A DNA stretch of 64,000 nucleotides from Ignavibacteriota bacterium (GTDB taxonomy: Bacteria > Bacteroidota > Ignavibacteria > UBA10030): the NCBI GenBank assembly GCA_963727825.1, contig CAVSHO010000001.1, positions 32,001 to 96,000 on the forward strand, given 5' to 3'. The translations under genes were made by a program, and so were the position numbers. The notes under the pieces are model-generated. The model worked only from the letters and a program-made list of their open reading frames with translations, ran no database searches and had not been told where the DNA came from. Shown here piece by piece: positions 1 through 64,000 of the stretch. Position 1 is the stretch's first letter. Each line of letters opens with the position of its first letter.

Positions 1-229
1 AACCCTTCATTGTTGAATGTTGAACTCCATCGATTTCAATAACAAGTTTTTTCTGTCGGCACACAAAGTCAACGATGTATTTTCCAATAGGAACTTGTCG
101 TCTAAAGTAATGACCTAACTGATTCCTTCGCAATCGTGACCAAAGTTTCTGCTCAGTATCTGTCATATTCCTGCGAAATGATCTCGCCTGGCCGATTGAA
201 GCATGCCGATATTTAAGCGCATCGTTCAT
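1..229 (-). CDS. DUF559 / Vsr-like endonuclease domain protein (runs off the window start)
   Basis: Manual translation from ATG at 229: MNDALKYRHASIGQARSFRRNMTDTEQKLWSRLRRNQLGHYFRRQVPIGKYIVDFVCRQKKLVIEIDGVQH. It has the DUF559 motifs R..MT..E..LW..LR, FRRQ.PIG.YIVDF and L.IE.DG.QH. Not in the ORF track because it is truncated. Confidence 0.9.
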   Translation of the reverse strand, partial: MNDALKYRHASIGQARSFRRNMTDTEQKLWSRLRRNQLGHYFRRQVPIGKYIVDFVCRQKKLVIEIDGVQHSTMKG

Positions 230-234
230 AAGAA

Positions 235-266
235 CCTCTCCCTAACCCTCTCCTAGTAGGAGAGGG
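235..266. repeat. Palindromic element CCTCTCCC-TAA-CCCTCTCCTA-G-TAGGAGAGGG next to the DUF559 start
   Basis: Perfect 10-bp inverted repeat (246-255 / 257-266) preceded by a partial direct copy (235-242). Confidence 0.75.
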
Positions 267-291
267 AAATGTTTTTAGCTTAATCTTCTAA

Positions 292-321
292 TGACAATAC
301 GACATTTTTGTCGTCTTGTCA
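292..321. promoter_or_regulatory. Operator-like palindrome 1: TGACAATACGACA-TTTT-TGTCGTCTTGTCA (core ACGACA-N4-TGTCGT, 299-314)
   Basis: 12/13 inverted repeat. The core fills the -35/-10 spacer of the leftward promoter. Confidence 0.7.
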
Positions 322-322
322 A
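294..322 (-). promoter_or_regulatory. sigma70-type promoter pointing left (towards DUF559)
   Basis: Minus strand reads TTGACA (322-317), 17-bp spacer, TATTGT (299-294). Confidence 0.75.
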
Positions 323-362
323 GTGGATTACACAAAGCGCGTAGCGGCAGATGAAAAAGAGC

Positions 363-392
363 TTGACAATACAGGGTAAAATGCGGTATCTT
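363..392 (+). promoter_or_regulatory. sigma70-type promoter for the repressor gene
   Basis: TTGACA (363-368), 18 bp, TATCTT (387-392); RBS GGAGG at 417-421. Confidence 0.55.
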
Positions 393-396
393 GGTA

Positions 397-412
397 ATGA
401 CATTTATGTCGT
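397..412. promoter_or_regulatory. Operator-like palindrome 2: ATGACA-TTTA-TGTCGT
   Basis: Second copy of the 299-314 core, lying just downstream of the -10 box over the likely transcription start of the repressor gene. Confidence 0.65.
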
Positions 413-426
413 ATACGGAGGATTAA

Positions 427-1077
427 ATGAAATCTACAATTGCACAACGCATTCGGGAAGCGCGCTCTTTCAAACAATTAGATCAGGGAACACTTGCTGC
501 AAAGATTGATATTGCTACACGCACTATTCAGCGGTGGGAAAAAGGCGAGCAAGTTCCCGACAGCAATTACCTTATGCGCATCGCTAAAACAACCGGCGTG
601 ATGGCTCGTTGGCTGCTCACCGGAGATGGAGAAATGATTCCAACCGAACAGCACAAATCGAAAGTGCTGCCGTTACCGACAAGCCGCTATAAAAAGGTAA
701 CACTCGTTTCATTACCATTGCTTGCCTCTGTGCCGGCTGGAGCAATGAGTCAGCGGTTTCATTCCGATCAAGCAGAGCGTCACATTACAGTGGATGATGT
801 TCGGGACCCAAATGCATTCGCGCTTGAAGTAAAAGGAAACAGCATGGCGCCTCGCATCGAAAACGGAGACATCATTGTTGTCAGCCCAACGCATGAAGTA
901 AAAAGCGGCGACATCTGCGTGGTGCGCGTGGACGATGAAGACACCGTCAAGCTCATTAAAATTGACGAGCAATTTGTGCATCTTATTCCGCTCAATCCCG
1001 AGTACGAACCGATGGTTGTTCGCAAACGCGATGTCAGTTTTATGTGGCGTGTAATCAAGGTGATTAAGAGTGTTTAG
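427..1077 (+). CDS. XRE-family HTH + S24 peptidase self-cleaving repressor (CI/LexA-like)
   Basis: N-terminal HTH_3 (RIREAR...Q..LA...I....I.RWEKG..P), Ala-Gly cleavage site (VPAG), catalytic Ser (GNSM) and Lys (TVKL). Confidence 0.9.
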   Translation: MKSTIAQRIREARSFKQLDQGTLAAKIDIATRTIQRWEKGEQVPDSNYLMRIAKTTGVMARWLLTGDGEMIPTEQHKSKVLPLPTSRYKKVTLVSLPLLASVPAGAMSQRFHSDQAERHITVDDVRDPNAFALEVKGNSMAPRIENGDIIVVSPTHEVKSGDICVVRVDDEDTVKLIKIDEQFVHLIPLNPEYEPMVVRKRDVSFMWRVIKVIKSV

Positions 1078-1105
1078 TAAGAATAAAGAATTATAAATTA
1101 TAATT
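1078..1105 (+). repeat. Degenerate 7-mer tandem tract
   Basis: TAAGAAT AAAGAAT TATAAAT TATAATT immediately after the stop codon. Confidence 0.4.
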
Positions 1106-1175
1106 ATCCAGTGCCTTTAATTTTTAGTTTCATTCGATTAAGAAATACATAAACAAAAAGTAAGGAGAATATCAA

Positions 1176-1535
1176 ATGGATAACATGACAGCATATTGCG
1201 GAATCGATTGTTCTAAATGCGAGGGGTATATTGCCACACAGTCAAACAACCGCGAAGCCATAGAGAGCATTGCCGAGAAATGGCGAAAGCAGTACAATTC
1301 TCAAGAGATAACAGCAGGATCTGTTATGTGTGATGGTTGCACAAAAAATGGCAGGAAGAGTGGTTACTGCAACTTTATGTGCAAAATTCGTCAGTGTGCA
1401 ATAGCTAAAGCAATTCAAAATTGCGCTTACTGCTCTGAATATGATTCATGCAATGAGCTCAAAACTTTTTTTGCTTATCCGGGTACAGCAGAAGCAAAAG
1501 CAAAACTGGACAGCATTCGCCTGAGAAATAATTGA
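1176..1535 (+). CDS. DUF3795-like Cys-rich protein
   Basis: AYCG.DC..C..Y ... C.GC ... C...C.IR.CA......NCA.C.EY..C pattern; RBS AAGGAG. Confidence 0.8.
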   Translation: MDNMTAYCGIDCSKCEGYIATQSNNREAIESIAEKWRKQYNSQEITAGSVMCDGCTKNGRKSGYCNFMCKIRQCAIAKAIQNCAYCSEYDSCNELKTFFAYPGTAEAKAKLDSIRLRNN

Positions 1536-1575
1536 AAGTATATCGCATATTAACTTTTTACGAGGAGTATTTATC

Positions 1576-1957
1576 ATGAAAAAATATCTCAAAATTGCTT
1601 TCTATGGTTTTTTAGCATGGCTCATACCCTTTATTGCATCTTTCTTTTTTTTACACAAGAGAAGGAAAGTTGTCCATTGATATTTTTTTATTTAAAACAA
1701 TTATGATTATCGTTGGCTCCATTACTGGCGCTATCCTCTTGGTTTCATATTTTAAAAAAATTACGGTGGACTATATAAAAGAGGGAATCATTGTTGGATC
1801 TATATGGTTCATCATAAATATTCTGTTGGATTGGCTGATTTTGATTCCAATGTCGGGAATGTCAATTTCGAATTACTTTACGCAGATAGGATTGAGATAT
1901 CTTATGATCCCGGCAATGAGCATTGCTGTTGGAGCGGCATTGGCAAATAAAAAATAA
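1576..1957 (+). pseudogene. Small membrane protein with a +1 frameshift in a T8 tract (1645-1652)
   Basis: RBS GAGGAG and ATG at 1576 give MKKYLKIAFYGFLAWLIPFIASFFF. Removing one T joins this in frame to YTREGKLSIDIFLFKTIMI (ORF 1634-1957). Confidence 0.75.
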
Positions 1958-1966
1958 TAGTTGGTT

Positions 1967-2383
1967 ATGGAATCCTTGAATAAATATTCTCTTATCGCTC
2001 CCTGCGGAATGAACTGCGGCATTTGTATGGCTTATTTGAGAGAAAAGAATAAATGTCCTGGTTGTAGAGGAGCTAACGCCGATAAACCAATTACCCGTGT
2101 GAGATGTAAAATTAAGAATTGTAATATTTTTCGAAGCGACAGGGCGAAGTTTTGTTTTCAATGTGAAAATTTCCCTTGCAACAATTTAAAACATCTGGAT
2201 AAAAGATACCGGACCAAATACAATATGAGCATGATCGAAAATCTTTATAATATTAAGAATTTCGGCATTAGAAAATTTTTAGAGAATGAAAAAGTAAGAT
2301 GGACTTGTTCCCGATGTGGAGGTACGATTTGTGTCCATAAAGGGTATTGTAATGGTTGTGGAAAAAAGAAAGAAAGAGGATGA
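1967..2383 (+). CDS. DUF3795-like Cys-rich protein
   Basis: IAPCG.NC..C..YLR....C.GC ... C.IK.C ... C..C..FPC, plus a C-terminal C..CGG..CVH...C..C. ATG at 1967 preferred over TTG at 1961. Confidence 0.8.
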   Translation: MESLNKYSLIAPCGMNCGICMAYLREKNKCPGCRGANADKPITRVRCKIKNCNIFRSDRAKFCFQCENFPCNNLKHLDKRYRTKYNMSMIENLYNIKNFGIRKFLENEKVRWTCSRCGGTICVHKGYCNGCGKKKERG

Positions 2384-2497
2384 TGGACGTTCTATAGGCC
2401 ATATGAGTCGCATAGTAAACGTGAGGAAGAGTATGTGATATGTGAAGAAAAATGGATAATATTCATTCAATCTCGCAATAATAACAAAGGCTAAAAA

Positions 2498-3481
2498 ATG
2501 GAATACCGCAAACTTGGGAAAACAGGCTGGAACGTATCGGCAATCAGCTTCGGCACATGGGCTATCGGAAGTGCGTGGGGTTCGGTAAATGACAAGGACT
2601 CTCTCGCTGCTCTTCACCATGCTTTGGATTTAGGTGTAAACTTTTTTGATACAGCCGACGTGTACGGCGACGGGCGAAGCGAACGTCTTCTTGCTCAATT
2701 AAAACTTGAGCGTAAAGAAACATTTTATATAGCCACAAAAGCGGGCAGGCGTTTGGATCCCCATACCGCTGCAGGATATAATAAGAAAAATATCACGGCG
2801 TTTATTGAACGAAGCCTGAGGAACCTGAATACCGATACAATCGATTTGCTTCAACTGCATTGCCCTCCCACTGAAGTGTACTATATGCCGGAAGTTTTCG
2901 GAATCCTGGATGATCTCGTTCAAGCCGGAAAATTACGCCATTATGGAGTGAGCGTTGAAAAGGTCGAAGAAGCGCTCAAAGCTATAGAGTATCCGGGTGT
3001 CCAAACCGTTCAAATTATCTATAATATTTTTCGTCAGAGGCCTTCGGATTTATTTTTCGTTGAAGCAAACAAACGCAGCATTGGAATCCTTGCCAGACTG
3101 CCGCTTTCATCCGGTATGCTCACGGGAAAGTTTTCGAGACAGTCATTGTTCGAAAAGGACGATCACCGTTCTTTTAACCGTCACGGCGAAGCTTTCGACC
3201 GTGGCGAAACATTTTCCGGTATCGATTATGAGCTGAGTCTTGACATTGTTGACCGGCTTCGCCCGCTTGTCCCTGCCGGAATGACAATGACGCAGTTCGC
3301 GCTCAAATGGATTTTAATGAATCCGGCCGTCACATGCGCTATTCCGGGAGCAAAGAACCCGCAGCAAGTTGAAGAGAACATCAAAGCCGTCGGCAAACCG
3401 CCTCTTTCTGATTCCGTCATGAAAAAGATCAAGGAGATTTACGATTCGAGTGTACGTCCACTTGTTCATCAATACTGGTGA
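2498..3481 (+). CDS. Aldo/keto reductase
   Basis: MEYRKLGKTG..VS.I.FGTW, DTADVYG.G.SE, IDLLQLH, IPGA motifs. Confidence 0.93.
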   Translation: MEYRKLGKTGWNVSAISFGTWAIGSAWGSVNDKDSLAALHHALDLGVNFFDTADVYGDGRSERLLAQLKLERKETFYIATKAGRRLDPHTAAGYNKKNITAFIERSLRNLNTDTIDLLQLHCPPTEVYYMPEVFGILDDLVQAGKLRHYGVSVEKVEEALKAIEYPGVQTVQIIYNIFRQRPSDLFFVEANKRSIGILARLPLSSGMLTGKFSRQSLFEKDDHRSFNRHGEAFDRGETFSGIDYELSLDIVDRLRPLVPAGMTMTQFALKWILMNPAVTCAIPGAKNPQQVEENIKAVGKPPLSDSVMKKIKEIYDSSVRPLVHQYW

Positions 3482-3622
3482 TTATGCTGCGATGGAATGG
3501 AATACGGGTACTGTTTTTCGCGGACGATTTTCTTCTTCAAAGGTATGTTATCAAAGTGATGAAGAGCTTATGAAGAATGTAGTGAAAACATTAATATTTG
3601 TATTGATATCATCTAAACTCAT

Positions 3623-4207
3623 ATGAAAATCGGCAAAACTTTATACGCTGCAAACAGAAAACAATGGCGGTCGTGGCTGGCAAAGAACCACGGGTCGGAA
3701 CCTGAAATCTGGCTCATCTACTATAAAAAGAACAGCGGCAAGCCACGCATTCCGTACAACGACGCTGTAGAAGAAGCGCTTTGTTACGGCTGGATAGACA
3801 GCACATTGAAACCCAAAGATAAAATATCCTACTTGCAGCGATTTAGTCCGAGAAGAAAAGGGAGTAAACTTTCGGAGATGAACAAGGAACGGGTGCGTCG
3901 GTTGATCAAGGCAAAAAAGATGACTCGCTTCGGACTCGAAATTATCAAGCATCACATGGAAAATGAATCGAAAAACTCGAAACAATCAACTTCATTGAAG
4001 AAATTTATTATGCCTGAGGATATTCTTAATGAATTGAAAGCACATCCGCTTGCGTGGAAGAATTTCAAAAAATTTCCAGAATCATATAAACGTATTCGCA
4101 TTGGGTGGATTGATGCATCACGAAATCGTCACGATTTTTTTACAAAACGCCTTCAGTATTTTTTAAGGATAACAGCAAAAAACAAAATGTTCGGGATGGT
4201 TCGGTAA
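3623..4207 (+). CDS. YdeI/OmpD-associated (bacteriocin-protection) family protein
   Basis: WR.WL..NH....E.WL..YKK, Y..AVEEALCYGWIDS, F.PR...S..S..NK.RV motifs. Confidence 0.88.
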   Translation: MKIGKTLYAANRKQWRSWLAKNHGSEPEIWLIYYKKNSGKPRIPYNDAVEEALCYGWIDSTLKPKDKISYLQRFSPRRKGSKLSEMNKERVRRLIKAKKMTRFGLEIIKHHMENESKNSKQSTSLKKFIMPEDILNELKAHPLAWKNFKKFPESYKRIRIGWIDASRNRHDFFTKRLQYFLRITAKNKMFGMVR

Positions 4208-4262
4208 GTCAGGTTTTAATAAATTCAAGCATGATTCTTGCTAACCATTTTTCTATTCTTTT

Positions 4263-4291
4263 TTGACATTCCACTAGAATCAGAGTACATT
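4263..4291 (+). promoter_or_regulatory. sigma70-type promoter
   Basis: TTGACA, 17 bp, TACATT, ending 13 bp before the ATG at 4305. Confidence 0.65.
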
Positions 4292-4304
4292 AGCACAATT
4301 ATTT

Positions 4305-5573
4305 ATGCAAAAGTTTTTACTCATTACATATTTCTGGCCCCCGTCAGGTAAGGCCACGCTTCACTGGCCGCTTAAGATAATAAAACACCTCCCGGGATAT
4401 GGCTGGCAGCCGATTGTTCTAACAGCCGATGAAGATACATTTTCTCAAAAAGACGAATCACTGCTAAAAGAAGTTGATCCTAATCTAAAAGTCTTCAAAG
4501 CAAAGGCGATAGAACCATTCGGCATTTACCGCCGCCTGTTGGGAAAAGAAAAAGATACGCCTTTAACTGCATCGGAGACAATATCAACAACGAACCGTGG
4601 ATTGCGACATCGGCTTGCTGTCTGGATACGAATGAATTTATTCATTCCGGATGCGCGCATTGGATGGTACTGGAACGCCATCCGAAAAGGGAAACAAATT
4701 ATTAAATCAGAGAATATCAAAGCGATCGTTTCCATTGGACCACCGCATTCGACATTGTTGGTGGGTAAGAAATTGAGTGAGATAGCAGGCATTCCACATA
4801 TTCCCGTATTTATCGATCCATGGGTTGATATCTCTTATTACAAAGATTTTAAAAGAAACATGTTTACTCTTGCAATAGATCGGCACCTTGAACGTTCTGT
4901 CCTGGAAAAAGCTTCACGCATTGTTTTTGTCACAAAAAGTATGAAAGAAGATTACGAACGTCGATATCCGAATATCCAAAGCAAGTCGCATGTTCTTTAT
5001 TGGGGATATGATGAAGAAGCATTTAGCACTTACATTTCAAAAAAGCTTAAGGGACCTGAAATACTTTTGCATGCAGGAAATATCTATGACCATCAGAACC
5101 CGAAAACGCTATGGATAACCCTTCGAAAGGAAATCGATAAAGGAAGAAATCTTAAAATCGTTTTTGTTGGAACAGTTGGGCCGGGTATTCGGCAGTCAAT
5201 ACAAGACGTTGGACTTAGTGACAGAACAGAATACAAAGGATTTCTGCCCTATAAACAAATGATTGAAGAAATAGGTACTGCATCGTACCTGCTGGTCTGT
5301 GCTTCAGAGAAACGCCATGTGCCCGGAAAGCTTTTTGAATATCTTCGTTCAGGCAAGCCCATTCTTGCTTTTGGTGATAGCAATGAAGAGGTTCAAAGGA
5401 TATTGGAAGAAACACGGGCAGGGATGATTTTTCCTTTGACGTCAGATGGCGGAGAATTTTTTAAGCAGCTGCCGCGCTTCCAGACCAATCTAAGTAGCTT
5501 GCGGCGATTCGACAGAAAAGAAATTTCGGGTGGTCTGGCTAAAGTTCTGAATGAAATAATTTCTGCGCACTAA
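4305..5573 (+). CDS. Glycosyltransferase, GT4/GT-B family
   Basis: LLITYFWPP, FIPDARIGW, S.GPPHS, DPW and PGKLFEYL.SGKPILA motifs. Confidence 0.88.
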   Translation: MQKFLLITYFWPPSGKATLHWPLKIIKHLPGYGWQPIVLTADEDTFSQKDESLLKEVDPNLKVFKAKAIEPFGIYRRLLGKEKDTPLTASETISTTNRGLRHRLAVWIRMNLFIPDARIGWYWNAIRKGKQIIKSENIKAIVSIGPPHSTLLVGKKLSEIAGIPHIPVFIDPWVDISYYKDFKRNMFTLAIDRHLERSVLEKASRIVFVTKSMKEDYERRYPNIQSKSHVLYWGYDEEAFSTYISKKLKGPEILLHAGNIYDHQNPKTLWITLRKEIDKGRNLKIVFVGTVGPGIRQSIQDVGLSDRTEYKGFLPYKQMIEEIGTASYLLVCASEKRHVPGKLFEYLRSGKPILAFGDSNEEVQRILEETRAGMIFPLTSDGGEFFKQLPRFQTNLSSLRRFDRKEISGGLAKVLNEIISAH

Positions 5574-5595
5574 CCTTTTCGTTTAAACGCATCTA

Positions 5596-6513
5596 TTATT
5601 TTCTTAGATACGGATTTTTTGGTAGTTGGATAGTAATAAAGTCGCGTTCTTTCATACCCCTTGTTACCCTTTCATCAGGTTGTTCCTTGAATATGATGCA
5701 GCACAATGAGCCATGGGGAATGATTCCTAATAAACTTATAAAGCTCCTTAACGCCAATTTCATTTTTATTTTCTTGTACAATCTTTGGTTAATCGGAACG
5801 TCATATAGTCCCTCAATTTTCTCATGACTTTTAAAATTATCATACCGTTTAAATGCAATGCAGGGCAGCCCCATTCCCATAGCAATCTTTTCGATCTCAC
5901 GCTCTGAAATTTTAAAGACATAGTTACCAACAGATTCCCATGAAAACCGATTCTTCCAGATTTTGTTAATGAATAAAGGATTGATCTTGTCGCATATATT
6001 TTTAATCCAAATGAGAAGTGACATTTTAGAAAGGATATCGATTGGTTCCGTGACAAGTACCGTAGCAATTTTGCTGGCACGTATCATTTCATATACGCCT
6101 AAGTACGCACGCGGGAAATGATGAAATGCTTCTTTGCAAATGACAAAATCAAATGAATTGTCGCTGTAAGTCAATCTTTCAACATTTTGTTTACTGAATT
6201 CCTTAATGAGTCCATCAGATTTTGCCTCTTTGAGTATAGCGTCAGACAGATCGGAAGCTATAACATTTTGATTTCTCTGCAACAGGTAATTTGCCTCCAA
6301 ACCATTATAGTCTCCAACAGTTAACCATGTTTTGGTCGTATCAAAAAAAGGTGTGAGGAATTCCAGCGGCTCTGAAATCAACTTGTAGGCAGCACAATTC
6401 TGATTCTTTATATGGAATAGCACTTGCTCTTTTTCGTTTGCCATTTTTATAATATTCATTTCTTGAGCCTGATAATTTGAATTGATCTGACTTGTGCTTT
6501 TTCCCTTTTCCAT
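5596..6513 (-). CDS. Class I SAM-dependent methyltransferase
   Basis: WLTVGD..G.EA, SDLS, L.Y.DNSFDFV.CKEAFHHFPR. Start moved to ATG 6513, which has an AAGGGA RBS. Confidence 0.8.
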   Translation of the reverse strand: MEKGKSTSQINSNYQAQEMNIIKMANEKEQVLFHIKNQNCAAYKLISEPLEFLTPFFDTTKTWLTVGDYNGLEANYLLQRNQNVIASDLSDAILKEAKSDGLIKEFSKQNVERLTYSDNSFDFVICKEAFHHFPRAYLGVYEMIRASKIATVLVTEPIDILSKMSLLIWIKNICDKINPLFINKIWKNRFSWESVGNYVFKISEREIEKIAMGMGLPCIAFKRYDNFKSHEKIEGLYDVPINQRLYKKIKMKLALRSFISLLGIIPHGSLCCIIFKEQPDERVTRGMKERDFITIQLPKNPYLRK

Positions 6514-6595
6514 AGGATCCCTTAGTTGTTGAAACAATATATAATAAAGACAAAGACCACACCACAAGTTAATCGATCAATTACTTAATATCGTC

Positions 6596-7787
6596 TCAAC
6601 TAAGTGATTTCTCAATAATATCTATCACTGCTTGAACAGAGATGGTCTTAATGTCAAGTCGAGAACCATATTGATATAGTTCTACCAATTCTTCAAAGTT
6701 GAGATGTGAGGCTGTAATCGCGGGAGGATATGCATAATAGATCTTATCATATATGTTTTTGGGGTATTCTGTAAATCTTCCGTAATGTTCTCCATTAGAA
6801 ATAACGATGACTGGCTTTTTTGCTGCAACCCCAATATGGCTGACGCTCGTATCATTTGATACAACCAGCCTACATAGTTGAATAGTCTCTACTGTTTCAG
6901 CTAAGGTAAGTTTATTGATGTGATTTGTGATATATGGACGTTGCGATAAAATATATGTATCCTCTTTTGAAGGAATATCCCAACGATCTCCGACAATTAC
7001 ACTTGACATTCCATGTGCAGTATAGAGAAAATCCATTACCTGAATAAAACATTTCAATGGCCATCGTTTCTTTGCAAGAAGAGAACCGGGGCAAATGACA
7101 GCATAACGAGCAGCCTCGGTTTTATTGATCAGCGATGGAAGTGTTGGTGTATATTGATATGAATCAGTCGTCGTTATTTTTTCAATGAACTCTTTGTTCT
7201 TATTAAATTCAAATATTGTGGATGAGGGGATATCAATTAATTCAGTATAGCAATGATTGAAGATGTGCTTTTCCCACTGCTTCTACATGTACGCAATCTC
7301 CTACACAACCAATTTTTTCCTTTGCACCAGAAATTCGAACGATTGAATCGTCACATATAGGATTACGGGAGTATGTTGGATTTAAAACAACTTCGATTCC
7401 CTTTGTCCTTATTTCCCGAAATATCTTCCACCGATAGAAGGCATGGCGTTTCATTTTGTTAGTGTTAATCCAAATGAATTCTGATACTATTTTAGAGTCA
7501 TATGCCAAAGCGAGCTCTTTATAAGCCTGATTACCGCAAAGAGTATATTTGTAGTCCTTAAATCGTGGACTATTCTTTAGCGCCTCTAAAAAATTCCGAA
7601 ACAATATATAATCGCCAATACCATCTATGCGAATAATTAACAGTGTCTTTGGGTTAGGTATCGGCTTCTTCGTCAGGAGTAAAGAATCTAGGATAAAAAA
7701 ACGCACTAATCGTTGCAGGTCAATAATTCGTCGAACAATATTTCTTATGCAGTTAAAAAAAAGGGTCTGCACTTTTTTTTTATCCAT
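6596..7787 (-). pseudogene. GT9 (heptosyltransferase-like) glycosyltransferase split by a single-base frameshift near 7283
   Basis: ORF 7242-7787 has IIRIDGIGDY. The adjacent frame continues KQWEKHIFNHCYTELI...FEFNKNKEF...VICPGS...KRWP into ORF 6596-7057 (SNDT...H.G.A). Confidence 0.82.
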
Positions 7788-8568
7788 TTATTCGTCTCTG
7801 CTTTGCAATATGAATATCGGATTCTGTTTTACTTCCTAAGTGTAAAGACGTAATCGCCGGAATACCAAACAGAGAGAGTTTCAAGAGAAAGTTATAAACT
7901 GTATTATTGAGTCGTTTGTCGGTCAATATATGGAAGCTTTTCTTGTTCGAATAAAAATTTAACTTGTATTTCTTTGCTATTGCACGAAGAGAATCTAATG
8001 AATAAAAGGCAATATGTTGTCCATGTGTAAATCCATAATAATCCCATGTGTCTGGATTTGGCGTACCAGAAGGAAATGGTACGGTTGAGAATATAAGAGA
8101 ACGGGAAACAGAAAGCATCCGTTCAATCTCTTGCAATGGATCGGCTAAATGCTCGAAACATTCAAAAGCCGTTACCAGCTCGATAGTATGATTTTTCGAT
8201 TTATCGTATTCGAATCCTCGAGCGAAAATATTTTCTGCGTAAGGATCGTTCCAAAAAAAATCAAAACCATAATCGCGCATAAGCCGTACAAACAATCCAG
8301 ATCCGCCTCCCCAATCGACAAATTGTCCGTTTTTCTCAAAAAGAAAATAAATCAATGCACTTGTTCGTTTCGCCGACAAAATATTTCTTCGGACAATCCC
8401 GGTATCTTCGGCATTAATAGCTTTTTGATATGCTTCTGAGAGCCAATAAGGTTCTTCGGTCTGAATGAATCCACAGGTGTGACATTGGTAGTATTCAACT
8501 TCGTACTTCAGAAGAATCTGTCGCTTAAATATTTTTGAGGAAATATTTCCGCAAATTTTACAATTCAA
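7780..8568 (-). CDS. Class I SAM methyltransferase with N-terminal CxxC...CxxC zinc ribbon
   Basis: MNCKIC...C.TCGFIQTE.PYWL.EAY, DWGGG.G, FECFEH motifs; TTG start. Confidence 0.85.
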   Translation of the reverse strand: MNCKICGNISSKIFKRQILLKYEVEYYQCHTCGFIQTEEPYWLSEAYQKAINAEDTGIVRRNILSAKRTSALIYFLFEKNGQFVDWGGGSGLFVRLMRDYGFDFFWNDPYAENIFARGFEYDKSKNHTIELVTAFECFEHLADPLQEIERMLSVSRSLIFSTVPFPSGTPNPDTWDYYGFTHGQHIAFYSLDSLRAIAKKYKLNFYSNKKSFHILTDKRLNNTVYNFLLKLSLFGIPAITSLHLGSKTESDIHIAKQRRING

Positions 8569-8632
8569 TTTGCAATCCTTATTGAAAGCACTATAATAAT
8601 ATCTATCAAAACATATGATTGAGCATTAGTTT

Positions 8633-9550
8633 CTATCGATGCATGTTTCGTCGAATCAATTGCCAACCTTTGATAAGCTTAGGTGGATTCAGATATTTTT
8701 TTAGTGTGTATTCATCTGCGACAGAATCGGGAACGACGAAAAGTGGATGCTGAATTTGGTCTATTATTCCCGTTGGACGATTGGCAAATGAACTGAATGA
8801 GTCGATCGTATGAGTAGCGTCACCATCAAAGCCGATGTTAGAAATCAAATTTATATTTGGAAGAACCACTAGTCCATTGTTTATTAGCAATGTATATTGC
8901 CATTGCAAATCCCATGTATCTTTCATTTTTCTGTATACTAAATTAAGATTTCTTTTCCAGTATTTTTGCGTATATAAGGTTGGAAAAAGTAAATGCAGTA
9001 TGTTTTGCTCGAGAAACTGTGGATAAGTGGACATATGAACGTCATATTTCTCCCACGCTTTTTTCCATGTTGCCCAACCCCATATATGGCTGATTCTCGA
9101 AAAATAATAGGAACCATCACCGCGCACCATGCCATCCTGAAGATTTATACCTCCTATATGCATGACCCGGTTATCGTTTCTATAATATTCAAGCAAAGTC
9201 CCACAGAAATGAAAAAAGGACATGTCCGGAAGACAATCATCTTCAAGAATAATTCCTTCGGTTACATGATGGAAGAACCAATCAATGCCGGAACTGACAC
9301 CTATTCGGCATCCTAAGTTCTTTTCAGCAAAGTTTGTCTGGAGTTCGCATTTCCAATCTACTCTTTCAACAATCTTTCGTGCCTCAGCACATAGCTGATC
9401 TTCACCTTTTTTATGTTCACGTGGCCCATCTGCCGATATGAAGAGCTGACGTGGTTGAATATCTCGAATCCTTTGAAACACTTTTTCGGTTGTATCTGGA
9501 CGATTAAAGATGAGGAAAAGAATTGGCGTGTCGAATGTTTTATTTGCCAT
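8633..9550 (-). CDS. GT-A nucleotide-diphospho-sugar transferase (HlpA-like)
   Basis: ILFLIFNRP, DGPR, NLGC, IILEDDC, WGWATW, WD.QW, N.ISNIGF motifs. Confidence 0.85.
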   Translation of the reverse strand: MANKTFDTPILFLIFNRPDTTEKVFQRIRDIQPRQLFISADGPREHKKGEDQLCAEARKIVERVDWKCELQTNFAEKNLGCRIGVSSGIDWFFHHVTEGIILEDDCLPDMSFFHFCGTLLEYYRNDNRVMHIGGINLQDGMVRGDGSYYFSRISHIWGWATWKKAWEKYDVHMSTYPQFLEQNILHLLFPTLYTQKYWKRNLNLVYRKMKDTWDLQWQYTLLINNGLVVLPNINLISNIGFDGDATHTIDSFSSFANRPTGIIDQIQHPLFVVPDSVADEYTLKKYLNPPKLIKGWQLIRRNMHR

Positions 9551-9554
9551 AATA

Positions 9555-10415
9555 TTACCGATTTCTAAGGACGACGATAAGGAAAAAATATTTTATGATT
9601 TTCCATAAACAACTTGACCCAAAAATCAATATATGAAAAATTTTCCAAGGCCAGGGACAGGCAAGCAAAATAAAATTAGAATAGTAAACGGGATGAAGAG
9701 TATATTTTTTTGAAAATAAATGCTTTAGAAAGCCGCTGTACGTTTTCTCATTCTTAAAATTGCTTATTCCGGTTGCAGATTCATCGGCGTAAAGCTTAAG
9801 ATGTTCATCGGCTACTAATGCATATCCCTTATTATGCGCACGGACAGTGAATTCATAGTCGGAAGCATAGTGAGGCAATAGATGTGGGTAAAAACCTCCA
9901 ATAATTAAGAAATCCGAGACGTATAAAAATAATCCGCGGGTGGACGCACAATTAATTTTATTCGGATTCGTCTCGAGCGAAAATCTTAATCTTTTCCAAT
10001 CGGCATGAACTCCACCGTCAAAAAGTCGTTGGCTCACTTCTCCATAAGCATTTGAAATCAATAGAATATTCTGCCGCTCGTTTAAAATAGATACTGCTGT
10101 TTGAAGATAATTTGCGTCAAAGACAGCATCATCATTTATTATCAATACCATAGATGACGCTGGAACGTTTTTTGACTTTATCCAGAGATATCCTTGATGT
10201 AATGAGCCACCCCACCACCAATCTCCGTGTCCTTGAATAATAGTTAAAGATGAAATGCGCTCTTTGACCATTTCCGCCGTTCCATCGGTTGAACCATCAT
10301 CGATCAACAGCAAATGATAATCCTGGAAGGTTTGCTGCTGAAGACATGTAATGATTCGTTGAGTGATCTGTTTCCGATTATGAACCGGAAGTAAAATGTA
10401 AAGTTTTGGAATCAC
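9555..10415 (-). CDS. Glycosyltransferase family 2
   Basis: LLPVHNR, IDDGSTDGT, IINDD, HY..DYEF motifs; GTG start. Confidence 0.88.
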   Translation of the reverse strand: MIPKLYILLPVHNRKQITQRIITCLQQQTFQDYHLLLIDDGSTDGTAEMVKERISSLTIIQGHGDWWWGGSLHQGYLWIKSKNVPASSMVLIINDDAVFDANYLQTAVSILNERQNILLISNAYGEVSQRLFDGGVHADWKRLRFSLETNPNKINCASTRGLFLYVSDFLIIGGFYPHLLPHYASDYEFTVRAHNKGYALVADEHLKLYADESATGISNFKNEKTYSGFLKHLFSKKYTLHPVYYSNFILLACPWPWKIFHILIFGSSCLWKIIKYFFLIVVLRNR

Positions 10416-10506
10416 TTCTTCCTCAATACATTAGCCTTATGCAAGAATCTTCTATCGCACAGTTCTTCAATAGTCATTGATTGTAAATTACTCATAGAAC
10501 GGGCTG

Positions 10507-11673
10507 TTATTTGACAATGCTCTTATATACTTGTTTCGTTTCCTTTGCAGTTCGCTCCCAGGAAAAGTAATTCAATCGTTCCTTTCCTTTTTTACATAAT
10601 TCTTTCCTGAGTGATTTGTCTAATAATACCTGATTCACAGCACCGGCAATTGATGTTTTATCTTTAGGATCAAAGCACAAGCAAGCGTTTCCTGCTATTT
10701 CTGGCAATGAACTTGTATTGCTTATGAGAACCGGGCAATTACAGGCGAATGCTTCCAGAATAGGAATTCCGAAACCTTCATAGAGAGACGGAAAAACAAA
10801 TGCTAAAGCGTATGTGTAGAGGGAAATTAATATTGCGTCATTCACAGGAAAGTAATAAAGTTTATGCTCTACACCCCATTTATGGAGCAACAATTTCTCT
10901 GCTTGAGTAAAATCTTTCCCACCTGCACATACCACGGAAAGAGTTTTATCCTGTGATAAGAGCGGAACGATTGATTCAATAAAGAAAAGAAAGTTTTTGT
11001 ATAACGCTCTGTTGCCGACATATAGCAAGTAATGCTCTGGAAGATTTAACTTCTGAATTACATTGTTTTGTTTAACTATTTCAGCATTTAATGAATTTGC
11101 TAAATATACTACCTCGATTTTATCGCTCGGCAATTTATACAATTCCATCAAATCCTTTTTAGTGTTTTCCGAAATAGCTATAATTTTCGCAGCCTCTTTT
11201 GCAAGAAGTGATTTCCAGTTCAGAAATTGCTGGGACGATGGATAAAATTCTGGAAAAAGCTCATAAATCATATCGAACACCGTTAAGATAAAGGGCTTAT
11301 CGTGAAGATAGTCCAAGAAGTACGGATCAAAGTAAGTGGGATGAAAAATATCATATTCTCCGCGTGCAATGATTTCTTTAGAATATCTTTTGTTTTCGTT
11401 TTCCCGATAATTGTTAATCTGTTTAACGACAACATTTCTTGCTATATGCACAGGAAATCCGAGTCCTGCTTTATAAGAAATTCTTTTCAAATATGGATGA
11501 ACATCAATATTCCATTTTGCATTTTTCAAATATTCATTATCAGTATATTTAAGCGAAAGATTGAACATGATCTCGGGATCTTTAGAATAAGCATTCATAA
11601 GTTCAAAGAAAATACGAGATACTCCGCCAAAAGCAAAAGAGGAGAAGGCCTGATGATCATAGAGAATTTTCAT
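10507..11673 (-). CDS. Glycosyltransferase family 4 (mannosyltransferase-like)
   Basis: MKILYD.Q.F...GG.SR, YVG.R..YKNF, FVFPSLYEGFGIPILEA, SSLPE motifs. Confidence 0.92.
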   Translation of the reverse strand: MKILYDHQAFSSFAFGGVSRIFFELMNAYSKDPEIMFNLSLKYTDNEYLKNAKWNIDVHPYLKRISYKAGLGFPVHIARNVVVKQINNYRENENKRYSKEIIARGEYDIFHPTYFDPYFLDYLHDKPFILTVFDMIYELFPEFYPSSQQFLNWKSLLAKEAAKIIAISENTKKDLMELYKLPSDKIEVVYLANSLNAEIVKQNNVIQKLNLPEHYLLYVGNRALYKNFLFFIESIVPLLSQDKTLSVVCAGGKDFTQAEKLLLHKWGVEHKLYYFPVNDAILISLYTYALAFVFPSLYEGFGIPILEAFACNCPVLISNTSSLPEIAGNACLCFDPKDKTSIAGAVNQVLLDKSLRKELCKKGKERLNYFSWERTAKETKQVYKSIVK

Positions 11674-12446
11674 GGTTTCGTTGATTTCTGCATAATTAGA
11701 AAATCACCTATCATTTTACTCTTCATTCTCCGGCGCACATAATGATGCAATCCTAGTTTCTGAATTCGAAATATCCAACGGATCACCGAATCCGGAAAAT
11801 TCTTCTTAGTGAAAAGATGCAAGGATCCATGCGTATAATAATTTAAGCCATTCTCGTTTGCTATGTATTGAAAACTTTCTTTTGAATAAAACGAAACATG
11901 CTGCCCATGTTCAAATTGATAGTACCACCAATCTGAGGTTGGCACAGAAGAGGGCAGTAAAAAGGTTGAAAACAAAATATTGCTTGAAATGGATAACATC
12001 TTTCTAATTTCAATTAAAGGATCCGTAAAATGCTCGAAACTTTCAAAGCTGGTCAGCAATTCGCAGTTAGACAAAGAGTCAGTATATTCGAATCCTCGTG
12101 CAAGTAAATTCTGTGTCATTGGGTCATGCCAGAGGAAATTAAATCCAATATCTCTCATTAATCGTGTGAAGACACCAAAGCCGCCGGCATAATCAAGGAA
12201 CTTTCCGTTTTTGTCAAACAAAAAGAAAATAAGAAGTGATGTTGTTTTGCTGAAATAAATATTGCGCGAAAGAAGCCCGGTATCTTCTACATTTATTGGA
12301 TCATCGTACGCTTCGTTAAGCCAATAAGGATCTTCCGTCTGAAGAAAGCCACATTGCGGACAATGGTAATAGCATACTTGATATTTACCAAGCACCATGG
12401 CTTTGAACGCAAGTTCCATTTTTTGTTGGCAAATTTTACAGGTCAT
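11670..12446 (-). CDS. Class I SAM methyltransferase with zinc ribbon (paralog of 7780-8568)
   Basis: MTCKIC...C..CGFLQTE.PYWL.EAY, DYAGG.G.F.RLMRD.GF, FEHF, GQH..FYS motifs. Confidence 0.85.
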   Translation of the reverse strand: MTCKICQQKMELAFKAMVLGKYQVCYYHCPQCGFLQTEDPYWLNEAYDDPINVEDTGLLSRNIYFSKTTSLLIFFLFDKNGKFLDYAGGFGVFTRLMRDIGFNFLWHDPMTQNLLARGFEYTDSLSNCELLTSFESFEHFTDPLIEIRKMLSISSNILFSTFLLPSSVPTSDWWYYQFEHGQHVSFYSKESFQYIANENGLNYYTHGSLHLFTKKNFPDSVIRWIFRIQKLGLHHYVRRRMKSKMIGDFLIMQKSTKP

Positions 12447-13852
12447 TGTTTAGCCCAAATTCCCGTTGCTGTGTTATTAATGAGCTTGATGTATTGAATC
12501 GGCGACCAGATAGATCCGACAAAAAGGCAAATAGAAGTTGCGGCAACCACTCCAGCACTTCCCCAATGCAGATATTTTACAAGGACGTACGCAAGCGGGA
12601 TGTTTACAACACCAATAATGATTGAGCTGTAGAGCTGCAATCGAATTCTCCCCGTTCCATTTAAAAAGCTGACGAAGATACTGTTCCAATTGTTAATTGT
12701 CACATAAAATACCATTGCGAGAGAAAGAGTAAATGGGACCGATACCTTATTTCCAACCCAAAGTTGATAAATAGGTTGTGATACCGTTAGCATAAATATG
12801 GTTGTAATAGTTGCCAGAATCCAAATGCCAACTAATTTTCGTGTCGAACTTTTGATCCAGCCAAATTCCTTTTTATGAAACGCTTCCGTGAATGCTGACC
12901 AGAAGGGAGCTATTGCAATGCCGAATAACATAGAAATAACACCAAAGTATTTAAAGGCGATATTATATGCTGTTACCTCGGCTGGACCTAAAAAATTTGC
13001 GATTAAAACATTGCTAGTAGAGAAAATTATCAAAGCGGTAATTTGTATGATAAAGAATTGGACACCGATATTCGCAAGCGTCTTTGCATATTTCAATTGG
13101 ATGAGATGAACTGAAGGTGCAACATATCGGTACCTTTTTGAGTAAAACCACACCGATGCAACTGCCGGAACGAGTACTACGATAGAGCTAAAAACTATAC
13201 CAAAAGTTAAAAGTGAACTTGTAGTCAGCTTTGTTAAACCATAGACTGCGACTAGTGTAACGATATTGATAGATACTTCTATCATACCAGCGCGGCCCGG
13301 TTCTTGATCCGCGGTAAGAACTGTGCCGATCAAACTGAAAACAAAACGCAAGCAAAAAGAGACGATGACAATCAGAACGAGAAGATCTAAATCATGTAAA
13401 GGAATAGAATATGCGCGAAGAATCTTTTGCCAATTCAGGAAATGGTTTATTCCACAAAAAATGACAAGCCCACAACTGACAATAAGTAAAATAAGAAAAT
13501 ACGTTGTGCTTACATATATTCTGGCAAGATTTTTATTGCCAACAGCTAATGCTTCAGCAAATCTATTGCGCAGTCCATTGCCCAAACCAACATCAAAGTA
13601 TACTATCCATGCGACAATAGAGCTCAGGGTAAGCCAAACACCATATTCTGTAGGATTCAAATAGTTAAGAGTAATAGGAACAATAAGAAGTCCGGAAAGA
13701 ATACTGATTACTTTCATAATTCCAAGAAGAACGACGTTCTTTTTCACTTTGATTGATCGTTCATCTCCTGAATGTAGAAAGGAAATACCTTGTCGCCGAA
13801 GTTTGCGAACAAAAGCAAGATTATCGGCGAGGATAGGTGAAGTAAATTTCAT
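12443..13852 (-). CDS. Wzx-like oligosaccharide flippase (MOP/MATE superfamily)
   Basis: About 12 hydrophobic segments; YL...EYGVWLT.SS...W...FD.GLGNGLRN motif. Confidence 0.85.
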   Translation of the reverse strand: MKFTSPILADNLAFVRKLRRQGISFLHSGDERSIKVKKNVVLLGIMKVISILSGLLIVPITLNYLNPTEYGVWLTLSSIVAWIVYFDVGLGNGLRNRFAEALAVGNKNLARIYVSTTYFLILLIVSCGLVIFCGINHFLNWQKILRAYSIPLHDLDLLVLIVIVSFCLRFVFSLIGTVLTADQEPGRAGMIEVSINIVTLVAVYGLTKLTTSSLLTFGIVFSSIVVLVPAVASVWFYSKRYRYVAPSVHLIQLKYAKTLANIGVQFFIIQITALIIFSTSNVLIANFLGPAEVTAYNIAFKYFGVISMLFGIAIAPFWSAFTEAFHKKEFGWIKSSTRKLVGIWILATITTIFMLTVSQPIYQLWVGNKVSVPFTLSLAMVFYVTINNWNSIFVSFLNGTGRIRLQLYSSIIIGVVNIPLAYVLVKYLHWGSAGVVAATSICLFVGSIWSPIQYIKLINNTATGIWAKQ

Positions 13853-14029
13853 TAGATAGAAGTTAAAATTAGTATTGAAAAGATCTTGGCCTTAAAAACT
13901 AATACAACAATAATCTCTACAATATTCAACTTTTAATTCAAAGTTGAATAAGTTACACTGATCAATTATCTAGATTATTATGGAGTCAATTGTACAATCA
14001 AAGTTTTATTGGTTCGGATTATTGTAAAA

Positions 14030-16582
14030 TTAATTTATGATTGTACTTTTTTCTCGTTTGACCAGAAACCGGCGAAGCAGGAACAATATAAGTCCACTCC
14101 AAACTATAAGGTTAGTAATAAGGCTTATGGTCTTTCCAAGTGCGAAAGATGCGGGCTCAAATTTCATAAAAAGCGTATGTGTGCCTTGTGGAATTATCAC
14201 GCCACGGAACATATAATCTACTTTTCGTATTTCCGTCTCTTTTCCATCGACATACGCTTTCCATCCTTTGGGATAGTATGCATCGCTGAGAAATAGCAGG
14301 TTGTTTCCTGTAGCCGTAGCTCGTATTTCTAAATCCTGTGTTCCATATCGAACAAGGGTTGCTTCTGCCCCTTTTTGCGGAGGATCGATAGCGACGGAGA
14401 GTTGATCCGGTACATAGGCAATATCACGGGGATCGAATGACATCGCTGCCATTTGCTTTAATGTCGTGATGCCATCCGCAACTTCACATCGACGAATAAA
14501 AAATGCATGGGGAAGCCAATAACGGAAAGCATAGACATTCATATCGTTACCCCGATAAACAGGAATCAACATATTACTTGAGTCCGGTCTATTAGTGAAA
14601 ATGTATTTTACATTCATCAATTGCCAGACCAATGGATTGCCTAATCCGGCAACATCAACCAAATCCTGATAAGTACGCATCTTTGCGCCATGATATCCAT
14701 ACGCGCTGTACAAGCCCCAATAGGCAAGAGAATTTTCATAAATAGGCTGACCATTCACAAGTTTTAAGACACGATACTGCGTTGTATCCTGTTGAAGTAT
14801 TTTTACATATTCAGGTGTTGCAAAATATTGATTAGTTTCTTGTTTACTGACCGGTTCTGAGGTTTTTCCATCAATTCGCCAAAGGTCAGCAATAACTAAT
14901 ATTAAAATTATTCCATACAAAGAAGATTCTTTTAGCTTTCCTTTTTGATAATACCAGATTGCTCCAAACAAAATGAACATATAAATGAAGAAAACGAGAA
15001 TGTCCGTATGTACTTCTGAGAATACAAAATCAAACAACATACTGATGACTGTTGAATCTTTGCTGATCTTATGAGCCCAAACATTTCCGACTTCTTGTAA
15101 AGGAAAGAAGTAAGAATATAAATCTTTTATTACATCTTTGAAAATTAGAGTAAAAAATATCCCTGCTGCAAGGCCGACTAAAGTATATTTCCAGAATTTA
15201 TCTTTTTTAGGGTCAATTCCTTTTTTGTTCACTGGAAGGAGGGAAACAATTCCAAAACCAGCAAGAATTGGCGTAAAGAATTGTACTAACATCAAAATAA
15301 TTACTGGAACACGGAATTTATTGAACATCGGGAAATAACGATACATCAAATCATATACGAACGGAAAATTTTTCCCAAATGAAATGAACAAAGCAAGAAG
15401 AATCATAATTGTCATGTATTGCACAAAAGGTTCTTTCCTGAGCTTATAGAACCCGATCAAAGCTAAAACGATGACAACAACTCCCATATATTGAGGGCCA
15501 TCAATTAGTGGCATCGAACCCCAATACAAATCGAGACGTGTACTTTGGTTTTGTGTAAGAGGGCCTTGGTATTGAAGCGGTCCAAATCCATACCAGGAAG
15601 GGAAAAAGAATGTCATCACCTCTCCGGGGCTGAACGACCATTGAGTTGCGTAGTCGTAATCAAGTCCGCCAGTAACTGTTTTGTCTTGAGTATCTATCGT
15701 AGTGTTTTGGATTGGATTTGCACCACGGGTTGAATACGCATTATATTCCAAAGTGGACAAATGTAAATCTGCTCCCATAAGAAATGCGAGGCCGGTCGCC
15801 AAAACAAGCGTTGCGCAACTGATAACAACCCCATGCCATGCTTCTTTCTTAATTAGTGCCCTTATGAAGAAAAAGAGGAAATAAATTCCCAATGAGAGAT
15901 ACACATAAAAAATAAATTGCACATGTCCAGGCTCAATTAAAAGTCGGATGATAATCGGAAGAATGATAGCAAGCAACAATTCAAATTTATGGCGTAACCG
16001 ATCAACAATAAGAAAGACAAACGGAAACAATGCTAGTACACCGAGCTTCGTTACATGCCACATCATAATAAGCAATGTAACATATGTTGCGTACACAGCC
16101 ATATGAGCAACAATCAATGCAACCATCTTATTTTTTAAAAGATGATATACGAAAAGGTAAACGCCTGTTCCGAAAACGAAATAATAAATAAGCCAAGATC
16201 CGGCAGATCTTTCGTCAAAAAATAAATATGATACTGTCGGCCTAACTCCAAGTTCCCACATAGTTATTGATAAGTCATATATGCGAGATATTGGATATGT
16301 CATGCTTGCAAAGCCAGGCATTCCGCCGAAAATATAAGGATTCCACAGAGGGATAATATCTTTGGCATCAGAATTATTTCGAAAAGTGTCCCAGCTATGT
16401 GCAGCAATTGAATCGACAGATTGATATGTTTTGTCGTCAAACACAATAGCGTGAAAGAACACGAGTAAACTCAGATAAAAAAATGCTATGGCAGCAAGGT
16501 GCTGATACTTTGGCGGGATAATAGGATGTTCTGTGCGCGCGTTTTTTGGAGCGCGGACTTGTTCTTTTACATTCTTTGCCAT
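14030..16582 (-). CDS. YfhO-family membrane protein (GT-C fold)
   Basis: Q.VD, PLWNPY.FGGMP, H.Q..Y, FNKFR.P and C-terminal LFLSD.YYP.GWKAYVDG...YMFRG..IP.G.H motifs. Confidence 0.85.
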   Translation of the reverse strand: MAKNVKEQVRAPKNARTEHPIIPPKYQHLAAIAFFYLSLLVFFHAIVFDDKTYQSVDSIAAHSWDTFRNNSDAKDIIPLWNPYIFGGMPGFASMTYPISRIYDLSITMWELGVRPTVSYLFFDERSAGSWLIYYFVFGTGVYLFVYHLLKNKMVALIVAHMAVYATYVTLLIMMWHVTKLGVLALFPFVFLIVDRLRHKFELLLAIILPIIIRLLIEPGHVQFIFYVYLSLGIYFLFFFIRALIKKEAWHGVVISCATLVLATGLAFLMGADLHLSTLEYNAYSTRGANPIQNTTIDTQDKTVTGGLDYDYATQWSFSPGEVMTFFFPSWYGFGPLQYQGPLTQNQSTRLDLYWGSMPLIDGPQYMGVVVIVLALIGFYKLRKEPFVQYMTIMILLALFISFGKNFPFVYDLMYRYFPMFNKFRVPVIILMLVQFFTPILAGFGIVSLLPVNKKGIDPKKDKFWKYTLVGLAAGIFFTLIFKDVIKDLYSYFFPLQEVGNVWAHKISKDSTVISMLFDFVFSEVHTDILVFFIYMFILFGAIWYYQKGKLKESSLYGIILILVIADLWRIDGKTSEPVSKQETNQYFATPEYVKILQQDTTQYRVLKLVNGQPIYENSLAYWGLYSAYGYHGAKMRTYQDLVDVAGLGNPLVWQLMNVKYIFTNRPDSSNMLIPVYRGNDMNVYAFRYWLPHAFFIRRCEVADGITTLKQMAAMSFDPRDIAYVPDQLSVAIDPPQKGAEATLVRYGTQDLEIRATATGNNLLFLSDAYYPKGWKAYVDGKETEIRKVDYMFRGVIIPQGTHTLFMKFEPASFALGKTISLITNLIVWSGLILFLLRRFLVKREKSTIIN

Positions 16583-16710
16583 AAATATTTTTGATTCCTA
16601 ACGAATATTGAGAATAATATAACCGATAATCAGCGTTTTTTGATTTAGTGTAAAAGATATAATAAAGAGAAAAGGAATGACATTCAATAAATTCGTCGTG
16701 CTATACAATG

Positions 16711-17520
16711 TCACATTTTCTTCGCCAGCACATTCAAACCAGTGCCTGCTTGATTCTCGGCATTATAATCCAGCCACATTATCGGCAGAATGAAAGGTAA
16801 AGTGATTAAGTAGTAGAATGGAAGCACGATAAATAAAATCTTAGAAATATTTAGCATTTGCATCGGATACTTTATACCAAGTTTCCAATACCGATTACCC
16901 CATGTGCCATAAGTATATCGAATTAATTCAACCTTAAATTCTACCGATTCCAACTTTTTCTGAATCTCCTCAACACCATATCCATTGCGGGCATGCTCGC
17001 CGATGAAACTTTCCTCTTTATCAGAATGTACGTCCGATCCACCGAGGTTTGACGGCGTGTTAATGAGCAGTGTTCCACCATGCTTTAGTGCGCAGAAAAA
17101 ATTGCGGAAAACGACTATATCATCAGGAATATGCTCCATTACATCGACAGAAAGGATGAAATCGAATTTATCCGAATGCTGGATCTGTGTCAGATCCTCA
17201 ACGGCAAACGAACATTGAGTTAGTCCAACGGAGTGAAAGAAATTATTACAATCGGTAACTTGCTCTTCTTTCAAGTCAATACCATAAATTGTTGCGAGCG
17301 GAAAATGTTTAGCAATGTAATATGAATATTGTCCGAAGCCACAACCGGCGTCATAAACTGTGAACGGTTTATTGCGGTTGCCAAGCTGATGGCGGAGTTC
17401 ACGTTTTACGTGCCATTCACGGAGAAACATAAGGCCGAGCAATTTATAGAATAGGATTCTCAGCCGAGTATTTTTGCGAATGACATTACCAAAGACTTTT
17501 TTAATGGGATCGTAGTGCAT
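16711..17520 (-). CDS. Class I SAM-dependent methyltransferase
   Basis: YDAGCGFGQYS, ILSVDVMEHI, EH.R.GY motifs. Confidence 0.87.
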   Translation of the reverse strand: MHYDPIKKVFGNVIRKNTRLRILFYKLLGLMFLREWHVKRELRHQLGNRNKPFTVYDAGCGFGQYSYYIAKHFPLATIYGIDLKEEQVTDCNNFFHSVGLTQCSFAVEDLTQIQHSDKFDFILSVDVMEHIPDDIVVFRNFFCALKHGGTLLINTPSNLGGSDVHSDKEESFIGEHARNGYGVEEIQKKLESVEFKVELIRYTYGTWGNRYWKLGIKYPMQMLNISKILFIVLPFYYLITLPFILPIMWLDYNAENQAGTGLNVLAKKM

Positions 17521-17522
17521 TC

Positions 17523-17557
17523 AAGTCAAAATTAAAAAGTAAAAATGAAAAAGTATA
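17523..17557 (+). repeat. 7-mer tandem tract (5 degenerate units)
   Basis: AAGTCAA AATTAAA AAGTAAA AATGAAA AAGTATA in an intergenic gap. Confidence 0.55.
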
Positions 17558-17596
17558 TATGATTAAAATGGAACCATTGTAGAATAAACTAAATAC

Positions 17597-18715
17597 TTAA
17601 GGTAAGTTGACCTTAATAAGTGAAAAAATCTGCTCTGGCGTGATGGAGTTCATGCAATTCGGATTGAAATCGCAACGCGGTTTGTAGCAAACAAGACAGT
17701 CTAAATTCGCCTGCACTTTAACAATCTGGCCATTGTATGAATCAATCTCTGCCGCTGAAGTAGGACCAAAGAGAGCTATGACCTTTTTCTTCAACGCCGT
17801 TGCTACGTGGAGTGCAAGTGTATCACCAGTAAGGAATACATCGCTTAATGTTACCAGAGCAAAAAACTGTCGTAGCGAATTGTCTGCACCTGTATTCACA
17901 ACTCGAGTCGGATGAAATTTGGAGAAATACTCATTACGCTCTTTTTCTAACGGACCACCGTAAAGAAGAATCGTTGCATTTGTTTGTTCAAGAATCATTT
18001 TGATTAGTTTCTCGAATCCTTCTATCGTCCATTGTTTAAACTGCCATCTGCCGCTGGCGCCGGTGTTCATACCGATCTTCAATGTTTGGAGATCTAAACC
18101 AGATCGCTCCGCAAAGGAATTCGCAAATTTTAATTCCTCTTCAGAAAGCTCGATGACGATATCTTTCTTCGTTGTTTTCAAGCGGCAAATCTCAAGCATT
18201 AAGTCTTGGAATGATCGTGTATTTTTCTTCTTTAAGTCATCGAAAGCGCCCATTTCTAACCACGTGACCGATTCGGTGTTGAATGGAAATACATTTCCTT
18301 TCGCATCAAAACCGTACCCAATTTTCTCTTTCCCCTTTGCCGTCGACGCCAGCACCGCGCTATCTGATGCGGAATCAAGATTGATAATTATATCAAATTC
18401 CTCAACTATAACGTGCAGAATGGTTTCTGTCGAATCATAAGCAAAAACGCGATCTACCAATTTATTGTTTTCGAAAAGCGGCACTGAACTTCTACATGTA
18501 ATCCATGTGATTTCACTCTTCGGATATTTTTCTTTCAATCCATGAAGTATGCACGTTGTCCGCAGCACATCGCCGACAGCTTCTAATTTGACGATCAGAA
18601 TACGTGTCTGTTCGGTTTCGTAGTAAGGACAAGCATCGCACTTCACGCCTTCGCGTTTATTGAATGAACATGGACGGTCGCCTGGGAAATATTTACAGTC
18701 AGTTTTGAGAATCAT
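17597..18715 (-). CDS. GT9 ADP-heptose:LPS heptosyltransferase-like protein with Cys-rich termini
   Basis: ILIVKL.A.GDVLRTT, G.N.GA..RW..KQW, TGDT..LH.A.A.....ALFGPT motifs; N-terminal DC..F.GD.PC...C..C and C-terminal C..CY...C.....CM. Confidence 0.88.
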   Translation of the reverse strand: MILKTDCKYFPGDRPCSFNKREGVKCDACPYYETEQTRILIVKLEAVGDVLRTTCILHGLKEKYPKSEITWITCRSSVPLFENNKLVDRVFAYDSTETILHVIVEEFDIIINLDSASDSAVLASTAKGKEKIGYGFDAKGNVFPFNTESVTWLEMGAFDDLKKKNTRSFQDLMLEICRLKTTKKDIVIELSEEELKFANSFAERSGLDLQTLKIGMNTGASGRWQFKQWTIEGFEKLIKMILEQTNATILLYGGPLEKERNEYFSKFHPTRVVNTGADNSLRQFFALVTLSDVFLTGDTLALHVATALKKKVIALFGPTSAAEIDSYNGQIVKVQANLDCLVCYKPRCDFNPNCMNSITPEQIFSLIKVNLP

Positions 18716-18720
18716 AAAAG

Positions 18721-19881
18721 TTAGCGTTTAGTGTCTCGTTCGTTTTTTAGATCGGTTTCTATTTCTTCAAACACAATTCGGATTTTGTTGAAACTGTTTT
18801 CTTGTCGCTTCACTTCTATATTGTTAGAAAAGTCTTGTTCACGATTTTCTTTGAAATATCGAACTATAGACTCGGCAAGTTTCGGAATATCATGTGGCGG
18901 CACGATGAAACCGGTTTTGCCATCATCTACTAATTCTGCCAGACCGCCGACATCCGTTACCACGACAGGTTTCGCAAAGCCGTATGCAATACTGAGAATA
19001 CCGCTTTGAGTTGCTTCGTTATACGGAAGAACCACAACATTTGCCGCTGTAAAATAGAGATGCACTGCTTCATTTGCAACAAACTTATTAATGATGGTGA
19101 TATCGTTACCAAGACCGAGTCGCCTGATCGTGTCGAGATATGGTTGTGGATTGTCATAGAATTCACCAACCACCAGAAGATATGCATTGCTTATTTGTTT
19201 GTGAATCAACGGTAACGCCTCTATTATATTCATCAATCCTTTGTATTGCCGAATGTAGCCAAAAAAAAGAAGCACATTCTTACCTTCTAATCTAAGTTGT
19301 TGTTGAGCTTGTAATTGTGTCAGCTGGTCAGGCGTTTGATAGCAGTCATAGATCGGCAGTGAAGAACGAAAGATTATTTTTTGCGGATATAATTTCTTGA
19401 TTTCCTCTTCCACAACTTTTGACAGAACAAGAAATCTGTCCGCAGTCTGCAATGCGGTCTTTGTAAGGAATACATCTATCCATCTGCCTTCGTGTGATAT
19501 GACATTCTCGGCTATGATAACAACAGGTTTTTTTGTCCGTTGCTTGAATGTTGATGCGATTGTTCTAACGATGAAGCCGAAAAATGGATTCCACCAAGTG
19601 AAGACAAGCAAGTCGGGATTAATCGAAGCGGCGAGATGCGCAGCTTTCCACCATGTGAATGGATTTAAACAATCAATAATTTGTATGGAAGGATGTTTTT
19701 TTATTGCGACGCTACTGATGTCGGTCTGACGAATTCCGGGGAATAAAAATCTTGGATATAAACGGGAATAAGAAATTACCTGCACGTCGTTTGTCGCTGC
19801 TAATGATTCGTAAAGGTGTGCGACAAAGAGCGCATTACCCCCTCGGATTGGATATGCCGGACCGATGAGGACGATTTTCAT
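18721..19881 (-). CDS. Glycosyltransferase family 4
   Basis: IGPAYP.RGG, LFFGYIR.YKGL, VLPY..ATQSG, TDVGGL.E motifs. Confidence 0.92.
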   Translation of the reverse strand: MKIVLIGPAYPIRGGNALFVAHLYESLAATNDVQVISYSRLYPRFLFPGIRQTDISSVAIKKHPSIQIIDCLNPFTWWKAAHLAASINPDLLVFTWWNPFFGFIVRTIASTFKQRTKKPVVIIAENVISHEGRWIDVFLTKTALQTADRFLVLSKVVEEEIKKLYPQKIIFRSSLPIYDCYQTPDQLTQLQAQQQLRLEGKNVLLFFGYIRQYKGLMNIIEALPLIHKQISNAYLLVVGEFYDNPQPYLDTIRRLGLGNDITIINKFVANEAVHLYFTAANVVVLPYNEATQSGILSIAYGFAKPVVVTDVGGLAELVDDGKTGFIVPPHDIPKLAESIVRYFKENREQDFSNNIEVKRQENSFNKIRIVFEEIETDLKNERDTKR

Positions 19882-21581
19882 CGGTGCGGTTCTTTCTGTA
19901 ATTTGTTTATGTCTGTTATTGCATTGTAGTTGAGGCGAAAGACATAACTTGGATACGGCGAACCTTCCTGATGCAACATTTCAAACATTTGTGGGTATTT
20001 TTCTGCGACAGGCTGAATGTACCGACGTAACGTGGATGTCCACTGGAAGTTGTCGTAAAGAAGATGCGTCATGTTGAGTGATTTCCACTTTGCAATAATT
20101 GAATCTGGATTTGTCTGATCAATTTTATAAGTGCCATAGACATTGTAATTTCCGGCGTAGAGCAGAAACAGCTCCGGCTTCCTGCAAATGATCCCAGTAG
20201 ATTGAATCGGTAACTGTGATTTGATCCAGACAGATGCACGCAAGTAATTTGTCCAGTCCTCGGTGAATCCGGCGAACTCGTTGCCGCCAAGATTAGCTTT
20301 AAGAATCGGAAGGTTCTCATCAATTGATTGTTTCGCTCCAACTATGTTTGCAAGCATCAATCCAACGATTGCAATAACTATAAGTGTCTTGGCGCGAGTC
20401 GAGACCACTTCTGCATTCGTTACTTTTACCCAGCGATTACCGAGAGTGCGGAATCCTTCAAACGTTCCAATAATAAGATAGGGTATTATTGGAATAAGCA
20501 TCCGGGGCGTGGCAAAAATATTTTGCAGGGCAATCGAAATAAAAGCTATATACGTAACAGTAAAAAGACCGAGAAATGCCGTTATCGATTTAGGTTTTCT
20601 CATAATTGGCGCGATACATCCCGTTAACAAAATCGCGGAAATGAGTACGCCAAAAAATGCTGGCGTGCTTGGTATAAACTGACCATCGGCAACACCTAAT
20701 TCTTGAGGCATCGGCACTCCGAGTGCTGAAGGAATCTGATAGTTCGCATGATTTATAAAATTATTTATGAAACGATCGATAAAACCACTTATAGTTTCCA
20801 TTCCCTCAGTTGTGTTATAGGGATTTTTCAACATGAGAATAGATGCCTGCTCGAATGCAGCAGAGCCCGATGTCCACTCATATATTTTCATAGGACTGTA
20901 GAGTACAGCACACGTAACAATAAATATAGCAAGTTGTTTCCAACGCTGTTGTAATAATAAAAAGAGCGCTGTGACACTTATAATCACAATACCTGTTGCA
21001 CGCACGTAAAATGCTACCATGACTAATATGGCTGCAATAATTATAGATCTTTTTGATTCTATCTCAATTGCACGATAAATAAAATAAATTGTCCAAACCA
21101 GAATGAATGTGAAAAGAAGTTCACTATATGTTTGGTGCGAATATTGTTGAACAATAGGGTTTATAGCGATTAACAGTAATAATGAAAACAGCGTGATCGG
21201 TTGAAGGCGATTACGAAACACAAAGAAAAGAGAAACAATCGTTCCGAGAAAACACATCAATGATGTCGCTTTCAATAGAATCAATTTCATACCAAATATC
21301 CAGATGAATAATGATAATACCAATGGATAACCGGGTGCTTTAAATCCAACAGGCATTTTGCCATTCGAAACAAAATCCATCGCTTGTAGTATATATGTAG
21401 TGTCGTCGCCTCCAGTACTTGGTTTAATATCAAACATCAACACACCGACTATAAATCCTATAGCAAGCACGCTAAGAATACATGCTTTTGTCCTTTTCAA
21501 TAACCAATGATTTACACTATCATAAATCGTTGATCTATTAATATCTTTTTGTTTTATTTTTGTACGGTTTGACTTTTCCAT
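19878..21581 (-). CDS. ArnT/PMT-like GT-C membrane glycosyltransferase
   Basis: GDD..YI after TM1, PGYP, SE..F, multiple TMs and a soluble C-terminal domain. Confidence 0.72.
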   Translation of the reverse strand: MEKSNRTKIKQKDINRSTIYDSVNHWLLKRTKACILSVLAIGFIVGVLMFDIKPSTGGDDTTYILQAMDFVSNGKMPVGFKAPGYPLVLSLFIWIFGMKLILLKATSLMCFLGTIVSLFFVFRNRLQPITLFSLLLLIAINPIVQQYSHQTYSELLFTFILVWTIYFIYRAIEIESKRSIIIAAILVMVAFYVRATGIVIISVTALFLLLQQRWKQLAIFIVTCAVLYSPMKIYEWTSGSAAFEQASILMLKNPYNTTEGMETISGFIDRFINNFINHANYQIPSALGVPMPQELGVADGQFIPSTPAFFGVLISAILLTGCIAPIMRKPKSITAFLGLFTVTYIAFISIALQNIFATPRMLIPIIPYLIIGTFEGFRTLGNRWVKVTNAEVVSTRAKTLIVIAIVGLMLANIVGAKQSIDENLPILKANLGGNEFAGFTEDWTNYLRASVWIKSQLPIQSTGIICRKPELFLLYAGNYNVYGTYKIDQTNPDSIIAKWKSLNMTHLLYDNFQWTSTLRRYIQPVAEKYPQMFEMLHQEGSPYPSYVFRLNYNAITDINKLQKEPHR

Positions 21582-21596
21582 AGACTCAAATGATTC

Positions 21597-23024
21597 TTAA
21601 ATAAATTTCAATCTGCGTGCGGCTACAAAAACCATGCGCAATAATAATAAACCGTGCTGCCAACGATGAATATTTGTCTCACCATAAATTCGTTCTGCGT
21701 AACGTATAGGCAATTCGATAATTTTCAAATTCTGCTTTGACGCGCCGAAAATAAGATCAAAATCGCCAAATGGATCAAATTCGCCTAAGTATGAACGATT
21801 TTTCACAAGTTTTTCATAGTCTGATTTAAAGAGCACTTTAGTTCCGCAGAGTGTATCTTTGAATTTTTGATCGAGCAAATATGTAAACATCATACTAAAG
21901 AATTTATTTCCCAGCAGATTGAGAAAGCGCATCGCCTGCTTTTCCATTGGATAGACAAGCCGACTGCCGTTCACAAACTCTCCGTGGTTTTCAGCAAGTG
22001 CGTTATAAAATTTTGGCAGGTCTTCCGGCGCGACCGTCAGGTCTGCGTCTAAGATCATTAGAATATCACCGGTAGCGTTCGCAAAACCTTCACGCACGGC
22101 ATTCGCTTTGCCAGTACCGCTTTGGACACAGAAGCTTATAGCACGTTTTTTCTTATAAGTTTTTACGACGCGTTTGATCTCATCGAGTGTTCCGTCATTT
22201 GAGCCGCCTTCAACAAAAATGATTTCTGTTTTATTGCCCATTTTGGGGATGCGTTGCACAGCTGTTTCAATGTTATCGCGTTCGTTTCGTGCTGGAATAA
22301 TAATGGAGACGGAAAAACGTTCAGGATGCATATCTTGGACCCGAGGCCTTGCTACGATGAAGCGGACGACGCAGAATTTTCGCAGCAAAGGAAACTGTGA
22401 AAGATATTTGTTGAAGAGCCAAGAGAGAATCGGAATGTTCTTGGGCAGTAATAGACGATAGCCACTTCGGATGATTTCAAAATTTGCAAGATCAAGCAGA
22501 TTATGCAAATCATGTGCGTTGACCCAGTTTTGATGGGGCTGTGGAGTTTTTAATCTAAATTTTTCCGCCAGAAACAGAATCGGTTCCCATATAAAATTGT
22601 AGTATGTAATGATGAGACGCGAACGCGGCGTCATCACTCTGTGCGTTTTTTCTAATGCCTGTTGAATGTCATACAAATGGCCGACAAGATCTGACATTAC
22701 TACATAATCAAACTTTTGTTTAAGCGATAACTGTTCAGCACTCATTGGATAAAATGAGAGGTTGTGATATTTATTTTGGGCTATGGAAACCATATTTGAA
22801 CTAATGTCGACACCGACACCTATGAAAGGTTGTACGGCATTAAGTAAATCACCAGTGGCACAGCCGAGCTCAAGAACAGAAGAATGTTGTGGAATAAGAA
22901 ATCGTAGCAACTTTTCTATATTATCATGATAATAACGATTACGCGCTTGCCATTTATCCCAATAATTTGCAATTGAATCAAAATATTCTGTTAATCGGTT
23001 ATGTAAATAAGAAGTTTTATTCAT
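21597..23024 (-). CDS. Methyltransferase-GT2 fusion protein
   Basis: N-terminal VLELGC.TG.LL; C-terminal IIIPARNE, VEGGS.DGT, ILDADL, DTLCGTK, DPFGDFDL. Confidence 0.87.
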   Translation of the reverse strand: MNKTSYLHNRLTEYFDSIANYWDKWQARNRYYHDNIEKLLRFLIPQHSSVLELGCATGDLLNAVQPFIGVGVDISSNMVSIAQNKYHNLSFYPMSAEQLSLKQKFDYVVMSDLVGHLYDIQQALEKTHRVMTPRSRLIITYYNFIWEPILFLAEKFRLKTPQPHQNWVNAHDLHNLLDLANFEIIRSGYRLLLPKNIPILSWLFNKYLSQFPLLRKFCVVRFIVARPRVQDMHPERFSVSIIIPARNERDNIETAVQRIPKMGNKTEIIFVEGGSNDGTLDEIKRVVKTYKKKRAISFCVQSGTGKANAVREGFANATGDILMILDADLTVAPEDLPKFYNALAENHGEFVNGSRLVYPMEKQAMRFLNLLGNKFFSMMFTYLLDQKFKDTLCGTKVLFKSDYEKLVKNRSYLGEFDPFGDFDLIFGASKQNLKIIELPIRYAERIYGETNIHRWQHGLLLLRMVFVAARRLKFI

Positions 23025-23115
23025 CTCTTGAGGAATTATTATACAAGCGTAAAATAGAAATTGTACTATATAATAGCATTATATCTTTATTTGTGCCAAT
23101 GATGACAAATTGTTT

Positions 23116-23859
23116 TTATTTTTCTGATTTACGTGCAGACAATATAATGGAACCAGCAATTTCACGAATCAGCGGTGTGATTTCCAAGATGTGTGATAAC
23201 TTTTGCGCCAAAGGAATGAATGTTGGTGGTATTGCGGGATGTAAAAAGTCGTAGGGTTCAACGAGTACTTCTGAAAAACCAATCTGCTTCAGCAATTTAG
23301 CCATAGGCCAACGGAAGAAGGCGGTCTCGTCCGGCGAATCTCCCATTTTACGTTTGATGTACGGTATGTTTTTCTGCAGAGCTATTTGCGGATTCATCAT
23401 ATTTGGTTCAGCAAAAGTGATATGGCCGCCTCGTCTAAGAACACGAAATGCCTCTTTAAGTGCTTTTTCAACATTTACGTGATGTAGAATAGAACTTCCA
23501 ACAACCGCATCAAATGATTCTTCTTCAAATTTGAGAGATTCAATATCGCCGATCTGGAAGGAAATATTTGGATGCGAATCTCTTTGTGCTTCAGTAATAA
23601 GATCGGGCGAGAGATCAACTGCAGTAACCTTTGCCCCGCTCGATGCAAACCGCCTGGAAAACATGCCGGTTCCACAACCAAACTCCAGCAATATTGTTCC
23701 CGATTGAATTCCGGCTCGTTCAATTAACAGCTCTGTTCGCCTACGAGCACGTTCTATTCCTGCAGGAGTTCCCCATCCCCAAATCTCTATAGCGTTAGGA
23801 ACAAGGAATTTTCCATGAGCACGTTCATTCTCTTTTCGTAAATCAATTTGTGTATTCAT
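23116..23859 (-). CDS. Class I SAM-dependent methyltransferase
   Basis: LEFGCGTG, VDLS, FDAVVG.SILHH, EPN motifs. Confidence 0.88.
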   Translation of the reverse strand: MNTQIDLRKENERAHGKFLVPNAIEIWGWGTPAGIERARRRTELLIERAGIQSGTILLEFGCGTGMFSRRFASSGAKVTAVDLSPDLITEAQRDSHPNISFQIGDIESLKFEEESFDAVVGSSILHHVNVEKALKEAFRVLRRGGHITFAEPNMMNPQIALQKNIPYIKRKMGDSPDETAFFRWPMAKLLKQIGFSEVLVEPYDFLHPAIPPTFIPLAQKLSHILEITPLIREIAGSIILSARKSEK

Positions 23860-23952
23860 TTAGTATATTAAAGTTAGAACAATATCTAACTAAGTACAAT
23901 AAATTGCATCGTTTAGTTATTTTTGATTGAAATAAACGTACAGCACAGAACC

Positions 23953-24936
23953 CTACTTCAAACTTTCGTGGATGGAGTACGTTTCTTCGTTTCGATCATT
24001 CCGTGAAATCATCTCGCCTAATAAACCTAGAGAAATGAATTGGACGCCGATGATAATAAAGAGAAATCCAACGAGGAAGAGTGGACGATTGCTGATGGCT
24101 GTTAAGCCCAAGAACCATTCAATCGAGAGATATCCATCAATTGCAGCACCAATTACGAATGAAATAATTCCCCAGACACCAAAGAGATGCAGGGGGCGAC
24201 GGATATATTTTGCTGTGAAGAGAATCGTCAGTAAATCAAGAAAGCCGCGATAAAATTTTCCAACCGTATATTTTGAATGGCCGTACTTTCGTGGATGATG
24301 CTGAACAATTTTTTCACTTACTCGAAATCCAGCCTGATGCGATAAAATTGGAATATAGCGATACAAATCGCCGTAAAGTTTCAATTCCTTAGCTACAATT
24401 TTACGATATACTTTCAGTCCACAATTCAAATCATGGATGCGCAGCCCCGTCATTTTGCTTGTAATGGTGTTGGCGATCTGTGATGGCAATGTGAAGATGA
24501 TGGAATCGTGTCTTTTCTTTTTCCAGCCCGACACTAAGTCGTATGAATCTCCAAGAGCTTCGATTAACGATGGAATTTCGTTCGGGTCGTCTTGCAAGTC
24601 GGCATCCATTGTGATAATGAATTCGCCTTGCGCTTCTTTGAATCCTGCGGAAAGCGCTGCAGATTTTCCATAGTTCCGCCGAAAACGAATGACTTTAATA
24701 ATTTTTGGATATTCAGCATGCAATGCAGTTAAAATTTCAAACGATTTATCGGTGCTACCGTCATCCACAAAGATGGTTTCATAAGACATCTTAGTCCGTT
24801 GCATCGTCTCATTGATGAGCGAGAACAATTCGTGCAGAGATTCTTCTTCATTAAGGAGAGGAATAACGATAGAAATACACGGAATATGGGTTAGGCCAGA
24901 TTGTTTTGTGTTTAGCTTTGCCATCGGTAAGATCAC
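23953..24936 (-). CDS. GT2 polyprenol-phosphate glycosyltransferase (ArnC/GtrB-like)
   Basis: IVIPLLNEE.SL, VDDGS.D, RNYGK.AAL..G, TMDADLQDDP, C-terminal TMs ending GLLGE. Confidence 0.9.
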   Translation of the reverse strand: MILPMAKLNTKQSGLTHIPCISIVIPLLNEEESLHELFSLINETMQRTKMSYETIFVDDGSTDKSFEILTALHAEYPKIIKVIRFRRNYGKSAALSAGFKEAQGEFIITMDADLQDDPNEIPSLIEALGDSYDLVSGWKKKRHDSIIFTLPSQIANTITSKMTGLRIHDLNCGLKVYRKIVAKELKLYGDLYRYIPILSHQAGFRVSEKIVQHHPRKYGHSKYTVGKFYRGFLDLLTILFTAKYIRRPLHLFGVWGIISFVIGAAIDGYLSIEWFLGLTAISNRPLFLVGFLFIIIGVQFISLGLLGEMISRNDRNEETYSIHESLK

Positions 24937-25020
24937 CGGTGTTCGTTTTTAATTTTCGAAATTAAAGTAACGTAAAAACGAGCAATATGCAAGGTGGAGA
25001 AAGGGGAAGCATAGGGAGAA

Positions 25021-25860
25021 TTATTTTCCGACTTGTGGACCAGTTCGCTGTTCGAGTTCGACCCGCTCTTTATCCTGGGTATAAGCCATCACAAACACAG
25101 TTTCTAATTTCACAAAGTCAACGCCAGGTTCAATTGTGATGGATTTGAAAAGCGAACCCGGTTGTTCGCGTACATCGCTGACCAGACCGATACGAATATC
25201 CGGTGGGAAAGCATTGCTATATTCAGATGTTGTGACAACGTCACCCACTTTGACATCGCGCATTTTCGGAACATTCTTTAAACTGAGCGTCTTTCCATCC
25301 CAAATAACAATTCCGTCTACACGACTGCGCTGCACCTTGCCGCTTGCCCGAAAGTCTGTGTTTAGAAGAATATTTATGGTAGAGTAATGCTTAGTCACAG
25401 CTGTGACGATGCCAATCAATCCACCGTCGCTCACCACCGGCATATATTGCTGTATGCTATCACTTGAGCCAACGTTAATTGCGATTGTGTTACGCAAAAG
25501 TGTAAGATTCTTGTTGACGACGCGAGCTGCAATCAGCTCATATGGCAGTTGAGCTTTTAATCCAAGCAATTGCCGCAGACGGAGGTTCTCGAGTTTTGCT
25601 TCACGGAGCCGCTGTGTTTCATCAGCCAGTTCAATGTTGATATGATGAAGAAGCTCGTTCTCTGCCTTTAGTCCAAAGTACGTGGGAATAAAACTAAGCT
25701 GTTCCTGCATTTCGCCAAAGATAACAGTCGAAATAGCTCGGATCTGTTTGATCTGCGAATTGTCGTTCATTGCCATTAGAACGAAGGAAATAACAATTAA
25801 GACAGCAAGGATTGCATACTCTCGGAATTCGTACAGAATGTCGTATAGTCGCTCAAGCAT
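25021..25860 (-). CDS. mreC: Rod shape-determining protein MreC
   Basis: N-terminal TM, coiled coil EN.RLRQLL, I.VG...I....PVV...GLIG, GD.V.TS....FP.DI.IG motifs; lies downstream of mreB. Confidence 0.93.
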   Translation of the reverse strand: MLERLYDILYEFREYAILAVLIVISFVLMAMNDNSQIKQIRAISTVIFGEMQEQLSFIPTYFGLKAENELLHHINIELADETQRLREAKLENLRLRQLLGLKAQLPYELIAARVVNKNLTLLRNTIAINVGSSDSIQQYMPVVSDGGLIGIVTAVTKHYSTINILLNTDFRASGKVQRSRVDGIVIWDGKTLSLKNVPKMRDVKVGDVVTTSEYSNAFPPDIRIGLVSDVREQPGSLFKSITIEPGVDFVKLETVFVMAYTQDKERVELEQRTGPQVGK

Positions 25861-25862
25861 CT

Positions 25863-25943
25863 TTTAATTGTGAATTTCGAATCGTCAATTGCAAATTAAT
25901 AATTTCATATTAACTGCTGATTTCGGATTGTGAATTTTTGATT
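25863..25943 (-). repeat. Two tracts of degenerate 7-mer repeats
   Basis: Minus strand: AATCAAA AATTCAC AATCCGA AATCAGC ... AATTTGC AATTGAC GATTCGA AATTCAC AATTAAA. Confidence 0.65.
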
Positions 25944-25947
25944 AATA

Positions 25948-26070
25948 TTATTTACGTTTTGCAGTTTTTCTTGTTGAAGTAAAGACTGCTGTCAGCTCTC
26001 CTGCTTCCTTTAACAATACTTTAGTTGCCTCAGAATTAGATTTTCCTAACTCAGATAACAATTCGAAATT
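25948..26070 (-). pseudogene. 3' remnant of a four-helix-bundle (23S rRNA-IVS protein-like) gene
   Basis: Startless frame NFELLSELGKSNSEATKVLLKEAGELTAVFTSTRKTAKRK*, resembling the ELL.E...LL.EA.EL.A.F....KTAK C-terminus of that family. Confidence 0.65.
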
Positions 26071-26071
26071 A

Positions 26072-27097
26072 TCAATACCTCTTTCCCTTCAACAATACCT
26101 TGGAGTATTTGTCCATGTTTTCCATAACTTTACCTGTACCACGCACAACGGCGAGTAACGGTTCTTCGGCAACGTGAACGGGAAGATTTGTCTCAAGACG
26201 AAGCCGCTCGTCAAGGCCCTTTAACAAAGCACCGCCACCTGTAAGCATAATACCGCGATCAAGAATATCAGCAGACAGTTCTGGCGGAGTTCGTTCTAAT
26301 GTGACTTTAACTCCTTCTACAATTTGAGCAATAGGTTCGTTCAAAGCTTCTCGAATTTCCACTGAGCTGACCTCCGTTGTCTTCGGTACACCATTCACAA
26401 GGTCGCGCCCTTTTACTTGAATCGTAATTTCTTCTTTCAATGGCATTGCAGAGCCAACTTCACACTTAATCGCTTCCGCTGTCCGTTCGCCAATTAGGAT
26501 ATTGTGATTGCGTTTAAAGAATTGAATGATGGCGTTATTCATCTCGTCACCCGCCACGCGCCGCGATTCTTCGTTCACAATGCCGGACAGTGCGATGACG
26601 GCGATTTCTGTTGTGCCACCGCCGATATCAACAACCATATTTCCTACAGGTGCATCAACATCGAGTCCAATGCCGATTGCCGCTGCCATTGGCTCGGCAA
26701 GTAAGTGAACTTCTTTTGCGCCGGCATGTTCGGCGGAATCACGGACAGCGCGTTTTTCCACCTCTGTAATTCCTGAAGGTACCGAAACAATAATGCGTCT
26801 GCTTGGCACCCAGCCTGCGCTGATTTTTTTAATAAATTCGCGTAGCATACCTTCCGCGATTTCAAAATCCGCAATCACACCATCTTTCATCGGACGGATG
26901 GTTCGGATGTCTTTATGCGTGCGGCCGAGCATTGCACGCGCTTCATTGCCTATGGCGATGATGCGCTTCGTGTTCCGATCAAACGCAACAATGGATGGTT
27001 CGTTAAGGATGATACCTTTGCCCTTCATCCAGATAACAGTATTTGCCGTGCCAAGGTCGATGGCAAGGTCGGCTGAAAACATTGAGAAGAGTCCCAT
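26072..27097 (-). CDS. mreB: Rod shape-determining protein MreB
   Basis: AIDLGTANT, IRPMKDGVIADF, VDIGGGTTE, LTGGGALL motifs. Confidence 0.98.
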   Translation of the reverse strand: MGLFSMFSADLAIDLGTANTVIWMKGKGIILNEPSIVAFDRNTKRIIAIGNEARAMLGRTHKDIRTIRPMKDGVIADFEIAEGMLREFIKKISAGWVPSRRIIVSVPSGITEVEKRAVRDSAEHAGAKEVHLLAEPMAAAIGIGLDVDAPVGNMVVDIGGGTTEIAVIALSGIVNEESRRVAGDEMNNAIIQFFKRNHNILIGERTAEAIKCEVGSAMPLKEEITIQVKGRDLVNGVPKTTEVSSVEIREALNEPIAQIVEGVKVTLERTPPELSADILDRGIMLTGGGALLKGLDERLRLETNLPVHVAEEPLLAVVRGTGKVMENMDKYSKVLLKGKRY

Positions 27098-27146
27098 GAG
27101 AATCCAATTGCAAAATTATGAATGAAAAATTAATAAATGAATTATC

Positions 27147-28748
27147 TTAATGCCTAAAATGTCTGATACCGGTAAAGACCATTGCGATGTTGTGCTCGTC
27201 AGCCGCCTTGATAACTTCATCATCATGAATAGATCCACCGGGTTGAATTACTGCAGTTGCACCAACTTTTATCGCTTCCAACAATCCATCTGCAAATGGG
27301 AAAAATGCATCGGAGGAAACTGCGCAGCCATGCAAATCAAATCCAGCTTCTGTTGCTTTCATAGCCGCAATTTTAGAGGAATCAACACGCGACATTTGTC
27401 CGGCGCCGATGCCGAGCGTCCGGTCGCCCAGTGTGTACACAATCGCATTCGATTTCACATGTTTAGCAATATGCCAAGCAAATAACAAAGCCTGCATCTC
27501 TTCATCAGTTGGTTGACGTTTTGTGACAATTCGTAAGTCACTTTGATGAATTCTGTGTTGATCCGGTTCCTGCACTAGAACGCCACCAACAACTTTCCGT
27601 AAATCTAACTCCCAAAATTTTCGCAAGTTTGATACCTGCTTCATCAAACGGCGATCCCGTTTCTTTGTTAGAAATTCCAGCACGCCTTTTTCATATTCTG
27701 GTGCAATAATTACTTCGGTGAAAATTTCGTTGATGGCTTCTGCTGTCGTCCTATTAAGCGGGCGATTCACACAGACGATTCCGCCATACGCAGATTTTGT
27801 ATCCGTTGCAAATGCTTTTCGATATGCCTCAGCAAGGTTTGCGTCAGTACCAACGCCGCATGGATTGTTGTGTTTAACAATAACGACGGCGGGATCGTTA
27901 AACTCTGTGCAAAGCAATGCTGCTGCGTTGATGTCGAGAATGTTATTGAAAGATAGTTCTTTACCATGCAGTTTCTGAAAATGGCTGCCGAACGTCCCAT
28001 ATAGCGCAGCTGCTTGATGCGGATTTTCACCGTAGCGCATCGGCAGTTCTTTTTTCAGCGAAATGGTGATGGAATCTGGCAGAGTTTTTTGCGGGGTTAG
28101 TCCGGCAAGATATGATGCTATGATTGAATCATAATGCGCAGTGTGTTGAAATGCCCGACACGCAAGATTGAATCGTGTCTGCAATGTAAGTGCGCCGTTA
28201 TGCTCGCGCATTTCTTCTAACACGATGCCATAAAGATCGGGGTTGACAACAACAGCCGTATGCCTGAAATTCTTTGATGATGAACGCACCATGGCTGGCC
28301 CGCCAATATCAATTTGCTCAATAGCTTCATTTAACTTCACATTTTCAACTGCTATAGTTTGTTCAAAAGGATAGAGGTTGACGACTACAAGATCGATTGG
28401 TTCTATATTATGTTTTTGTAACTGCTCACGATGTGAAGGATTATCCATCACGGCAAGGATGCCGGCGTGAATAGCTGGATGCAGAGTCTTAACGCGGCCA
28501 TCAAGAATCTCAGGAAAGCCGGTAACATCCGAGACTTGTTTTACTTCGATGCCGGCGTTTTTCAGAGCTGTAAATGTTCCGCCAGTTGAAATAATCTCTA
28601 CACCGAATTCTCGCAGTGCTTTTGCAAATTCGACTATTCCTTTTTTATCCGATACACTAATTAAAGCGCGCTTAATTGTGAGCGGTGGTATATCATCATC
28701 CGATGAAATTGATTTTGAGAACGGATCTAGAACTATTACGTTATCCAA
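27147..28748 (-). CDS. purH: Bifunctional AICAR transformylase/IMP cyclohydrolase
   Basis: RALISVSDK, STGGT, GRVKTLHP, IDIGGP, RYGENPHQ, GAGQMSRVDS, C-terminal RHFRH; TTG start overlaps purN. Confidence 0.98.
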   Translation of the reverse strand: MDNVIVLDPFSKSISSDDDIPPLTIKRALISVSDKKGIVEFAKALREFGVEIISTGGTFTALKNAGIEVKQVSDVTGFPEILDGRVKTLHPAIHAGILAVMDNPSHREQLQKHNIEPIDLVVVNLYPFEQTIAVENVKLNEAIEQIDIGGPAMVRSSSKNFRHTAVVVNPDLYGIVLEEMREHNGALTLQTRFNLACRAFQHTAHYDSIIASYLAGLTPQKTLPDSITISLKKELPMRYGENPHQAAALYGTFGSHFQKLHGKELSFNNILDINAAALLCTEFNDPAVVIVKHNNPCGVGTDANLAEAYRKAFATDTKSAYGGIVCVNRPLNRTTAEAINEIFTEVIIAPEYEKGVLEFLTKKRDRRLMKQVSNLRKFWELDLRKVVGGVLVQEPDQHRIHQSDLRIVTKRQPTDEEMQALLFAWHIAKHVKSNAIVYTLGDRTLGIGAGQMSRVDSSKIAAMKATEAGFDLHGCAVSSDAFFPFADGLLEAIKVGATAVIQPGGSIHDDEVIKAADEHNIAMVFTGIRHFRH

Positions 28749-29350
28749 GCTTTTGTTCCTTCTACTTTTACCCGCCCTTCGGCAAATGCTTTCAATGCGA
28801 GCGGGAAAATTTCATGTTCAATTTTCAATACTTTTACTGCAAGTGAATCCGCTGTGTCATCTTGAGCAATGGCGACAGTCTTTTGCAGAACTATTGGGCC
28901 GCGATCATACTCTTCATCCACCAAATGAATCGTTGCGCCGGAGACTTTTTCACCGCTTGCAATTACAGCTTCATGGACGCGATGACCGTACATTCCTTCG
29001 CCACCAAACGATGGCAGCAACGCTGGATGAATATTAACGATCCGGTTACGATATTGCCGGATCACCTGCGCAGGAATTTTTTTTAAATATCCGGCAAGCG
29101 CAATGAATTCTGTGTGATTCTTATCCAACGCTTCTAACATAGCATCCGATAACGCCTCTTCCGACGGAAACATTCTTTGCGAAAGATGTTGTGTCGGAAT
29201 ATTATGTGCGCGTGCAATCTCCATCACGCCTGCATCAGACTTGTTGCTGATGAGTACAACGATTCGCGCCGGAAGAAGTCCAGCGTCAATTGCATTGAGA
29301 ATTGCTTGAAAATTTGAGCCGCGCCCTGAGGCGAAAACCGCGATGTTCAT
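28736..29350 (-). CDS. purN: Phosphoribosylglycinamide formyltransferase
   Basis: IAVFASGRGSNFQA, LAGY, NIHPALLP.FGG.GMYG..VH, SGAT.H.V...YD.GPI motifs; start set at MNIAVF. Confidence 0.96.
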   Translation of the reverse strand: MNIAVFASGRGSNFQAILNAIDAGLLPARIVVLISNKSDAGVMEIARAHNIPTQHLSQRMFPSEEALSDAMLEALDKNHTEFIALAGYLKKIPAQVIRQYRNRIVNIHPALLPSFGGEGMYGHRVHEAVIASGEKVSGATIHLVDEEYDRGPIVLQKTVAIAQDDTADSLAVKVLKIEHEIFPLALKAFAEGRVKVEGTKAWIT

Positions 29351-29541
29351 TCCACTGTTGCCAGAGTATTTACCCCAAGATGACGTGGAAATGTAATGAG
29401 AAGTTGAAGGATAATCAATGAAAAGAGTGTATTTTTCAAGATAATATTCAAACATGCCAGGATGCCATCCCATCTTGCGAAAGAGAAGGATATTTCCACT
29501 GTTAATAACTCCTTTATAGAGTTGAATTTTAGTTTCGATAT

Positions 29542-30498
29542 CTACGGTGCAAGAATTCGCTGTTCGCCGATGTGGAGAATAAGAACGCGATCCTCCAAAT
29601 GGCGTTCTGCAATAAGCCGTTTCAATTGGTCTTGTGCTGTCGTCAGCGAAGAATCTAATCCTTGTACAAATGTTCGGTGATGAATCGGAATCATGATCTT
29701 CGCATGCACGTCAGCAAAAATTTGCAGGGCTTCTTCTGGGTCGGCATGTACACGTTTCATGAAGTCGTGCGGCTCAATTGGTGCAATTGGGATTAATGCA
29801 ACGTCAATGGCAAACTTTCTTCCAATCTCTATGAACTTTTCCGGGTCATATCCCGTATCGCCAGCGAAGAAAATTGTTTTACCTTTATATTCGATCACAT
29901 AGCCGGTGTAGGTATTATGGTTCGACCAAGCGCCATCAAATCCGTATCTTCCATTAAAATGTTTGACAGGCACAGCAGTAATGCGCACGCCATCTGCTTC
30001 AAATGTAGTCCACGGATTCATCTCTCGGTAATCTGAAAAACCAAACTCCGGCATATACTCTGCACTGCCAATCGGCATAAGTATTACCGCAGATTTGGGT
30101 AACATTGATAAACTTCCGTAACTCAAGTGATCAAAATGAATATGGGAAATGAGAATATAATCCAGCTTATCAATGGATGATGGCAAAATTCCAGGTTCAA
30201 TTCTGCGTTTGGATATCATTCCTGCCGTTTCTGTAAAAATTGGATCAGTAAGAAATATTTTATTTTCGATTTGGATAAGACATGTCGCATGCCCGACCCA
30301 CAAGACTGATAATCCAACGTTCTGCAAAATCGGATGTGTTAGTTTTGATGCAACAGTGTCAGGCGAGCTCGGAAGATTCTTAAAAGAGTTTGTAATGAAG
30401 CGGGTGAAGAAAGAACTACAGCCGGTAATATTCAATGAACAGTAAAAAATAATGAGTGAAAATAAAAGGAAATGCAACAGATGATTTTTATTGTTCAT
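29542..30498 (-). CDS. MBL-fold metallo-hydrolase (NAPE-PLD/RomA-like), probable lipoprotein
   Basis: W.GHAT, LTDP, SHIHFDHL (HxHxDH), FAGDTGY, H..P.EA, IPIH motifs; ITGC lipobox-like. Confidence 0.88.
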   Translation of the reverse strand: MNNKNHLLHFLLFSLIIFYCSLNITGCSSFFTRFITNSFKNLPSSPDTVASKLTHPILQNVGLSVLWVGHATCLIQIENKIFLTDPIFTETAGMISKRRIEPGILPSSIDKLDYILISHIHFDHLSYGSLSMLPKSAVILMPIGSAEYMPEFGFSDYREMNPWTTFEADGVRITAVPVKHFNGRYGFDGAWSNHNTYTGYVIEYKGKTIFFAGDTGYDPEKFIEIGRKFAIDVALIPIAPIEPHDFMKRVHADPEEALQIFADVHAKIMIPIHHRTFVQGLDSSLTTAQDQLKRLIAERHLEDRVLILHIGEQRILAP

Positions 30499-30504
30499 AG
30501 CAGA

Positions 30505-31065
30505 TTAGAAGAAACGGAATTCAATTGAATGCATCCAAATTTCATCAACAGGGCTATACTTGATATTATAATGAAGAAAACCAAAGAGTGTTGAAAATCC
30601 TACAACAATATAATTTGACGACACACCTGCAATGTTGTATCGTGCAACGCCAAGATTTAGTCCGGCATATTCACCATTTTCCACTAACGGTAAGTGCGCC
30701 AACAGTTGTCCGGAAAAGCCCCAATGGCTTGACCCGATCGGGCTCGTGTAAAGCTGTGTGGAGATGTTGAACTCGACTGAACCTGCAAACCGTTCAGGCT
30801 GAGTAACGAAGAAGAAGTGTAAAGGCGGATCAAGCTTCGTCATTCCCCATGAATACAATACAGGTGTTGCTTCCCACTCAAAAGAAAAGTGAGTTTTTGC
30901 CGGATAACATGTCCATGAAACACTGGGGACAGCTTGCATTATTAACCATAAATCAGAAATCCCGCTGCGTTGTTCTTGTGCTGCCGCCTTCTGCCAACTT
31001 ACAAGAAACATCGTTCCTATCAAAAGAATGGAACCTATGCGACATAGTGTTCGTTTTATTGACAT
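30505..31065 (-). CDS. Secreted/outer-membrane hypothetical protein
   Basis: Signal peptide (AAA|Q), aromatic beta-strand pattern, C-terminal Phe. Confidence 0.6.
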   Translation of the reverse strand: MSIKRTLCRIGSILLIGTMFLVSWQKAAAQEQRSGISDLWLIMQAVPSVSWTCYPAKTHFSFEWEATPVLYSWGMTKLDPPLHFFFVTQPERFAGSVEFNISTQLYTSPIGSSHWGFSGQLLAHLPLVENGEYAGLNLGVARYNIAGVSSNYIVVGFSTLFGFLHYNIKYSPVDEIWMHSIEFRFF

Positions 31066-31130
31066 TGTTAATGAATTTACGGAATAATATTAATTGAAAA
31101 AAGTGTGTTCCAGCCTTTCAAATGAATTTA

Positions 31131-31159
31131 TTGCATTGGTAGATTGTTCTTCATACATT
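31131..31159 (+). promoter_or_regulatory. sigma70-type promoter
   Basis: TTGCAT, 17 bp, TACATT upstream of the S46 peptidase. Confidence 0.5.
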
Positions 31160-31197
31160 CCAAACATAAAACAATAGATTAACTAAACGAGGTTTCT

Positions 31198-33339
31198 ATG
31201 AAGCAATTTCTCTTAAAGTGTAGTTTCGCGTCTATTGCTGCGGTATTGCTTTTAATGGGTTGTTCGACTCAACAGGTAACCAGAAGTGATACGCCGCGTT
31301 ACACCAATCTTGAAAGAATTCAAGCCGGACAGTTTGATACAGGCAAAATGTGGACATTCGATTTTCCACCGATGGATTATTTCGCGAAGACATATAATTT
31401 CACTCCATCAAAAGAATGGTTCGATAAGGCGCGTTTATCTGCATTACGGTTGCCAAATTGCACAGCATCGTTTGTTTCGGAAGATGGTTTAGTAATGACG
31501 AATCATCATTGTGCCCGCGCTGCATTGGATAGTGTGAATAGAGAAGGCGAACGGTTAGCGGAAGCCGGGTTCTATGCAGCTACATTAAATGATGAGCGCA
31601 AAGCATCCAACATTTTTATTGACCAGTTGCTTGTGATGGAGGATGTTACGAAGGAAGTACAACAAGCATTTGATAGCGGTACGACAGACAACACTAAGGT
31701 TGCAAATCGCATGGCGAAGATGCGGGAAATCCAGAAACGCTATACAGTAAAATATAAAACTAGTTCGCCGCAAGACTCGATGGTGTTTAATGTTGTTTCA
31801 TTTTACAATGGCGGACGCTATTCACTTTACGGATACAAACGTTACATAGACGTACGCCTTGTGTACGCACCGGAAGATGCGATGGCATTCTTTGGCGGCG
31901 ATCCGGATAATTTCACATATCCCAGGTACGATTTTGATTGCGCTTTCTTCCGCGTTTATGATAATGGTAAGCCCCTGAAGACTACAAACTTCTTCAGATT
32001 CAGTCAGGATGGTGCACAAGAAGGAGACGCTGTATTTGTTATCGGAAATCCCGGCAGAACAAACCGTTTAAAATCGGTGGCACAGTTGGAATATCTTCGT
32101 GATGTTATCTATCCAGCAAATATCGAGACGTATGAGAAAGTTGGAACAATCTATTCATCGTATATTGCAGCTCATCCCGAAGCAAAATTAAAATATCTCA
32201 ATACAATCTTCGGGTTAGAAAACTCACGAAAAGCTATTACAGGACAATTAAACGGTTTGCAAGATCCTGTGCTGATGGCAAAGAAAAAAGACTTTGAAAA
32301 AAAGTTTCAAAACGCATTGCATGATAAACCTGCCTTGACTGTGAAGTACGGCAATCCGTGGAGTGATATTGCGCAGTACCAAGCCGAGCTTACAGGGCTC
32401 TATCCGAAATTCGACGCTCTAAGATTTCGTGGACGAAACTTCCCTAAATATTTGTCATTGACAGCCGATCTTGTAAATGCAGCTAATCGATCTAAAGATT
32501 CGATTGCAGATTCGACACGAATAAAATTCTATCCTTCTAATTTAACGCCAGAAGTCGAGAAACGACTACTTGCATTCCGATTGAGTATTATGGAGCGTGC
32601 GTTGGCAGGAAAGGATGAAGCGTTTGACAAACTGATGGCGGGAAGGACACCTGAGAAGGCGGCAGAAGATTTGAGCTCAAATTCAGTCATAGCATCAAAA
32701 GAGAAAACACAAGCATTGCTTGTCGGAAAACCGGAAGATATTCTCCAATCAAACGATCCTTTAATTGCGTTTGTTGTTGCCGAACAGACGCATGTAAAAG
32801 AAATTCAGAAAAAATATGACAACACCAATGAAAAACTTCAAGCGTGTGAACAAATACTTGGCGATGCAATGTACGAAGTCTATGGAACACAAATTCCACC
32901 AGATGCAACATTCACACTTCGTATTGCGGATGGCATAGTAAAAGGATACGAATACAACGGGACTATAGCTCCCCCTGTTACAACATTCTATGGATTATAC
33001 GATCGGTACTATTCGTTTGGCAGGAAAGACCCGTGGAAACTGTCGGAGCGTTGGATGAATCCGCCGGCAACGTTTAAGATGAACACGCCGATGAACTTCG
33101 TTTCAACGAATGACATCATTGGCGGTAATTCCGGAAGTCCTGTAATTAATAAAAATTTGCAAATAGTTGGATTGATTTTTGATGGCAATATTGAAAGTCT
33201 GCCAGGGGATGTTATCTTTGACGATACAAGTAATAGATCTGTTGCAGTCCATTCTTCGGGATTATTAGAAGGATTGGAGCAAATTTATAAAGTGGAGAGA
33301 ATTGTAAAAGAATTACGCACAGGAAAGATTGAACAGTAA
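31198..33339 (+). CDS. S46 family dipeptidyl peptidase (DPP7-like), lipoprotein
   Basis: GKMW.F, CTASFVS.DGL..TNHHC, FGGD.DNF.YPR, PDA.FTLR, DIIGGNSGSP, FDGN motifs; LLMGC lipobox. Confidence 0.95.
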   Translation: MKQFLLKCSFASIAAVLLLMGCSTQQVTRSDTPRYTNLERIQAGQFDTGKMWTFDFPPMDYFAKTYNFTPSKEWFDKARLSALRLPNCTASFVSEDGLVMTNHHCARAALDSVNREGERLAEAGFYAATLNDERKASNIFIDQLLVMEDVTKEVQQAFDSGTTDNTKVANRMAKMREIQKRYTVKYKTSSPQDSMVFNVVSFYNGGRYSLYGYKRYIDVRLVYAPEDAMAFFGGDPDNFTYPRYDFDCAFFRVYDNGKPLKTTNFFRFSQDGAQEGDAVFVIGNPGRTNRLKSVAQLEYLRDVIYPANIETYEKVGTIYSSYIAAHPEAKLKYLNTIFGLENSRKAITGQLNGLQDPVLMAKKKDFEKKFQNALHDKPALTVKYGNPWSDIAQYQAELTGLYPKFDALRFRGRNFPKYLSLTADLVNAANRSKDSIADSTRIKFYPSNLTPEVEKRLLAFRLSIMERALAGKDEAFDKLMAGRTPEKAAEDLSSNSVIASKEKTQALLVGKPEDILQSNDPLIAFVVAEQTHVKEIQKKYDNTNEKLQACEQILGDAMYEVYGTQIPPDATFTLRIADGIVKGYEYNGTIAPPVTTFYGLYDRYYSFGRKDPWKLSERWMNPPATFKMNTPMNFVSTNDIIGGNSGSPVINKNLQIVGLIFDGNIESLPGDVIFDDTSNRSVAVHSSGLLEGLEQIYKVERIVKELRTGKIEQ

Positions 33340-33373
33340 AGATCAAGTTACTCTCGCGAAGATTACTTAACGC

Positions 33374-33398
33374 AACCTTAGATAATATCTGCAAGGTT
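33374..33398. terminator. Possible hairpin between convergent genes
   Basis: AACCTT-AGAT-aat-ATCT-gc-AAGGTT. Confidence 0.3.
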
Positions 33399-33416
33399 CA
33401 ACAAGTGAGTATTTCT

Positions 33417-34367
33417 TTATCCGCGCGGATGAAACGTGCGGTGAACCTCTTTTAAATACTCGCGATCGATATGTGTATAGATTTGTGTTGTGGAGATGTC
33501 GGCATGACCGAGCATTTCCTGTACAGCTCGGAGATCGGCACCTCCTTCTAATAAATGTGTTGCAAACGAATGGCGAAATGTATGCGGGTGAACTTTCTTA
33601 CCGATTCCTGCTGCCAACGAATATTTATCCACTAATTTCCGAATCATATCGCGTGTTAACTTTGTACCGCGTACATTCAGAAAGAGAACATCCTGTGACT
33701 TGCCGGTCCTAGCTAGATGCACGCGCGATTGTTTCTGATATTCCTCGATCCATTGTCTTGCCGAACGTCCAATTGGAACTAAACGTTCTTTTGATCCTTT
33801 GCCATAGACAAGAATCAGTCCGTCTTCAATCATAAGATTTGATTGTGTCAGATTAACTAATTCTGAAACACGAATACCGGTGGCATAGAGGGTTTCAAGC
33901 ATCGCGCGGTCACGAATGCCGATCCGGCTGGATGTATCTGGCTGTTTTAAAATTTCATCTACTTCAAAAATATTTAATACATCGGGCAGATTTTTTTCTT
34001 GCTTCGGTGAGTCAATAATTTGTGTCGGATCATTTTTTACCGCTTCTTCGCCAAGAAGGTATTGATGAAATCCGCGGATGGTGGAGAGAGTGCGCGCTAC
34101 GCTTCGCGGTGAGAGATTTTTCTGATACAGCACAGCTAAAAATTTACTAATGTGCTCTTCCAATACAGCAGATGCTGTTTGAATTCCAATAGAAATGAGA
34201 AAGCTGCGGTACTTGGAAAAATCGAATTTATAAGATGTCAAAGTGTTTTTGGAAAGATTTTTTTCTAAACGAAGGAAATCCAAATAGCTGCGAATTTGGC
34301 GATCAAGATTTGAAATAGTAAATTTTTGTTCTGCCGCTTGTTTCACTATGCGCGATCTTATTTTCAT
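33417..34367 (-). CDS. xerD: Site-specific tyrosine recombinase XerD
   Basis: EK.LS.NT..SY, RDRAMLE.LYATG.RVSEL, GKG.KERLVP, HPHTFRHSFATHLL.GGADLR.VQEMLGH.DISTTQIYTH, C-terminal HPR. Confidence 0.93.
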   Translation of the reverse strand: MKIRSRIVKQAAEQKFTISNLDRQIRSYLDFLRLEKNLSKNTLTSYKFDFSKYRSFLISIGIQTASAVLEEHISKFLAVLYQKNLSPRSVARTLSTIRGFHQYLLGEEAVKNDPTQIIDSPKQEKNLPDVLNIFEVDEILKQPDTSSRIGIRDRAMLETLYATGIRVSELVNLTQSNLMIEDGLILVYGKGSKERLVPIGRSARQWIEEYQKQSRVHLARTGKSQDVLFLNVRGTKLTRDMIRKLVDKYSLAAGIGKKVHPHTFRHSFATHLLEGGADLRAVQEMLGHADISTTQIYTHIDREYLKEVHRTFHPRG

Positions 34368-34521
34368 GTATGATATTTATTCCAACAATGATCAATGCCG
34401 AAGGCAAATTACATTGATTCCCGGGAAGGTGCAAGTTGGTACATAGGAAGAAATAATAAACAGAATGTGTTATTAGCTTTGTACATCAACTTTCCGCTGT
34501 GTGCAGAAAATGAGGCGAAAA

Positions 34522-34854
34522 TTATCCCTTTGCTGCTTTTGCCAGAGTATCGAAAATCTGGAATGTGCGGTCAAGGTGAGAGATTTTAAGGAGAGAAAGT
34601 ACTTTTTTCTGTACACCAACCAATTTAACTCTGCCGTTGTTTTCACGCATTTTGCGTTCGGCAATAAGCAGCGCACTCAAGCCAGAACTATCACAGAACT
34701 CAACATTAGAAAGGTCTATTACCAGTTCCTTCAGTTGCGGCTTGCAAAGCAATAGAAATTCTCCTTTGAGTTCCGGAGAAGAAGTCGCGTCAAGCTTTCG
34801 CTCTTTGACTTTTAGTATAGTTGCAATCCCATTTTTCTTTGTTTCAAAATGCAT
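34522..34854 (-). CDS. STAS-domain anti-sigma factor antagonist
   Basis: LVIDLS.V.F.DSSGL.AL phospho-Ser motif. Confidence 0.9.
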   Translation of the reverse strand: MHFETKKNGIATILKVKERKLDATSSPELKGEFLLLCKPQLKELVIDLSNVEFCDSSGLSALLIAERKMRENNGRVKLVGVQKKVLSLLKISHLDRTFQIFDTLAKAAKG

Positions 34855-34875
34855 ATGCAGACTCCAACAAAAACA

Positions 34876-35430
34876 TTAAAACATATCGAGACATTTTAGG
34901 AGACTCCGATAAGAATACTTATTATTATTTCCTTTGGTTTTAACTTGAAAATTATAGAATTGATCACCATTATTTTTTGCAAAACTGATACGCAAGGGTG
35001 CATTAGATGCTTTACAAAGGAATGCACTTGTTAAAGAAAGATTTAAATTGAGATCCAATGCCACATCGAAGTTACTGTTTTCCATTCTTTGTAACAGTTC
35101 TCGGCGAGGTACAAACCACTTGTTAACATCGCGCACTGAATATGTAAAGGTTTTCATCGGCGGGGCATATGCCATCATAAAAAGTTGATCGTCTCGAATT
35201 ACTACCATAATTTTTTCTGAAGAAAATTTCCGAAGTAGATTCCGAAGAAAAGCTGAAGCCGATTCACCATCAAGCGATGATTCTGGAAATATAACCAAAG
35301 CGCGGCGCGATCGTGTAATTGCATCAGTGAAATTCATTACCCGGTCGTGCTTGTGCCGAAAATGCATCCGCGAGTACAAAAGTCCTACTTTGAATCGAAA
35401 ACCCTCCAACATCTTTATTCTGTACCGCAA
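34876..35430 (-). CDS. Hypothetical protein resembling the N-terminal half of GT9 folds
   Basis: FDVALDLN...A.L...S.A..RISF.....FYN segment; in the ligA operon. Confidence 0.55.
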   Translation of the reverse strand: MRYRIKMLEGFRFKVGLLYSRMHFRHKHDRVMNFTDAITRSRRALVIFPESSLDGESASAFLRNLLRKFSSEKIMVVIRDDQLFMMAYAPPMKTFTYSVRDVNKWFVPRRELLQRMENSNFDVALDLNLNLSLTSAFLCKASNAPLRISFAKNNGDQFYNFQVKTKGNNNKYSYRSLLKCLDMF

Positions 35431-35436
35431 TTATTG

Positions 35437-36084
35437 TCAGTTTTTCGATCTATCACTTTGAGCTTGCAGCAGTTTTTTAATGAATGATTGATCGAAGAAA
35501 TAATAACGTATCTGAATACTTCCACGGAGAAAGCTATCGTTATTGGAATTCTCCGGACCGTTGTAATACTTTGAACCTGTTAATACGTACTCGCCCATCA
35601 TTGTAACGGACCAGAATTCGCTCAGGAAATAATCAAAGCCCAATCCGCCAATGTAATTTATATCAGAACTTGAAACACCAGGTGCACGTAATCCAGTTGA
35701 TTGTTGCTTTGGATCATAAAATACAGTCCCGCCGCCGCCTAAAAGGAAAATATTAAACGAACTATTCGGCATTAAATCAATAGACAAATATCCGTTTATG
35801 GACATAAGATCTGTGGTGATGGATTGTTTTGCATCATTTTCCCAAGAGAGTTGATTGATACCAATCTTTGAACGGAGACTGAGGCCTTCTATAATAGAAT
35901 AGGTCAAGTTTAATCCGCCGCCGATTGCAGGCGAAGTTGTCACAGATCCAGCACCGAAAACATATTGCATGGAGCCGTCAACTCCAACACCTAATTTTCC
36001 AACCCGTGTTTGCCCGAAACTTGGAACAACGAGAATGAATATAAGGAGCAGCGATATCAGACAGCAAAACGAAGATTTCGACAT
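35437..36084 (-). CDS. Outer-membrane beta-barrel protein (OmpA-TM/porin-like)
   Basis: Signal peptide followed by Gly/aromatic alternating strands (GGGLNLTY, GLGFDYF, IQIRYYF). Confidence 0.7.
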   Translation of the reverse strand: MSKSSFCCLISLLLIFILVVPSFGQTRVGKLGVGVDGSMQYVFGAGSVTTSPAIGGGLNLTYSIIEGLSLRSKIGINQLSWENDAKQSITTDLMSINGYLSIDLMPNSSFNIFLLGGGGTVFYDPKQQSTGLRAPGVSSSDINYIGGLGFDYFLSEFWSVTMMGEYVLTGSKYYNGPENSNNDSFLRGSIQIRYYFFDQSFIKKLLQAQSDRSKN

Positions 36085-36117
36085 GATACCCTCACAAGTA
36101 AGTGGGTGATGGTGAAT

Positions 36118-38154
<2,037 letters not shown>

Positions 38155-38955
38155 CTAATTCTTAAGGTTAGCTTCAGTAATAACAGCGTTACGAACGACA
38201 GCTCCACGTTTACCAAGAGTGCCGATATCTTTACCGTTTAGTTGGAAAGTCGCGTTGCCTGCATTTCCCATCGTTACAACGAAGCGCTCTTTTGCCGCCC
38301 ATGTCCGTTTTCTTTTTGCGCCCAAAAGATACGTCCCGCTGGTTTTGCCGTCAATAAGAATATTAATCCAAACCGAATCTAGTGTAGTAATCTCTAATCG
38401 CAAGCTATCGGCCTGGGTTATGTTGGTTATCGGAGCAGAATCAGCGGCTGTAGCTGGCTGTGGTATTGATGCGGCTTCATTTTCGCGCACTACGCGATCG
38501 AATGGGACTTCTTCTACCAAAGTACCGGAACTTGGACTTTTATTTATATTTACCAAAACGACAATCAGAACAACAGCTGCAGTAATGAAAAATCCGAAAA
38601 CAATATTGCGTTGAAGAGGTGAAAGTGAAAATTGTTTTTTCTTGCTATCCTGCATCAATGTCTTTTCTTGACGTGAAATTTGTTTTAGGGAGACATCATC
38701 CGATTTTTGAGATGAAGATTCCTGCATAGCAGATTCATATCGTTCCATAACATCGTTCGGATCAAGACCGGTCATTAAAGCATATTCACGAAGAAACGCG
38801 CGCACATATGTTTGAGGAAGAATTTGAAGCTGTCCGCGCTCAATTGCATCGAGAAATTTTAAACTAATGCGCGTCTCGGCAGAAATATCCATCAACGATA
38901 ATTCTTTCTCCAAGCGAGCTTGTTTAAGTTCTTCGCCGAATTGTTCAAGATTCAT
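38155..38955 (-). CDS. RodZ-like HTH + TM + DUF4115 protein
   Basis: GE.LK.AR....LSL.D....T.I....L.AIE.G....LP..YVR.FLR.YA, single TM, C-terminal GNAG.....NG...G.LG..G.V. Confidence 0.88.
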   Translation of the reverse strand: MNLEQFGEELKQARLEKELSLMDISAETRISLKFLDAIERGQLQILPQTYVRAFLREYALMTGLDPNDVMERYESAMQESSSQKSDDVSLKQISRQEKTLMQDSKKKQFSLSPLQRNIVFGFFITAAVVLIVVLVNINKSPSSGTLVEEVPFDRVVRENEAASIPQPATAADSAPITNITQADSLRLEITTLDSVWINILIDGKTSGTYLLGAKRKRTWAAKERFVVTMGNAGNATFQLNGKDIGTLGKRGAVVRNAVITEANLKN

Positions 38956-39092
38956 AGGGGGAAACCTATGCTACGTACAACTTAATAGAATGCTGGATTT
39001 GCTGTGGCAAAATATTAGCAATTATTCTAACCACTTTCAAGGAGAGACTTATTCTTGTCCAATGAAGAAATGTGTTAAAATTCCAGTGACAT

Positions 39093-40862
39093 TTATTTAA
39101 ATAAATTCTTTTGAATTTCATTCACTAAGCTAGAAGGAACAGCTATTCCAAGTTGTATCGCTTTTTGGCAATGATCTAATGCCGACTGATATTGACCAGA
39201 TTCATAATAGAGGAATGAAAGGTTAAGATGTGCATTACCTATTGTAGGATCTAATCGCAAGGCTTCTTGCCATGCTTTCTCGGCTTTAGTTGGTTCGTGA
39301 GCACTATAATAGAGAATACCTAGATTATATCGAATAGATGCATCTTGTGGGTTGCTTCGGATCGCAGCAAAAAAATTTTCTTCGGATGAAAGAAATAAGC
39401 CACGTGCAAAGTATGCCACAGCGAGTGCATTATTTAGCTCTGGAACAATATAATTTGATTTTTGTTCATTTTTTAAGTTATCAATAATTTTCCATAATTC
39501 TTCTTTCGACACTTCCGTACGCTTAGGTCCTCGCGGTTGTGACGCCTCCTTTATTGCGTTTATTTCATGGTTAAGCTTTTCGGGAACATTCATTCTTGTG
39601 ATATCACTATACAGTCTTGGATCGTTCGGTGATGTAGCGGCATCATATTCCATGAGCGTAAGAGAGTTCTTGAAGTTGAACGTGTGTGTATAGCTAAGCC
39701 ATCCTAAAGAAATAAAAACGAGAAATAATATTGGAGGAAAGTATTTATTTAAATATTCCAATCTGTTTTCATAAGACAGAGAAAGGAGAACGAACAATAT
39801 TCCCATGAACGGAAGATATATTCGGTGCTCATAAAATTTGGGCGGTGTGTGAACTCCAGAATTATAGTAAAATGTGGGGATAAGAAAGGCAAAAAACCAT
39901 ATGAAGCCAAAGATAATAAATTTCCAGTCTCTTCGTTCGGATAGCAAAAGGGCAAGTAAAAACAGACATACAGAAATAATGCCGGCAGTTACATGGATAT
40001 CACTTGAGACAGGGGCAAAAGCAAGATTGAACGGTAAAAATATTTTTCCAAAATAATATACTCCAATCCAAAGATTTGAAATTACAGTTGTCGCTGCCAG
40101 AAGCTTGTTTCCCATAGGCACAATCATTGCAGCAGACCGCAAAATGTACCAGTTGAACAGGACAATTCCCCATCCGACAAGAAAGAGAGCCGTTGTGATT
40201 GAGACTATTTCTTTTCCCTTCAGATTGTAAAAATATAACATGGCAAGAACTGGAAACACAATACTCGTTTCCTTTGTGAACATTGCAAGCGTAAAAAAAA
40301 GAAGATGAATAAAATACCATTTCAGATGAGAGGTTGAAAGAAATTTCATAAATGATATAAAACATAGCAAAATAAGAACAGCAAGCAGAGAATCATTCCT
40401 CCCTGCAATCCATGCAACTGCTTGCGTTAATGCAGGGTGAATACAAAACACAAGCGATCCGAGAAACGATATCGATCTTTTAAAACCAAGCATCTGAAAG
40501 GTAACAAAAAGAAGACAGCAGCTTGCGCAGTGCAAGATGATATCAATCAAATGGTAGCCAAAAGGCATTGTTCCGCTTATTTGTGCGCTGAGAATTAAGG
40601 AAAGAGTTAATAATGGGCGGTATAAGTTACCACCTTGCCCTTGATGACTTACATCCTCCAGAAATGCGTGACCTATATTAGACAAACTATTTATATGTGA
40701 AAAGTTTTCAACTATGAGGAAGTAATCGTCATGATGAGTGTATTCAGAGAATGTGAGAATCTGCAGATAAAGTAAAGAAGCGATAAGTGTTAGCCAAAAG
40801 TAGGGGTGCCAGGAACGTAAAAAGAAATCGTTAACATTAAGGTGTTTTTCCGGTGAATTCAT
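39093..40862 (-). CDS. TMTC-like multi-TM glycosyltransferase with C-terminal TPRs
   Basis: DDY after TM1, YRPL..LS, HP....AVAWI.GR.D.L, KE, E.R.YLP motifs and three C-terminal TPR-like repeats. Confidence 0.82.
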   Translation of the reverse strand: MNSPEKHLNVNDFFLRSWHPYFWLTLIASLLYLQILTFSEYTHHDDYFLIVENFSHINSLSNIGHAFLEDVSHQGQGGNLYRPLLTLSLILSAQISGTMPFGYHLIDIILHCASCCLLFVTFQMLGFKRSISFLGSLVFCIHPALTQAVAWIAGRNDSLLAVLILLCFISFMKFLSTSHLKWYFIHLLFFTLAMFTKETSIVFPVLAMLYFYNLKGKEIVSITTALFLVGWGIVLFNWYILRSAAMIVPMGNKLLAATTVISNLWIGVYYFGKIFLPFNLAFAPVSSDIHVTAGIISVCLFLLALLLSERRDWKFIIFGFIWFFAFLIPTFYYNSGVHTPPKFYEHRIYLPFMGILFVLLSLSYENRLEYLNKYFPPILFLVFISLGWLSYTHTFNFKNSLTLMEYDAATSPNDPRLYSDITRMNVPEKLNHEINAIKEASQPRGPKRTEVSKEELWKIIDNLKNEQKSNYIVPELNNALAVAYFARGLFLSSEENFFAAIRSNPQDASIRYNLGILYYSAHEPTKAEKAWQEALRLDPTIGNAHLNLSFLYYESGQYQSALDHCQKAIQLGIAVPSSLVNEIQKNLFK

Positions 40863-40947
40863 TCTACTTCATTTCTTTGGTCGGAGTTTGGTGGCTTTAG
40901 GTGTTGAAAGATATTCTTGATATTAAATCAAGCAACACTATATATAT

Positions 40948-43188
40948 TCAATGAGATATTTTTTCGCTATCGCGGTTTAATGTAAGGCGCATTACTTTAG
41001 AAAGTTCTCCAATTTGATATGGCTTTTGTAAGAATGTATCGCCTGCTGCTTTGCCAAGAGAAGCATCTATAACTCTGTCACCATAACCCGTTGAAATAAC
41101 TACCCGTACATTTGGGTCTATTTTCTTTAACTTTATAAAAGTTTCCTTTCCACTCATTTTTGGCATATTGAGATCGAGAATAACGACGTCGAATCGTTTT
41201 TTCTTTTTATAGAGATTGATTGCTTTCTGTCCGCTATCGACATGTGTAACTTGATATCCGAGACTATCTAACATTCCGTTAATAACGTCTGCAACATCTT
41301 TCTCGTCATCTATCACAAGTACTCGTTCATTGCCGCGTTCGAGTTTTGAAGGCCGCGCCTGCGGTTGAAAATTTTTTGCTGCAGGTATAATTGGAAAATG
41401 TACAGTGAATTCGGCACCATGGTTTAATTCGCTCTGAACGGTAACGAAACCATTATGGGAATTGACAACACCATACACTACAGAAAGCCCCAATCCTGTT
41501 CCTTTTCCTATATCTTTCGTTGTAAAAAATGGTTCGAAGATATGTTGTTGGGTTTTCGTATCCATACCAACGCCAGTATCTGTTATGGAGACGGCAACAT
41601 ATAATCCTTTGTGGATCTCAGGCGTGGCAGTTGGATCATCGTCTACCTGTTTGATTTTGCTTTGGACAGTGATAGTCCCTCCATCCGGCATGGCATCCCG
41701 AGCGTTGATGAGCAAGTTGAGAAATGCTTGTTGAAGTTGTCCGTCATCACCATTAATGATGCACACTTCGTCTGTTAATTTTTTCTCAGTAAGAATTGTC
41801 TTATCGGTGCTGCGTTCGAAAAGCCGCAGTGTTTCTTCGATAATATCATTTACCACTATAGGCCGGAATTGCACATTGCTCTTGCGTGCGAACGTTAACA
41901 GCTGTCGTGTTAAACTGGCACCACGCCGAGCGGCAGTCTCAATTATGTCAGCGAAGCGATACCAACGATCATCATGTTTCATCTTTCGCTTCATAATTGA
42001 AGTTGAGCCAAGAATTGAAGTGAGGATATTGTTAAAGTCATGAGCAATTCCGCCGGCAAGATTTCCAATGCTGTCGATGCGTTGAGCATGAATGATTTTC
42101 GCTTCGAAAGCTTTTTGTTCTGTGATATCACGTGCCACTGCGCGCACAAAGGGTTGTCCGGTTTCATCCAGAATTATAGAAGCGTTAATGCTTACGTCAA
42201 TTAATTCGCCGTTTTTTGCTGTAAATTTTTCCTCCAGGCCTTTGATTCCTTTGTTCCAGTTAAAGATATTATTAAGATTCTGTTGCGCTTCTTTTCGGTA
42301 TTCTGGTGGATATAGTTTCAAAATAGACTCGCCGACTAATTCCTCTTTACTATATCCCAATCGTGTCGCTTCTGTCTTGTTACAACTGATAATTATGCCA
42401 GCTTTGTTGAAAATGTGAGACATATCCGGCGAATTTTCAAAGAGATCAATGTAACGCTCTTCCGATTTATGGACTTGCTCAAATAGCATGGCATTTTCCA
42501 TAGCAATACCGATCTGGTTGGCGAATGCCATGATTAAAGCAATTTGTTTATTGGAGAATGCATCTCGATTTCTGCTTCCCAAAACGATCAGTCCGGACAT
42601 CTGGTCTTTCATCATAATTGGTACTGATGCTAATGATCCAATAACACCGTATGCCCATGGGTAGCCGTTGCTTGAATCAGATTTCTTTGGCCGTTTCATA
42701 ATACGAGGAGAATGAACCCATCTCATTTTTTCGTGATCAACTCCAATAGCAGTATCTACGACAGCAAAATTTAATTCTTCAGTTCCACGAAGAGCCTTGA
42801 GCACAAGTTGATGGTTTTCTACACTAAATATCCATCCGTACTCTACTTCGAGTAAACGTTTCATTTCGAGAAGAGCATTGTGTAGAAGAAATTGAACACC
42901 AATTGCTCGATTTACGGATTCAGCAAATGTGTTTAGTGCGAGCAATTCTTGTTTTTGCTCTTCAAGCAGTCGCCCATACTTTAATGTGAAGAAGACAATA
43001 ATAAATCCAAATACACCGACGGTAAGAACACTCCCAAATAATAGTAGTTCAAGTGTGTGGCCGCTCGTCATCCGCACAACCACAATTGTTACGAGGGTTA
43101 CTACCACAGCAACAGATATGACGATCTGTGCTTGTTCAACTGGTCCAAGTGAGGTGCGAAGTTTTAGAACGTTACGGAAGTTTGCCAT
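40948..43188 (-). CDS. Hybrid sensor histidine kinase (2TM-GAF-PAS-HisKA-HATPase-REC)
   Basis: AGGIAHDFNNIL H-box, NL..NARDAM, DTG.GM, FEPFFTTK..GKGTGLGL, C-terminal VIDDE...DLNMP...KP. Confidence 0.94.
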   Translation of the reverse strand: MANFRNVLKLRTSLGPVEQAQIVISVAVVVTLVTIVVVRMTSGHTLELLLFGSVLTVGVFGFIIVFFTLKYGRLLEEQKQELLALNTFAESVNRAIGVQFLLHNALLEMKRLLEVEYGWIFSVENHQLVLKALRGTEELNFAVVDTAIGVDHEKMRWVHSPRIMKRPKKSDSSNGYPWAYGVIGSLASVPIMMKDQMSGLIVLGSRNRDAFSNKQIALIMAFANQIGIAMENAMLFEQVHKSEERYIDLFENSPDMSHIFNKAGIIISCNKTEATRLGYSKEELVGESILKLYPPEYRKEAQQNLNNIFNWNKGIKGLEEKFTAKNGELIDVSINASIILDETGQPFVRAVARDITEQKAFEAKIIHAQRIDSIGNLAGGIAHDFNNILTSILGSTSIMKRKMKHDDRWYRFADIIETAARRGASLTRQLLTFARKSNVQFRPIVVNDIIEETLRLFERSTDKTILTEKKLTDEVCIINGDDGQLQQAFLNLLINARDAMPDGGTITVQSKIKQVDDDPTATPEIHKGLYVAVSITDTGVGMDTKTQQHIFEPFFTTKDIGKGTGLGLSVVYGVVNSHNGFVTVQSELNHGAEFTVHFPIIPAAKNFQPQARPSKLERGNERVLVIDDEKDVADVINGMLDSLGYQVTHVDSGQKAINLYKKKKRFDVVILDLNMPKMSGKETFIKLKKIDPNVRVVISTGYGDRVIDASLGKAAGDTFLQKPYQIGELSKVMRLTLNRDSEKISH

Positions 43189-43251
43189 ACTATAGAATCT
43201 TTGTTTGAGCGGTTTGTTTCCAATAAACCAAATTACTTTATTGAAGGTTTC

Positions 43252-43632
43252 TTAAACGGATAAATGTTTGGAGAGAACAGAACTCACTTCGTCTTCATTG
43301 AACGGTTTAATCAAATAATCAACTGCGCCAAGCGTGCGCGCCACTTTGCGAGCATCATAATCATCAATAGCAGAGAAAAATATCACTGGAGTTGAAGAAG
43401 TTAAAGGATTACGTTTCAAGCTATCTACTAGATCGAAACCATTCATATCCGGCATCCGAACATCACTAAAAATCAAATCTGGTCTAAAAGTTTTCAAGGC
43501 TTTCAACGCTTCTGCCCCGCTTCCGGCGGTAAGGACATCATAGCCATGACTTCGGAGGATATGTGAAGTAATCTTCTGCCAAGCCGGCTCGTCGTCTATA
43601 ACGAGTATATGTTTTTTCCTTTTAACGGGCAT
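43252..43632 (-). CDS. Single-domain response regulator (CheY-like)
   Basis: ILVIDDE, SDVRMP.MNG, YLIKPF motifs; ATG at 43632 preferred. Confidence 0.9.
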   Translation of the reverse strand: MPVKRKKHILVIDDEPAWQKITSHILRSHGYDVLTAGSGAEALKALKTFRPDLIFSDVRMPDMNGFDLVDSLKRNPLTSSTPVIFFSAIDDYDARKVARTLGAVDYLIKPFNEDEVSSVLSKHLSV

Positions 43633-43849
43633 CTTAGACTCTGTAGTATTATTTTCAAGATACAAAGGAGGAGAATAGAAAGCAAACCTGATTTACGAAT
43701 ACGAAATATTTGATATAATGGAAACAGAGGTAATTCCGTCCTGTGTCATCTTGACTCTGTGCGGTAAATTGTTCCACTCCTTCAAGAAATTGTTGAAGCT
43801 TTTTACGCAGAAAAAGAGGGTGGGTAAACGAAAATTGATCTTGCCCGAT

Positions 43850-43865
43850 TGGTACGAAACTTGGA
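43850..43865 (+). promoter_or_regulatory. Possible sigma54 -24/-12 promoter for the pilin-like gene
   Basis: TGGTAC-GAAAC-TTGGA against the consensus TGGCAC-N5-TTGCW; the -12 GC is GG here. Confidence 0.35.
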
Positions 43866-43943
43866 GATAATATGCAGTCGAATGAAGAAATAAACAATTA
43901 ACACAATTCACTTTATTACAAACTTTTTATTGGAGGATTTATT

Positions 43944-44324
43944 ATGGGACAACAACAGTTATTACTCATCATCCTGGGCGTTATCATTGTCGGTATCGCA
44001 ATTGCCGTAGGATTGAGCCTGTTCAGTGCGCAAAGTGTTCAGGCAAATCATGATGCAATTATCAATGATTTAAATAATATTTCGGCAAACGCATATCAGT
44101 ACTATATTCGTCCTGCCTCTATGGGAGGTGGCGCAAACTCTTATACAGGATATACTATTCCATCTAGAATGTCGTCTAACGAAAATGCTTCATATGCTGC
44201 TGTCCCTAATGGCACAACCAACTGTGCTATTACAGGTACATCATCTTCGGTAACCGGCGCCACTATATTAGCTACAGTAGATAATACAGGACATGTTGCT
44301 ATAACTACTAGCTATGCTTGGTAA
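43944..44324 (+). CDS. Pilin-like protein 1 (MGQQQ N-terminus)
   Basis: MG-QQQ then a ~22-aa hydrophobic helix, an amphipathic helix, YY.RP.SMGGG and a Ser/Thr-rich beta-like C-terminus; strong RBS GGAGG at 43932-43936. Confidence 0.7.
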   Translation: MGQQQLLLIILGVIIVGIAIAVGLSLFSAQSVQANHDAIINDLNNISANAYQYYIRPASMGGGANSYTGYTIPSRMSSNENASYAAVPNGTTNCAITGTSSSVTGATILATVDNTGHVAITTSYAW

Positions 44325-44363
44325 GCTATAGTTCTGAGTGGGATTTATGTGATTTATATATAT

Positions 44364-44406
44364 ATCCCAACCATTTTCTTATTGCAAGTGGTTGGGATTT
44401 TTATTT
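44364..44406 (+). terminator. Rho-independent terminator after pilin-like gene 1
   Basis: ATCCCAACCA (44364-44373) / TGGTTGGGAT (44389-44398) followed by TTTTATTT. Confidence 0.75.
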
Positions 44407-44620
44407 AAGTTACATAAAGTGGAATTATATAGTAATTCGGTTGTTTACAATAACATATCTTAAAAGTAGACAACAAGATCAAGCTGTCCCGATTTTATGG
44501 GGATCAGCATATATGTGCAAGACATTATATAGATTCCAATCCCGTTAGGTTGTTACAAATCGGGAAGGAACGGCAGTGTATTATTACGATAGTTAACAGC
44601 AATTCATTAGAGAATTTATC

Positions 44621-45034
44621 ATGGGACAACAGCAGTTAATGCTAATCATACTTGGAATGGCCATTATTGGTATCGCACTGGCTGTTGGATTGAGTTTGTT
44701 TAGCTCTAATGGCGTTCAGGCGAACAAAGATGCAATTACCCATGATCTTCTTAATATTTTTGCAGCAAGTGCATATCACCACTATCTTCGTCCCCGAAGT
44801 ATGGGAGGCGGTGCATACGCTTTTGATGGTAGTCATGGCGGCAGCCCATATGTTATACCAACGATGTTGGCGAGCAACGCAAATGGCATATATGTTGCTG
44901 TCAATACACCAAGTACGTGCACTATCACAGGTAGTTCTGTTGCCTATCCTGGTAATTCAGTTTCGTTAACAATTGGTGCTGATGGTAAGCCTGCTCCTCC
45001 TGGTTGGGTTGTTGTTGGCCCGGACTTCAATTAA
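44621..45034 (+). CDS. Pilin-like protein 2 (paralog of 43944-44324)
   Basis: MGQQQLMLIILGMAIIGIALAVGLSLF...QAN.DAI..DL.N...AY..Y.RP.SMGGG; the C-terminal half diverges. Confidence 0.7.
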   Translation: MGQQQLMLIILGMAIIGIALAVGLSLFSSNGVQANKDAITHDLLNIFAASAYHHYLRPRSMGGGAYAFDGSHGGSPYVIPTMLASNANGIYVAVNTPSTCTITGSSVAYPGNSVSLTIGADGKPAPPGWVVVGPDFN

Positions 45035-45256
45035 GCTTCATGCCTGATTATGGCAAAGTTATTTAATATGGATTCTATATCATCTGGATAAAGGTGGTTA
45101 GATTTTTTCCTATTTTGCACTTCATTGAACTATCATTAATCTGTTTTACGTATTCTTACTTGTATTTATCCTTTACTACTATTCCGCAAAATGTTGTTAT
45201 TCACATAATGGTAGGAAACACTTTTTCTTTATAAAACTTTATTGTATATATCTGTT

Positions 45257-45973
45257 ATGAAACCAAAATCTAAAGTTATTGTTGTCTTACCAGCCTATCA
45301 GGCTGAGAAGACATTAGAACTAACTGTTCGCGATATTTCACTCTCCGTCGTTGATGAAATTATTTTAGTTGACGATATGAGCAATGATCATACCGTGGAG
45401 ATTGCACGGAAATTTAATCTTGTTGTTGAACAACATACAAAGAATTTAGGCTATGGTGCGAATCAAAAAACATGCTACCAATTAGCCCTTCGTCGAAATG
45501 CAGATATCGTTGTTATGCTTCACCCTGATTATCAATATGACCCTAAGCTCATTCCTCATTTTGTTGATTTTATCCAAAATGGCTACTTCGACGTAATGCT
45601 CGGCACTCGAATACGCACAAGAAAGGAAGCTTTAGCAGGAGGAATGCCGCGATATAAATACTTTTCAAACCGACTCTTGACATTCATAGAGAACATTATC
45701 ACAGGGCAAAATCTATCCGAATGGCATACGGGCATGAGAGCATACAGCCGTCGAGTACTAGAGTCGATCGATTATTTAAAAAATTCGGATGATTTTGTTT
45801 TCGATAGCCAGGTGTTATTTCAAATTGTGGAGCATGGCTTTCGCATTGGAGAAATCCCCGTACCTGTCCGGTATTTTCCAGAAGCTTCCAGCATTAATTT
45901 CTCACGTAGTTTGCGATATGGAATTGGAACGATCGGAACCGCGTTAAAGTTCTTAATAAGAAAAATCTTCTGA
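45257..45973 (+). CDS. GT2 polyprenol-phosphate sugar synthase (Dpm1/Ppm1-like)
   Basis: [50 protein letters not shown]; short soluble GT2. ATG at 45257 preferred. Confidence 0.85.
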
Positions 45974-46003
45974 TCTATCAGTTGGGCGGGCGGCATCATT
46001 AAT

Positions 46004-47632
46004 ATGAGACTGAAAATACTAAACATTCCTTACCCACTAATATTCCTATTTTTCATCATTCTTTTCACAATTTTTTTTCGGGTGCGATTATTAAATGTTC
46101 CTCTAGAGCGCGATGAAGGTGAATATGCTTATATAGGTCAGCTCATTCTTGATGGGACTCCGCCTTACACCGAAGCATATAATATGAAATTCCCCGGTAT
46201 TTACTTTATCTATGCCGGAATATTATGGCTTTTCGGTGAAACACACACAGCAATTCATTTTTGTCTACTCATTGTCAATGTGCTCTCGATTGTACTACTT
46301 TACATTTTTGCACGCAGAGCCTATGATGATTGGGTTGCGGCAGCTTCTGCAGGCGCCTTTGCGCTCTTGAGTATGAGTTACCATGTTCAAGGGTTTTGGG
46401 CAAATGCTGAACATTTTATTTTGCCTTTCGTAATAGGCGCAAATATCCTCTTGCTTTCCGGGTTGAAGAAAAACCGAATAAAATATATTCTATTCAGTGG
46501 GATCCTGTTTGGCTGTGGAGCTCTTGTAAAACAGCAGGGCGCATTTTTTGGCCTCTTCGGATTCGCAGCTTTGCTTGTTTTGTTATGGCAAAATAAAACA
46601 TTTGAAAAAAAGATTTACTGGGAATGCATTTTAGCTTATTCTGGAGGAGTTATTATTCCCTTGCTCCTATGTTTTTCCTACCTCGCTTATGCAGGAGTTC
46701 TTGAAAAATTTTATCTTTGGACTTTTATCTACGCAAAGGAATATAGTTCGATAACATCCGTAATGGATATTAAATACAATTTCATTAGAGGGTTCCAATC
46801 CATCTTGTATTTTGCGTCTCTTATTTGGATCATAGCCGGAATAGGATTGATTACTTTATTTTCCGGCAAATATAATAAGCAATCGGGCATTCTCATTATA
46901 GGGTTACTCATTGCTGGCGTCATTGCGCTTTCGGTTGGCTTCTATTTTAGCCCACATTATTTTATATTAGTACTGCCTGCAACAGCCGTTCTTTTTGGAA
47001 TTGGAATTCGATATATTTTTCATATTTTTTCATCTGCTTCATCATCAATAGTACGCTATTTCCCACCCATCTTTATTGTTACGATAACAATTCTTGGCAC
47101 TATCGCAGCTCACTGGGATGTCCTATATCAATTCTCACTTGCTCAGGTGACTGAAACAGTATATCACAGTAATCCTTTTCTATTTTCTTCTAAGATTGCA
47201 AAAATAATAAGTGAAAATACTTCAAAAGAAGATCGAATAGCTATAATCGGAAATGAACCGCAATTCCTATTTTATTCTCACCGCAGGTCTGCGACATCGT
47301 TTATTTATACTTACTCTATTGGTGAAGACCAACCGCTTGCCGAACAATTTCGCTTTGAAATGATACAACAAATTGAATCGTCATTTCCCAAACTTCTCGT
47401 TTATTCAAGTATTCAACCCGAATGGTATAAAAAACCAAAAGGTTGGGAAGAGTTAGATAAATGGTTTTTTAGCTTTGCGAATTTACATTATGCTCCATTT
47501 GCCCGTTTTGAATACAATAATATTAAAGACACATTACTAATTACAGATACAGATAGGATATTAAAGAAACCGACGCATTTATTTTGGATCACGATTTATA
47601 AGAAACTATTAACTGATGATAAGCAAAAATGA
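46004..47632 (+). CDS. ArnT/PMT_2-like GT-C membrane glycosyltransferase
   Basis: PLERDEG.YAY.G..IL.G..PY......K.PG, AN.E.F, KQ, HYF motifs; about 11 TMs. Confidence 0.83.
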   Translation: MRLKILNIPYPLIFLFFIILFTIFFRVRLLNVPLERDEGEYAYIGQLILDGTPPYTEAYNMKFPGIYFIYAGILWLFGETHTAIHFCLLIVNVLSIVLLYIFARRAYDDWVAAASAGAFALLSMSYHVQGFWANAEHFILPFVIGANILLLSGLKKNRIKYILFSGILFGCGALVKQQGAFFGLFGFAALLVLLWQNKTFEKKIYWECILAYSGGVIIPLLLCFSYLAYAGVLEKFYLWTFIYAKEYSSITSVMDIKYNFIRGFQSILYFASLIWIIAGIGLITLFSGKYNKQSGILIIGLLIAGVIALSVGFYFSPHYFILVLPATAVLFGIGIRYIFHIFSSASSSIVRYFPPIFIVTITILGTIAAHWDVLYQFSLAQVTETVYHSNPFLFSSKIAKIISENTSKEDRIAIIGNEPQFLFYSHRRSATSFIYTYSIGEDQPLAEQFRFEMIQQIESSFPKLLVYSSIQPEWYKKPKGWEELDKWFFSFANLHYAPFARFEYNNIKDTLLITDTDRILKKPTHLFWITIYKKLLTDDKQK

Positions 47633-47689
47633 AAAGCACAGATGTTGGTAAAATTAGAAAAGAGGTCTTACTTTCGTTTGAGTTTTTTA

Positions 47690-47718
47690 TTGCTGATAAG
47701 TCTGTAGATATGTACATT
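47690..47718 (+). promoter_or_regulatory. sigma70-type promoter
   Basis: TTGCTG, 17 bp, TACATT upstream of 47804. Confidence 0.45.
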
Positions 47719-47803
47719 AAATCAGCACTATGAGGATACGAACGAAGGGATGGCTATTTGAATTATCCACTGTCCGCCAGCATTCGTTGTTCAACTTGAA
47801 ACC

Positions 47804-49657
47804 ATGCACGATCATGGCAGGATAGACATCCATAAGCAAAGCATGAACCGAAACGATAAAAGAGAATACACCATCATACTGGGATTGCTGATCGCTCTCG
47901 GCTTAGTTCTCGTCGTTACGACAATTAAAGGCCCCTTCATAATCGACGAGGACAACTATCTAGTTACTGTAATTGGCCTCCGCCAAGGGGTTCTTACCGT
48001 ACCCGGTACGGAAGGACTCACGCCAAGTAAAGAGCTTTTCTTTTTTGACCCGGAGGCATATGGTAGAATCGCTTCCCGCACGCCTGTATTTTCTATCGCA
48101 CCACCATTGTATGCACCAATAGCTCTTCCATTTGTGTTTTTGGGTTGGCGAGGTCTAGTGCTCCTCAATACCATTTCATATCTGCTCACGGCATTCATTG
48201 TTTTTGTGACGGTAAAACACTTTTCGACTGAGCGCCAGACACCATGGCTCGCTGCAGCGCTTGTGTTGTTTGGAGGATATGCGATCGAGTATGCTCAAGG
48301 CGTCTGGCCCCACATGCTTTCTGTATGCCTGGTAACGTCTGCTGTCTTTGCCGCCAGCAGAGTATGGAATGGGGGAAGACCACAGATCGCGATCATCTGC
48401 GGATTGCTGATGGGCATTGCCACCGGGGTTAGAGAGCAGAACATTATCCTAACCGGGCTATTGGGTATAACGCTACTTCTATTCGGTGTAAAAAAAATTG
48501 TCTCATCCTTTTGGTTCGCCCTCGGAGCTTTGCTTCCTCTTACACTCATAGGAATAATTAATTTTTTTAGACAGGGAATATTCCATCCGTTTCCGAAGGC
48601 GGTCGCATTTTCAGGTCAGTTGACTCAGAGTGTAAGCGGTAGTTCGACTAGTTCGCCTCTGCAAATGTTCTGGGCACGGGTGGTTGATTTTTCCTCGTAC
48701 CCGCCAATTACAGACTCCATCCAATCTCTCTTCTACAGAAAGGATCCCGTATCCGGCGTTGTCTTCGTATTCGGAGTAGTGAAAAAGGCACTAATTCAAT
48801 CTTCTCCCTGGGTTGCCCTGGCGTTGGTAATTCTAATTCTTGTCTGGCTAAACAGAAATCTGTATTCGAAAGATGTGAAAAAAAATCTCAGAGCTCTCTC
48901 TTTGTTAATCCTCCCTTTTCTTGTGTTCATGACATTGGTGGGGGGAGTACGAACAGATGGGCTTTGTTACAATCAGCGATATTTTCTTGAAGTCATTCCG
49001 TTGGCGGCGATTACCATCGCACTTGCACTCGACGGACTTGCCCTTCCCATCGTACCTATGGTCACTGGCTTACTGGGTTCAGGTATTCTGTTTGCACTGA
49101 CGTTGATGCTCTCGTCTCGTTCCCTGTATGGAATTGCTCTCACCAGGATTCCGCTTCTTTTGGCTGCAGTCCTAGTGATGGTCTGGATTTTTCGATCAGA
49201 AAAGTCTATACACTTGATCTTCCCACTCCTAATAGGACTTTGTATCGGGTGGGCGATGTTTGTTCACGTATTTGATGATCTCTCAGCATCGCGGACACGA
49301 AGGAGTAGGCAAGCTGCACAACTTGCAGTTCTGGAATCGACCATACCAAATCATTCCGCTCTTTTCGCATATTGGGGTTCGAAGGATGCTGCAGGGCCGC
49401 TCTTGCTTACGCGCGATGTCGTGATCCTCGATGTCTGGGCAGATAATGGAGTTGATGCTGTTCGGCTTACACATGAGCTCGAGCTCCAAAACCGCCGGAT
49501 CTTCGTCTTGACGGATTGGTTTCCTGATTTAGTGCTGAAAGGAATTGTAGGCAAAGATTCTCTCGCTGTTGTATCTAGACGTACGATTGGTATCGGTGAA
49601 GTTGTCAAACGGAATCAAGAGAATAATCATATGGAAATGAGCTCTCCGAAACTATAA
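47804..49657 (+). CDS. Multi-TM putative GT-C glycosyltransferase
   Basis: IDE..Y after TM1, PPLY...A.PF, Y....WPH, RE, N.RY.LE motifs; alternative start at 47843; TAATG coupling to the next gene. Confidence 0.65.
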   Translation: MHDHGRIDIHKQSMNRNDKREYTIILGLLIALGLVLVVTTIKGPFIIDEDNYLVTVIGLRQGVLTVPGTEGLTPSKELFFFDPEAYGRIASRTPVFSIAPPLYAPIALPFVFLGWRGLVLLNTISYLLTAFIVFVTVKHFSTERQTPWLAAALVLFGGYAIEYAQGVWPHMLSVCLVTSAVFAASRVWNGGRPQIAIICGLLMGIATGVREQNIILTGLLGITLLLFGVKKIVSSFWFALGALLPLTLIGIINFFRQGIFHPFPKAVAFSGQLTQSVSGSSTSSPLQMFWARVVDFSSYPPITDSIQSLFYRKDPVSGVVFVFGVVKKALIQSSPWVALALVILILVWLNRNLYSKDVKKNLRALSLLILPFLVFMTLVGGVRTDGLCYNQRYFLEVIPLAAITIALALDGLALPIVPMVTGLLGSGILFALTLMLSSRSLYGIALTRIPLLLAAVLVMVWIFRSEKSIHLIFPLLIGLCIGWAMFVHVFDDLSASRTRRSRQAAQLAVLESTIPNHSALFAYWGSKDAAGPLLLTRDVVILDVWADNGVDAVRLTHELELQNRRIFVLTDWFPDLVLKGIVGKDSLAVVSRRTIGIGEVVKRNQENNHMEMSSPKL

Positions 49658-51213
49658 TGAATCTCCGCAAACAATTACTCACATGGTTGCCCACTTTCAC
49701 CGTGATCGCCATATTCCTAATCTATCTACGCACTTTGCTACCCGGGATTGGATACTCAGGCGATACATCAAAATTTCAATTCGTGGGCAAGGTTCTTGGC
49801 ACACCTCATGAACCGGGTTCGCCGACTTACGTTATGCTCAATTTTCTTTTCGTGAACATATTCCCAATCGGTACGACAGCTTTCAAGGCAAATCTGTTTT
49901 CAGCAATAACCTCAATGCTTTGCCTGTGGGTTCTCTCGCGTTCCCTGATTTTACTCGGTGTGCGTCCTTTCATCGCCGCTTGTACAGTCGCAATTTTTGG
50001 GTTCACATACACCTTCTGGTCGCAATCGGTAATCGCCGAAGTGTATTCGTTATGCATACTCTTCATCGCGATTACTCTGTATTACTTCATTCGGTGGCAC
50101 CTCTTTGGGGAGTATAGATATTTCCTATTCGCTTGTGCGTTCTATTCCTTTTCTTTTGGTGATCATCTCATCGTCGTGACATTGTTTCCTGCAATATTCT
50201 TTTTAGTTTTGGCAACAAGGAGGGATTATTTCACTAAGCCGCGGATCATTGTGCACGTGACTATCTTGATTCTTCTAGGAGCGCTCCAATATGGTTATCT
50301 GTTTTGGAGAACATATGCCCATGACACGTCCTATCTCGAAATTGCAGTTACAAATCTCAACGATCTCTGGCGCTATGCAAGTGGAGGGCAATTCCATGAT
50401 AAATTGATGGATGGAGGCCTGAACAAAGCTTTCTTTATTCGGATGCCTATAATGGTTCGCCTAGCGTGGCTTGAATATTCTGTGTTCTTACCTTTTGCCA
50501 TTCTAAGTTTTTTCGTCATTCGTGATACTTCGTTGAGAGTATTTCTCGTACTATGTGCAGCAGGAACATTTGTGTTTACATGCATATATGGAATTCCGGA
50601 CATATATGTTTATATGATTCCAGTGTACTATATCTTGGCATTAGCTCTTGGGATTGGCTTGGAATGGCTTGCCAGCTGCTGCACGCGGCGCTCCTTGATT
50701 CTTTTTCAGCTCTCTCTTGTTTGCATGCCCTGCCTCTTCCTGTCTGTCAACTATCAAAAGGCGGATCAAAGCAGCAATGTGAGCGCGAAGGAGTTCGTTG
50801 AACGCTCGCTCAAGTCTATTGGCAGAAAGTCGCTCATCGTCTGTCCAAAATATGATTGGGGAGAAAATTTTTGGTATTATATTTTTGCAGAAGGATATCA
50901 GCAAGACAGCATCTATGCTTTTTACCCGCATGATACTGAAGTGCCGGTCGAATCGCTGGAATCGTACATCAACGACGGTAAACCGCTTTATTTACCTGTC
51001 CAGCGCTGTTACACTCCCGCCGGACTGACAGTATATTTCTGTACTTCCTCCGAAGAACGTGATTTCGATGATTCTCGCGCGCGATACCCATCCATTAAGA
51101 CTATTCTTCCCTTTTCTATAAGTGATCCTTCTATGGAGCGTATGATAAATAACGGTTTCCGATTTACACAAATAGGAATTGGTATGTACAGAATAGATAA
51201 ACCTTCACTTTGA
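49657..51213 (+). CDS. DUF2723 / TMEM260-like membrane glycosyltransferase
   Basis: YLRTL.PG....GD...FQ.....LG.PH.PG.P.Y, NLFSA, FWSQS.IAEVY, H motifs. Confidence 0.85.
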   Translation: MNLRKQLLTWLPTFTVIAIFLIYLRTLLPGIGYSGDTSKFQFVGKVLGTPHEPGSPTYVMLNFLFVNIFPIGTTAFKANLFSAITSMLCLWVLSRSLILLGVRPFIAACTVAIFGFTYTFWSQSVIAEVYSLCILFIAITLYYFIRWHLFGEYRYFLFACAFYSFSFGDHLIVVTLFPAIFFLVLATRRDYFTKPRIIVHVTILILLGALQYGYLFWRTYAHDTSYLEIAVTNLNDLWRYASGGQFHDKLMDGGLNKAFFIRMPIMVRLAWLEYSVFLPFAILSFFVIRDTSLRVFLVLCAAGTFVFTCIYGIPDIYVYMIPVYYILALALGIGLEWLASCCTRRSLILFQLSLVCMPCLFLSVNYQKADQSSNVSAKEFVERSLKSIGRKSLIVCPKYDWGENFWYYIFAEGYQQDSIYAFYPHDTEVPVESLESYINDGKPLYLPVQRCYTPAGLTVYFCTSSEERDFDDSRARYPSIKTILPFSISDPSMERMINNGFRFTQIGIGMYRIDKPSL

Positions 51214-51234
51214 AATTCCTTCCTGCTAAGCATT

Positions 51235-51266
51235 CAATGGGGTACGCCTCAACTAAAACCCCATTG
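51235..51266. terminator. Hairpin between convergent genes
   Basis: CAATGGGGT (51235-51243) / ACCCCATTG (51258-51266). Confidence 0.45.
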
Positions 51267-51292
51267 GGGGCGATGTTGAGATGTTTGCATAA

Positions 51293-52522
51293 CTATTTCT
51301 TTCTTTTGTGTAAAATTATATTCCAATTCGGATTTATTGGAATGCTTACACTATCTTTTGTTCCGATTAAGCTGCTGTTATATTTCCAATTATAGTCTAT
51401 CATTTTTGTTCGTATTCCAATTGAAATAGATGAACAAGGTATAAGGAGCAGTAATGATATAATAAATATATTTTTCCAGATTCCTTGTTGATTTAAACAA
51501 AGTATTAAAGACCACGCGACCATTACATGAGGTAAATAATAATATCTGCCGGATATTGTCGTGACGAATGGAGAGAAATTGTACCTAGCTATGAGAGCTA
51601 TCAGTACTATTACTGATACGGTTAAAAACATAAATACTATCTTTAATATTCGTTTATCCTTTGAAGATTTTAGATAGGACAGGTAGAGAAGAATAGAATA
51701 AAAAGCTAACGCGCCGACGCTTATTATTAGTGCATTACTTTTCATCATAGATCTTCCAAAAAACAGTCCGCTGAACATCCTTCTTCCAAATATAGAAATG
51801 TAAACGTCTAAATTGAACATGTTACCCTCTTGCAAAATTTCTGTGCTCGGAACGATGAAGGAGAGTTGAATCAATAGCATGCAAAACGCTGTAACGAGCA
51901 AGGTATATCCATATATCTTTTTTGTATGTAATAATTTCCACACGAGAAAGGGGAATATAATAATCAGAAATGGACCTGTTAATCCTGCAAATATGATTAT
52001 AATAAAATCAGATATTACTTGAAGAGTGTAATTTCCGTATTTTTTATTAGGGGCGTCTTTTAGTAACGTCAATACGAGCAATAAACACAATATCCATTGG
52101 AGATTTGTTACGTTGAGAAAGACCTCATTCAATACTTGTGGAACAATTACAATTGAAAGAGCTAAGAGTGGTTTAAATGGTAATGGCAGTCTTGGTGAAA
52201 AACAATGAGCGATTACTATAATAGTAATTAACAGACACGTATAATTGTAAACTGCCGGTATGTTAGCATATGAAAAGAACAAGTCGGCAAATACTGCTAT
52301 AAGTCTTGGAACAATATGAAGATAGCCGGCATATGGAGTAAATATGGACGCGGCACCATATTCATATTGTTGAGCGAAGAAGATCGTTCCGTCTTCTGCC
52401 CAAAACTGAGGATTAATCAAAGAATCCGATTTTCGAACTATGAGTATAAGTATTGCAAGTACTATAAAGGCAATATTTTTATAATTTATAAACCTATTTT
52501 GTGCGACATGTCTTGTATCCAT
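51293..52522 (-). CDS. Multi-TM putative GT-C glycosyltransferase (FWAEDG type)
   Basis: R.......PQFWAEDG..F..Q, PYAGYLH..PRL.A, E.F.N.TN.QW, GL.GP, GRY.Y.P motifs; AT-rich. Confidence 0.68.
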   Translation of the reverse strand: MDTRHVAQNRFINYKNIAFIVLAILILIVRKSDSLINPQFWAEDGTIFFAQQYEYGAASIFTPYAGYLHIVPRLIAVFADLFFSYANIPAVYNYTCLLITIIVIAHCFSPRLPLPFKPLLALSIVIVPQVLNEVFLNVTNLQWILCLLLVLTLLKDAPNKKYGNYTLQVISDFIIIIFAGLTGPFLIIIFPFLVWKLLHTKKIYGYTLLVTAFCMLLIQLSFIVPSTEILQEGNMFNLDVYISIFGRRMFSGLFFGRSMMKSNALIISVGALAFYSILLYLSYLKSSKDKRILKIVFMFLTVSVIVLIALIARYNFSPFVTTISGRYYYLPHVMVAWSLILCLNQQGIWKNIFIISLLLLIPCSSISIGIRTKMIDYNWKYNSSLIGTKDSVSIPINPNWNIILHKRKK

Positions 52523-52691
52523 GCAAGGTCTTCGATTCGATGGAACAAAAATACTGCTGTTTGTTTCCTATTTGAACAAAATCTTTCATTTCTCTATTTC
52601 TATTAAGCATTCATTATAACGATTGTAGTGTATTAGCCCCAATTAATCAAGTATTAAAAAATTTCGGTAGAGTCTCAATTCAATATAGTTG

Positions 52692-52790
52692 GTTAGTGAT
52701 GTCAGTCCCGCCGGCCTGCTGCGGGCAGGCAAAGCGGGATTCCTGACATTCAACGGTATCGGTCAGGACGTAACTCCTGACCGCACTAAC
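52692..52790. repeat. Nested palindromic element (REP-doublet/REPIN-like, or structured RNA)
   Basis: Pairings: GTTAGTG/CACTAAC, ATGTCAG/CTGACAT, TCCCGC/GCGGGA, GCCTGC/GCAGGC, CGGTCAGGA/TCCTGACCG. Confidence 0.7.
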
Positions 52791-52874
52791 TATTATATCC
52801 GTAGGTTCATCTGCTTCCTATCTGGGGTAATTCAATTTCTGAAACAATTGCCATTAGAGGGTGGACATTCATCT

Positions 52875-52901
52875 GGAACTATCTATCTCCAGTGTCGTCT
52901 A
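52875..52901 (+). promoter_or_regulatory. Possible ECF-sigma promoter
   Basis: GGAAC-N16-CGTCTA upstream of the PDZ protein gene. Confidence 0.5.
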
Positions 52902-52953
52902 TAAAATTGAACCCATAGATCAATCAACATTTCAATAAAAGGAAAAGACAGCC

Positions 52954-53949
52954 ATGAAAACAATTTTACAAGTTATCGCATGCTTTGCAATAGCGCTTTT
53001 TCTTTCAACTAGTACGGTATTGAGTGCCAGTGGCAAACTCCCGGGTGAGACCCAAAAGAAAGAAAGAATAAAAAGCTCCGGGTGGATGGGAGTCATGATT
53101 CAGGATGTAAGCGAAAATATTGCGCGAAAGGCAAAGCTCGACTCCGAAGAAGGCGCATACGTAAAGGATGTAATTGAAGACAGCCCAGCAGACTCCGCCG
53201 GAATTCGAGAGCGTGATATCATAATTGAGTTTAATGGAAAAAAAATATTTGATTCAGATGATTTAACGAAAATAGTACATCGAACTTTACCGGGAACGAA
53301 AGCAGACATTGTTATTGTCCGTGATGGTCAAAAGAAAACACTTGCATTAACTGTCGGCAAGAAAAAAGAATCAAAACATGAGATGTTTGGCGCGCTTCCC
53401 AATGTACCTGATGTGCATGTTTTTGTAGGAAATCGCATCCTTGGACTGCAGCTTCTCACTCTCAATGAGCAGCTTGGTGAATATTTCGGTGTGCCGAATA
53501 ATGAAGGAGTGTTAGTAGAGAAAGTGGAAAGTGAAAGCGCTGCAGATAAAGCAGGCTTTAAAGCCGGTGATGTTATTATCCGGGTTGGAAATAAAGCAGT
53601 AGGCGAAGCGGAAAAAATTCAAAGGGAACTTCGTAAATATGATGAAGGCGATAAAGTAGACTTTGAAATTATGCGAAAGGGAGTAAAAAAAGTATTGAGT
53701 GTAGAGATGGAAGAAGAGCAAATTGTTCCGCCAAACTTCTTTTTCCGAAAGCCACACTTTCAGATGTTCCGAATAAATCCATTCGGTGAGGAAGAAATGC
53801 ATTTGGATATAGATGAACTTAGGTCTAACTTAAATCAAGTACAAATCGAGCTTAGGAATTCGATAAAAGATGATAAAATAATAAGCCATGAAATTCAAAG
53901 ACCTGGAAGATGGTTTTTACTACCATCAACTGAATCAATAATATTATGA
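52954..53949 (+). CDS. Secreted protein with two PDZ domains (no protease domain)
   Basis: Signal peptide; GWMGV.IQ...GAYV..V..DSPA..AG....D.I and LGL......L..YFG.....GVLV..V...S.A.KAG.KAGDVI. Confidence 0.87.
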   Translation: MKTILQVIACFAIALFLSTSTVLSASGKLPGETQKKERIKSSGWMGVMIQDVSENIARKAKLDSEEGAYVKDVIEDSPADSAGIRERDIIIEFNGKKIFDSDDLTKIVHRTLPGTKADIVIVRDGQKKTLALTVGKKKESKHEMFGALPNVPDVHVFVGNRILGLQLLTLNEQLGEYFGVPNNEGVLVEKVESESAADKAGFKAGDVIIRVGNKAVGEAEKIQRELRKYDEGDKVDFEIMRKGVKKVLSVEMEEEQIVPPNFFFRKPHFQMFRINPFGEEEMHLDIDELRSNLNQVQIELRNSIKDDKIISHEIQRPGRWFLLPSTESIIL

Positions 53950-53981
53950 CCCCTTCCATATTTTTTATGCCTTAAAATGAT

Positions 53982-54018
53982 AATCCGGTGTGCCAATAAT
54001 GGTAGCCGGATTTCTTTT
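53982..54018 (+). terminator. Rho-independent terminator
   Basis: AATCCGG-tg-TGCCA-ataa-TGGTA-g-CCGGATT followed by TCTTTT. Confidence 0.7.
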
Positions 54019-54035
54019 ATTGTTCGTCAAGCGTC

Positions 54036-54064
54036 TTGCCAATCTCCGAACCATAACGTACCTT
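54036..54064 (+). promoter_or_regulatory. sigma70-type promoter for the two-component pair
   Basis: TTGCCA, 17 bp, TACCTT. Confidence 0.45.
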
Positions 54065-54076
54065 TCATCGTGAACT

Positions 54077-55492
54077 ATGCCTGAAGCGTCTTTTCTTTTT
54101 TCTCAATATGGGCATGTTGTTGATTTGCTGCCCGAGATGGTGCTAATCCTGGATGATGAAAACAGGGTTCTCGACGCCAACAAAATAGCCGTCGATGAGC
54201 TGGGAGTGATTGTCCGACCATCGCATCCAAAATATGTCTTCGATATAATTCCTGAAGATGAACGTACTGTTTTTAGAAACTTGTTTCCGTTTACCGACCA
54301 ATTGAAATTTGAAACTAAATTTCGTAGGCGAGATAGATCGGTAATCGATGTTAGGGGGATGGTGCGGATCTTGCATTCGGGTCAAACGAAATACTGGGTG
54401 CTGGTGATGCGCGATGTAACAAAAGAAAAGCGGAAAGAACTAGATTTACTTCGTTTCTCCAATGTCATCCACAATACAATTAATCCTATACAGATCAGCG
54501 ATGCAAATGGAACAATGGTGTATGTCAATCCGGCTTTTGAAAAAGTGACCGGTTATAGCAATACAGAATTGATAGGAAAGAATCCCAATATCTTAAACAG
54601 CCGTAAGCATAGCAAAGAATTTTGGTCTGGAGTATGGAAGCATATTATTTCGGGCAAAGTTTGGATAGGTAGAATTGAAAACCGGCGGAAAGATGGGAGT
54701 CCATTTTTCACAGAGCTTGTCATTTCGCCGATCGTTGATTCGCATGGCAAAATCGCGGGTTATCTTGGTGCGCACCGGGATATCACAGAACAAATTATTT
54801 TGGAGCAACAGCTTGTTCGTTCACAACGTATGGAAAGTATCGGCACTCTCGCAGCCGGTATTGCGCACGAAGTTGGTAACCCGCTAACAGCTATTTCATC
54901 GCTAGTACAAGTCCTTCAGCGTACAAGCGTAGATGAATTTGCCAAAGAGAAATTAGAGTTAATCAATAGTCAAGTGAATCGTATTACCCGGATCATTCGT
55001 GAACTTGTAGATTTTTCGCGTCCATCAACGCACGTTGTGAAACCGACGAATATCAACCGAATTGTCAAAGAAGCGCTGAACATTGTTCAGTATGGGAAAA
55101 AAGTTAAGGATATTACTTTTACTCTCGAATTGGATGAACAGCTTCCTGAGATTGCCGCAGTGCCAGATCAAATCGTTCAGGTTTTTATCAACATTCTAAT
55201 GAATGCCGTGGATGCATTGGATGAACGCCGTGGTACGATCACTGTTCGCAGTTGTAAGAACGATCATGCGGTTGAAGTGATAGTGCAAGATACAGGAAAA
55301 GGAATTGAGTCTTCAGCATTGGAAAAAATCTTCGAACCGTTCTATACTACAAAAACTACGGGCCAAGGCACGGGGCTTGGGTTATGGGTGAGTTACGGTA
55401 TCGTAAAAAGTTTTGGCGGCGATGTGTTTGTGGAAAGTATTCCCGAAAAGGGAAGCACCTTCACCGTCTCGTTTCCCTGGAAAGGTATCTAA
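54077..55492 (+). CDS. Cytoplasmic PAS-PAS histidine kinase (NtrB/AtoS-like)
   Basis: No TM; two PAS domains, the second NifL-like (YVN.AF..VTGY...E.IG.N..IL, W.G.I.NRRKDG, YLG.HRDIT); AHEVGNPL H-box; N, G1, F and G2 boxes. Confidence 0.93.
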   Translation: MPEASFLFSQYGHVVDLLPEMVLILDDENRVLDANKIAVDELGVIVRPSHPKYVFDIIPEDERTVFRNLFPFTDQLKFETKFRRRDRSVIDVRGMVRILHSGQTKYWVLVMRDVTKEKRKELDLLRFSNVIHNTINPIQISDANGTMVYVNPAFEKVTGYSNTELIGKNPNILNSRKHSKEFWSGVWKHIISGKVWIGRIENRRKDGSPFFTELVISPIVDSHGKIAGYLGAHRDITEQIILEQQLVRSQRMESIGTLAAGIAHEVGNPLTAISSLVQVLQRTSVDEFAKEKLELINSQVNRITRIIRELVDFSRPSTHVVKPTNINRIVKEALNIVQYGKKVKDITFTLELDEQLPEIAAVPDQIVQVFINILMNAVDALDERRGTITVRSCKNDHAVEVIVQDTGKGIESSALEKIFEPFYTTKTTGQGTGLGLWVSYGIVKSFGGDVFVESIPEKGSTFTVSFPWKGI

Positions 55493-56853
55493 TGGCGCAA
55501 CGTATATTAGTGGTTGATGATGAACAAATAATACGTGAATCCCTCTCGTTCATTTTAAAGAAAGAAGGATATAATGTTGAAGAAGCGGCAAACGGTAAAG
55601 ACGCATTAACGAAACATGAAGCAAATCTATTCGATATCATCATCACCGATATTGAAATGCCTGAAATGAAAGGAGTCGATTTGCTGAAGCAAATTCGTCA
55701 GCGGACGCCACAAACATTGGTTGTTATTATTACGGCATTTGGATCTGTCGAGACGGCAGTGCTTGCACTGCGCGAAGGCGCCGCGGATTATATTTTAAAG
55801 CCGGTTAACTTTGATGATCTGTTATACCGTGTGAAGAAGCTTTGCGATTACCATGCACTGATTGTCGAAAATTCTCTCTTACGTCGAGAACTTCAGCGCA
55901 CCTATGATTTCGATCAAATTATAGGTCAAAGCACTCCGATGAAAAAAGTCTTCGAGGTAATTAAACGTGTTGCTCATAGCGAAGGTACTGTATTAATCAC
56001 CGGTAAAAGCGGTACTGGAAAAGAGATTGTTGCGCGAGCTATTCACTATAACAGTCCGCGACACGGAAAACGATTTTTACCTATCAATTGCGGTGCTATT
56101 GTTGACACATTGTTTGAAAGCGAGCTCTTCGGACACAAAAAGGGGTCTTTCACAGGTGCAACAGTAGACAAAGAGGGATTGTTGAAAGTTGCTGAAGGCG
56201 GCACGGTCTTCCTTGATGAAGTAAGTGAAATTCCAATTCAACTTCAGGTTAAATTGTTGCGTGCCCTTGAGCAAAGAGAAATTACACCTGTCGGCATGAC
56301 GGAACCAATTAAAATTGATGTTCGAATTATTGCCGCTACAAATCGAGATCTGCGCAAAGAGGTGGAGAATGGCAGGTTCCGCGACGATCTTTATTATCGT
56401 TTGAATGTTGTCGAAATCGATTTGCCGTCACTCAAGGAACGTCCTGACGATATTCCTATTCTTGCACAGCATTTTCTTGACATCTTTAAAAAGCAAATGA
56501 GCAAACCAATTCAGGGTTTTGCAAACGAAGCTATGCGTGCATTGCTTCAGTACCAATGGAAAGGCGAAGTACGTGAGTTAGAGAATGTCATAGAGCGCGC
56601 AGTCATCTTTTGCGATGAAGAATTTATCGGACTTGAACATCTTCCGGAATACATGAGACCTAAAGAAGATATTCCTTCAATTTCTTCCGGTCATGGGACA
56701 CTCAAGGATGCAGTTAAAAGTTTTGAACGGCAATTCATTCAACAGACGCTATCAGCTTGCGCACAGAACAAGGAAGCAGCTGCCAAAGTTTTAGGTGTTA
56801 GTCTTTCTTCGCTCTATCGCAAATTAGAAGAACTACAAATACCGGTGCGCTGA
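55492..56853 (+). CDS. sigma54-dependent response regulator (NtrC/AtoC family)
   Basis: REC (VVDDE, DIEMP), GKSGTGKE, ESELFGH.KGSFTGA, FLDE, RIIAATN, FR.DLYYRLNV, W.G.VREL.N, Fis HTH. True start MAQRIL at 55492 (TAATG overlap). Confidence 0.95.
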   Translation: MAQRILVVDDEQIIRESLSFILKKEGYNVEEAANGKDALTKHEANLFDIIITDIEMPEMKGVDLLKQIRQRTPQTLVVIITAFGSVETAVLALREGAADYILKPVNFDDLLYRVKKLCDYHALIVENSLLRRELQRTYDFDQIIGQSTPMKKVFEVIKRVAHSEGTVLITGKSGTGKEIVARAIHYNSPRHGKRFLPINCGAIVDTLFESELFGHKKGSFTGATVDKEGLLKVAEGGTVFLDEVSEIPIQLQVKLLRALEQREITPVGMTEPIKIDVRIIAATNRDLRKEVENGRFRDDLYYRLNVVEIDLPSLKERPDDIPILAQHFLDIFKKQMSKPIQGFANEAMRALLQYQWKGEVRELENVIERAVIFCDEEFIGLEHLPEYMRPKEDIPSISSGHGTLKDAVKSFERQFIQQTLSACAQNKEAAAKVLGVSLSSLYRKLEELQIPVR

Positions 56854-57028
56854 GTGGAATTTTCTATTTTTTCTCAAAAATATATTCATAAACGCCGGTT
56901 TATTTCTTCTGATTTGTAAGAAACCTGCGTAAAACGATTTCCTAAAACCTGCAAATTATGTAGAAATAGCAATGCTTACTTCGCACGATTAACCTTGATT
57001 TACTGAATCTTGTTGCCCTAATAATTAC

Positions 57029-57044
57029 TGGCACATTCCTTGCA
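57029..57044 (+). promoter_or_regulatory. sigma54 -24/-12 promoter
   Basis: TGGCAC-ATTCC-TTGCA, directly downstream of the sigma54 activator gene. Confidence 0.85.
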
Positions 57045-57085
57045 AAATATTTGTATAATTATCAATATTTACACGAGAGAAATAT

Positions 57086-57274
57086 ATGAAGTTACGGTGG
57101 TTTATTGTGGGAATCGTTGCCGTTGCAGCAGGTAGCATATTTATGATTAAACATTTAGTGGATAACAAGAAGACAGTTCTTCCTTTCGTTGATAACAACA
57201 ATGAAAAGAGTTATGGCAAGTTCCCGCGTGAAATTCTTGAAACAGAATTTGATGACGCAGATTATTTAACATAA
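57086..57274 (+). CDS. Small single-TM protein
   Basis: 62 aa, N-terminal hydrophobic helix, acidic tail; first ORF after the sigma54 promoter. Confidence 0.55.
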   Translation: MKLRWFIVGIVAVAAGSIFMIKHLVDNKKTVLPFVDNNNEKSYGKFPREILETEFDDADYLT

Positions 57275-57313
57275 CTCCGATATATAGGGCATCGAATAAG
57301 AGACGACTTTACC

Positions 57314-57736
57314 ATGTCCAATCAGACTGGTATTATTTCGCAAGAAAAACCAAAGGTGGTAGTAGATTCTACCGTCTCCCGGAAGCGTGTGCTCGTTTTT
57401 AGCCCCGATGCGGATTTGGCACGATTTCTTCTACTGAATCTCGAAGACAAGTTCCAGATTATACGCGAAAACCGATTGGAACACTTTAAACAAGCAGTCA
57501 AAGAAACTTTGCCAGATTTGATATTAGTCGATCTTTTCGCGTTTTCTACTGATATAATCAAGCAACTCGACATTGTACGCCGGATGGCAGGAATAGTTCC
57601 AATCATCGCATTACGCGCATATATGTCTCTTACACCTGAGATGAACAAATCAATTGATGATCTTACAAATGCGGTTTTTTATAAACCGGTCGACGTAGAA
57701 CTTATTACGCAGGCCATTGAAGATTTGTTGAAATAG
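57314..57736 (+). CDS. Degenerate receiver (REC)-like protein
   Basis: PDLILVD, PIIAL and FYKPVD are present, but the acidic pocket reads VFSPD instead of V(D/E)D. Confidence 0.65.
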   Translation: MSNQTGIISQEKPKVVVDSTVSRKRVLVFSPDADLARFLLLNLEDKFQIIRENRLEHFKQAVKETLPDLILVDLFAFSTDIIKQLDIVRRMAGIVPIIALRAYMSLTPEMNKSIDDLTNAVFYKPVDVELITQAIEDLLK

Positions 57737-57850
57737 ATATATTATATATGTGTTCCAAGGTGACGATTGAATAATTGCAGGATTTTTGAGATCATAGTAT
57801 TTGTACTAACTTATCTTATATTCTCATAAAGCAATCTTGTAGGTATCCAC

Positions 57851-58978
57851 GTGAAAACTTATATTTTTGAACGCAGTGAACTTGATCATCTGGTTGAAAT
57901 TCTAAAAAGTCGTAACTATAAAGTCATTGGACCCGTCATTCGCGATGACGCAATAATTTACGATGAGTTGACAAATACAAAAGACCTTCCCATCGGCTGG
58001 ACAGATGAACAGACAAATGGCATGTACCGATTGAAAAATCGTGATGATGCCGCTGTGTTTGGCTGGACGGTTGGTCCACAGTCATGGAAGAAATTTCTTT
58101 TCCCGCCAATTCAAAAAATCTTTGCAACCCATAAAAGTACTAAAGGACTTGATCTCCCGAATTCGAAGAAACAACCATCACAAGAGTTGACAGCTACAAA
58201 ATATGCTTTTTTGGGTGTTCGCCCCTGCGATTTAAGCGCGATCGCTATTCAAGATAAAGTATTTCTTGGTGGGCCTTTTATTGATCCGGTCTATGAACGA
58301 AAACGTTCTGGGAATTTTATTGTAACGGTAAATTGCGGAAAAGCAGGCGGAACCTGTTTTTGCGCATCGATGGGCACTGGACCAAAAGCCGTAAAAGGAT
58401 TTGATCTTGCACTGACCGAAATATTAGACAACAAGCGCCATTACTTTATTGCAGAAGTGGGGACTGAACTGGGTGGGGATGTTCTCAAGAGCGTGAAGTG
58501 TGTAAAGGCAACCGAAGAAAACATTGTAGCAGTCAACGAGATCTGCGAGAAGACCGTGAAACAAATGGGACGTTCACTCGATACATCCAATTTAAAAACT
58601 ATTCTATATCAAAATTCCGAACACCCGCGGTGGGAACGAACTGCAGCGCGATGCCTTACCTGTGCTAATTGCACAATGGTTTGCCCAACCTGTTTCTGCG
58701 TTACTATAGAAGATGTGACTGATCTTGCAGGCACGCAGGCAGATCGTGTGCGAAAATGGGATTCCTGCTTCACACTCGACTTTTCATATATCCATGGTGG
58801 AAGTGTGCGTGCCTCTGCAAAAGCACGCTACCGGCAATGGATGACACACAAACTGGCATCGTGGATAGATCAGTTCGGAACATCTGGCTGTGTCGGATGC
58901 GGCCGCTGTATTACGTGGTGTCCAGTCGGTATAGATATTACAGAAGAAACACGCGCAATTCGCGAAAATCAGTCGTAA
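57851..58978 (+). CDS. Group 3b [NiFe]-hydrogenase (sulfhydrogenase) beta subunit, 4Fe-4S
   Basis: [53 protein letters not shown] motifs; GTG start. Confidence 0.92.
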
Positions 58979-59007
58979 GGAATTACTATAATTAAAGGAA
59001 AAGTGCT

Positions 59008-59469
59008 ATGGAAGATCTGAAAGATATTCTTGCAAAACATCCGTTCTTTAAAGGATTCAATGAAGAGTATTTTGCACTTATAGTCGGTTGTGCATCGAAT
59101 ATACGCGCCAACGCTGGTAAGATGATTCTTCGAGAAGGTGAAGAAGCAAATCATTTCTACCTCATTCGTTCGGGAAAAGTGACGCTCCAATTGATGACGC
59201 CAAATAAAGGGCCGATCATTATTGAAACATTGAGTGAGGGAGATATTCTCGGCTGGTCGTGGCTTGTGCCACCATATACTTGGCACTTCGATGCAAAGGC
59301 ATTGGAACTCACACGCATGATCGCCCTTGATGGGAAGTGCTTGCGTAATAAGTGCGAGAATGATCATCACCTTGGGTACGAATTGTTAAAACGCTTCGCT
59401 GACATAATGACGAAACGACTGAATTCTACACGCTTACAACTTCTGGATATTTATGGCGACCGATCCTGA
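59008..59469 (+). CDS. Cyclic-nucleotide-binding domain protein (no HTH)
   Basis: HPFF, REGE.A..FYLI..G.V, G...GWSWL.PPY.W.FDA.A, RL..TRLQLLD.Y motifs. Confidence 0.88.
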
Positions 59470-60322
59470 ATTGCTATCACTCAAATTGGATTACAAACGG
59501 AATCCAATGCTTCCATGGCCGTTTCAAATCCGGCGGGTTAAGCATGAAACGGAAGACACATTCACCGTTGAATTACAACCTCTGGGCGCTTTGGAGGAGT
59601 TTGCGTTTCAGCCGGGACAGTTCAATATGATTTATGTACATGGAGTCGGTGAAATTCCGATTTCAATCAGCGGCGATCCTGCAAATCCACGTACACTTGT
59701 GCATACAACACGCGCAGTTGGCACTGTAACGAAAGCAATGGATAAAATGCGGCGCGGAGACATTTTAGGTATTCGCGGTCCGTATGGAACACCATGGCCT
59801 GTGGATCAAGCAATCGGATTGGATGTCGTTTTCGTTGCCGGCGGTATAGGGCTGGCACCATTACGACCAGCATTATATGAGGTCGTTGCCCACCGTGAGC
59901 AATACGGAAAAGTAGTATTATTATATGGGACACGCACACCCTTAGATGTTCTTTTTCGGCAAGAACTGGAGAACTGGCGTGCACGCTTCGATTTAGAAAT
60001 TTATGTTACAGTTGATCGAGCGATGAGCGGCTGGCGCGGCAATGTTGGAGTAGTGACGAATCTTATTTCCCGTGCGCCATTTAATCCGCGTAATACGATG
60101 GCATGCGTCTGCGGTCCGGAAATTATGATGCGGTTCACAGCAATGGAACTGCACAAGCGCGGTGTCGATAATGAACGCATTTTTGTTTCAATGGAGCGTA
60201 ATATGAAATGTGCTATCGGCTTGTGCGGTCATTGCCAGTTCGGATCGGTCTTTGTATGTAAAGATGGGCCTGTCTTTCAGTATAGTAAAATCAAGGATAT
60301 GCTGGTGAAATGGGAAATTTAA
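59453..60322 (+). CDS. Group 3b hydrogenase gamma subunit (FAD/NAD(P)-binding, 2Fe-2S)
   Basis: [56 protein letters not shown] motifs. Confidence 0.93.
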
Positions 60323-60338
60323 TATAAAGAGCACGAAG

Positions 60339-61154
60339 ATGCCCACTAAGAACATAAAGGCTCTAAAAATGGCTGCCAAGAAAATGCGTAAGCCGAAACT
60401 TGCTGTTTGGAAATTTTCTTCATGCGATGGATGTCAGTTAAGTTTGCTCGATTGTGAAGACGAACTGCTCGCCATCACCGAGCACTTAGAGATCGCTAAC
60501 TTCGTAGAAGCGTCACGCGCAGTAGTGAAAGGTCCATATGACGTTTCACTTGTGGAAGGCTCTATCACTACGCCACACGATGCCGAGCGCATCCACCAAG
60601 TGCGGCGGCAGTCGAAAGTTCTCATTACCATCGGAGCATGCGCGACGGCAGGAGGCATACAAGCGCTTCGCAACTTCAAGGATGTGAAACAATTCATCGC
60701 GATGGTTTATGCCAACCCGAAATACATCGAAACGCTAAATAAATCTACACCTATTGCAGATCATGTCTTTGTTGATTTTGAGTTACGCGGTTGTCCGATC
60801 AATAAGCATCAATTGGTGGAAGTCATTAATGCATATCTCAACGGTCGTAAACCAAATACACCGGCATATGCCGTGTGCATTGAATGCAAACGGCGCTTTA
60901 TCACTTGCGGATTGGTGTCGCACGGTCCAACATGCCTCGGTCCGGTCACGCAAGCAGGCTGCAATGCATTATGTCCATCATACCACCGTGGCTGCTTTGG
61001 TTGTTATGGACCAAAGGAAACACCAAACACATCTGCACTTAGCACATACTGGAATTCACTCGGTGTAAAAGATGATGAACTAGTACGTTTGTTCCGCGGA
61101 TTCAATGCTTATGCTGAAGCATTCCGGAAAGAAAGCGAAGCACATGAAAAGTAA
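60339..61154 (+). CDS. Group 3b hydrogenase delta (small) subunit
   Basis: [36 protein letters not shown]....C.GC.GP motifs; alternative start at 60369. Confidence 0.93.
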
Positions 61155-62433
61155 GACCATAAAAGTTGATTACCTTGCCCGCGTAGAGGGCGAAGGCGGA
61201 TTATTAGTGAAAGTCAGCGGAAATAAAGTTGCCGATGTCAAATTCAATATCTTTGAGCCGCCAAGATTTTTTGAAGCATTTCTCCGCGGCAGACATTACA
61301 GCGAAGCGCCGGATATTACCGCGCGCATTTGCGGCATTTGTCCTGTTGCATACCAAATGAGTTCCGTTCATGCGATGGAAAACGCTTTTGGTGTTAGGGT
61401 AGACGGACAGCTCCGGGCGCTCCGCCGATTATTATATTGCGGTGAATGGATTGAAAGTCATGCACTGCACATTTTCATGCTGCACACACCGGACTTTCTC
61501 GGTTACGCCGATGTGATTCAGATGGCAAAAGATCACGGTCCCGTTGTTCAAATGGCGTTAAAGATAAAAAAGGTCGGCAACGATATCGTTAATCTTATCG
61601 GCGGGAGGGAAATTCATCCGATCAATGTTCGAGTTGGCGGCTTCTACAAATTACCGACGAAGCAAGAACTTGAAACATTAGTCGAGCGATTAAAGTGGGC
61701 AGTGGATTCATCCATTCAGACTGTGAAATTTGTTGCCAAATTAACTTTTCCTGACTTTGAGCGTCCGTACGAATATGTCGCATTGCGCCACGAGAAGGAA
61801 TATCCATTTAATGAAGGACGGCTTTTTTCCAACAAGGGACTGGACATCGAGATTAATGAATATGAGAACCATTTTATGGAAGAGCACGTCTCACACTCCA
61901 ACGCACTTCACTGCATTTTAAAAGAACGCGGTGCGTATTTCGTCGGACCGCTGGCGCGTTATAACCTGAACTTCGATAAACTTACATCTGCCGCGCAAGA
62001 TGCCGCAAAGTCGGCAGGTATCGGAAAAGGGACAAATAACCCGTTCAAGAGTATCATCGTGCGATCAGTGGAGATGCTCTACGCCTGCGAAGAAGCGTTG
62101 CGCATTATAAAAGAGTATGAAATGCCAGAGAAAGCGGCAGTGGATATTCAACCAAAACTCGGTACCGGATATGGTTGTACCGAAGCACCAAGAGGTATCC
62201 TCTATCACCGATACCGTTTAGATGAGCGAGGGATTATTCTCGACGCAAAGATCGTTCCACCTACATCACAGAACCAGAAGACTATCGAACAGGACTTGCG
62301 AGAATTCGTTCCGCCACGCTTGCATCTTTCACAAGAGAAACTTACTTGGCAATGTGAACAAGCAATCCGGAATTATGATCCGTGCATTTCGTGTGCAACC
62401 CATTTCCTGAAGCTTGAGATCGAAGACGAATAA
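61144..62433 (+). CDS. Group 3b [NiFe]-hydrogenase alpha (large) subunit
   Basis: ARVEGEG, L1 [23 protein letters not shown]2 DPCISCATH with a cleavable C-terminal tail; start MKSKTI at 61144. Confidence 0.96.
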
Positions 62434-62548
62434 CACAGAGACACATCCGATATGAATGCGATTGAACACAGCGACAGTGAAAATTTTTATTATTCTTACA
62501 ATTGATAGCTGAAATGTATTCATTCACGAATAAAGCAGGAGGTGGTGT

Positions 62549-63037
62549 ATGGCGAAGCTTGATGATGTGATTGATTACTTAAAGCACAACAACGTACAGT
62601 ATGAGGTGATTGAGCACCCCCCAGCATTTTCTGCGCACGAAGTTGCTGTTGTTTCACATGTGCCGGAAAAAGATCTGGCAAAAACTCTAATTGTTAACGC
62701 CGACGGAAAATATTATATGGTTGTGATGCCTGCTGACCACAGATTAGATGATCATTTGCTGCACGATGTACTAAAGTCGAAACATGTTCATCTTGCATCC
62801 GAAGAAGATTTACGGCAGATTTTTCCAGATTGTGAAGTTGGTGCTATGCCGCCGTTTGGAAATCTCTACGCCTTACCGGTGTATGCCGATAAATCGCTGG
62901 CAGATGATGATGTGATTGTCTTCAATGCATGTTCGCACATAAGATCTATTCGCCTTAAAATGTACGATTTCCTGCGATTAGTGAAACCTGTCGTTGCGGA
63001 ATTCTCACAGACGCGATTCGAGATAAAAGAACCATAA
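62549..63037 (+). CDS. YbaK/ProX (INS-superfamily) aminoacyl-tRNA deacylase-like protein
   Basis: Y....H..A.SA...A...H......AKT, LA.E.....FPDCE.GAMPPFG motifs; RBS GGAGGTGG. Confidence 0.88.
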   Translation: MAKLDDVIDYLKHNNVQYEVIEHPPAFSAHEVAVVSHVPEKDLAKTLIVNADGKYYMVVMPADHRLDDHLLHDVLKSKHVHLASEEDLRQIFPDCEVGAMPPFGNLYALPVYADKSLADDDVIVFNACSHIRSIRLKMYDFLRLVKPVVAEFSQTRFEIKEP

Positions 63038-63504
63038 TGATCGAGAACAGCCCAAGAAAGGTTCTTCTCATCGGGATTGGCAATGAGTATCGCGGTGATG
63101 ATGGAATTGGGTTGGAAGTAGCGCGTCAAATCCGGAAGAAACAATTTCCGTCTGTTATTGTAAAAGAAGAGTCGGGCGAAGGCGCCGCCCTGATGGAAAC
63201 GTGGCAAGGATGTAAGAACGTCATTATAGTGGACGCAATTTCATCAGGCGCAAAATCAGGAACGATAGTAAAAATTGATGCTAGTAAGGAAATTGTGCCA
63301 ATGAAGTTTTTTCATTATTCAACACACGCGTTCAGTGTTGCAGAAGCGATAGAGTTAGCAAGGGCGATGAGAACGCTGCCGCGGGAGCTCTTGATATATG
63401 GAATTGAAGGCGCAGACTTTAGTGCAGGAATGAATATATCGCACGTTGTGCAAGAGTCAGCAAAGCAAGTTGTCAAACAGATTTTAAAAAAGTTAAGGCA
63501 GTAG
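63037..63504 (+). CDS. Hydrogenase maturation protease (HycI/HoxW-like)
   Basis: LIGIGN..RGDDG.G, IVDA...G...G, STH motifs. Confidence 0.93.
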   Translation: MIENSPRKVLLIGIGNEYRGDDGIGLEVARQIRKKQFPSVIVKEESGEGAALMETWQGCKNVIIVDAISSGAKSGTIVKIDASKEIVPMKFFHYSTHAFSVAEAIELARAMRTLPRELLIYGIEGADFSAGMNISHVVQESAKQVVKQILKKLRQ

Positions 63505-63599
63505 GCTGGTAGAAATATTGTTGCCCTCTGCCGGTTGTCAACGTGCATTGCGCAAAAGATATCACGATAAGAAAATCATTTTTATTTAAGGAGTAATGA

Positions 63600-64000
63600 A
63601 TGCAAATCCCAACTTCACCATCGATTCGACCGGATGAAGTGCCGCGAAAAATAGAAAAAATGAAAAAAGTCGTCCGACGGATCAAGTTTGAGGCCGAACT
63701 TGACCACAATTTCGGTGAGCATATTGCAGAGAAAGCGTATGGACAAAAACTATTAGGTTGTATCCAATGTGGAACGTGTAGTGCAACATGTCCTTTATCG
63801 CACTATATGGATTATACACCACGAAAAGTTATCGCTATGACACGGGAAGGATTCAAAGAAGAAGTTTTGAATTCGCTCACAATCTGGCTTTGTGCCTCAT
63901 GTTATTCGTGTACTGTAGAATGCCCGCGCCAGATTCATATTACTGAAATTATGTATGCACTCAAGCGCGAAGCAATCCAGCTTGGTTACTATCCGAAAAG
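63600..64000 (+). CDS. hdrC: Heterodisulfide reductase subunit C-like 2x[4Fe-4S] protein (runs off the window end)
   Basis: Manual translation from ATG at 63600 (RBS AAGGAG): ...CIQCGTCSATCP...MDYTPRK.IA....G..EEVL.S..IWLCASCYSC.VECPR.I.ITE.M.ALKR.A. Confidence 0.85.
   Translation, partial: MQIPTSPSIRPDEVPRKIEKMKKVVRRIKFEAELDHNFGEHIAEKAYGQKLLGCIQCGTCSATCPLSHYMDYTPRKVIAMTREGFKEEVLNSLTIWLCASCYSCTVECPRQIHITEIMYALKREAIQLGYYPK

Follow-up and report, generated by a model that had tools for sequence, protein, structure and literature searches.

Leaderless candidate type IVa pilins of Ignavibacteria, carried mostly by genomes in which no prepilin peptidase is detected, and their GT2/GT-C neighbours

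In reviews of type IV filaments, the class III leader and the peptidase that cuts it belong to the core by which these systems are defined (PMC10191384, PMC4471445), and genomes with MSH pili are described as systematically carrying a peptidase elsewhere than in the pilus locus (PMC6668835). Glu5 is usual in type IV pilins, though not universal. The genome paper on Melioribacter roseus reported pilB, pilC, pilQ and pilT, but neither pilA nor pilD. Here, by computation alone, we analysed a window of 64,000 nucleotides from an Ignavibacteriota bacterium, for which a leaderless pilin-like pair within a glycosylation island had been proposed from the letters of the DNA. In the literature that we covered, which included few subscription papers and no supplements (such as the tables of PMC6668835), neither this pilin family nor a type IV pilus without a peptidase was described.

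The two small genes lie in tandem on the plus strand, and both products open with MGQQQL. Pilin 1 is encoded at 43944-44324 (126 aa) and pilin 2 at 44621-45034 (137 aa; profile match E 9e-50). With an identity of 52% (66/126), they are the paralogous pair of the original prediction. A Shine-Dalgarno sequence, GGAGGA (43932-43937, plus strand), stands 6 nt ahead of the MGQQQ start codon of pilin 1. On its 3' side, a long inverted repeat (44344-44418, plus strand; 33-nt arms, 82% complementary) may serve as a terminator or as an RNA-stabilising hairpin; it was missed by a simple terminator scan, and the folding energy of 44326-44420 is -33.6 kcal/mol. The divergent upstream genes that had been described are all present on the minus strand, namely a single-domain response regulator (43252-43665, PF00072 E 2e-29), a hybrid histidine kinase with profile matches in the order GAF-PAS-HisKA-HATPase-REC (40948-43188), and a GT-C-like membrane protein with a DD motif and C-terminal TPRs (39093-40862; TPR matches, and PMT_2 at E 4e-5, which is under the cut-off). 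The last of these has what may be a TMTC-like architecture. The hybrid kinase is a local neighbour in this genus, with a putative role in the pilus at most.

Neither pilin matched a family in Pfam or NCBIfam (no PF07963), and the sole match in a PDB sequence search was a Geobacter pilin at E 0.04. The AF2 model of pilin 1 (mean pLDDT 88) has a helix at residues 3-55 followed by four strands, i.e. the lollipop fold with an antiparallel beta-sheet head. Foldseek against the PDB yielded nothing at E <= 0.001 for this model (best hit PilV, E 0.047), and a wider structural search was therefore needed. Among the 48,161 chains searched, all 12 chains at Z >= 8 were type IV pilins, and the first non-pilin came at Z 6.4. 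The pilin fold on which the proposal depended is thus found in the model, and the pilin-type architecture is further borne out by the synteny with pil genes and the co-occurrence with pilMN described below. In the Geobacter alignment, Gln4 takes the +1 position and Leu8 the Glu5 site; the structural alignment ranges begin at model residue 1, 3 or 4, so that the register differs among comparisons. Z values of 8-10 are middling for long-helix proteins. Residues 6-27 are hydrophobic in the window pilins and in the 115 full-length representatives of the family, the latter having been selected by a filter that required this stretch. Ser and Thr make up 25% of the pilin 1 head. Domains resembling the head were also seen within longer proteins unrelated to the pilins (35 of 150 representatives).

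Gene neighbourhoods connect the family with a pilus machine. In 79 pilin loci of relatives, pilC was found in 45, pilB/T in 43, pilMN in 34, pilO in 31 and pilQ in 24, and the usual order has the pilin at the head, followed by pilC-pilB-pilT-pilMN-pilO-pilQ. In distant families, pilC lies immediately 3' of the pilin in 5/7 loci. Of 201 genomes of the class, 102 carry the pilin and 104 carry pilMN, with both in 100 and one only in 6, as tallied by hand from the result rows. In a rival reading, the operon is the incomplete remnant that the M. roseus genome paper took it for, and the MGQQQ proteins are unrelated membrane proteins. The lack of a Pfam or NCBIfam pilin match and the head-like domains in unrelated proteins would agree with this, but the pilin fold, the position at the operon head, the near-perfect co-occurrence and the retention of the family in two phyla speak so strongly against it that we regard it as highly improbable. 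We hold with high confidence that the MGQQQ proteins are type IVa pilins, and the two small genes of the window most probably code for the fibre subunit that had been missing from a retractable pilus.

As had been stated for the window, it contains no match to the assembly ATPase (PF00437) or prepilin peptidase (PF01478) profiles. The proposed search for pilB, pilC, pilD and pilQ elsewhere in the source genome located the machinery, together with PilD, on other contigs. The claim of a surface filament of an uncharacterised pilin family therefore holds for the pilin, but not for the assembly type, which is the known type IVa machine; on the same ground, we discarded the idea that the locus is a new filament system complete in itself. 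The machine genes matched T2SSF (PF00482), T2SSE (PF00437) and the secretin family PF00263. The best NCBIfam match of PilB was TIGR02538 (E 1e-122, under the cut-off). PilT gave a family match at E 1e-93, with 314 bits to TIGR01420 against a cut-off of 319 in the source genome; in five near-complete PilD-less genomes, a PilT-like gene with a strong match was present in all five and passed the TIGR01420 cut-off in two. PilN (E 6e-8) and PilO (E 0.005) both matched Myxococcus chains, and the PilM half of the pilMN open reading frame had no family match. The PilB score under the TIGR02538 cut-off could also suit a short periplasmic pseudopilus for secretion or DNA uptake that forms no extended fibre, and a missing Glu5 might curb polymerisation. 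However, a PilT-like ATPase together with PilMNO-like genes, as present in the operon, is the combination by which a review of the field recognises type IVa pili, and the multiple paralogues with their variable heads, along with the sigma-54 sites and the neighbouring glycosyltransferases, suit an exposed fibre. We thus consider a pseudopilus quite unlikely.

The absence of a leader, as originally claimed, was confirmed throughout the family. None of the 120 pilin genes away from contig edges has an upstream in-frame ATG, with a median of 4 codons to the nearest stop, and an SD-like motif precedes 99 of 121 genes. Instead of a hydrophilic class III leader of 6-26 residues ending in Gly or Ala, only Met-Gly stands before the Gln triplet, and both Phe1 and Glu5 are lacking. 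Charged residues are rare, with K/R within the first five residues in 2/115 and D/E within the first 25 residues in 3/115 of the full-length representatives. Gly2 is nearly invariant and was found in 121/121 locus pilins, a set selected by pattern.

The absence of a detectable peptidase from most carriers is the more surprising property and goes beyond the first reading of the locus. PF01478 matched in 12 of the 201 class genomes, compared with 12/14 in the control set, and a lineage PilD profile added one more genome, which brought the pilin-positive genomes with a peptidase to 12 of 102. With both profiles, none was found in the other 90. In distant families, a peptidase was found in 4/34 carriers and none in 30/34. 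These are profile searches of mostly draft genomes, which a peptidase of another fold would escape. Three genomes gave weak PilD-profile matches (E 0.004-0.01), which we set aside uninspected as noise. A canonical N-methyl motif occurs in only 17 of the 102 pilin-positive genomes, and PilD adjoins a canonical GFSxxE pilin in 9/10 inspected relatives as well as in the source genome. There, PilD belongs to a separate canonical-pilin cluster, and the source genome is therefore no example of peptidase absence. The M. roseus gene list fits a peptidase-free pilus; on our side, the comparison covers loci titled Melioribacteraceae.

Could another protease cut these pilins? Searches with PF06550 and PF06750 in five near-complete carriers gave nothing convincing: PF06750 matches in 3/5 genomes were open reading frames that by eye looked like radical-SAM proteins, and one further match contained six stops. 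No conserved peptidase was found in the neighbour clusters of at least three loci (N-terminal sequences and Pfam scan, 56 membrane proteins), where a PrsW-type protease was seen at one locus. Archaeal or Tad-type G|Q processing was unsupported, as no A24 peptidase turned up in most carriers. The same pilus could still depend on an unrecognised non-A24 protease that cuts after the conserved Gly (MG|Q, MNTG|Q, MG|R, MFG|K) and leaves a minimal leader. The constant Gly2 and the Gly just before Gln/Lys/Arg in minor-pilin candidate families (three clusters, or two families by another count) would agree with such a cut, as would the helix, whose length, in the register of the Geobacter alignment, would come nearer to the canonical one, and the leader is described as ending in Gly/Ala and tolerating shortening (PMC10191384, PMC4471445). 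On the other hand, the two-profile absence of an A24 peptidase in 90/102 genomes, the unconvincing PF06550 and PF06750 results and the lack of a conserved neighbour peptidase weigh against it, and one minor-candidate family (MxxMLD) has no Gly of that kind. Overall, we judge a hidden protease unlikely, and the MGQQQ pilins probably have no dedicated peptidase. Gly2 is also compatible with ordinary Met removal.

Three leaderless genes that are co-inherited with the pilin, with starts of the MNTGQ, MxxMLD and MG[RK]xA types, are the likely candidates for tip minor pilins, with weak support from homology. The MNTGQ family occurs in 106 of the 201 class genomes, including all 102 that are pilin-positive. 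The candidates had no Pfam match, one PDB pilin match at E 0.22 and a profile-profile probability of 1.5%; a PDB search with the MNTGQ family returned no pilin, and its profile comparison with the major pilin was not significant. The complex prediction for two of the candidates scored 0.10 (mark 0.32) and was used neither for nor against the assignment.

Sigma-54 control of pilA is known from type IVa pilus systems. A sigma-54-like -24/-12 site (43850-43864, plus strand) lies 94 nt 5' of pilin 1 and agrees at 9/11 positions with the consensus. Of 76 first pilin genes, 33 have a site of this kind upstream, where shuffling gave 0.8 on average, and scans for sigma-70 promoters and terminators stayed at chance level. 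Beyond 39093-52522, a PAS histidine kinase and an NtrC-type sigma-54 activator were identified by Pfam (54077-56853, plus strand); the same pair follows the pilin site in congeners and is, by analogy only, a candidate pilin regulator. Two RNA runs from separate studies contain 5-6% of the region's words. Contigs from the runs, which belong to relatives, cover pilin genes, and one joins pilin 1 to the start of pilin 2. Contigs can neither rank expression nor show transcription, and thus we conclude nothing on pilin expression.

From these observations, we lean towards reading the MGQQQ proteins as major pilins of a type IVa pilus that needs no peptidase, in bacteria of the Ignavibacteria type and related members of the FCB group. 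A sigma-54-type promoter would drive the gene, and the product would begin with Met-Gly-Gln-Gln-Gln directly on the hydrophobic helix, 'mature' at translation. The helix probably enters the inner membrane via SRP/Sec. No prepilin peptidase or N-methylase would act, with removal of Met1 at most. PilB, PilC, PilMN and PilO would then extend the fibre through PilQ, PilT would retract it, and the three leaderless genes would supply tip minor pilins. One may speculate that, given an N-terminus without charge or in another position, an uncharged Gln takes the part of Glu5. Within this genus, the pilins would have left the assembly operon together with the GT2/GT-C block.

This block begins with a GT2 of the polyprenyl-phosphate sugar synthase type (45242-45973, plus strand; PF00535 E 3e-20). 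Its best NCBIfam matches are polyprenyl/dolichyl-phosphate sugar synthases, under the cut-off, and it presumably makes the lipid-phosphate sugar donor. Three genes follow on the plus strand: a PMT_2-type GT-C with an RDE motif (46004-47632, PF13231 E 3e-17), a GT-C-like protein with an IDE motif (47804-49657; PF13231 (PMT_2) E 0.005 and NF047440 E 6e-16, both under the cut-off) and a TMEM260-like GT-C of the protein O-mannosyltransferase family with a GD motif (49657-51213; PF11028 E 2e-15, PDB 9rql E 2e-8). The original prediction had placed four membrane genes downstream of the GT2, three of which are confirmed as such; the fourth, a multi-pass protein with a WAEDG (AED) motif at 51293-52522, runs convergently to the other three on the minus strand and is thus not co-transcribed with them. 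It had no Pfam or NCBIfam match, and its status as a GT-C is therefore a lead only. Its nearest named Atlas clusters are DUF6056 and Glucos_trans_II (14% of members), at 0.94, and its single-sequence model (pLDDT 50) was too poor for a structure search. An acidic motif after the first hydrophobic segment was found in all five membrane proteins as claimed, and the proteins starting at 39093, 46004, 47804 and 49657 combine a multi-pass membrane domain and this first-loop motif with a GT-C family profile match.

Four of the eight PMT_2 matches of the 3.1-Mb genome fall within this island, and in 9/11 examined genomes of the family a GT-C/GT2 block adjoins the pilin, both in the pilC and in the kinase/PDZ setting. 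GT2 homologues of 77-93% identity adjoin pilins in relatives, homologues of 46004-47632 and 39093-40862 occur in 6 and 9 of the 79 pilin loci, and a 70% identical homologue of 47804-49657 sits beside the pilin at pilC in one relative. Among the 79 pilin loci, GT-C neighbours were found at 16, always with the nearest within 3 kb of the pilin. The neighbourhood enrichment that had been suggested as a check is thus seen in the family, but it is weak across the class, where PMT_2 lies within 10 kb of the pilin in 3/16 genomes against 0.86 expected (P about 0.05; 0.21 at 20 kb). At loci L062 and L070, pilins occupy this PDZ/kinase position although no GT-C is present there, and the Ser+Thr content of pilins is not enriched beside a GT-C (0.233 vs 0.227). 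Likewise, interchangeable GT-C cassettes are supported within the family by gene sets that differ between congeners and by homologues in two settings, whereas the link is weak across the class. Pilin glycosylation by the block is therefore plausible as a lineage-restricted trait. The GT2 would make a lipid-phosphate sugar for periplasmic transfer by the GT-Cs, with the Ser/Thr-rich heads of the pilins as the most likely acceptors, giving strain-variable sugar coats on the fibre; whether the pilin is the acceptor is an even call.

The pilin may also be as described while the block modifies LPS or lipids, other surface proteins or other fimbriae and has no more in common with the pilin than a variable surface-gene hotspot. 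Besides the class-wide figure of three in 16, five enzymes seem a large number for a single small protein, two of them lie on the opposite strand, the TPR arms hint at larger protein substrates, and the G+C of the island genes spans 0.33-0.47, like that of separately acquired genes. Yet the GT2/GT-C homologues stay by the pilin at the pilC-operon head or the kinase/PDZ site, the nearest GT-C lies within 3 kb of the pilin in all 16 positive loci, and at least one enzyme belongs to a protein O-glycosyltransferase family, with pilA-tfpW as a described precedent. We take this alternative seriously, at somewhat less than an even chance. A further generalisation is tentative: in a widespread branch of type IVa pili among bacteria of the Ignavibacteria type and other basal members of the FCB group, all subunits, major and minor, would be leaderless, peptidase and methylase would be gone, an uncharged residue would replace Glu5, and the pilin of some lineages would be accompanied by an exchangeable set of as many as five GT-Cs, TMEM260- and TMTC-like ones among them, that gives the fibre a strain-specific sugar coat.

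If true, a type IVa pilus without leader and peptidase would show that the role of cleavage lies in storage or in the control of topology and not in assembly as such, and the family would be a natural test of the roles of Glu5 and N-terminal charge. With the type IVa pili of Pseudomonas, Myxococcus, Geobacter, Thermus and Neisseria, the system shares the pilin fold, homologues of PilB, PilC, PilT, PilN, PilO and the secretin, a sigma-54-like promoter before the pilin and a minor-pilin-like trio. It differs from them in that its pilins lack the class III leader, Phe1 and Glu5 and are invisible to Pfam and NCBIfam, PilD is not found in most carriers, and the PilM-like and PilN parts form one open reading frame. 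MSH(A) pili as described by Denise et al. (2019, PMC6668835) likewise have no peptidase gene in the locus, but here none was found in 90/102 genomes, and there is no leader on the pilins that a peptidase could remove. Glu5 is also absent from archaeal pilins and archaellins and from tip pilins of the GspK/PilX type; in the accounts given (PMC4471445, PMC10191384) these are still cut by a prepilin peptidase, whereas here the Glu5-less protein is a candidate for a bacterial major subunit. In Pseudomonas, pilA-tfpW and pilA-tfpO are described as placing a strain-variable membrane glycosyltransferase beside the major pilin, and the phage shielding proposed there is a plausible parallel (bioRxiv 2020.04.19.049825, 150227); the island, compared by neighbourhood, differs in having up to five distinct GT-C-like genes and a donor GT2. 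Among eukaryotic enzymes, 49657-51213 resembles TMEM260 through PF11028 and PDB 9rql, and 39093-40862 has the GT-C-plus-TPR layout of the TMTC1-4 O-mannosyltransferases, a likeness that consists of the PMT_2 and TPR matches. Subunit glycosylation is common in archaea. Unlike TMEM260 and TMTC1-4, the island enzymes are bacterial, and the block would pair TMEM260-like enzymes from bacteria with a candidate acceptor of small size.

All ten genes of the proposed island (39093-52522) are present in the window (G000:C1:32001-96000) at the coordinates given, and searches of the window bore out that it encodes neither a pilus ATPase nor a prepilin peptidase. The tandem genes at 43944-44324 (pilin 1) and 44621-45034 (pilin 2), both on the plus strand, encode MGQQQ proteins with 52% identity. 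Relatives of pilin 1 made up 2,929 of 2,950 candidates (2,123 representatives at 50% identity), and its look-alike clusters in the Atlas are from Ignavibacteriota and Fidelibacterota. By sequence, the PDB yielded only Geobacter pilin (E 0.04 and 0.09). An alignment-based model of pilin 1 (58 sequences, pLDDT 88) adopts the pilin fold of the original prediction, with a single helix at residues 3-55 and four strands. When it was compared with 48,161 solved chains, 12 matches had a Z of at least 8, every one a type IV pilin; Neisseria PilV was the best (Z 10.4, rmsd 1.9 over 87 residues), and the top-scoring non-pilin had a Z of 6.4. Foldseek gave nothing significant with this model, the best match being PilV (E 0.047). 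Judged by the predicted structure, the MGQQQ proteins are type IV pilins. The head domain is not confined to pilins: some longer membrane or secreted proteins that lack the N-terminal helix have it too, with up to five matched stretches per protein; examples are P0121, P0122, P0215 and P0240 among the pilin-profile representatives and a gene of the source genome, G000:C11:424264-425034, which comes after genes resembling an ECF sigma/anti-sigma pair.

The pilins start without a leader. The loci contained 124 pilin matches, 121 with a recognisable start and 120 away from a contig edge. None of these 120 has an in-frame ATG between its start and the upstream stop, 115 also lack GTG and TTG there, and the median distance back to the stop is 4 codons. 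A Shine-Dalgarno-like word precedes 99 of the 121 starts. Because the loci were found by N-terminal patterns, their N-terminal conservation is biased; a second set was formed by the 115 full-length sequences among 150 profile-found representatives (the other 35 do not represent full-length pilins), selected by a filter that demanded Met-Gly/Ser and a hydrophobic stretch. Here Gln5 is retained in 114, Gln4 in 109 and Gln3 in 101, while Lys or Arg occurs among residues 1-5 in two sequences and Asp or Glu among residues 1-25 in three. The canonical class III motif was likewise absent from 56 genes in three or four co-inherited clusters of minor-pilin candidates, read back to the upstream stop. 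One of these clusters is found in 106 of the 201 class genomes, including all 102 pilin carriers, and on their sequences the candidates may tentatively be regarded as pilins.

Gene neighbourhoods place the MGQQQ pilins with type IVa assembly genes. In 79 loci, taken from the top 80 among 499 confirmed matches (several per genome, many cut by contig ends), pilC was found within 10 kb of the pilin in 45, pilB/pilT in 43, pilMN in 34, pilO in 31 and pilQ in 24, and one to four pilins usually head the pil gene run. In distant families, pilC lies directly 3' of the pilin in five of seven loci read. Among the 201 class genomes the pilin profile matched 102 and pilMN 104; a hand count gave 100 genomes with both, 2 with the pilin alone, 4 with pilMN alone and 95 with neither, with related genomes not independent and a few pilin matches partial. 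The pilin was also found in 61/151 genomes of a phylum-wide sample and in 18/51 of a second phylum, the one with a Calditrichaceae-titled locus. The pil genes sought elsewhere in the source genome form a pilC-pilB-pilT-pilMN-pilO-pilQ operon without a pilin on contig C11, labelled by T2SSF, T2SSE, TIGR01420 and secretin matches and by profile matches to Myxococcus chains (PilN, E 6e-8; PilO, E 0.005); position and size point to the PilM half of pilMN. A leaderless minor-pilin-like trio (G000:C10:84504-87164) and a solitary third MGQQQ gene (G000:C10:214693-215100) lie away from this operon. We conclude that the MGQQQ pilins are part of a type IVa machine. Since the assembly has a completeness rating of 96.8% and a contamination rating of 6.55%, some of the clusters found on other contigs may stem from a different organism.

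Further pilus-related genes were noted. After pilQ lies a candidate adhesin, a 1,203-aa Ig-like protein (Invasin_D3, CarboxypepD_reg; G000:C11:354724-358335), and in some relatives shorter pieces of genes like it are found 3' of pilQ. A second leaderless mini-cluster (L126, G000:C1:440244-445438) comprises a short PilX-like gene, pilC, pilB, and MSLGQ- and MVFFD-type genes, lacks pilT and a secretin, and is perhaps an alternative tip/motor set of the same machine. A PilB/GspE-like ATPase in two ORFs (G000:C7:186814-188104) is isolated between ATP synthase genes and ffh. Genomes of family f17 (e.g. G013:C3:162459-164414) have a second pilMN-like gene immediately after a pilin gene, which suggests a second variant cluster.

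Most carriers have no detectable prepilin peptidase (PilD). PF01478 was found in 12 of 14 controls and in 12 of the 201 class genomes, 11 of them pilin carriers, and a profile built from ten lineage PilD proteins (E 0.01) added one real carrier, with three weak matches set aside. By both profiles, 90 of the 102 carriers have none; the same holds for 30 of 34 carriers in distant families. The canonical N-methylation motif occurs in 20/201 class genomes, 17 of them carriers. In the source genome, PilD belongs to a separate canonical class III cluster (L127, G000:C7:120262-147193) beside a GFSxxE pilin, with pilC, a secretin, a 3,385-aa ORF and its own PilB/GspE-like ATPase, which is split into two ORFs. 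Such a separate cluster with GFSxxE pilin and own ATPase surrounds PilD in nine of ten other PF01478-positive carriers, while in the tenth it is on a 1.7-kb fragment; most other PilD-positive carriers have it in L127-like clusters beside very large ORFs. Two Calditrichota-type genomes taken from the loci have PilD in another pilus cluster, with a canonical pilin in view in one. A Calditrichota-type genome (L129, G201:C40) has a canonical type IVa cluster with a GFTMIE pilin and pilD besides the leaderless system. Five near-complete PilD-less carriers all have PilT and PilB-like genes, and PF06750 and PF06550 gave no convincing match in them.

The computational analysis shows a pilin fold, linkage to the type IVa set, no upstream leader and, for most carriers, no A24 peptidase that could be detected. 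A scheme can be proposed in which the hydrophobic helix itself would insert the pilin in the membrane, assembly would proceed without cleavage, leaderless minors would form the tip complex and the pilin may be glycosylated. The main alternative to this scheme is that an unrecognised protease cleaves the pilin after Gly2. The register is unsettled: aligned on the conserved Gly and Phe, the helix would be three residues longer than that of a canonical mature pilin, with Leu8 at the Glu5 site; counted from Met1, position 5 would be taken by the best-conserved Gln, an arrangement shared with the MNTGQ family of minor-pilin candidates.

The glycosyltransferase block was predicted to comprise a GT2 and five GT-C-like proteins. 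Family matches of varying strength support a lipid-phosphate-sugar synthase GT2 (45242) and four of the membrane proteins, but 51293-52522 matched no profile and lies on the minus strand, and is thus outside the plus-strand run and not a confirmed GT-C. In all five, the first hydrophobic segment is followed by the acidic motif. Four of the eight PMT_2 matches of the genome are in the island. About 20 kb away, a surface-glycan cluster (window 7242-24936, minus strand) includes a YfhO-like protein (14030-16582) and a further PMT_2 GT-C (19878-21581). The suggested enrichment of GT-C genes near pilins was clear in the family, where 9 of 11 genomes examined (of 12) have one beside a pilin; of the other two, one lacks it and the other breaks off at a contig end. 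Homologues of the window's GT2 (77-93% identity), 39093 (38-70%), 46004 (41-84%) and 47804 (70%) adjoin the pilin in two settings, at the head of the pilC operon and, as in the window, between the hybrid kinase and the PDZ gene; L062 and L070 have pilins at the latter site without GT-C. The gene set varies between congeners, in line with interchangeable cassettes. In the class the enrichment was weak: in 16 well-assembled genomes, 6 of 78 PMT_2 matches lie at most 10 kb from a pilin vs 0.9 expected, from 3 genomes vs 0.86 expected (P about 0.05 at 10 kb, 0.21 at 20 kb). Among the 79 loci (best 80 of 499 matches), Pfam searches with 56 of the 86 multi-pass candidates, extended to their sequence clusters, placed 32 GT-C genes in only 16. 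We therefore regard the block as a lineage-restricted, variable accessory. Pilins often have as a neighbour a GT-C-plus-TPR family of 820-890 aa that the window lacks (9 of these 79 loci, including L028, L031, L056, L058, L064, L065 and L083). Ser and Thr make up 25% of the pilin 1 head vs a background of 13%, and pilin Ser+Thr content does not differ with and without GT-C neighbours in the same best-match loci. By analogy with pilin glycosylation by Pseudomonas TfpW and the phage shielding proposed for it, the chance that the pilin is the acceptor of the block appears about even.

Scored against the sigma-54 consensus, 33 of 76 first pilin genes are preceded by a sigma-54-like site at a distance of up to 200 nt (shuffle mean 0.8; reverse strand 1). 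Such a site lies 94 nt before pilin 1, which is followed by a strong hairpin; before pilin 2 no site was found. A kinase and sigma-54 activator pair 1.5 kb beyond the island is, by analogy, a candidate regulator of the pilins.

We found no published account of the MGQQQ family or of a peptidase-free type IV system in the literature searched, mostly outside subscription journals. The sequences suggest that this leaderless, mostly peptidase-less system is a variant of the type IVa pilus for which no earlier description was found. Reviews describe the class III leader and the prepilin peptidase as required steps (PMC10191384, PMC4471445). According to one account, MSH loci have no peptidase of their own and borrow one (PMC6668835); there the missing enzyme is supplied from elsewhere, whereas most MGQQQ carriers show none. 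The leaderless system would work like a type IVa pilus but differs from it in two defining respects, the class III leader and the prepilin peptidase.
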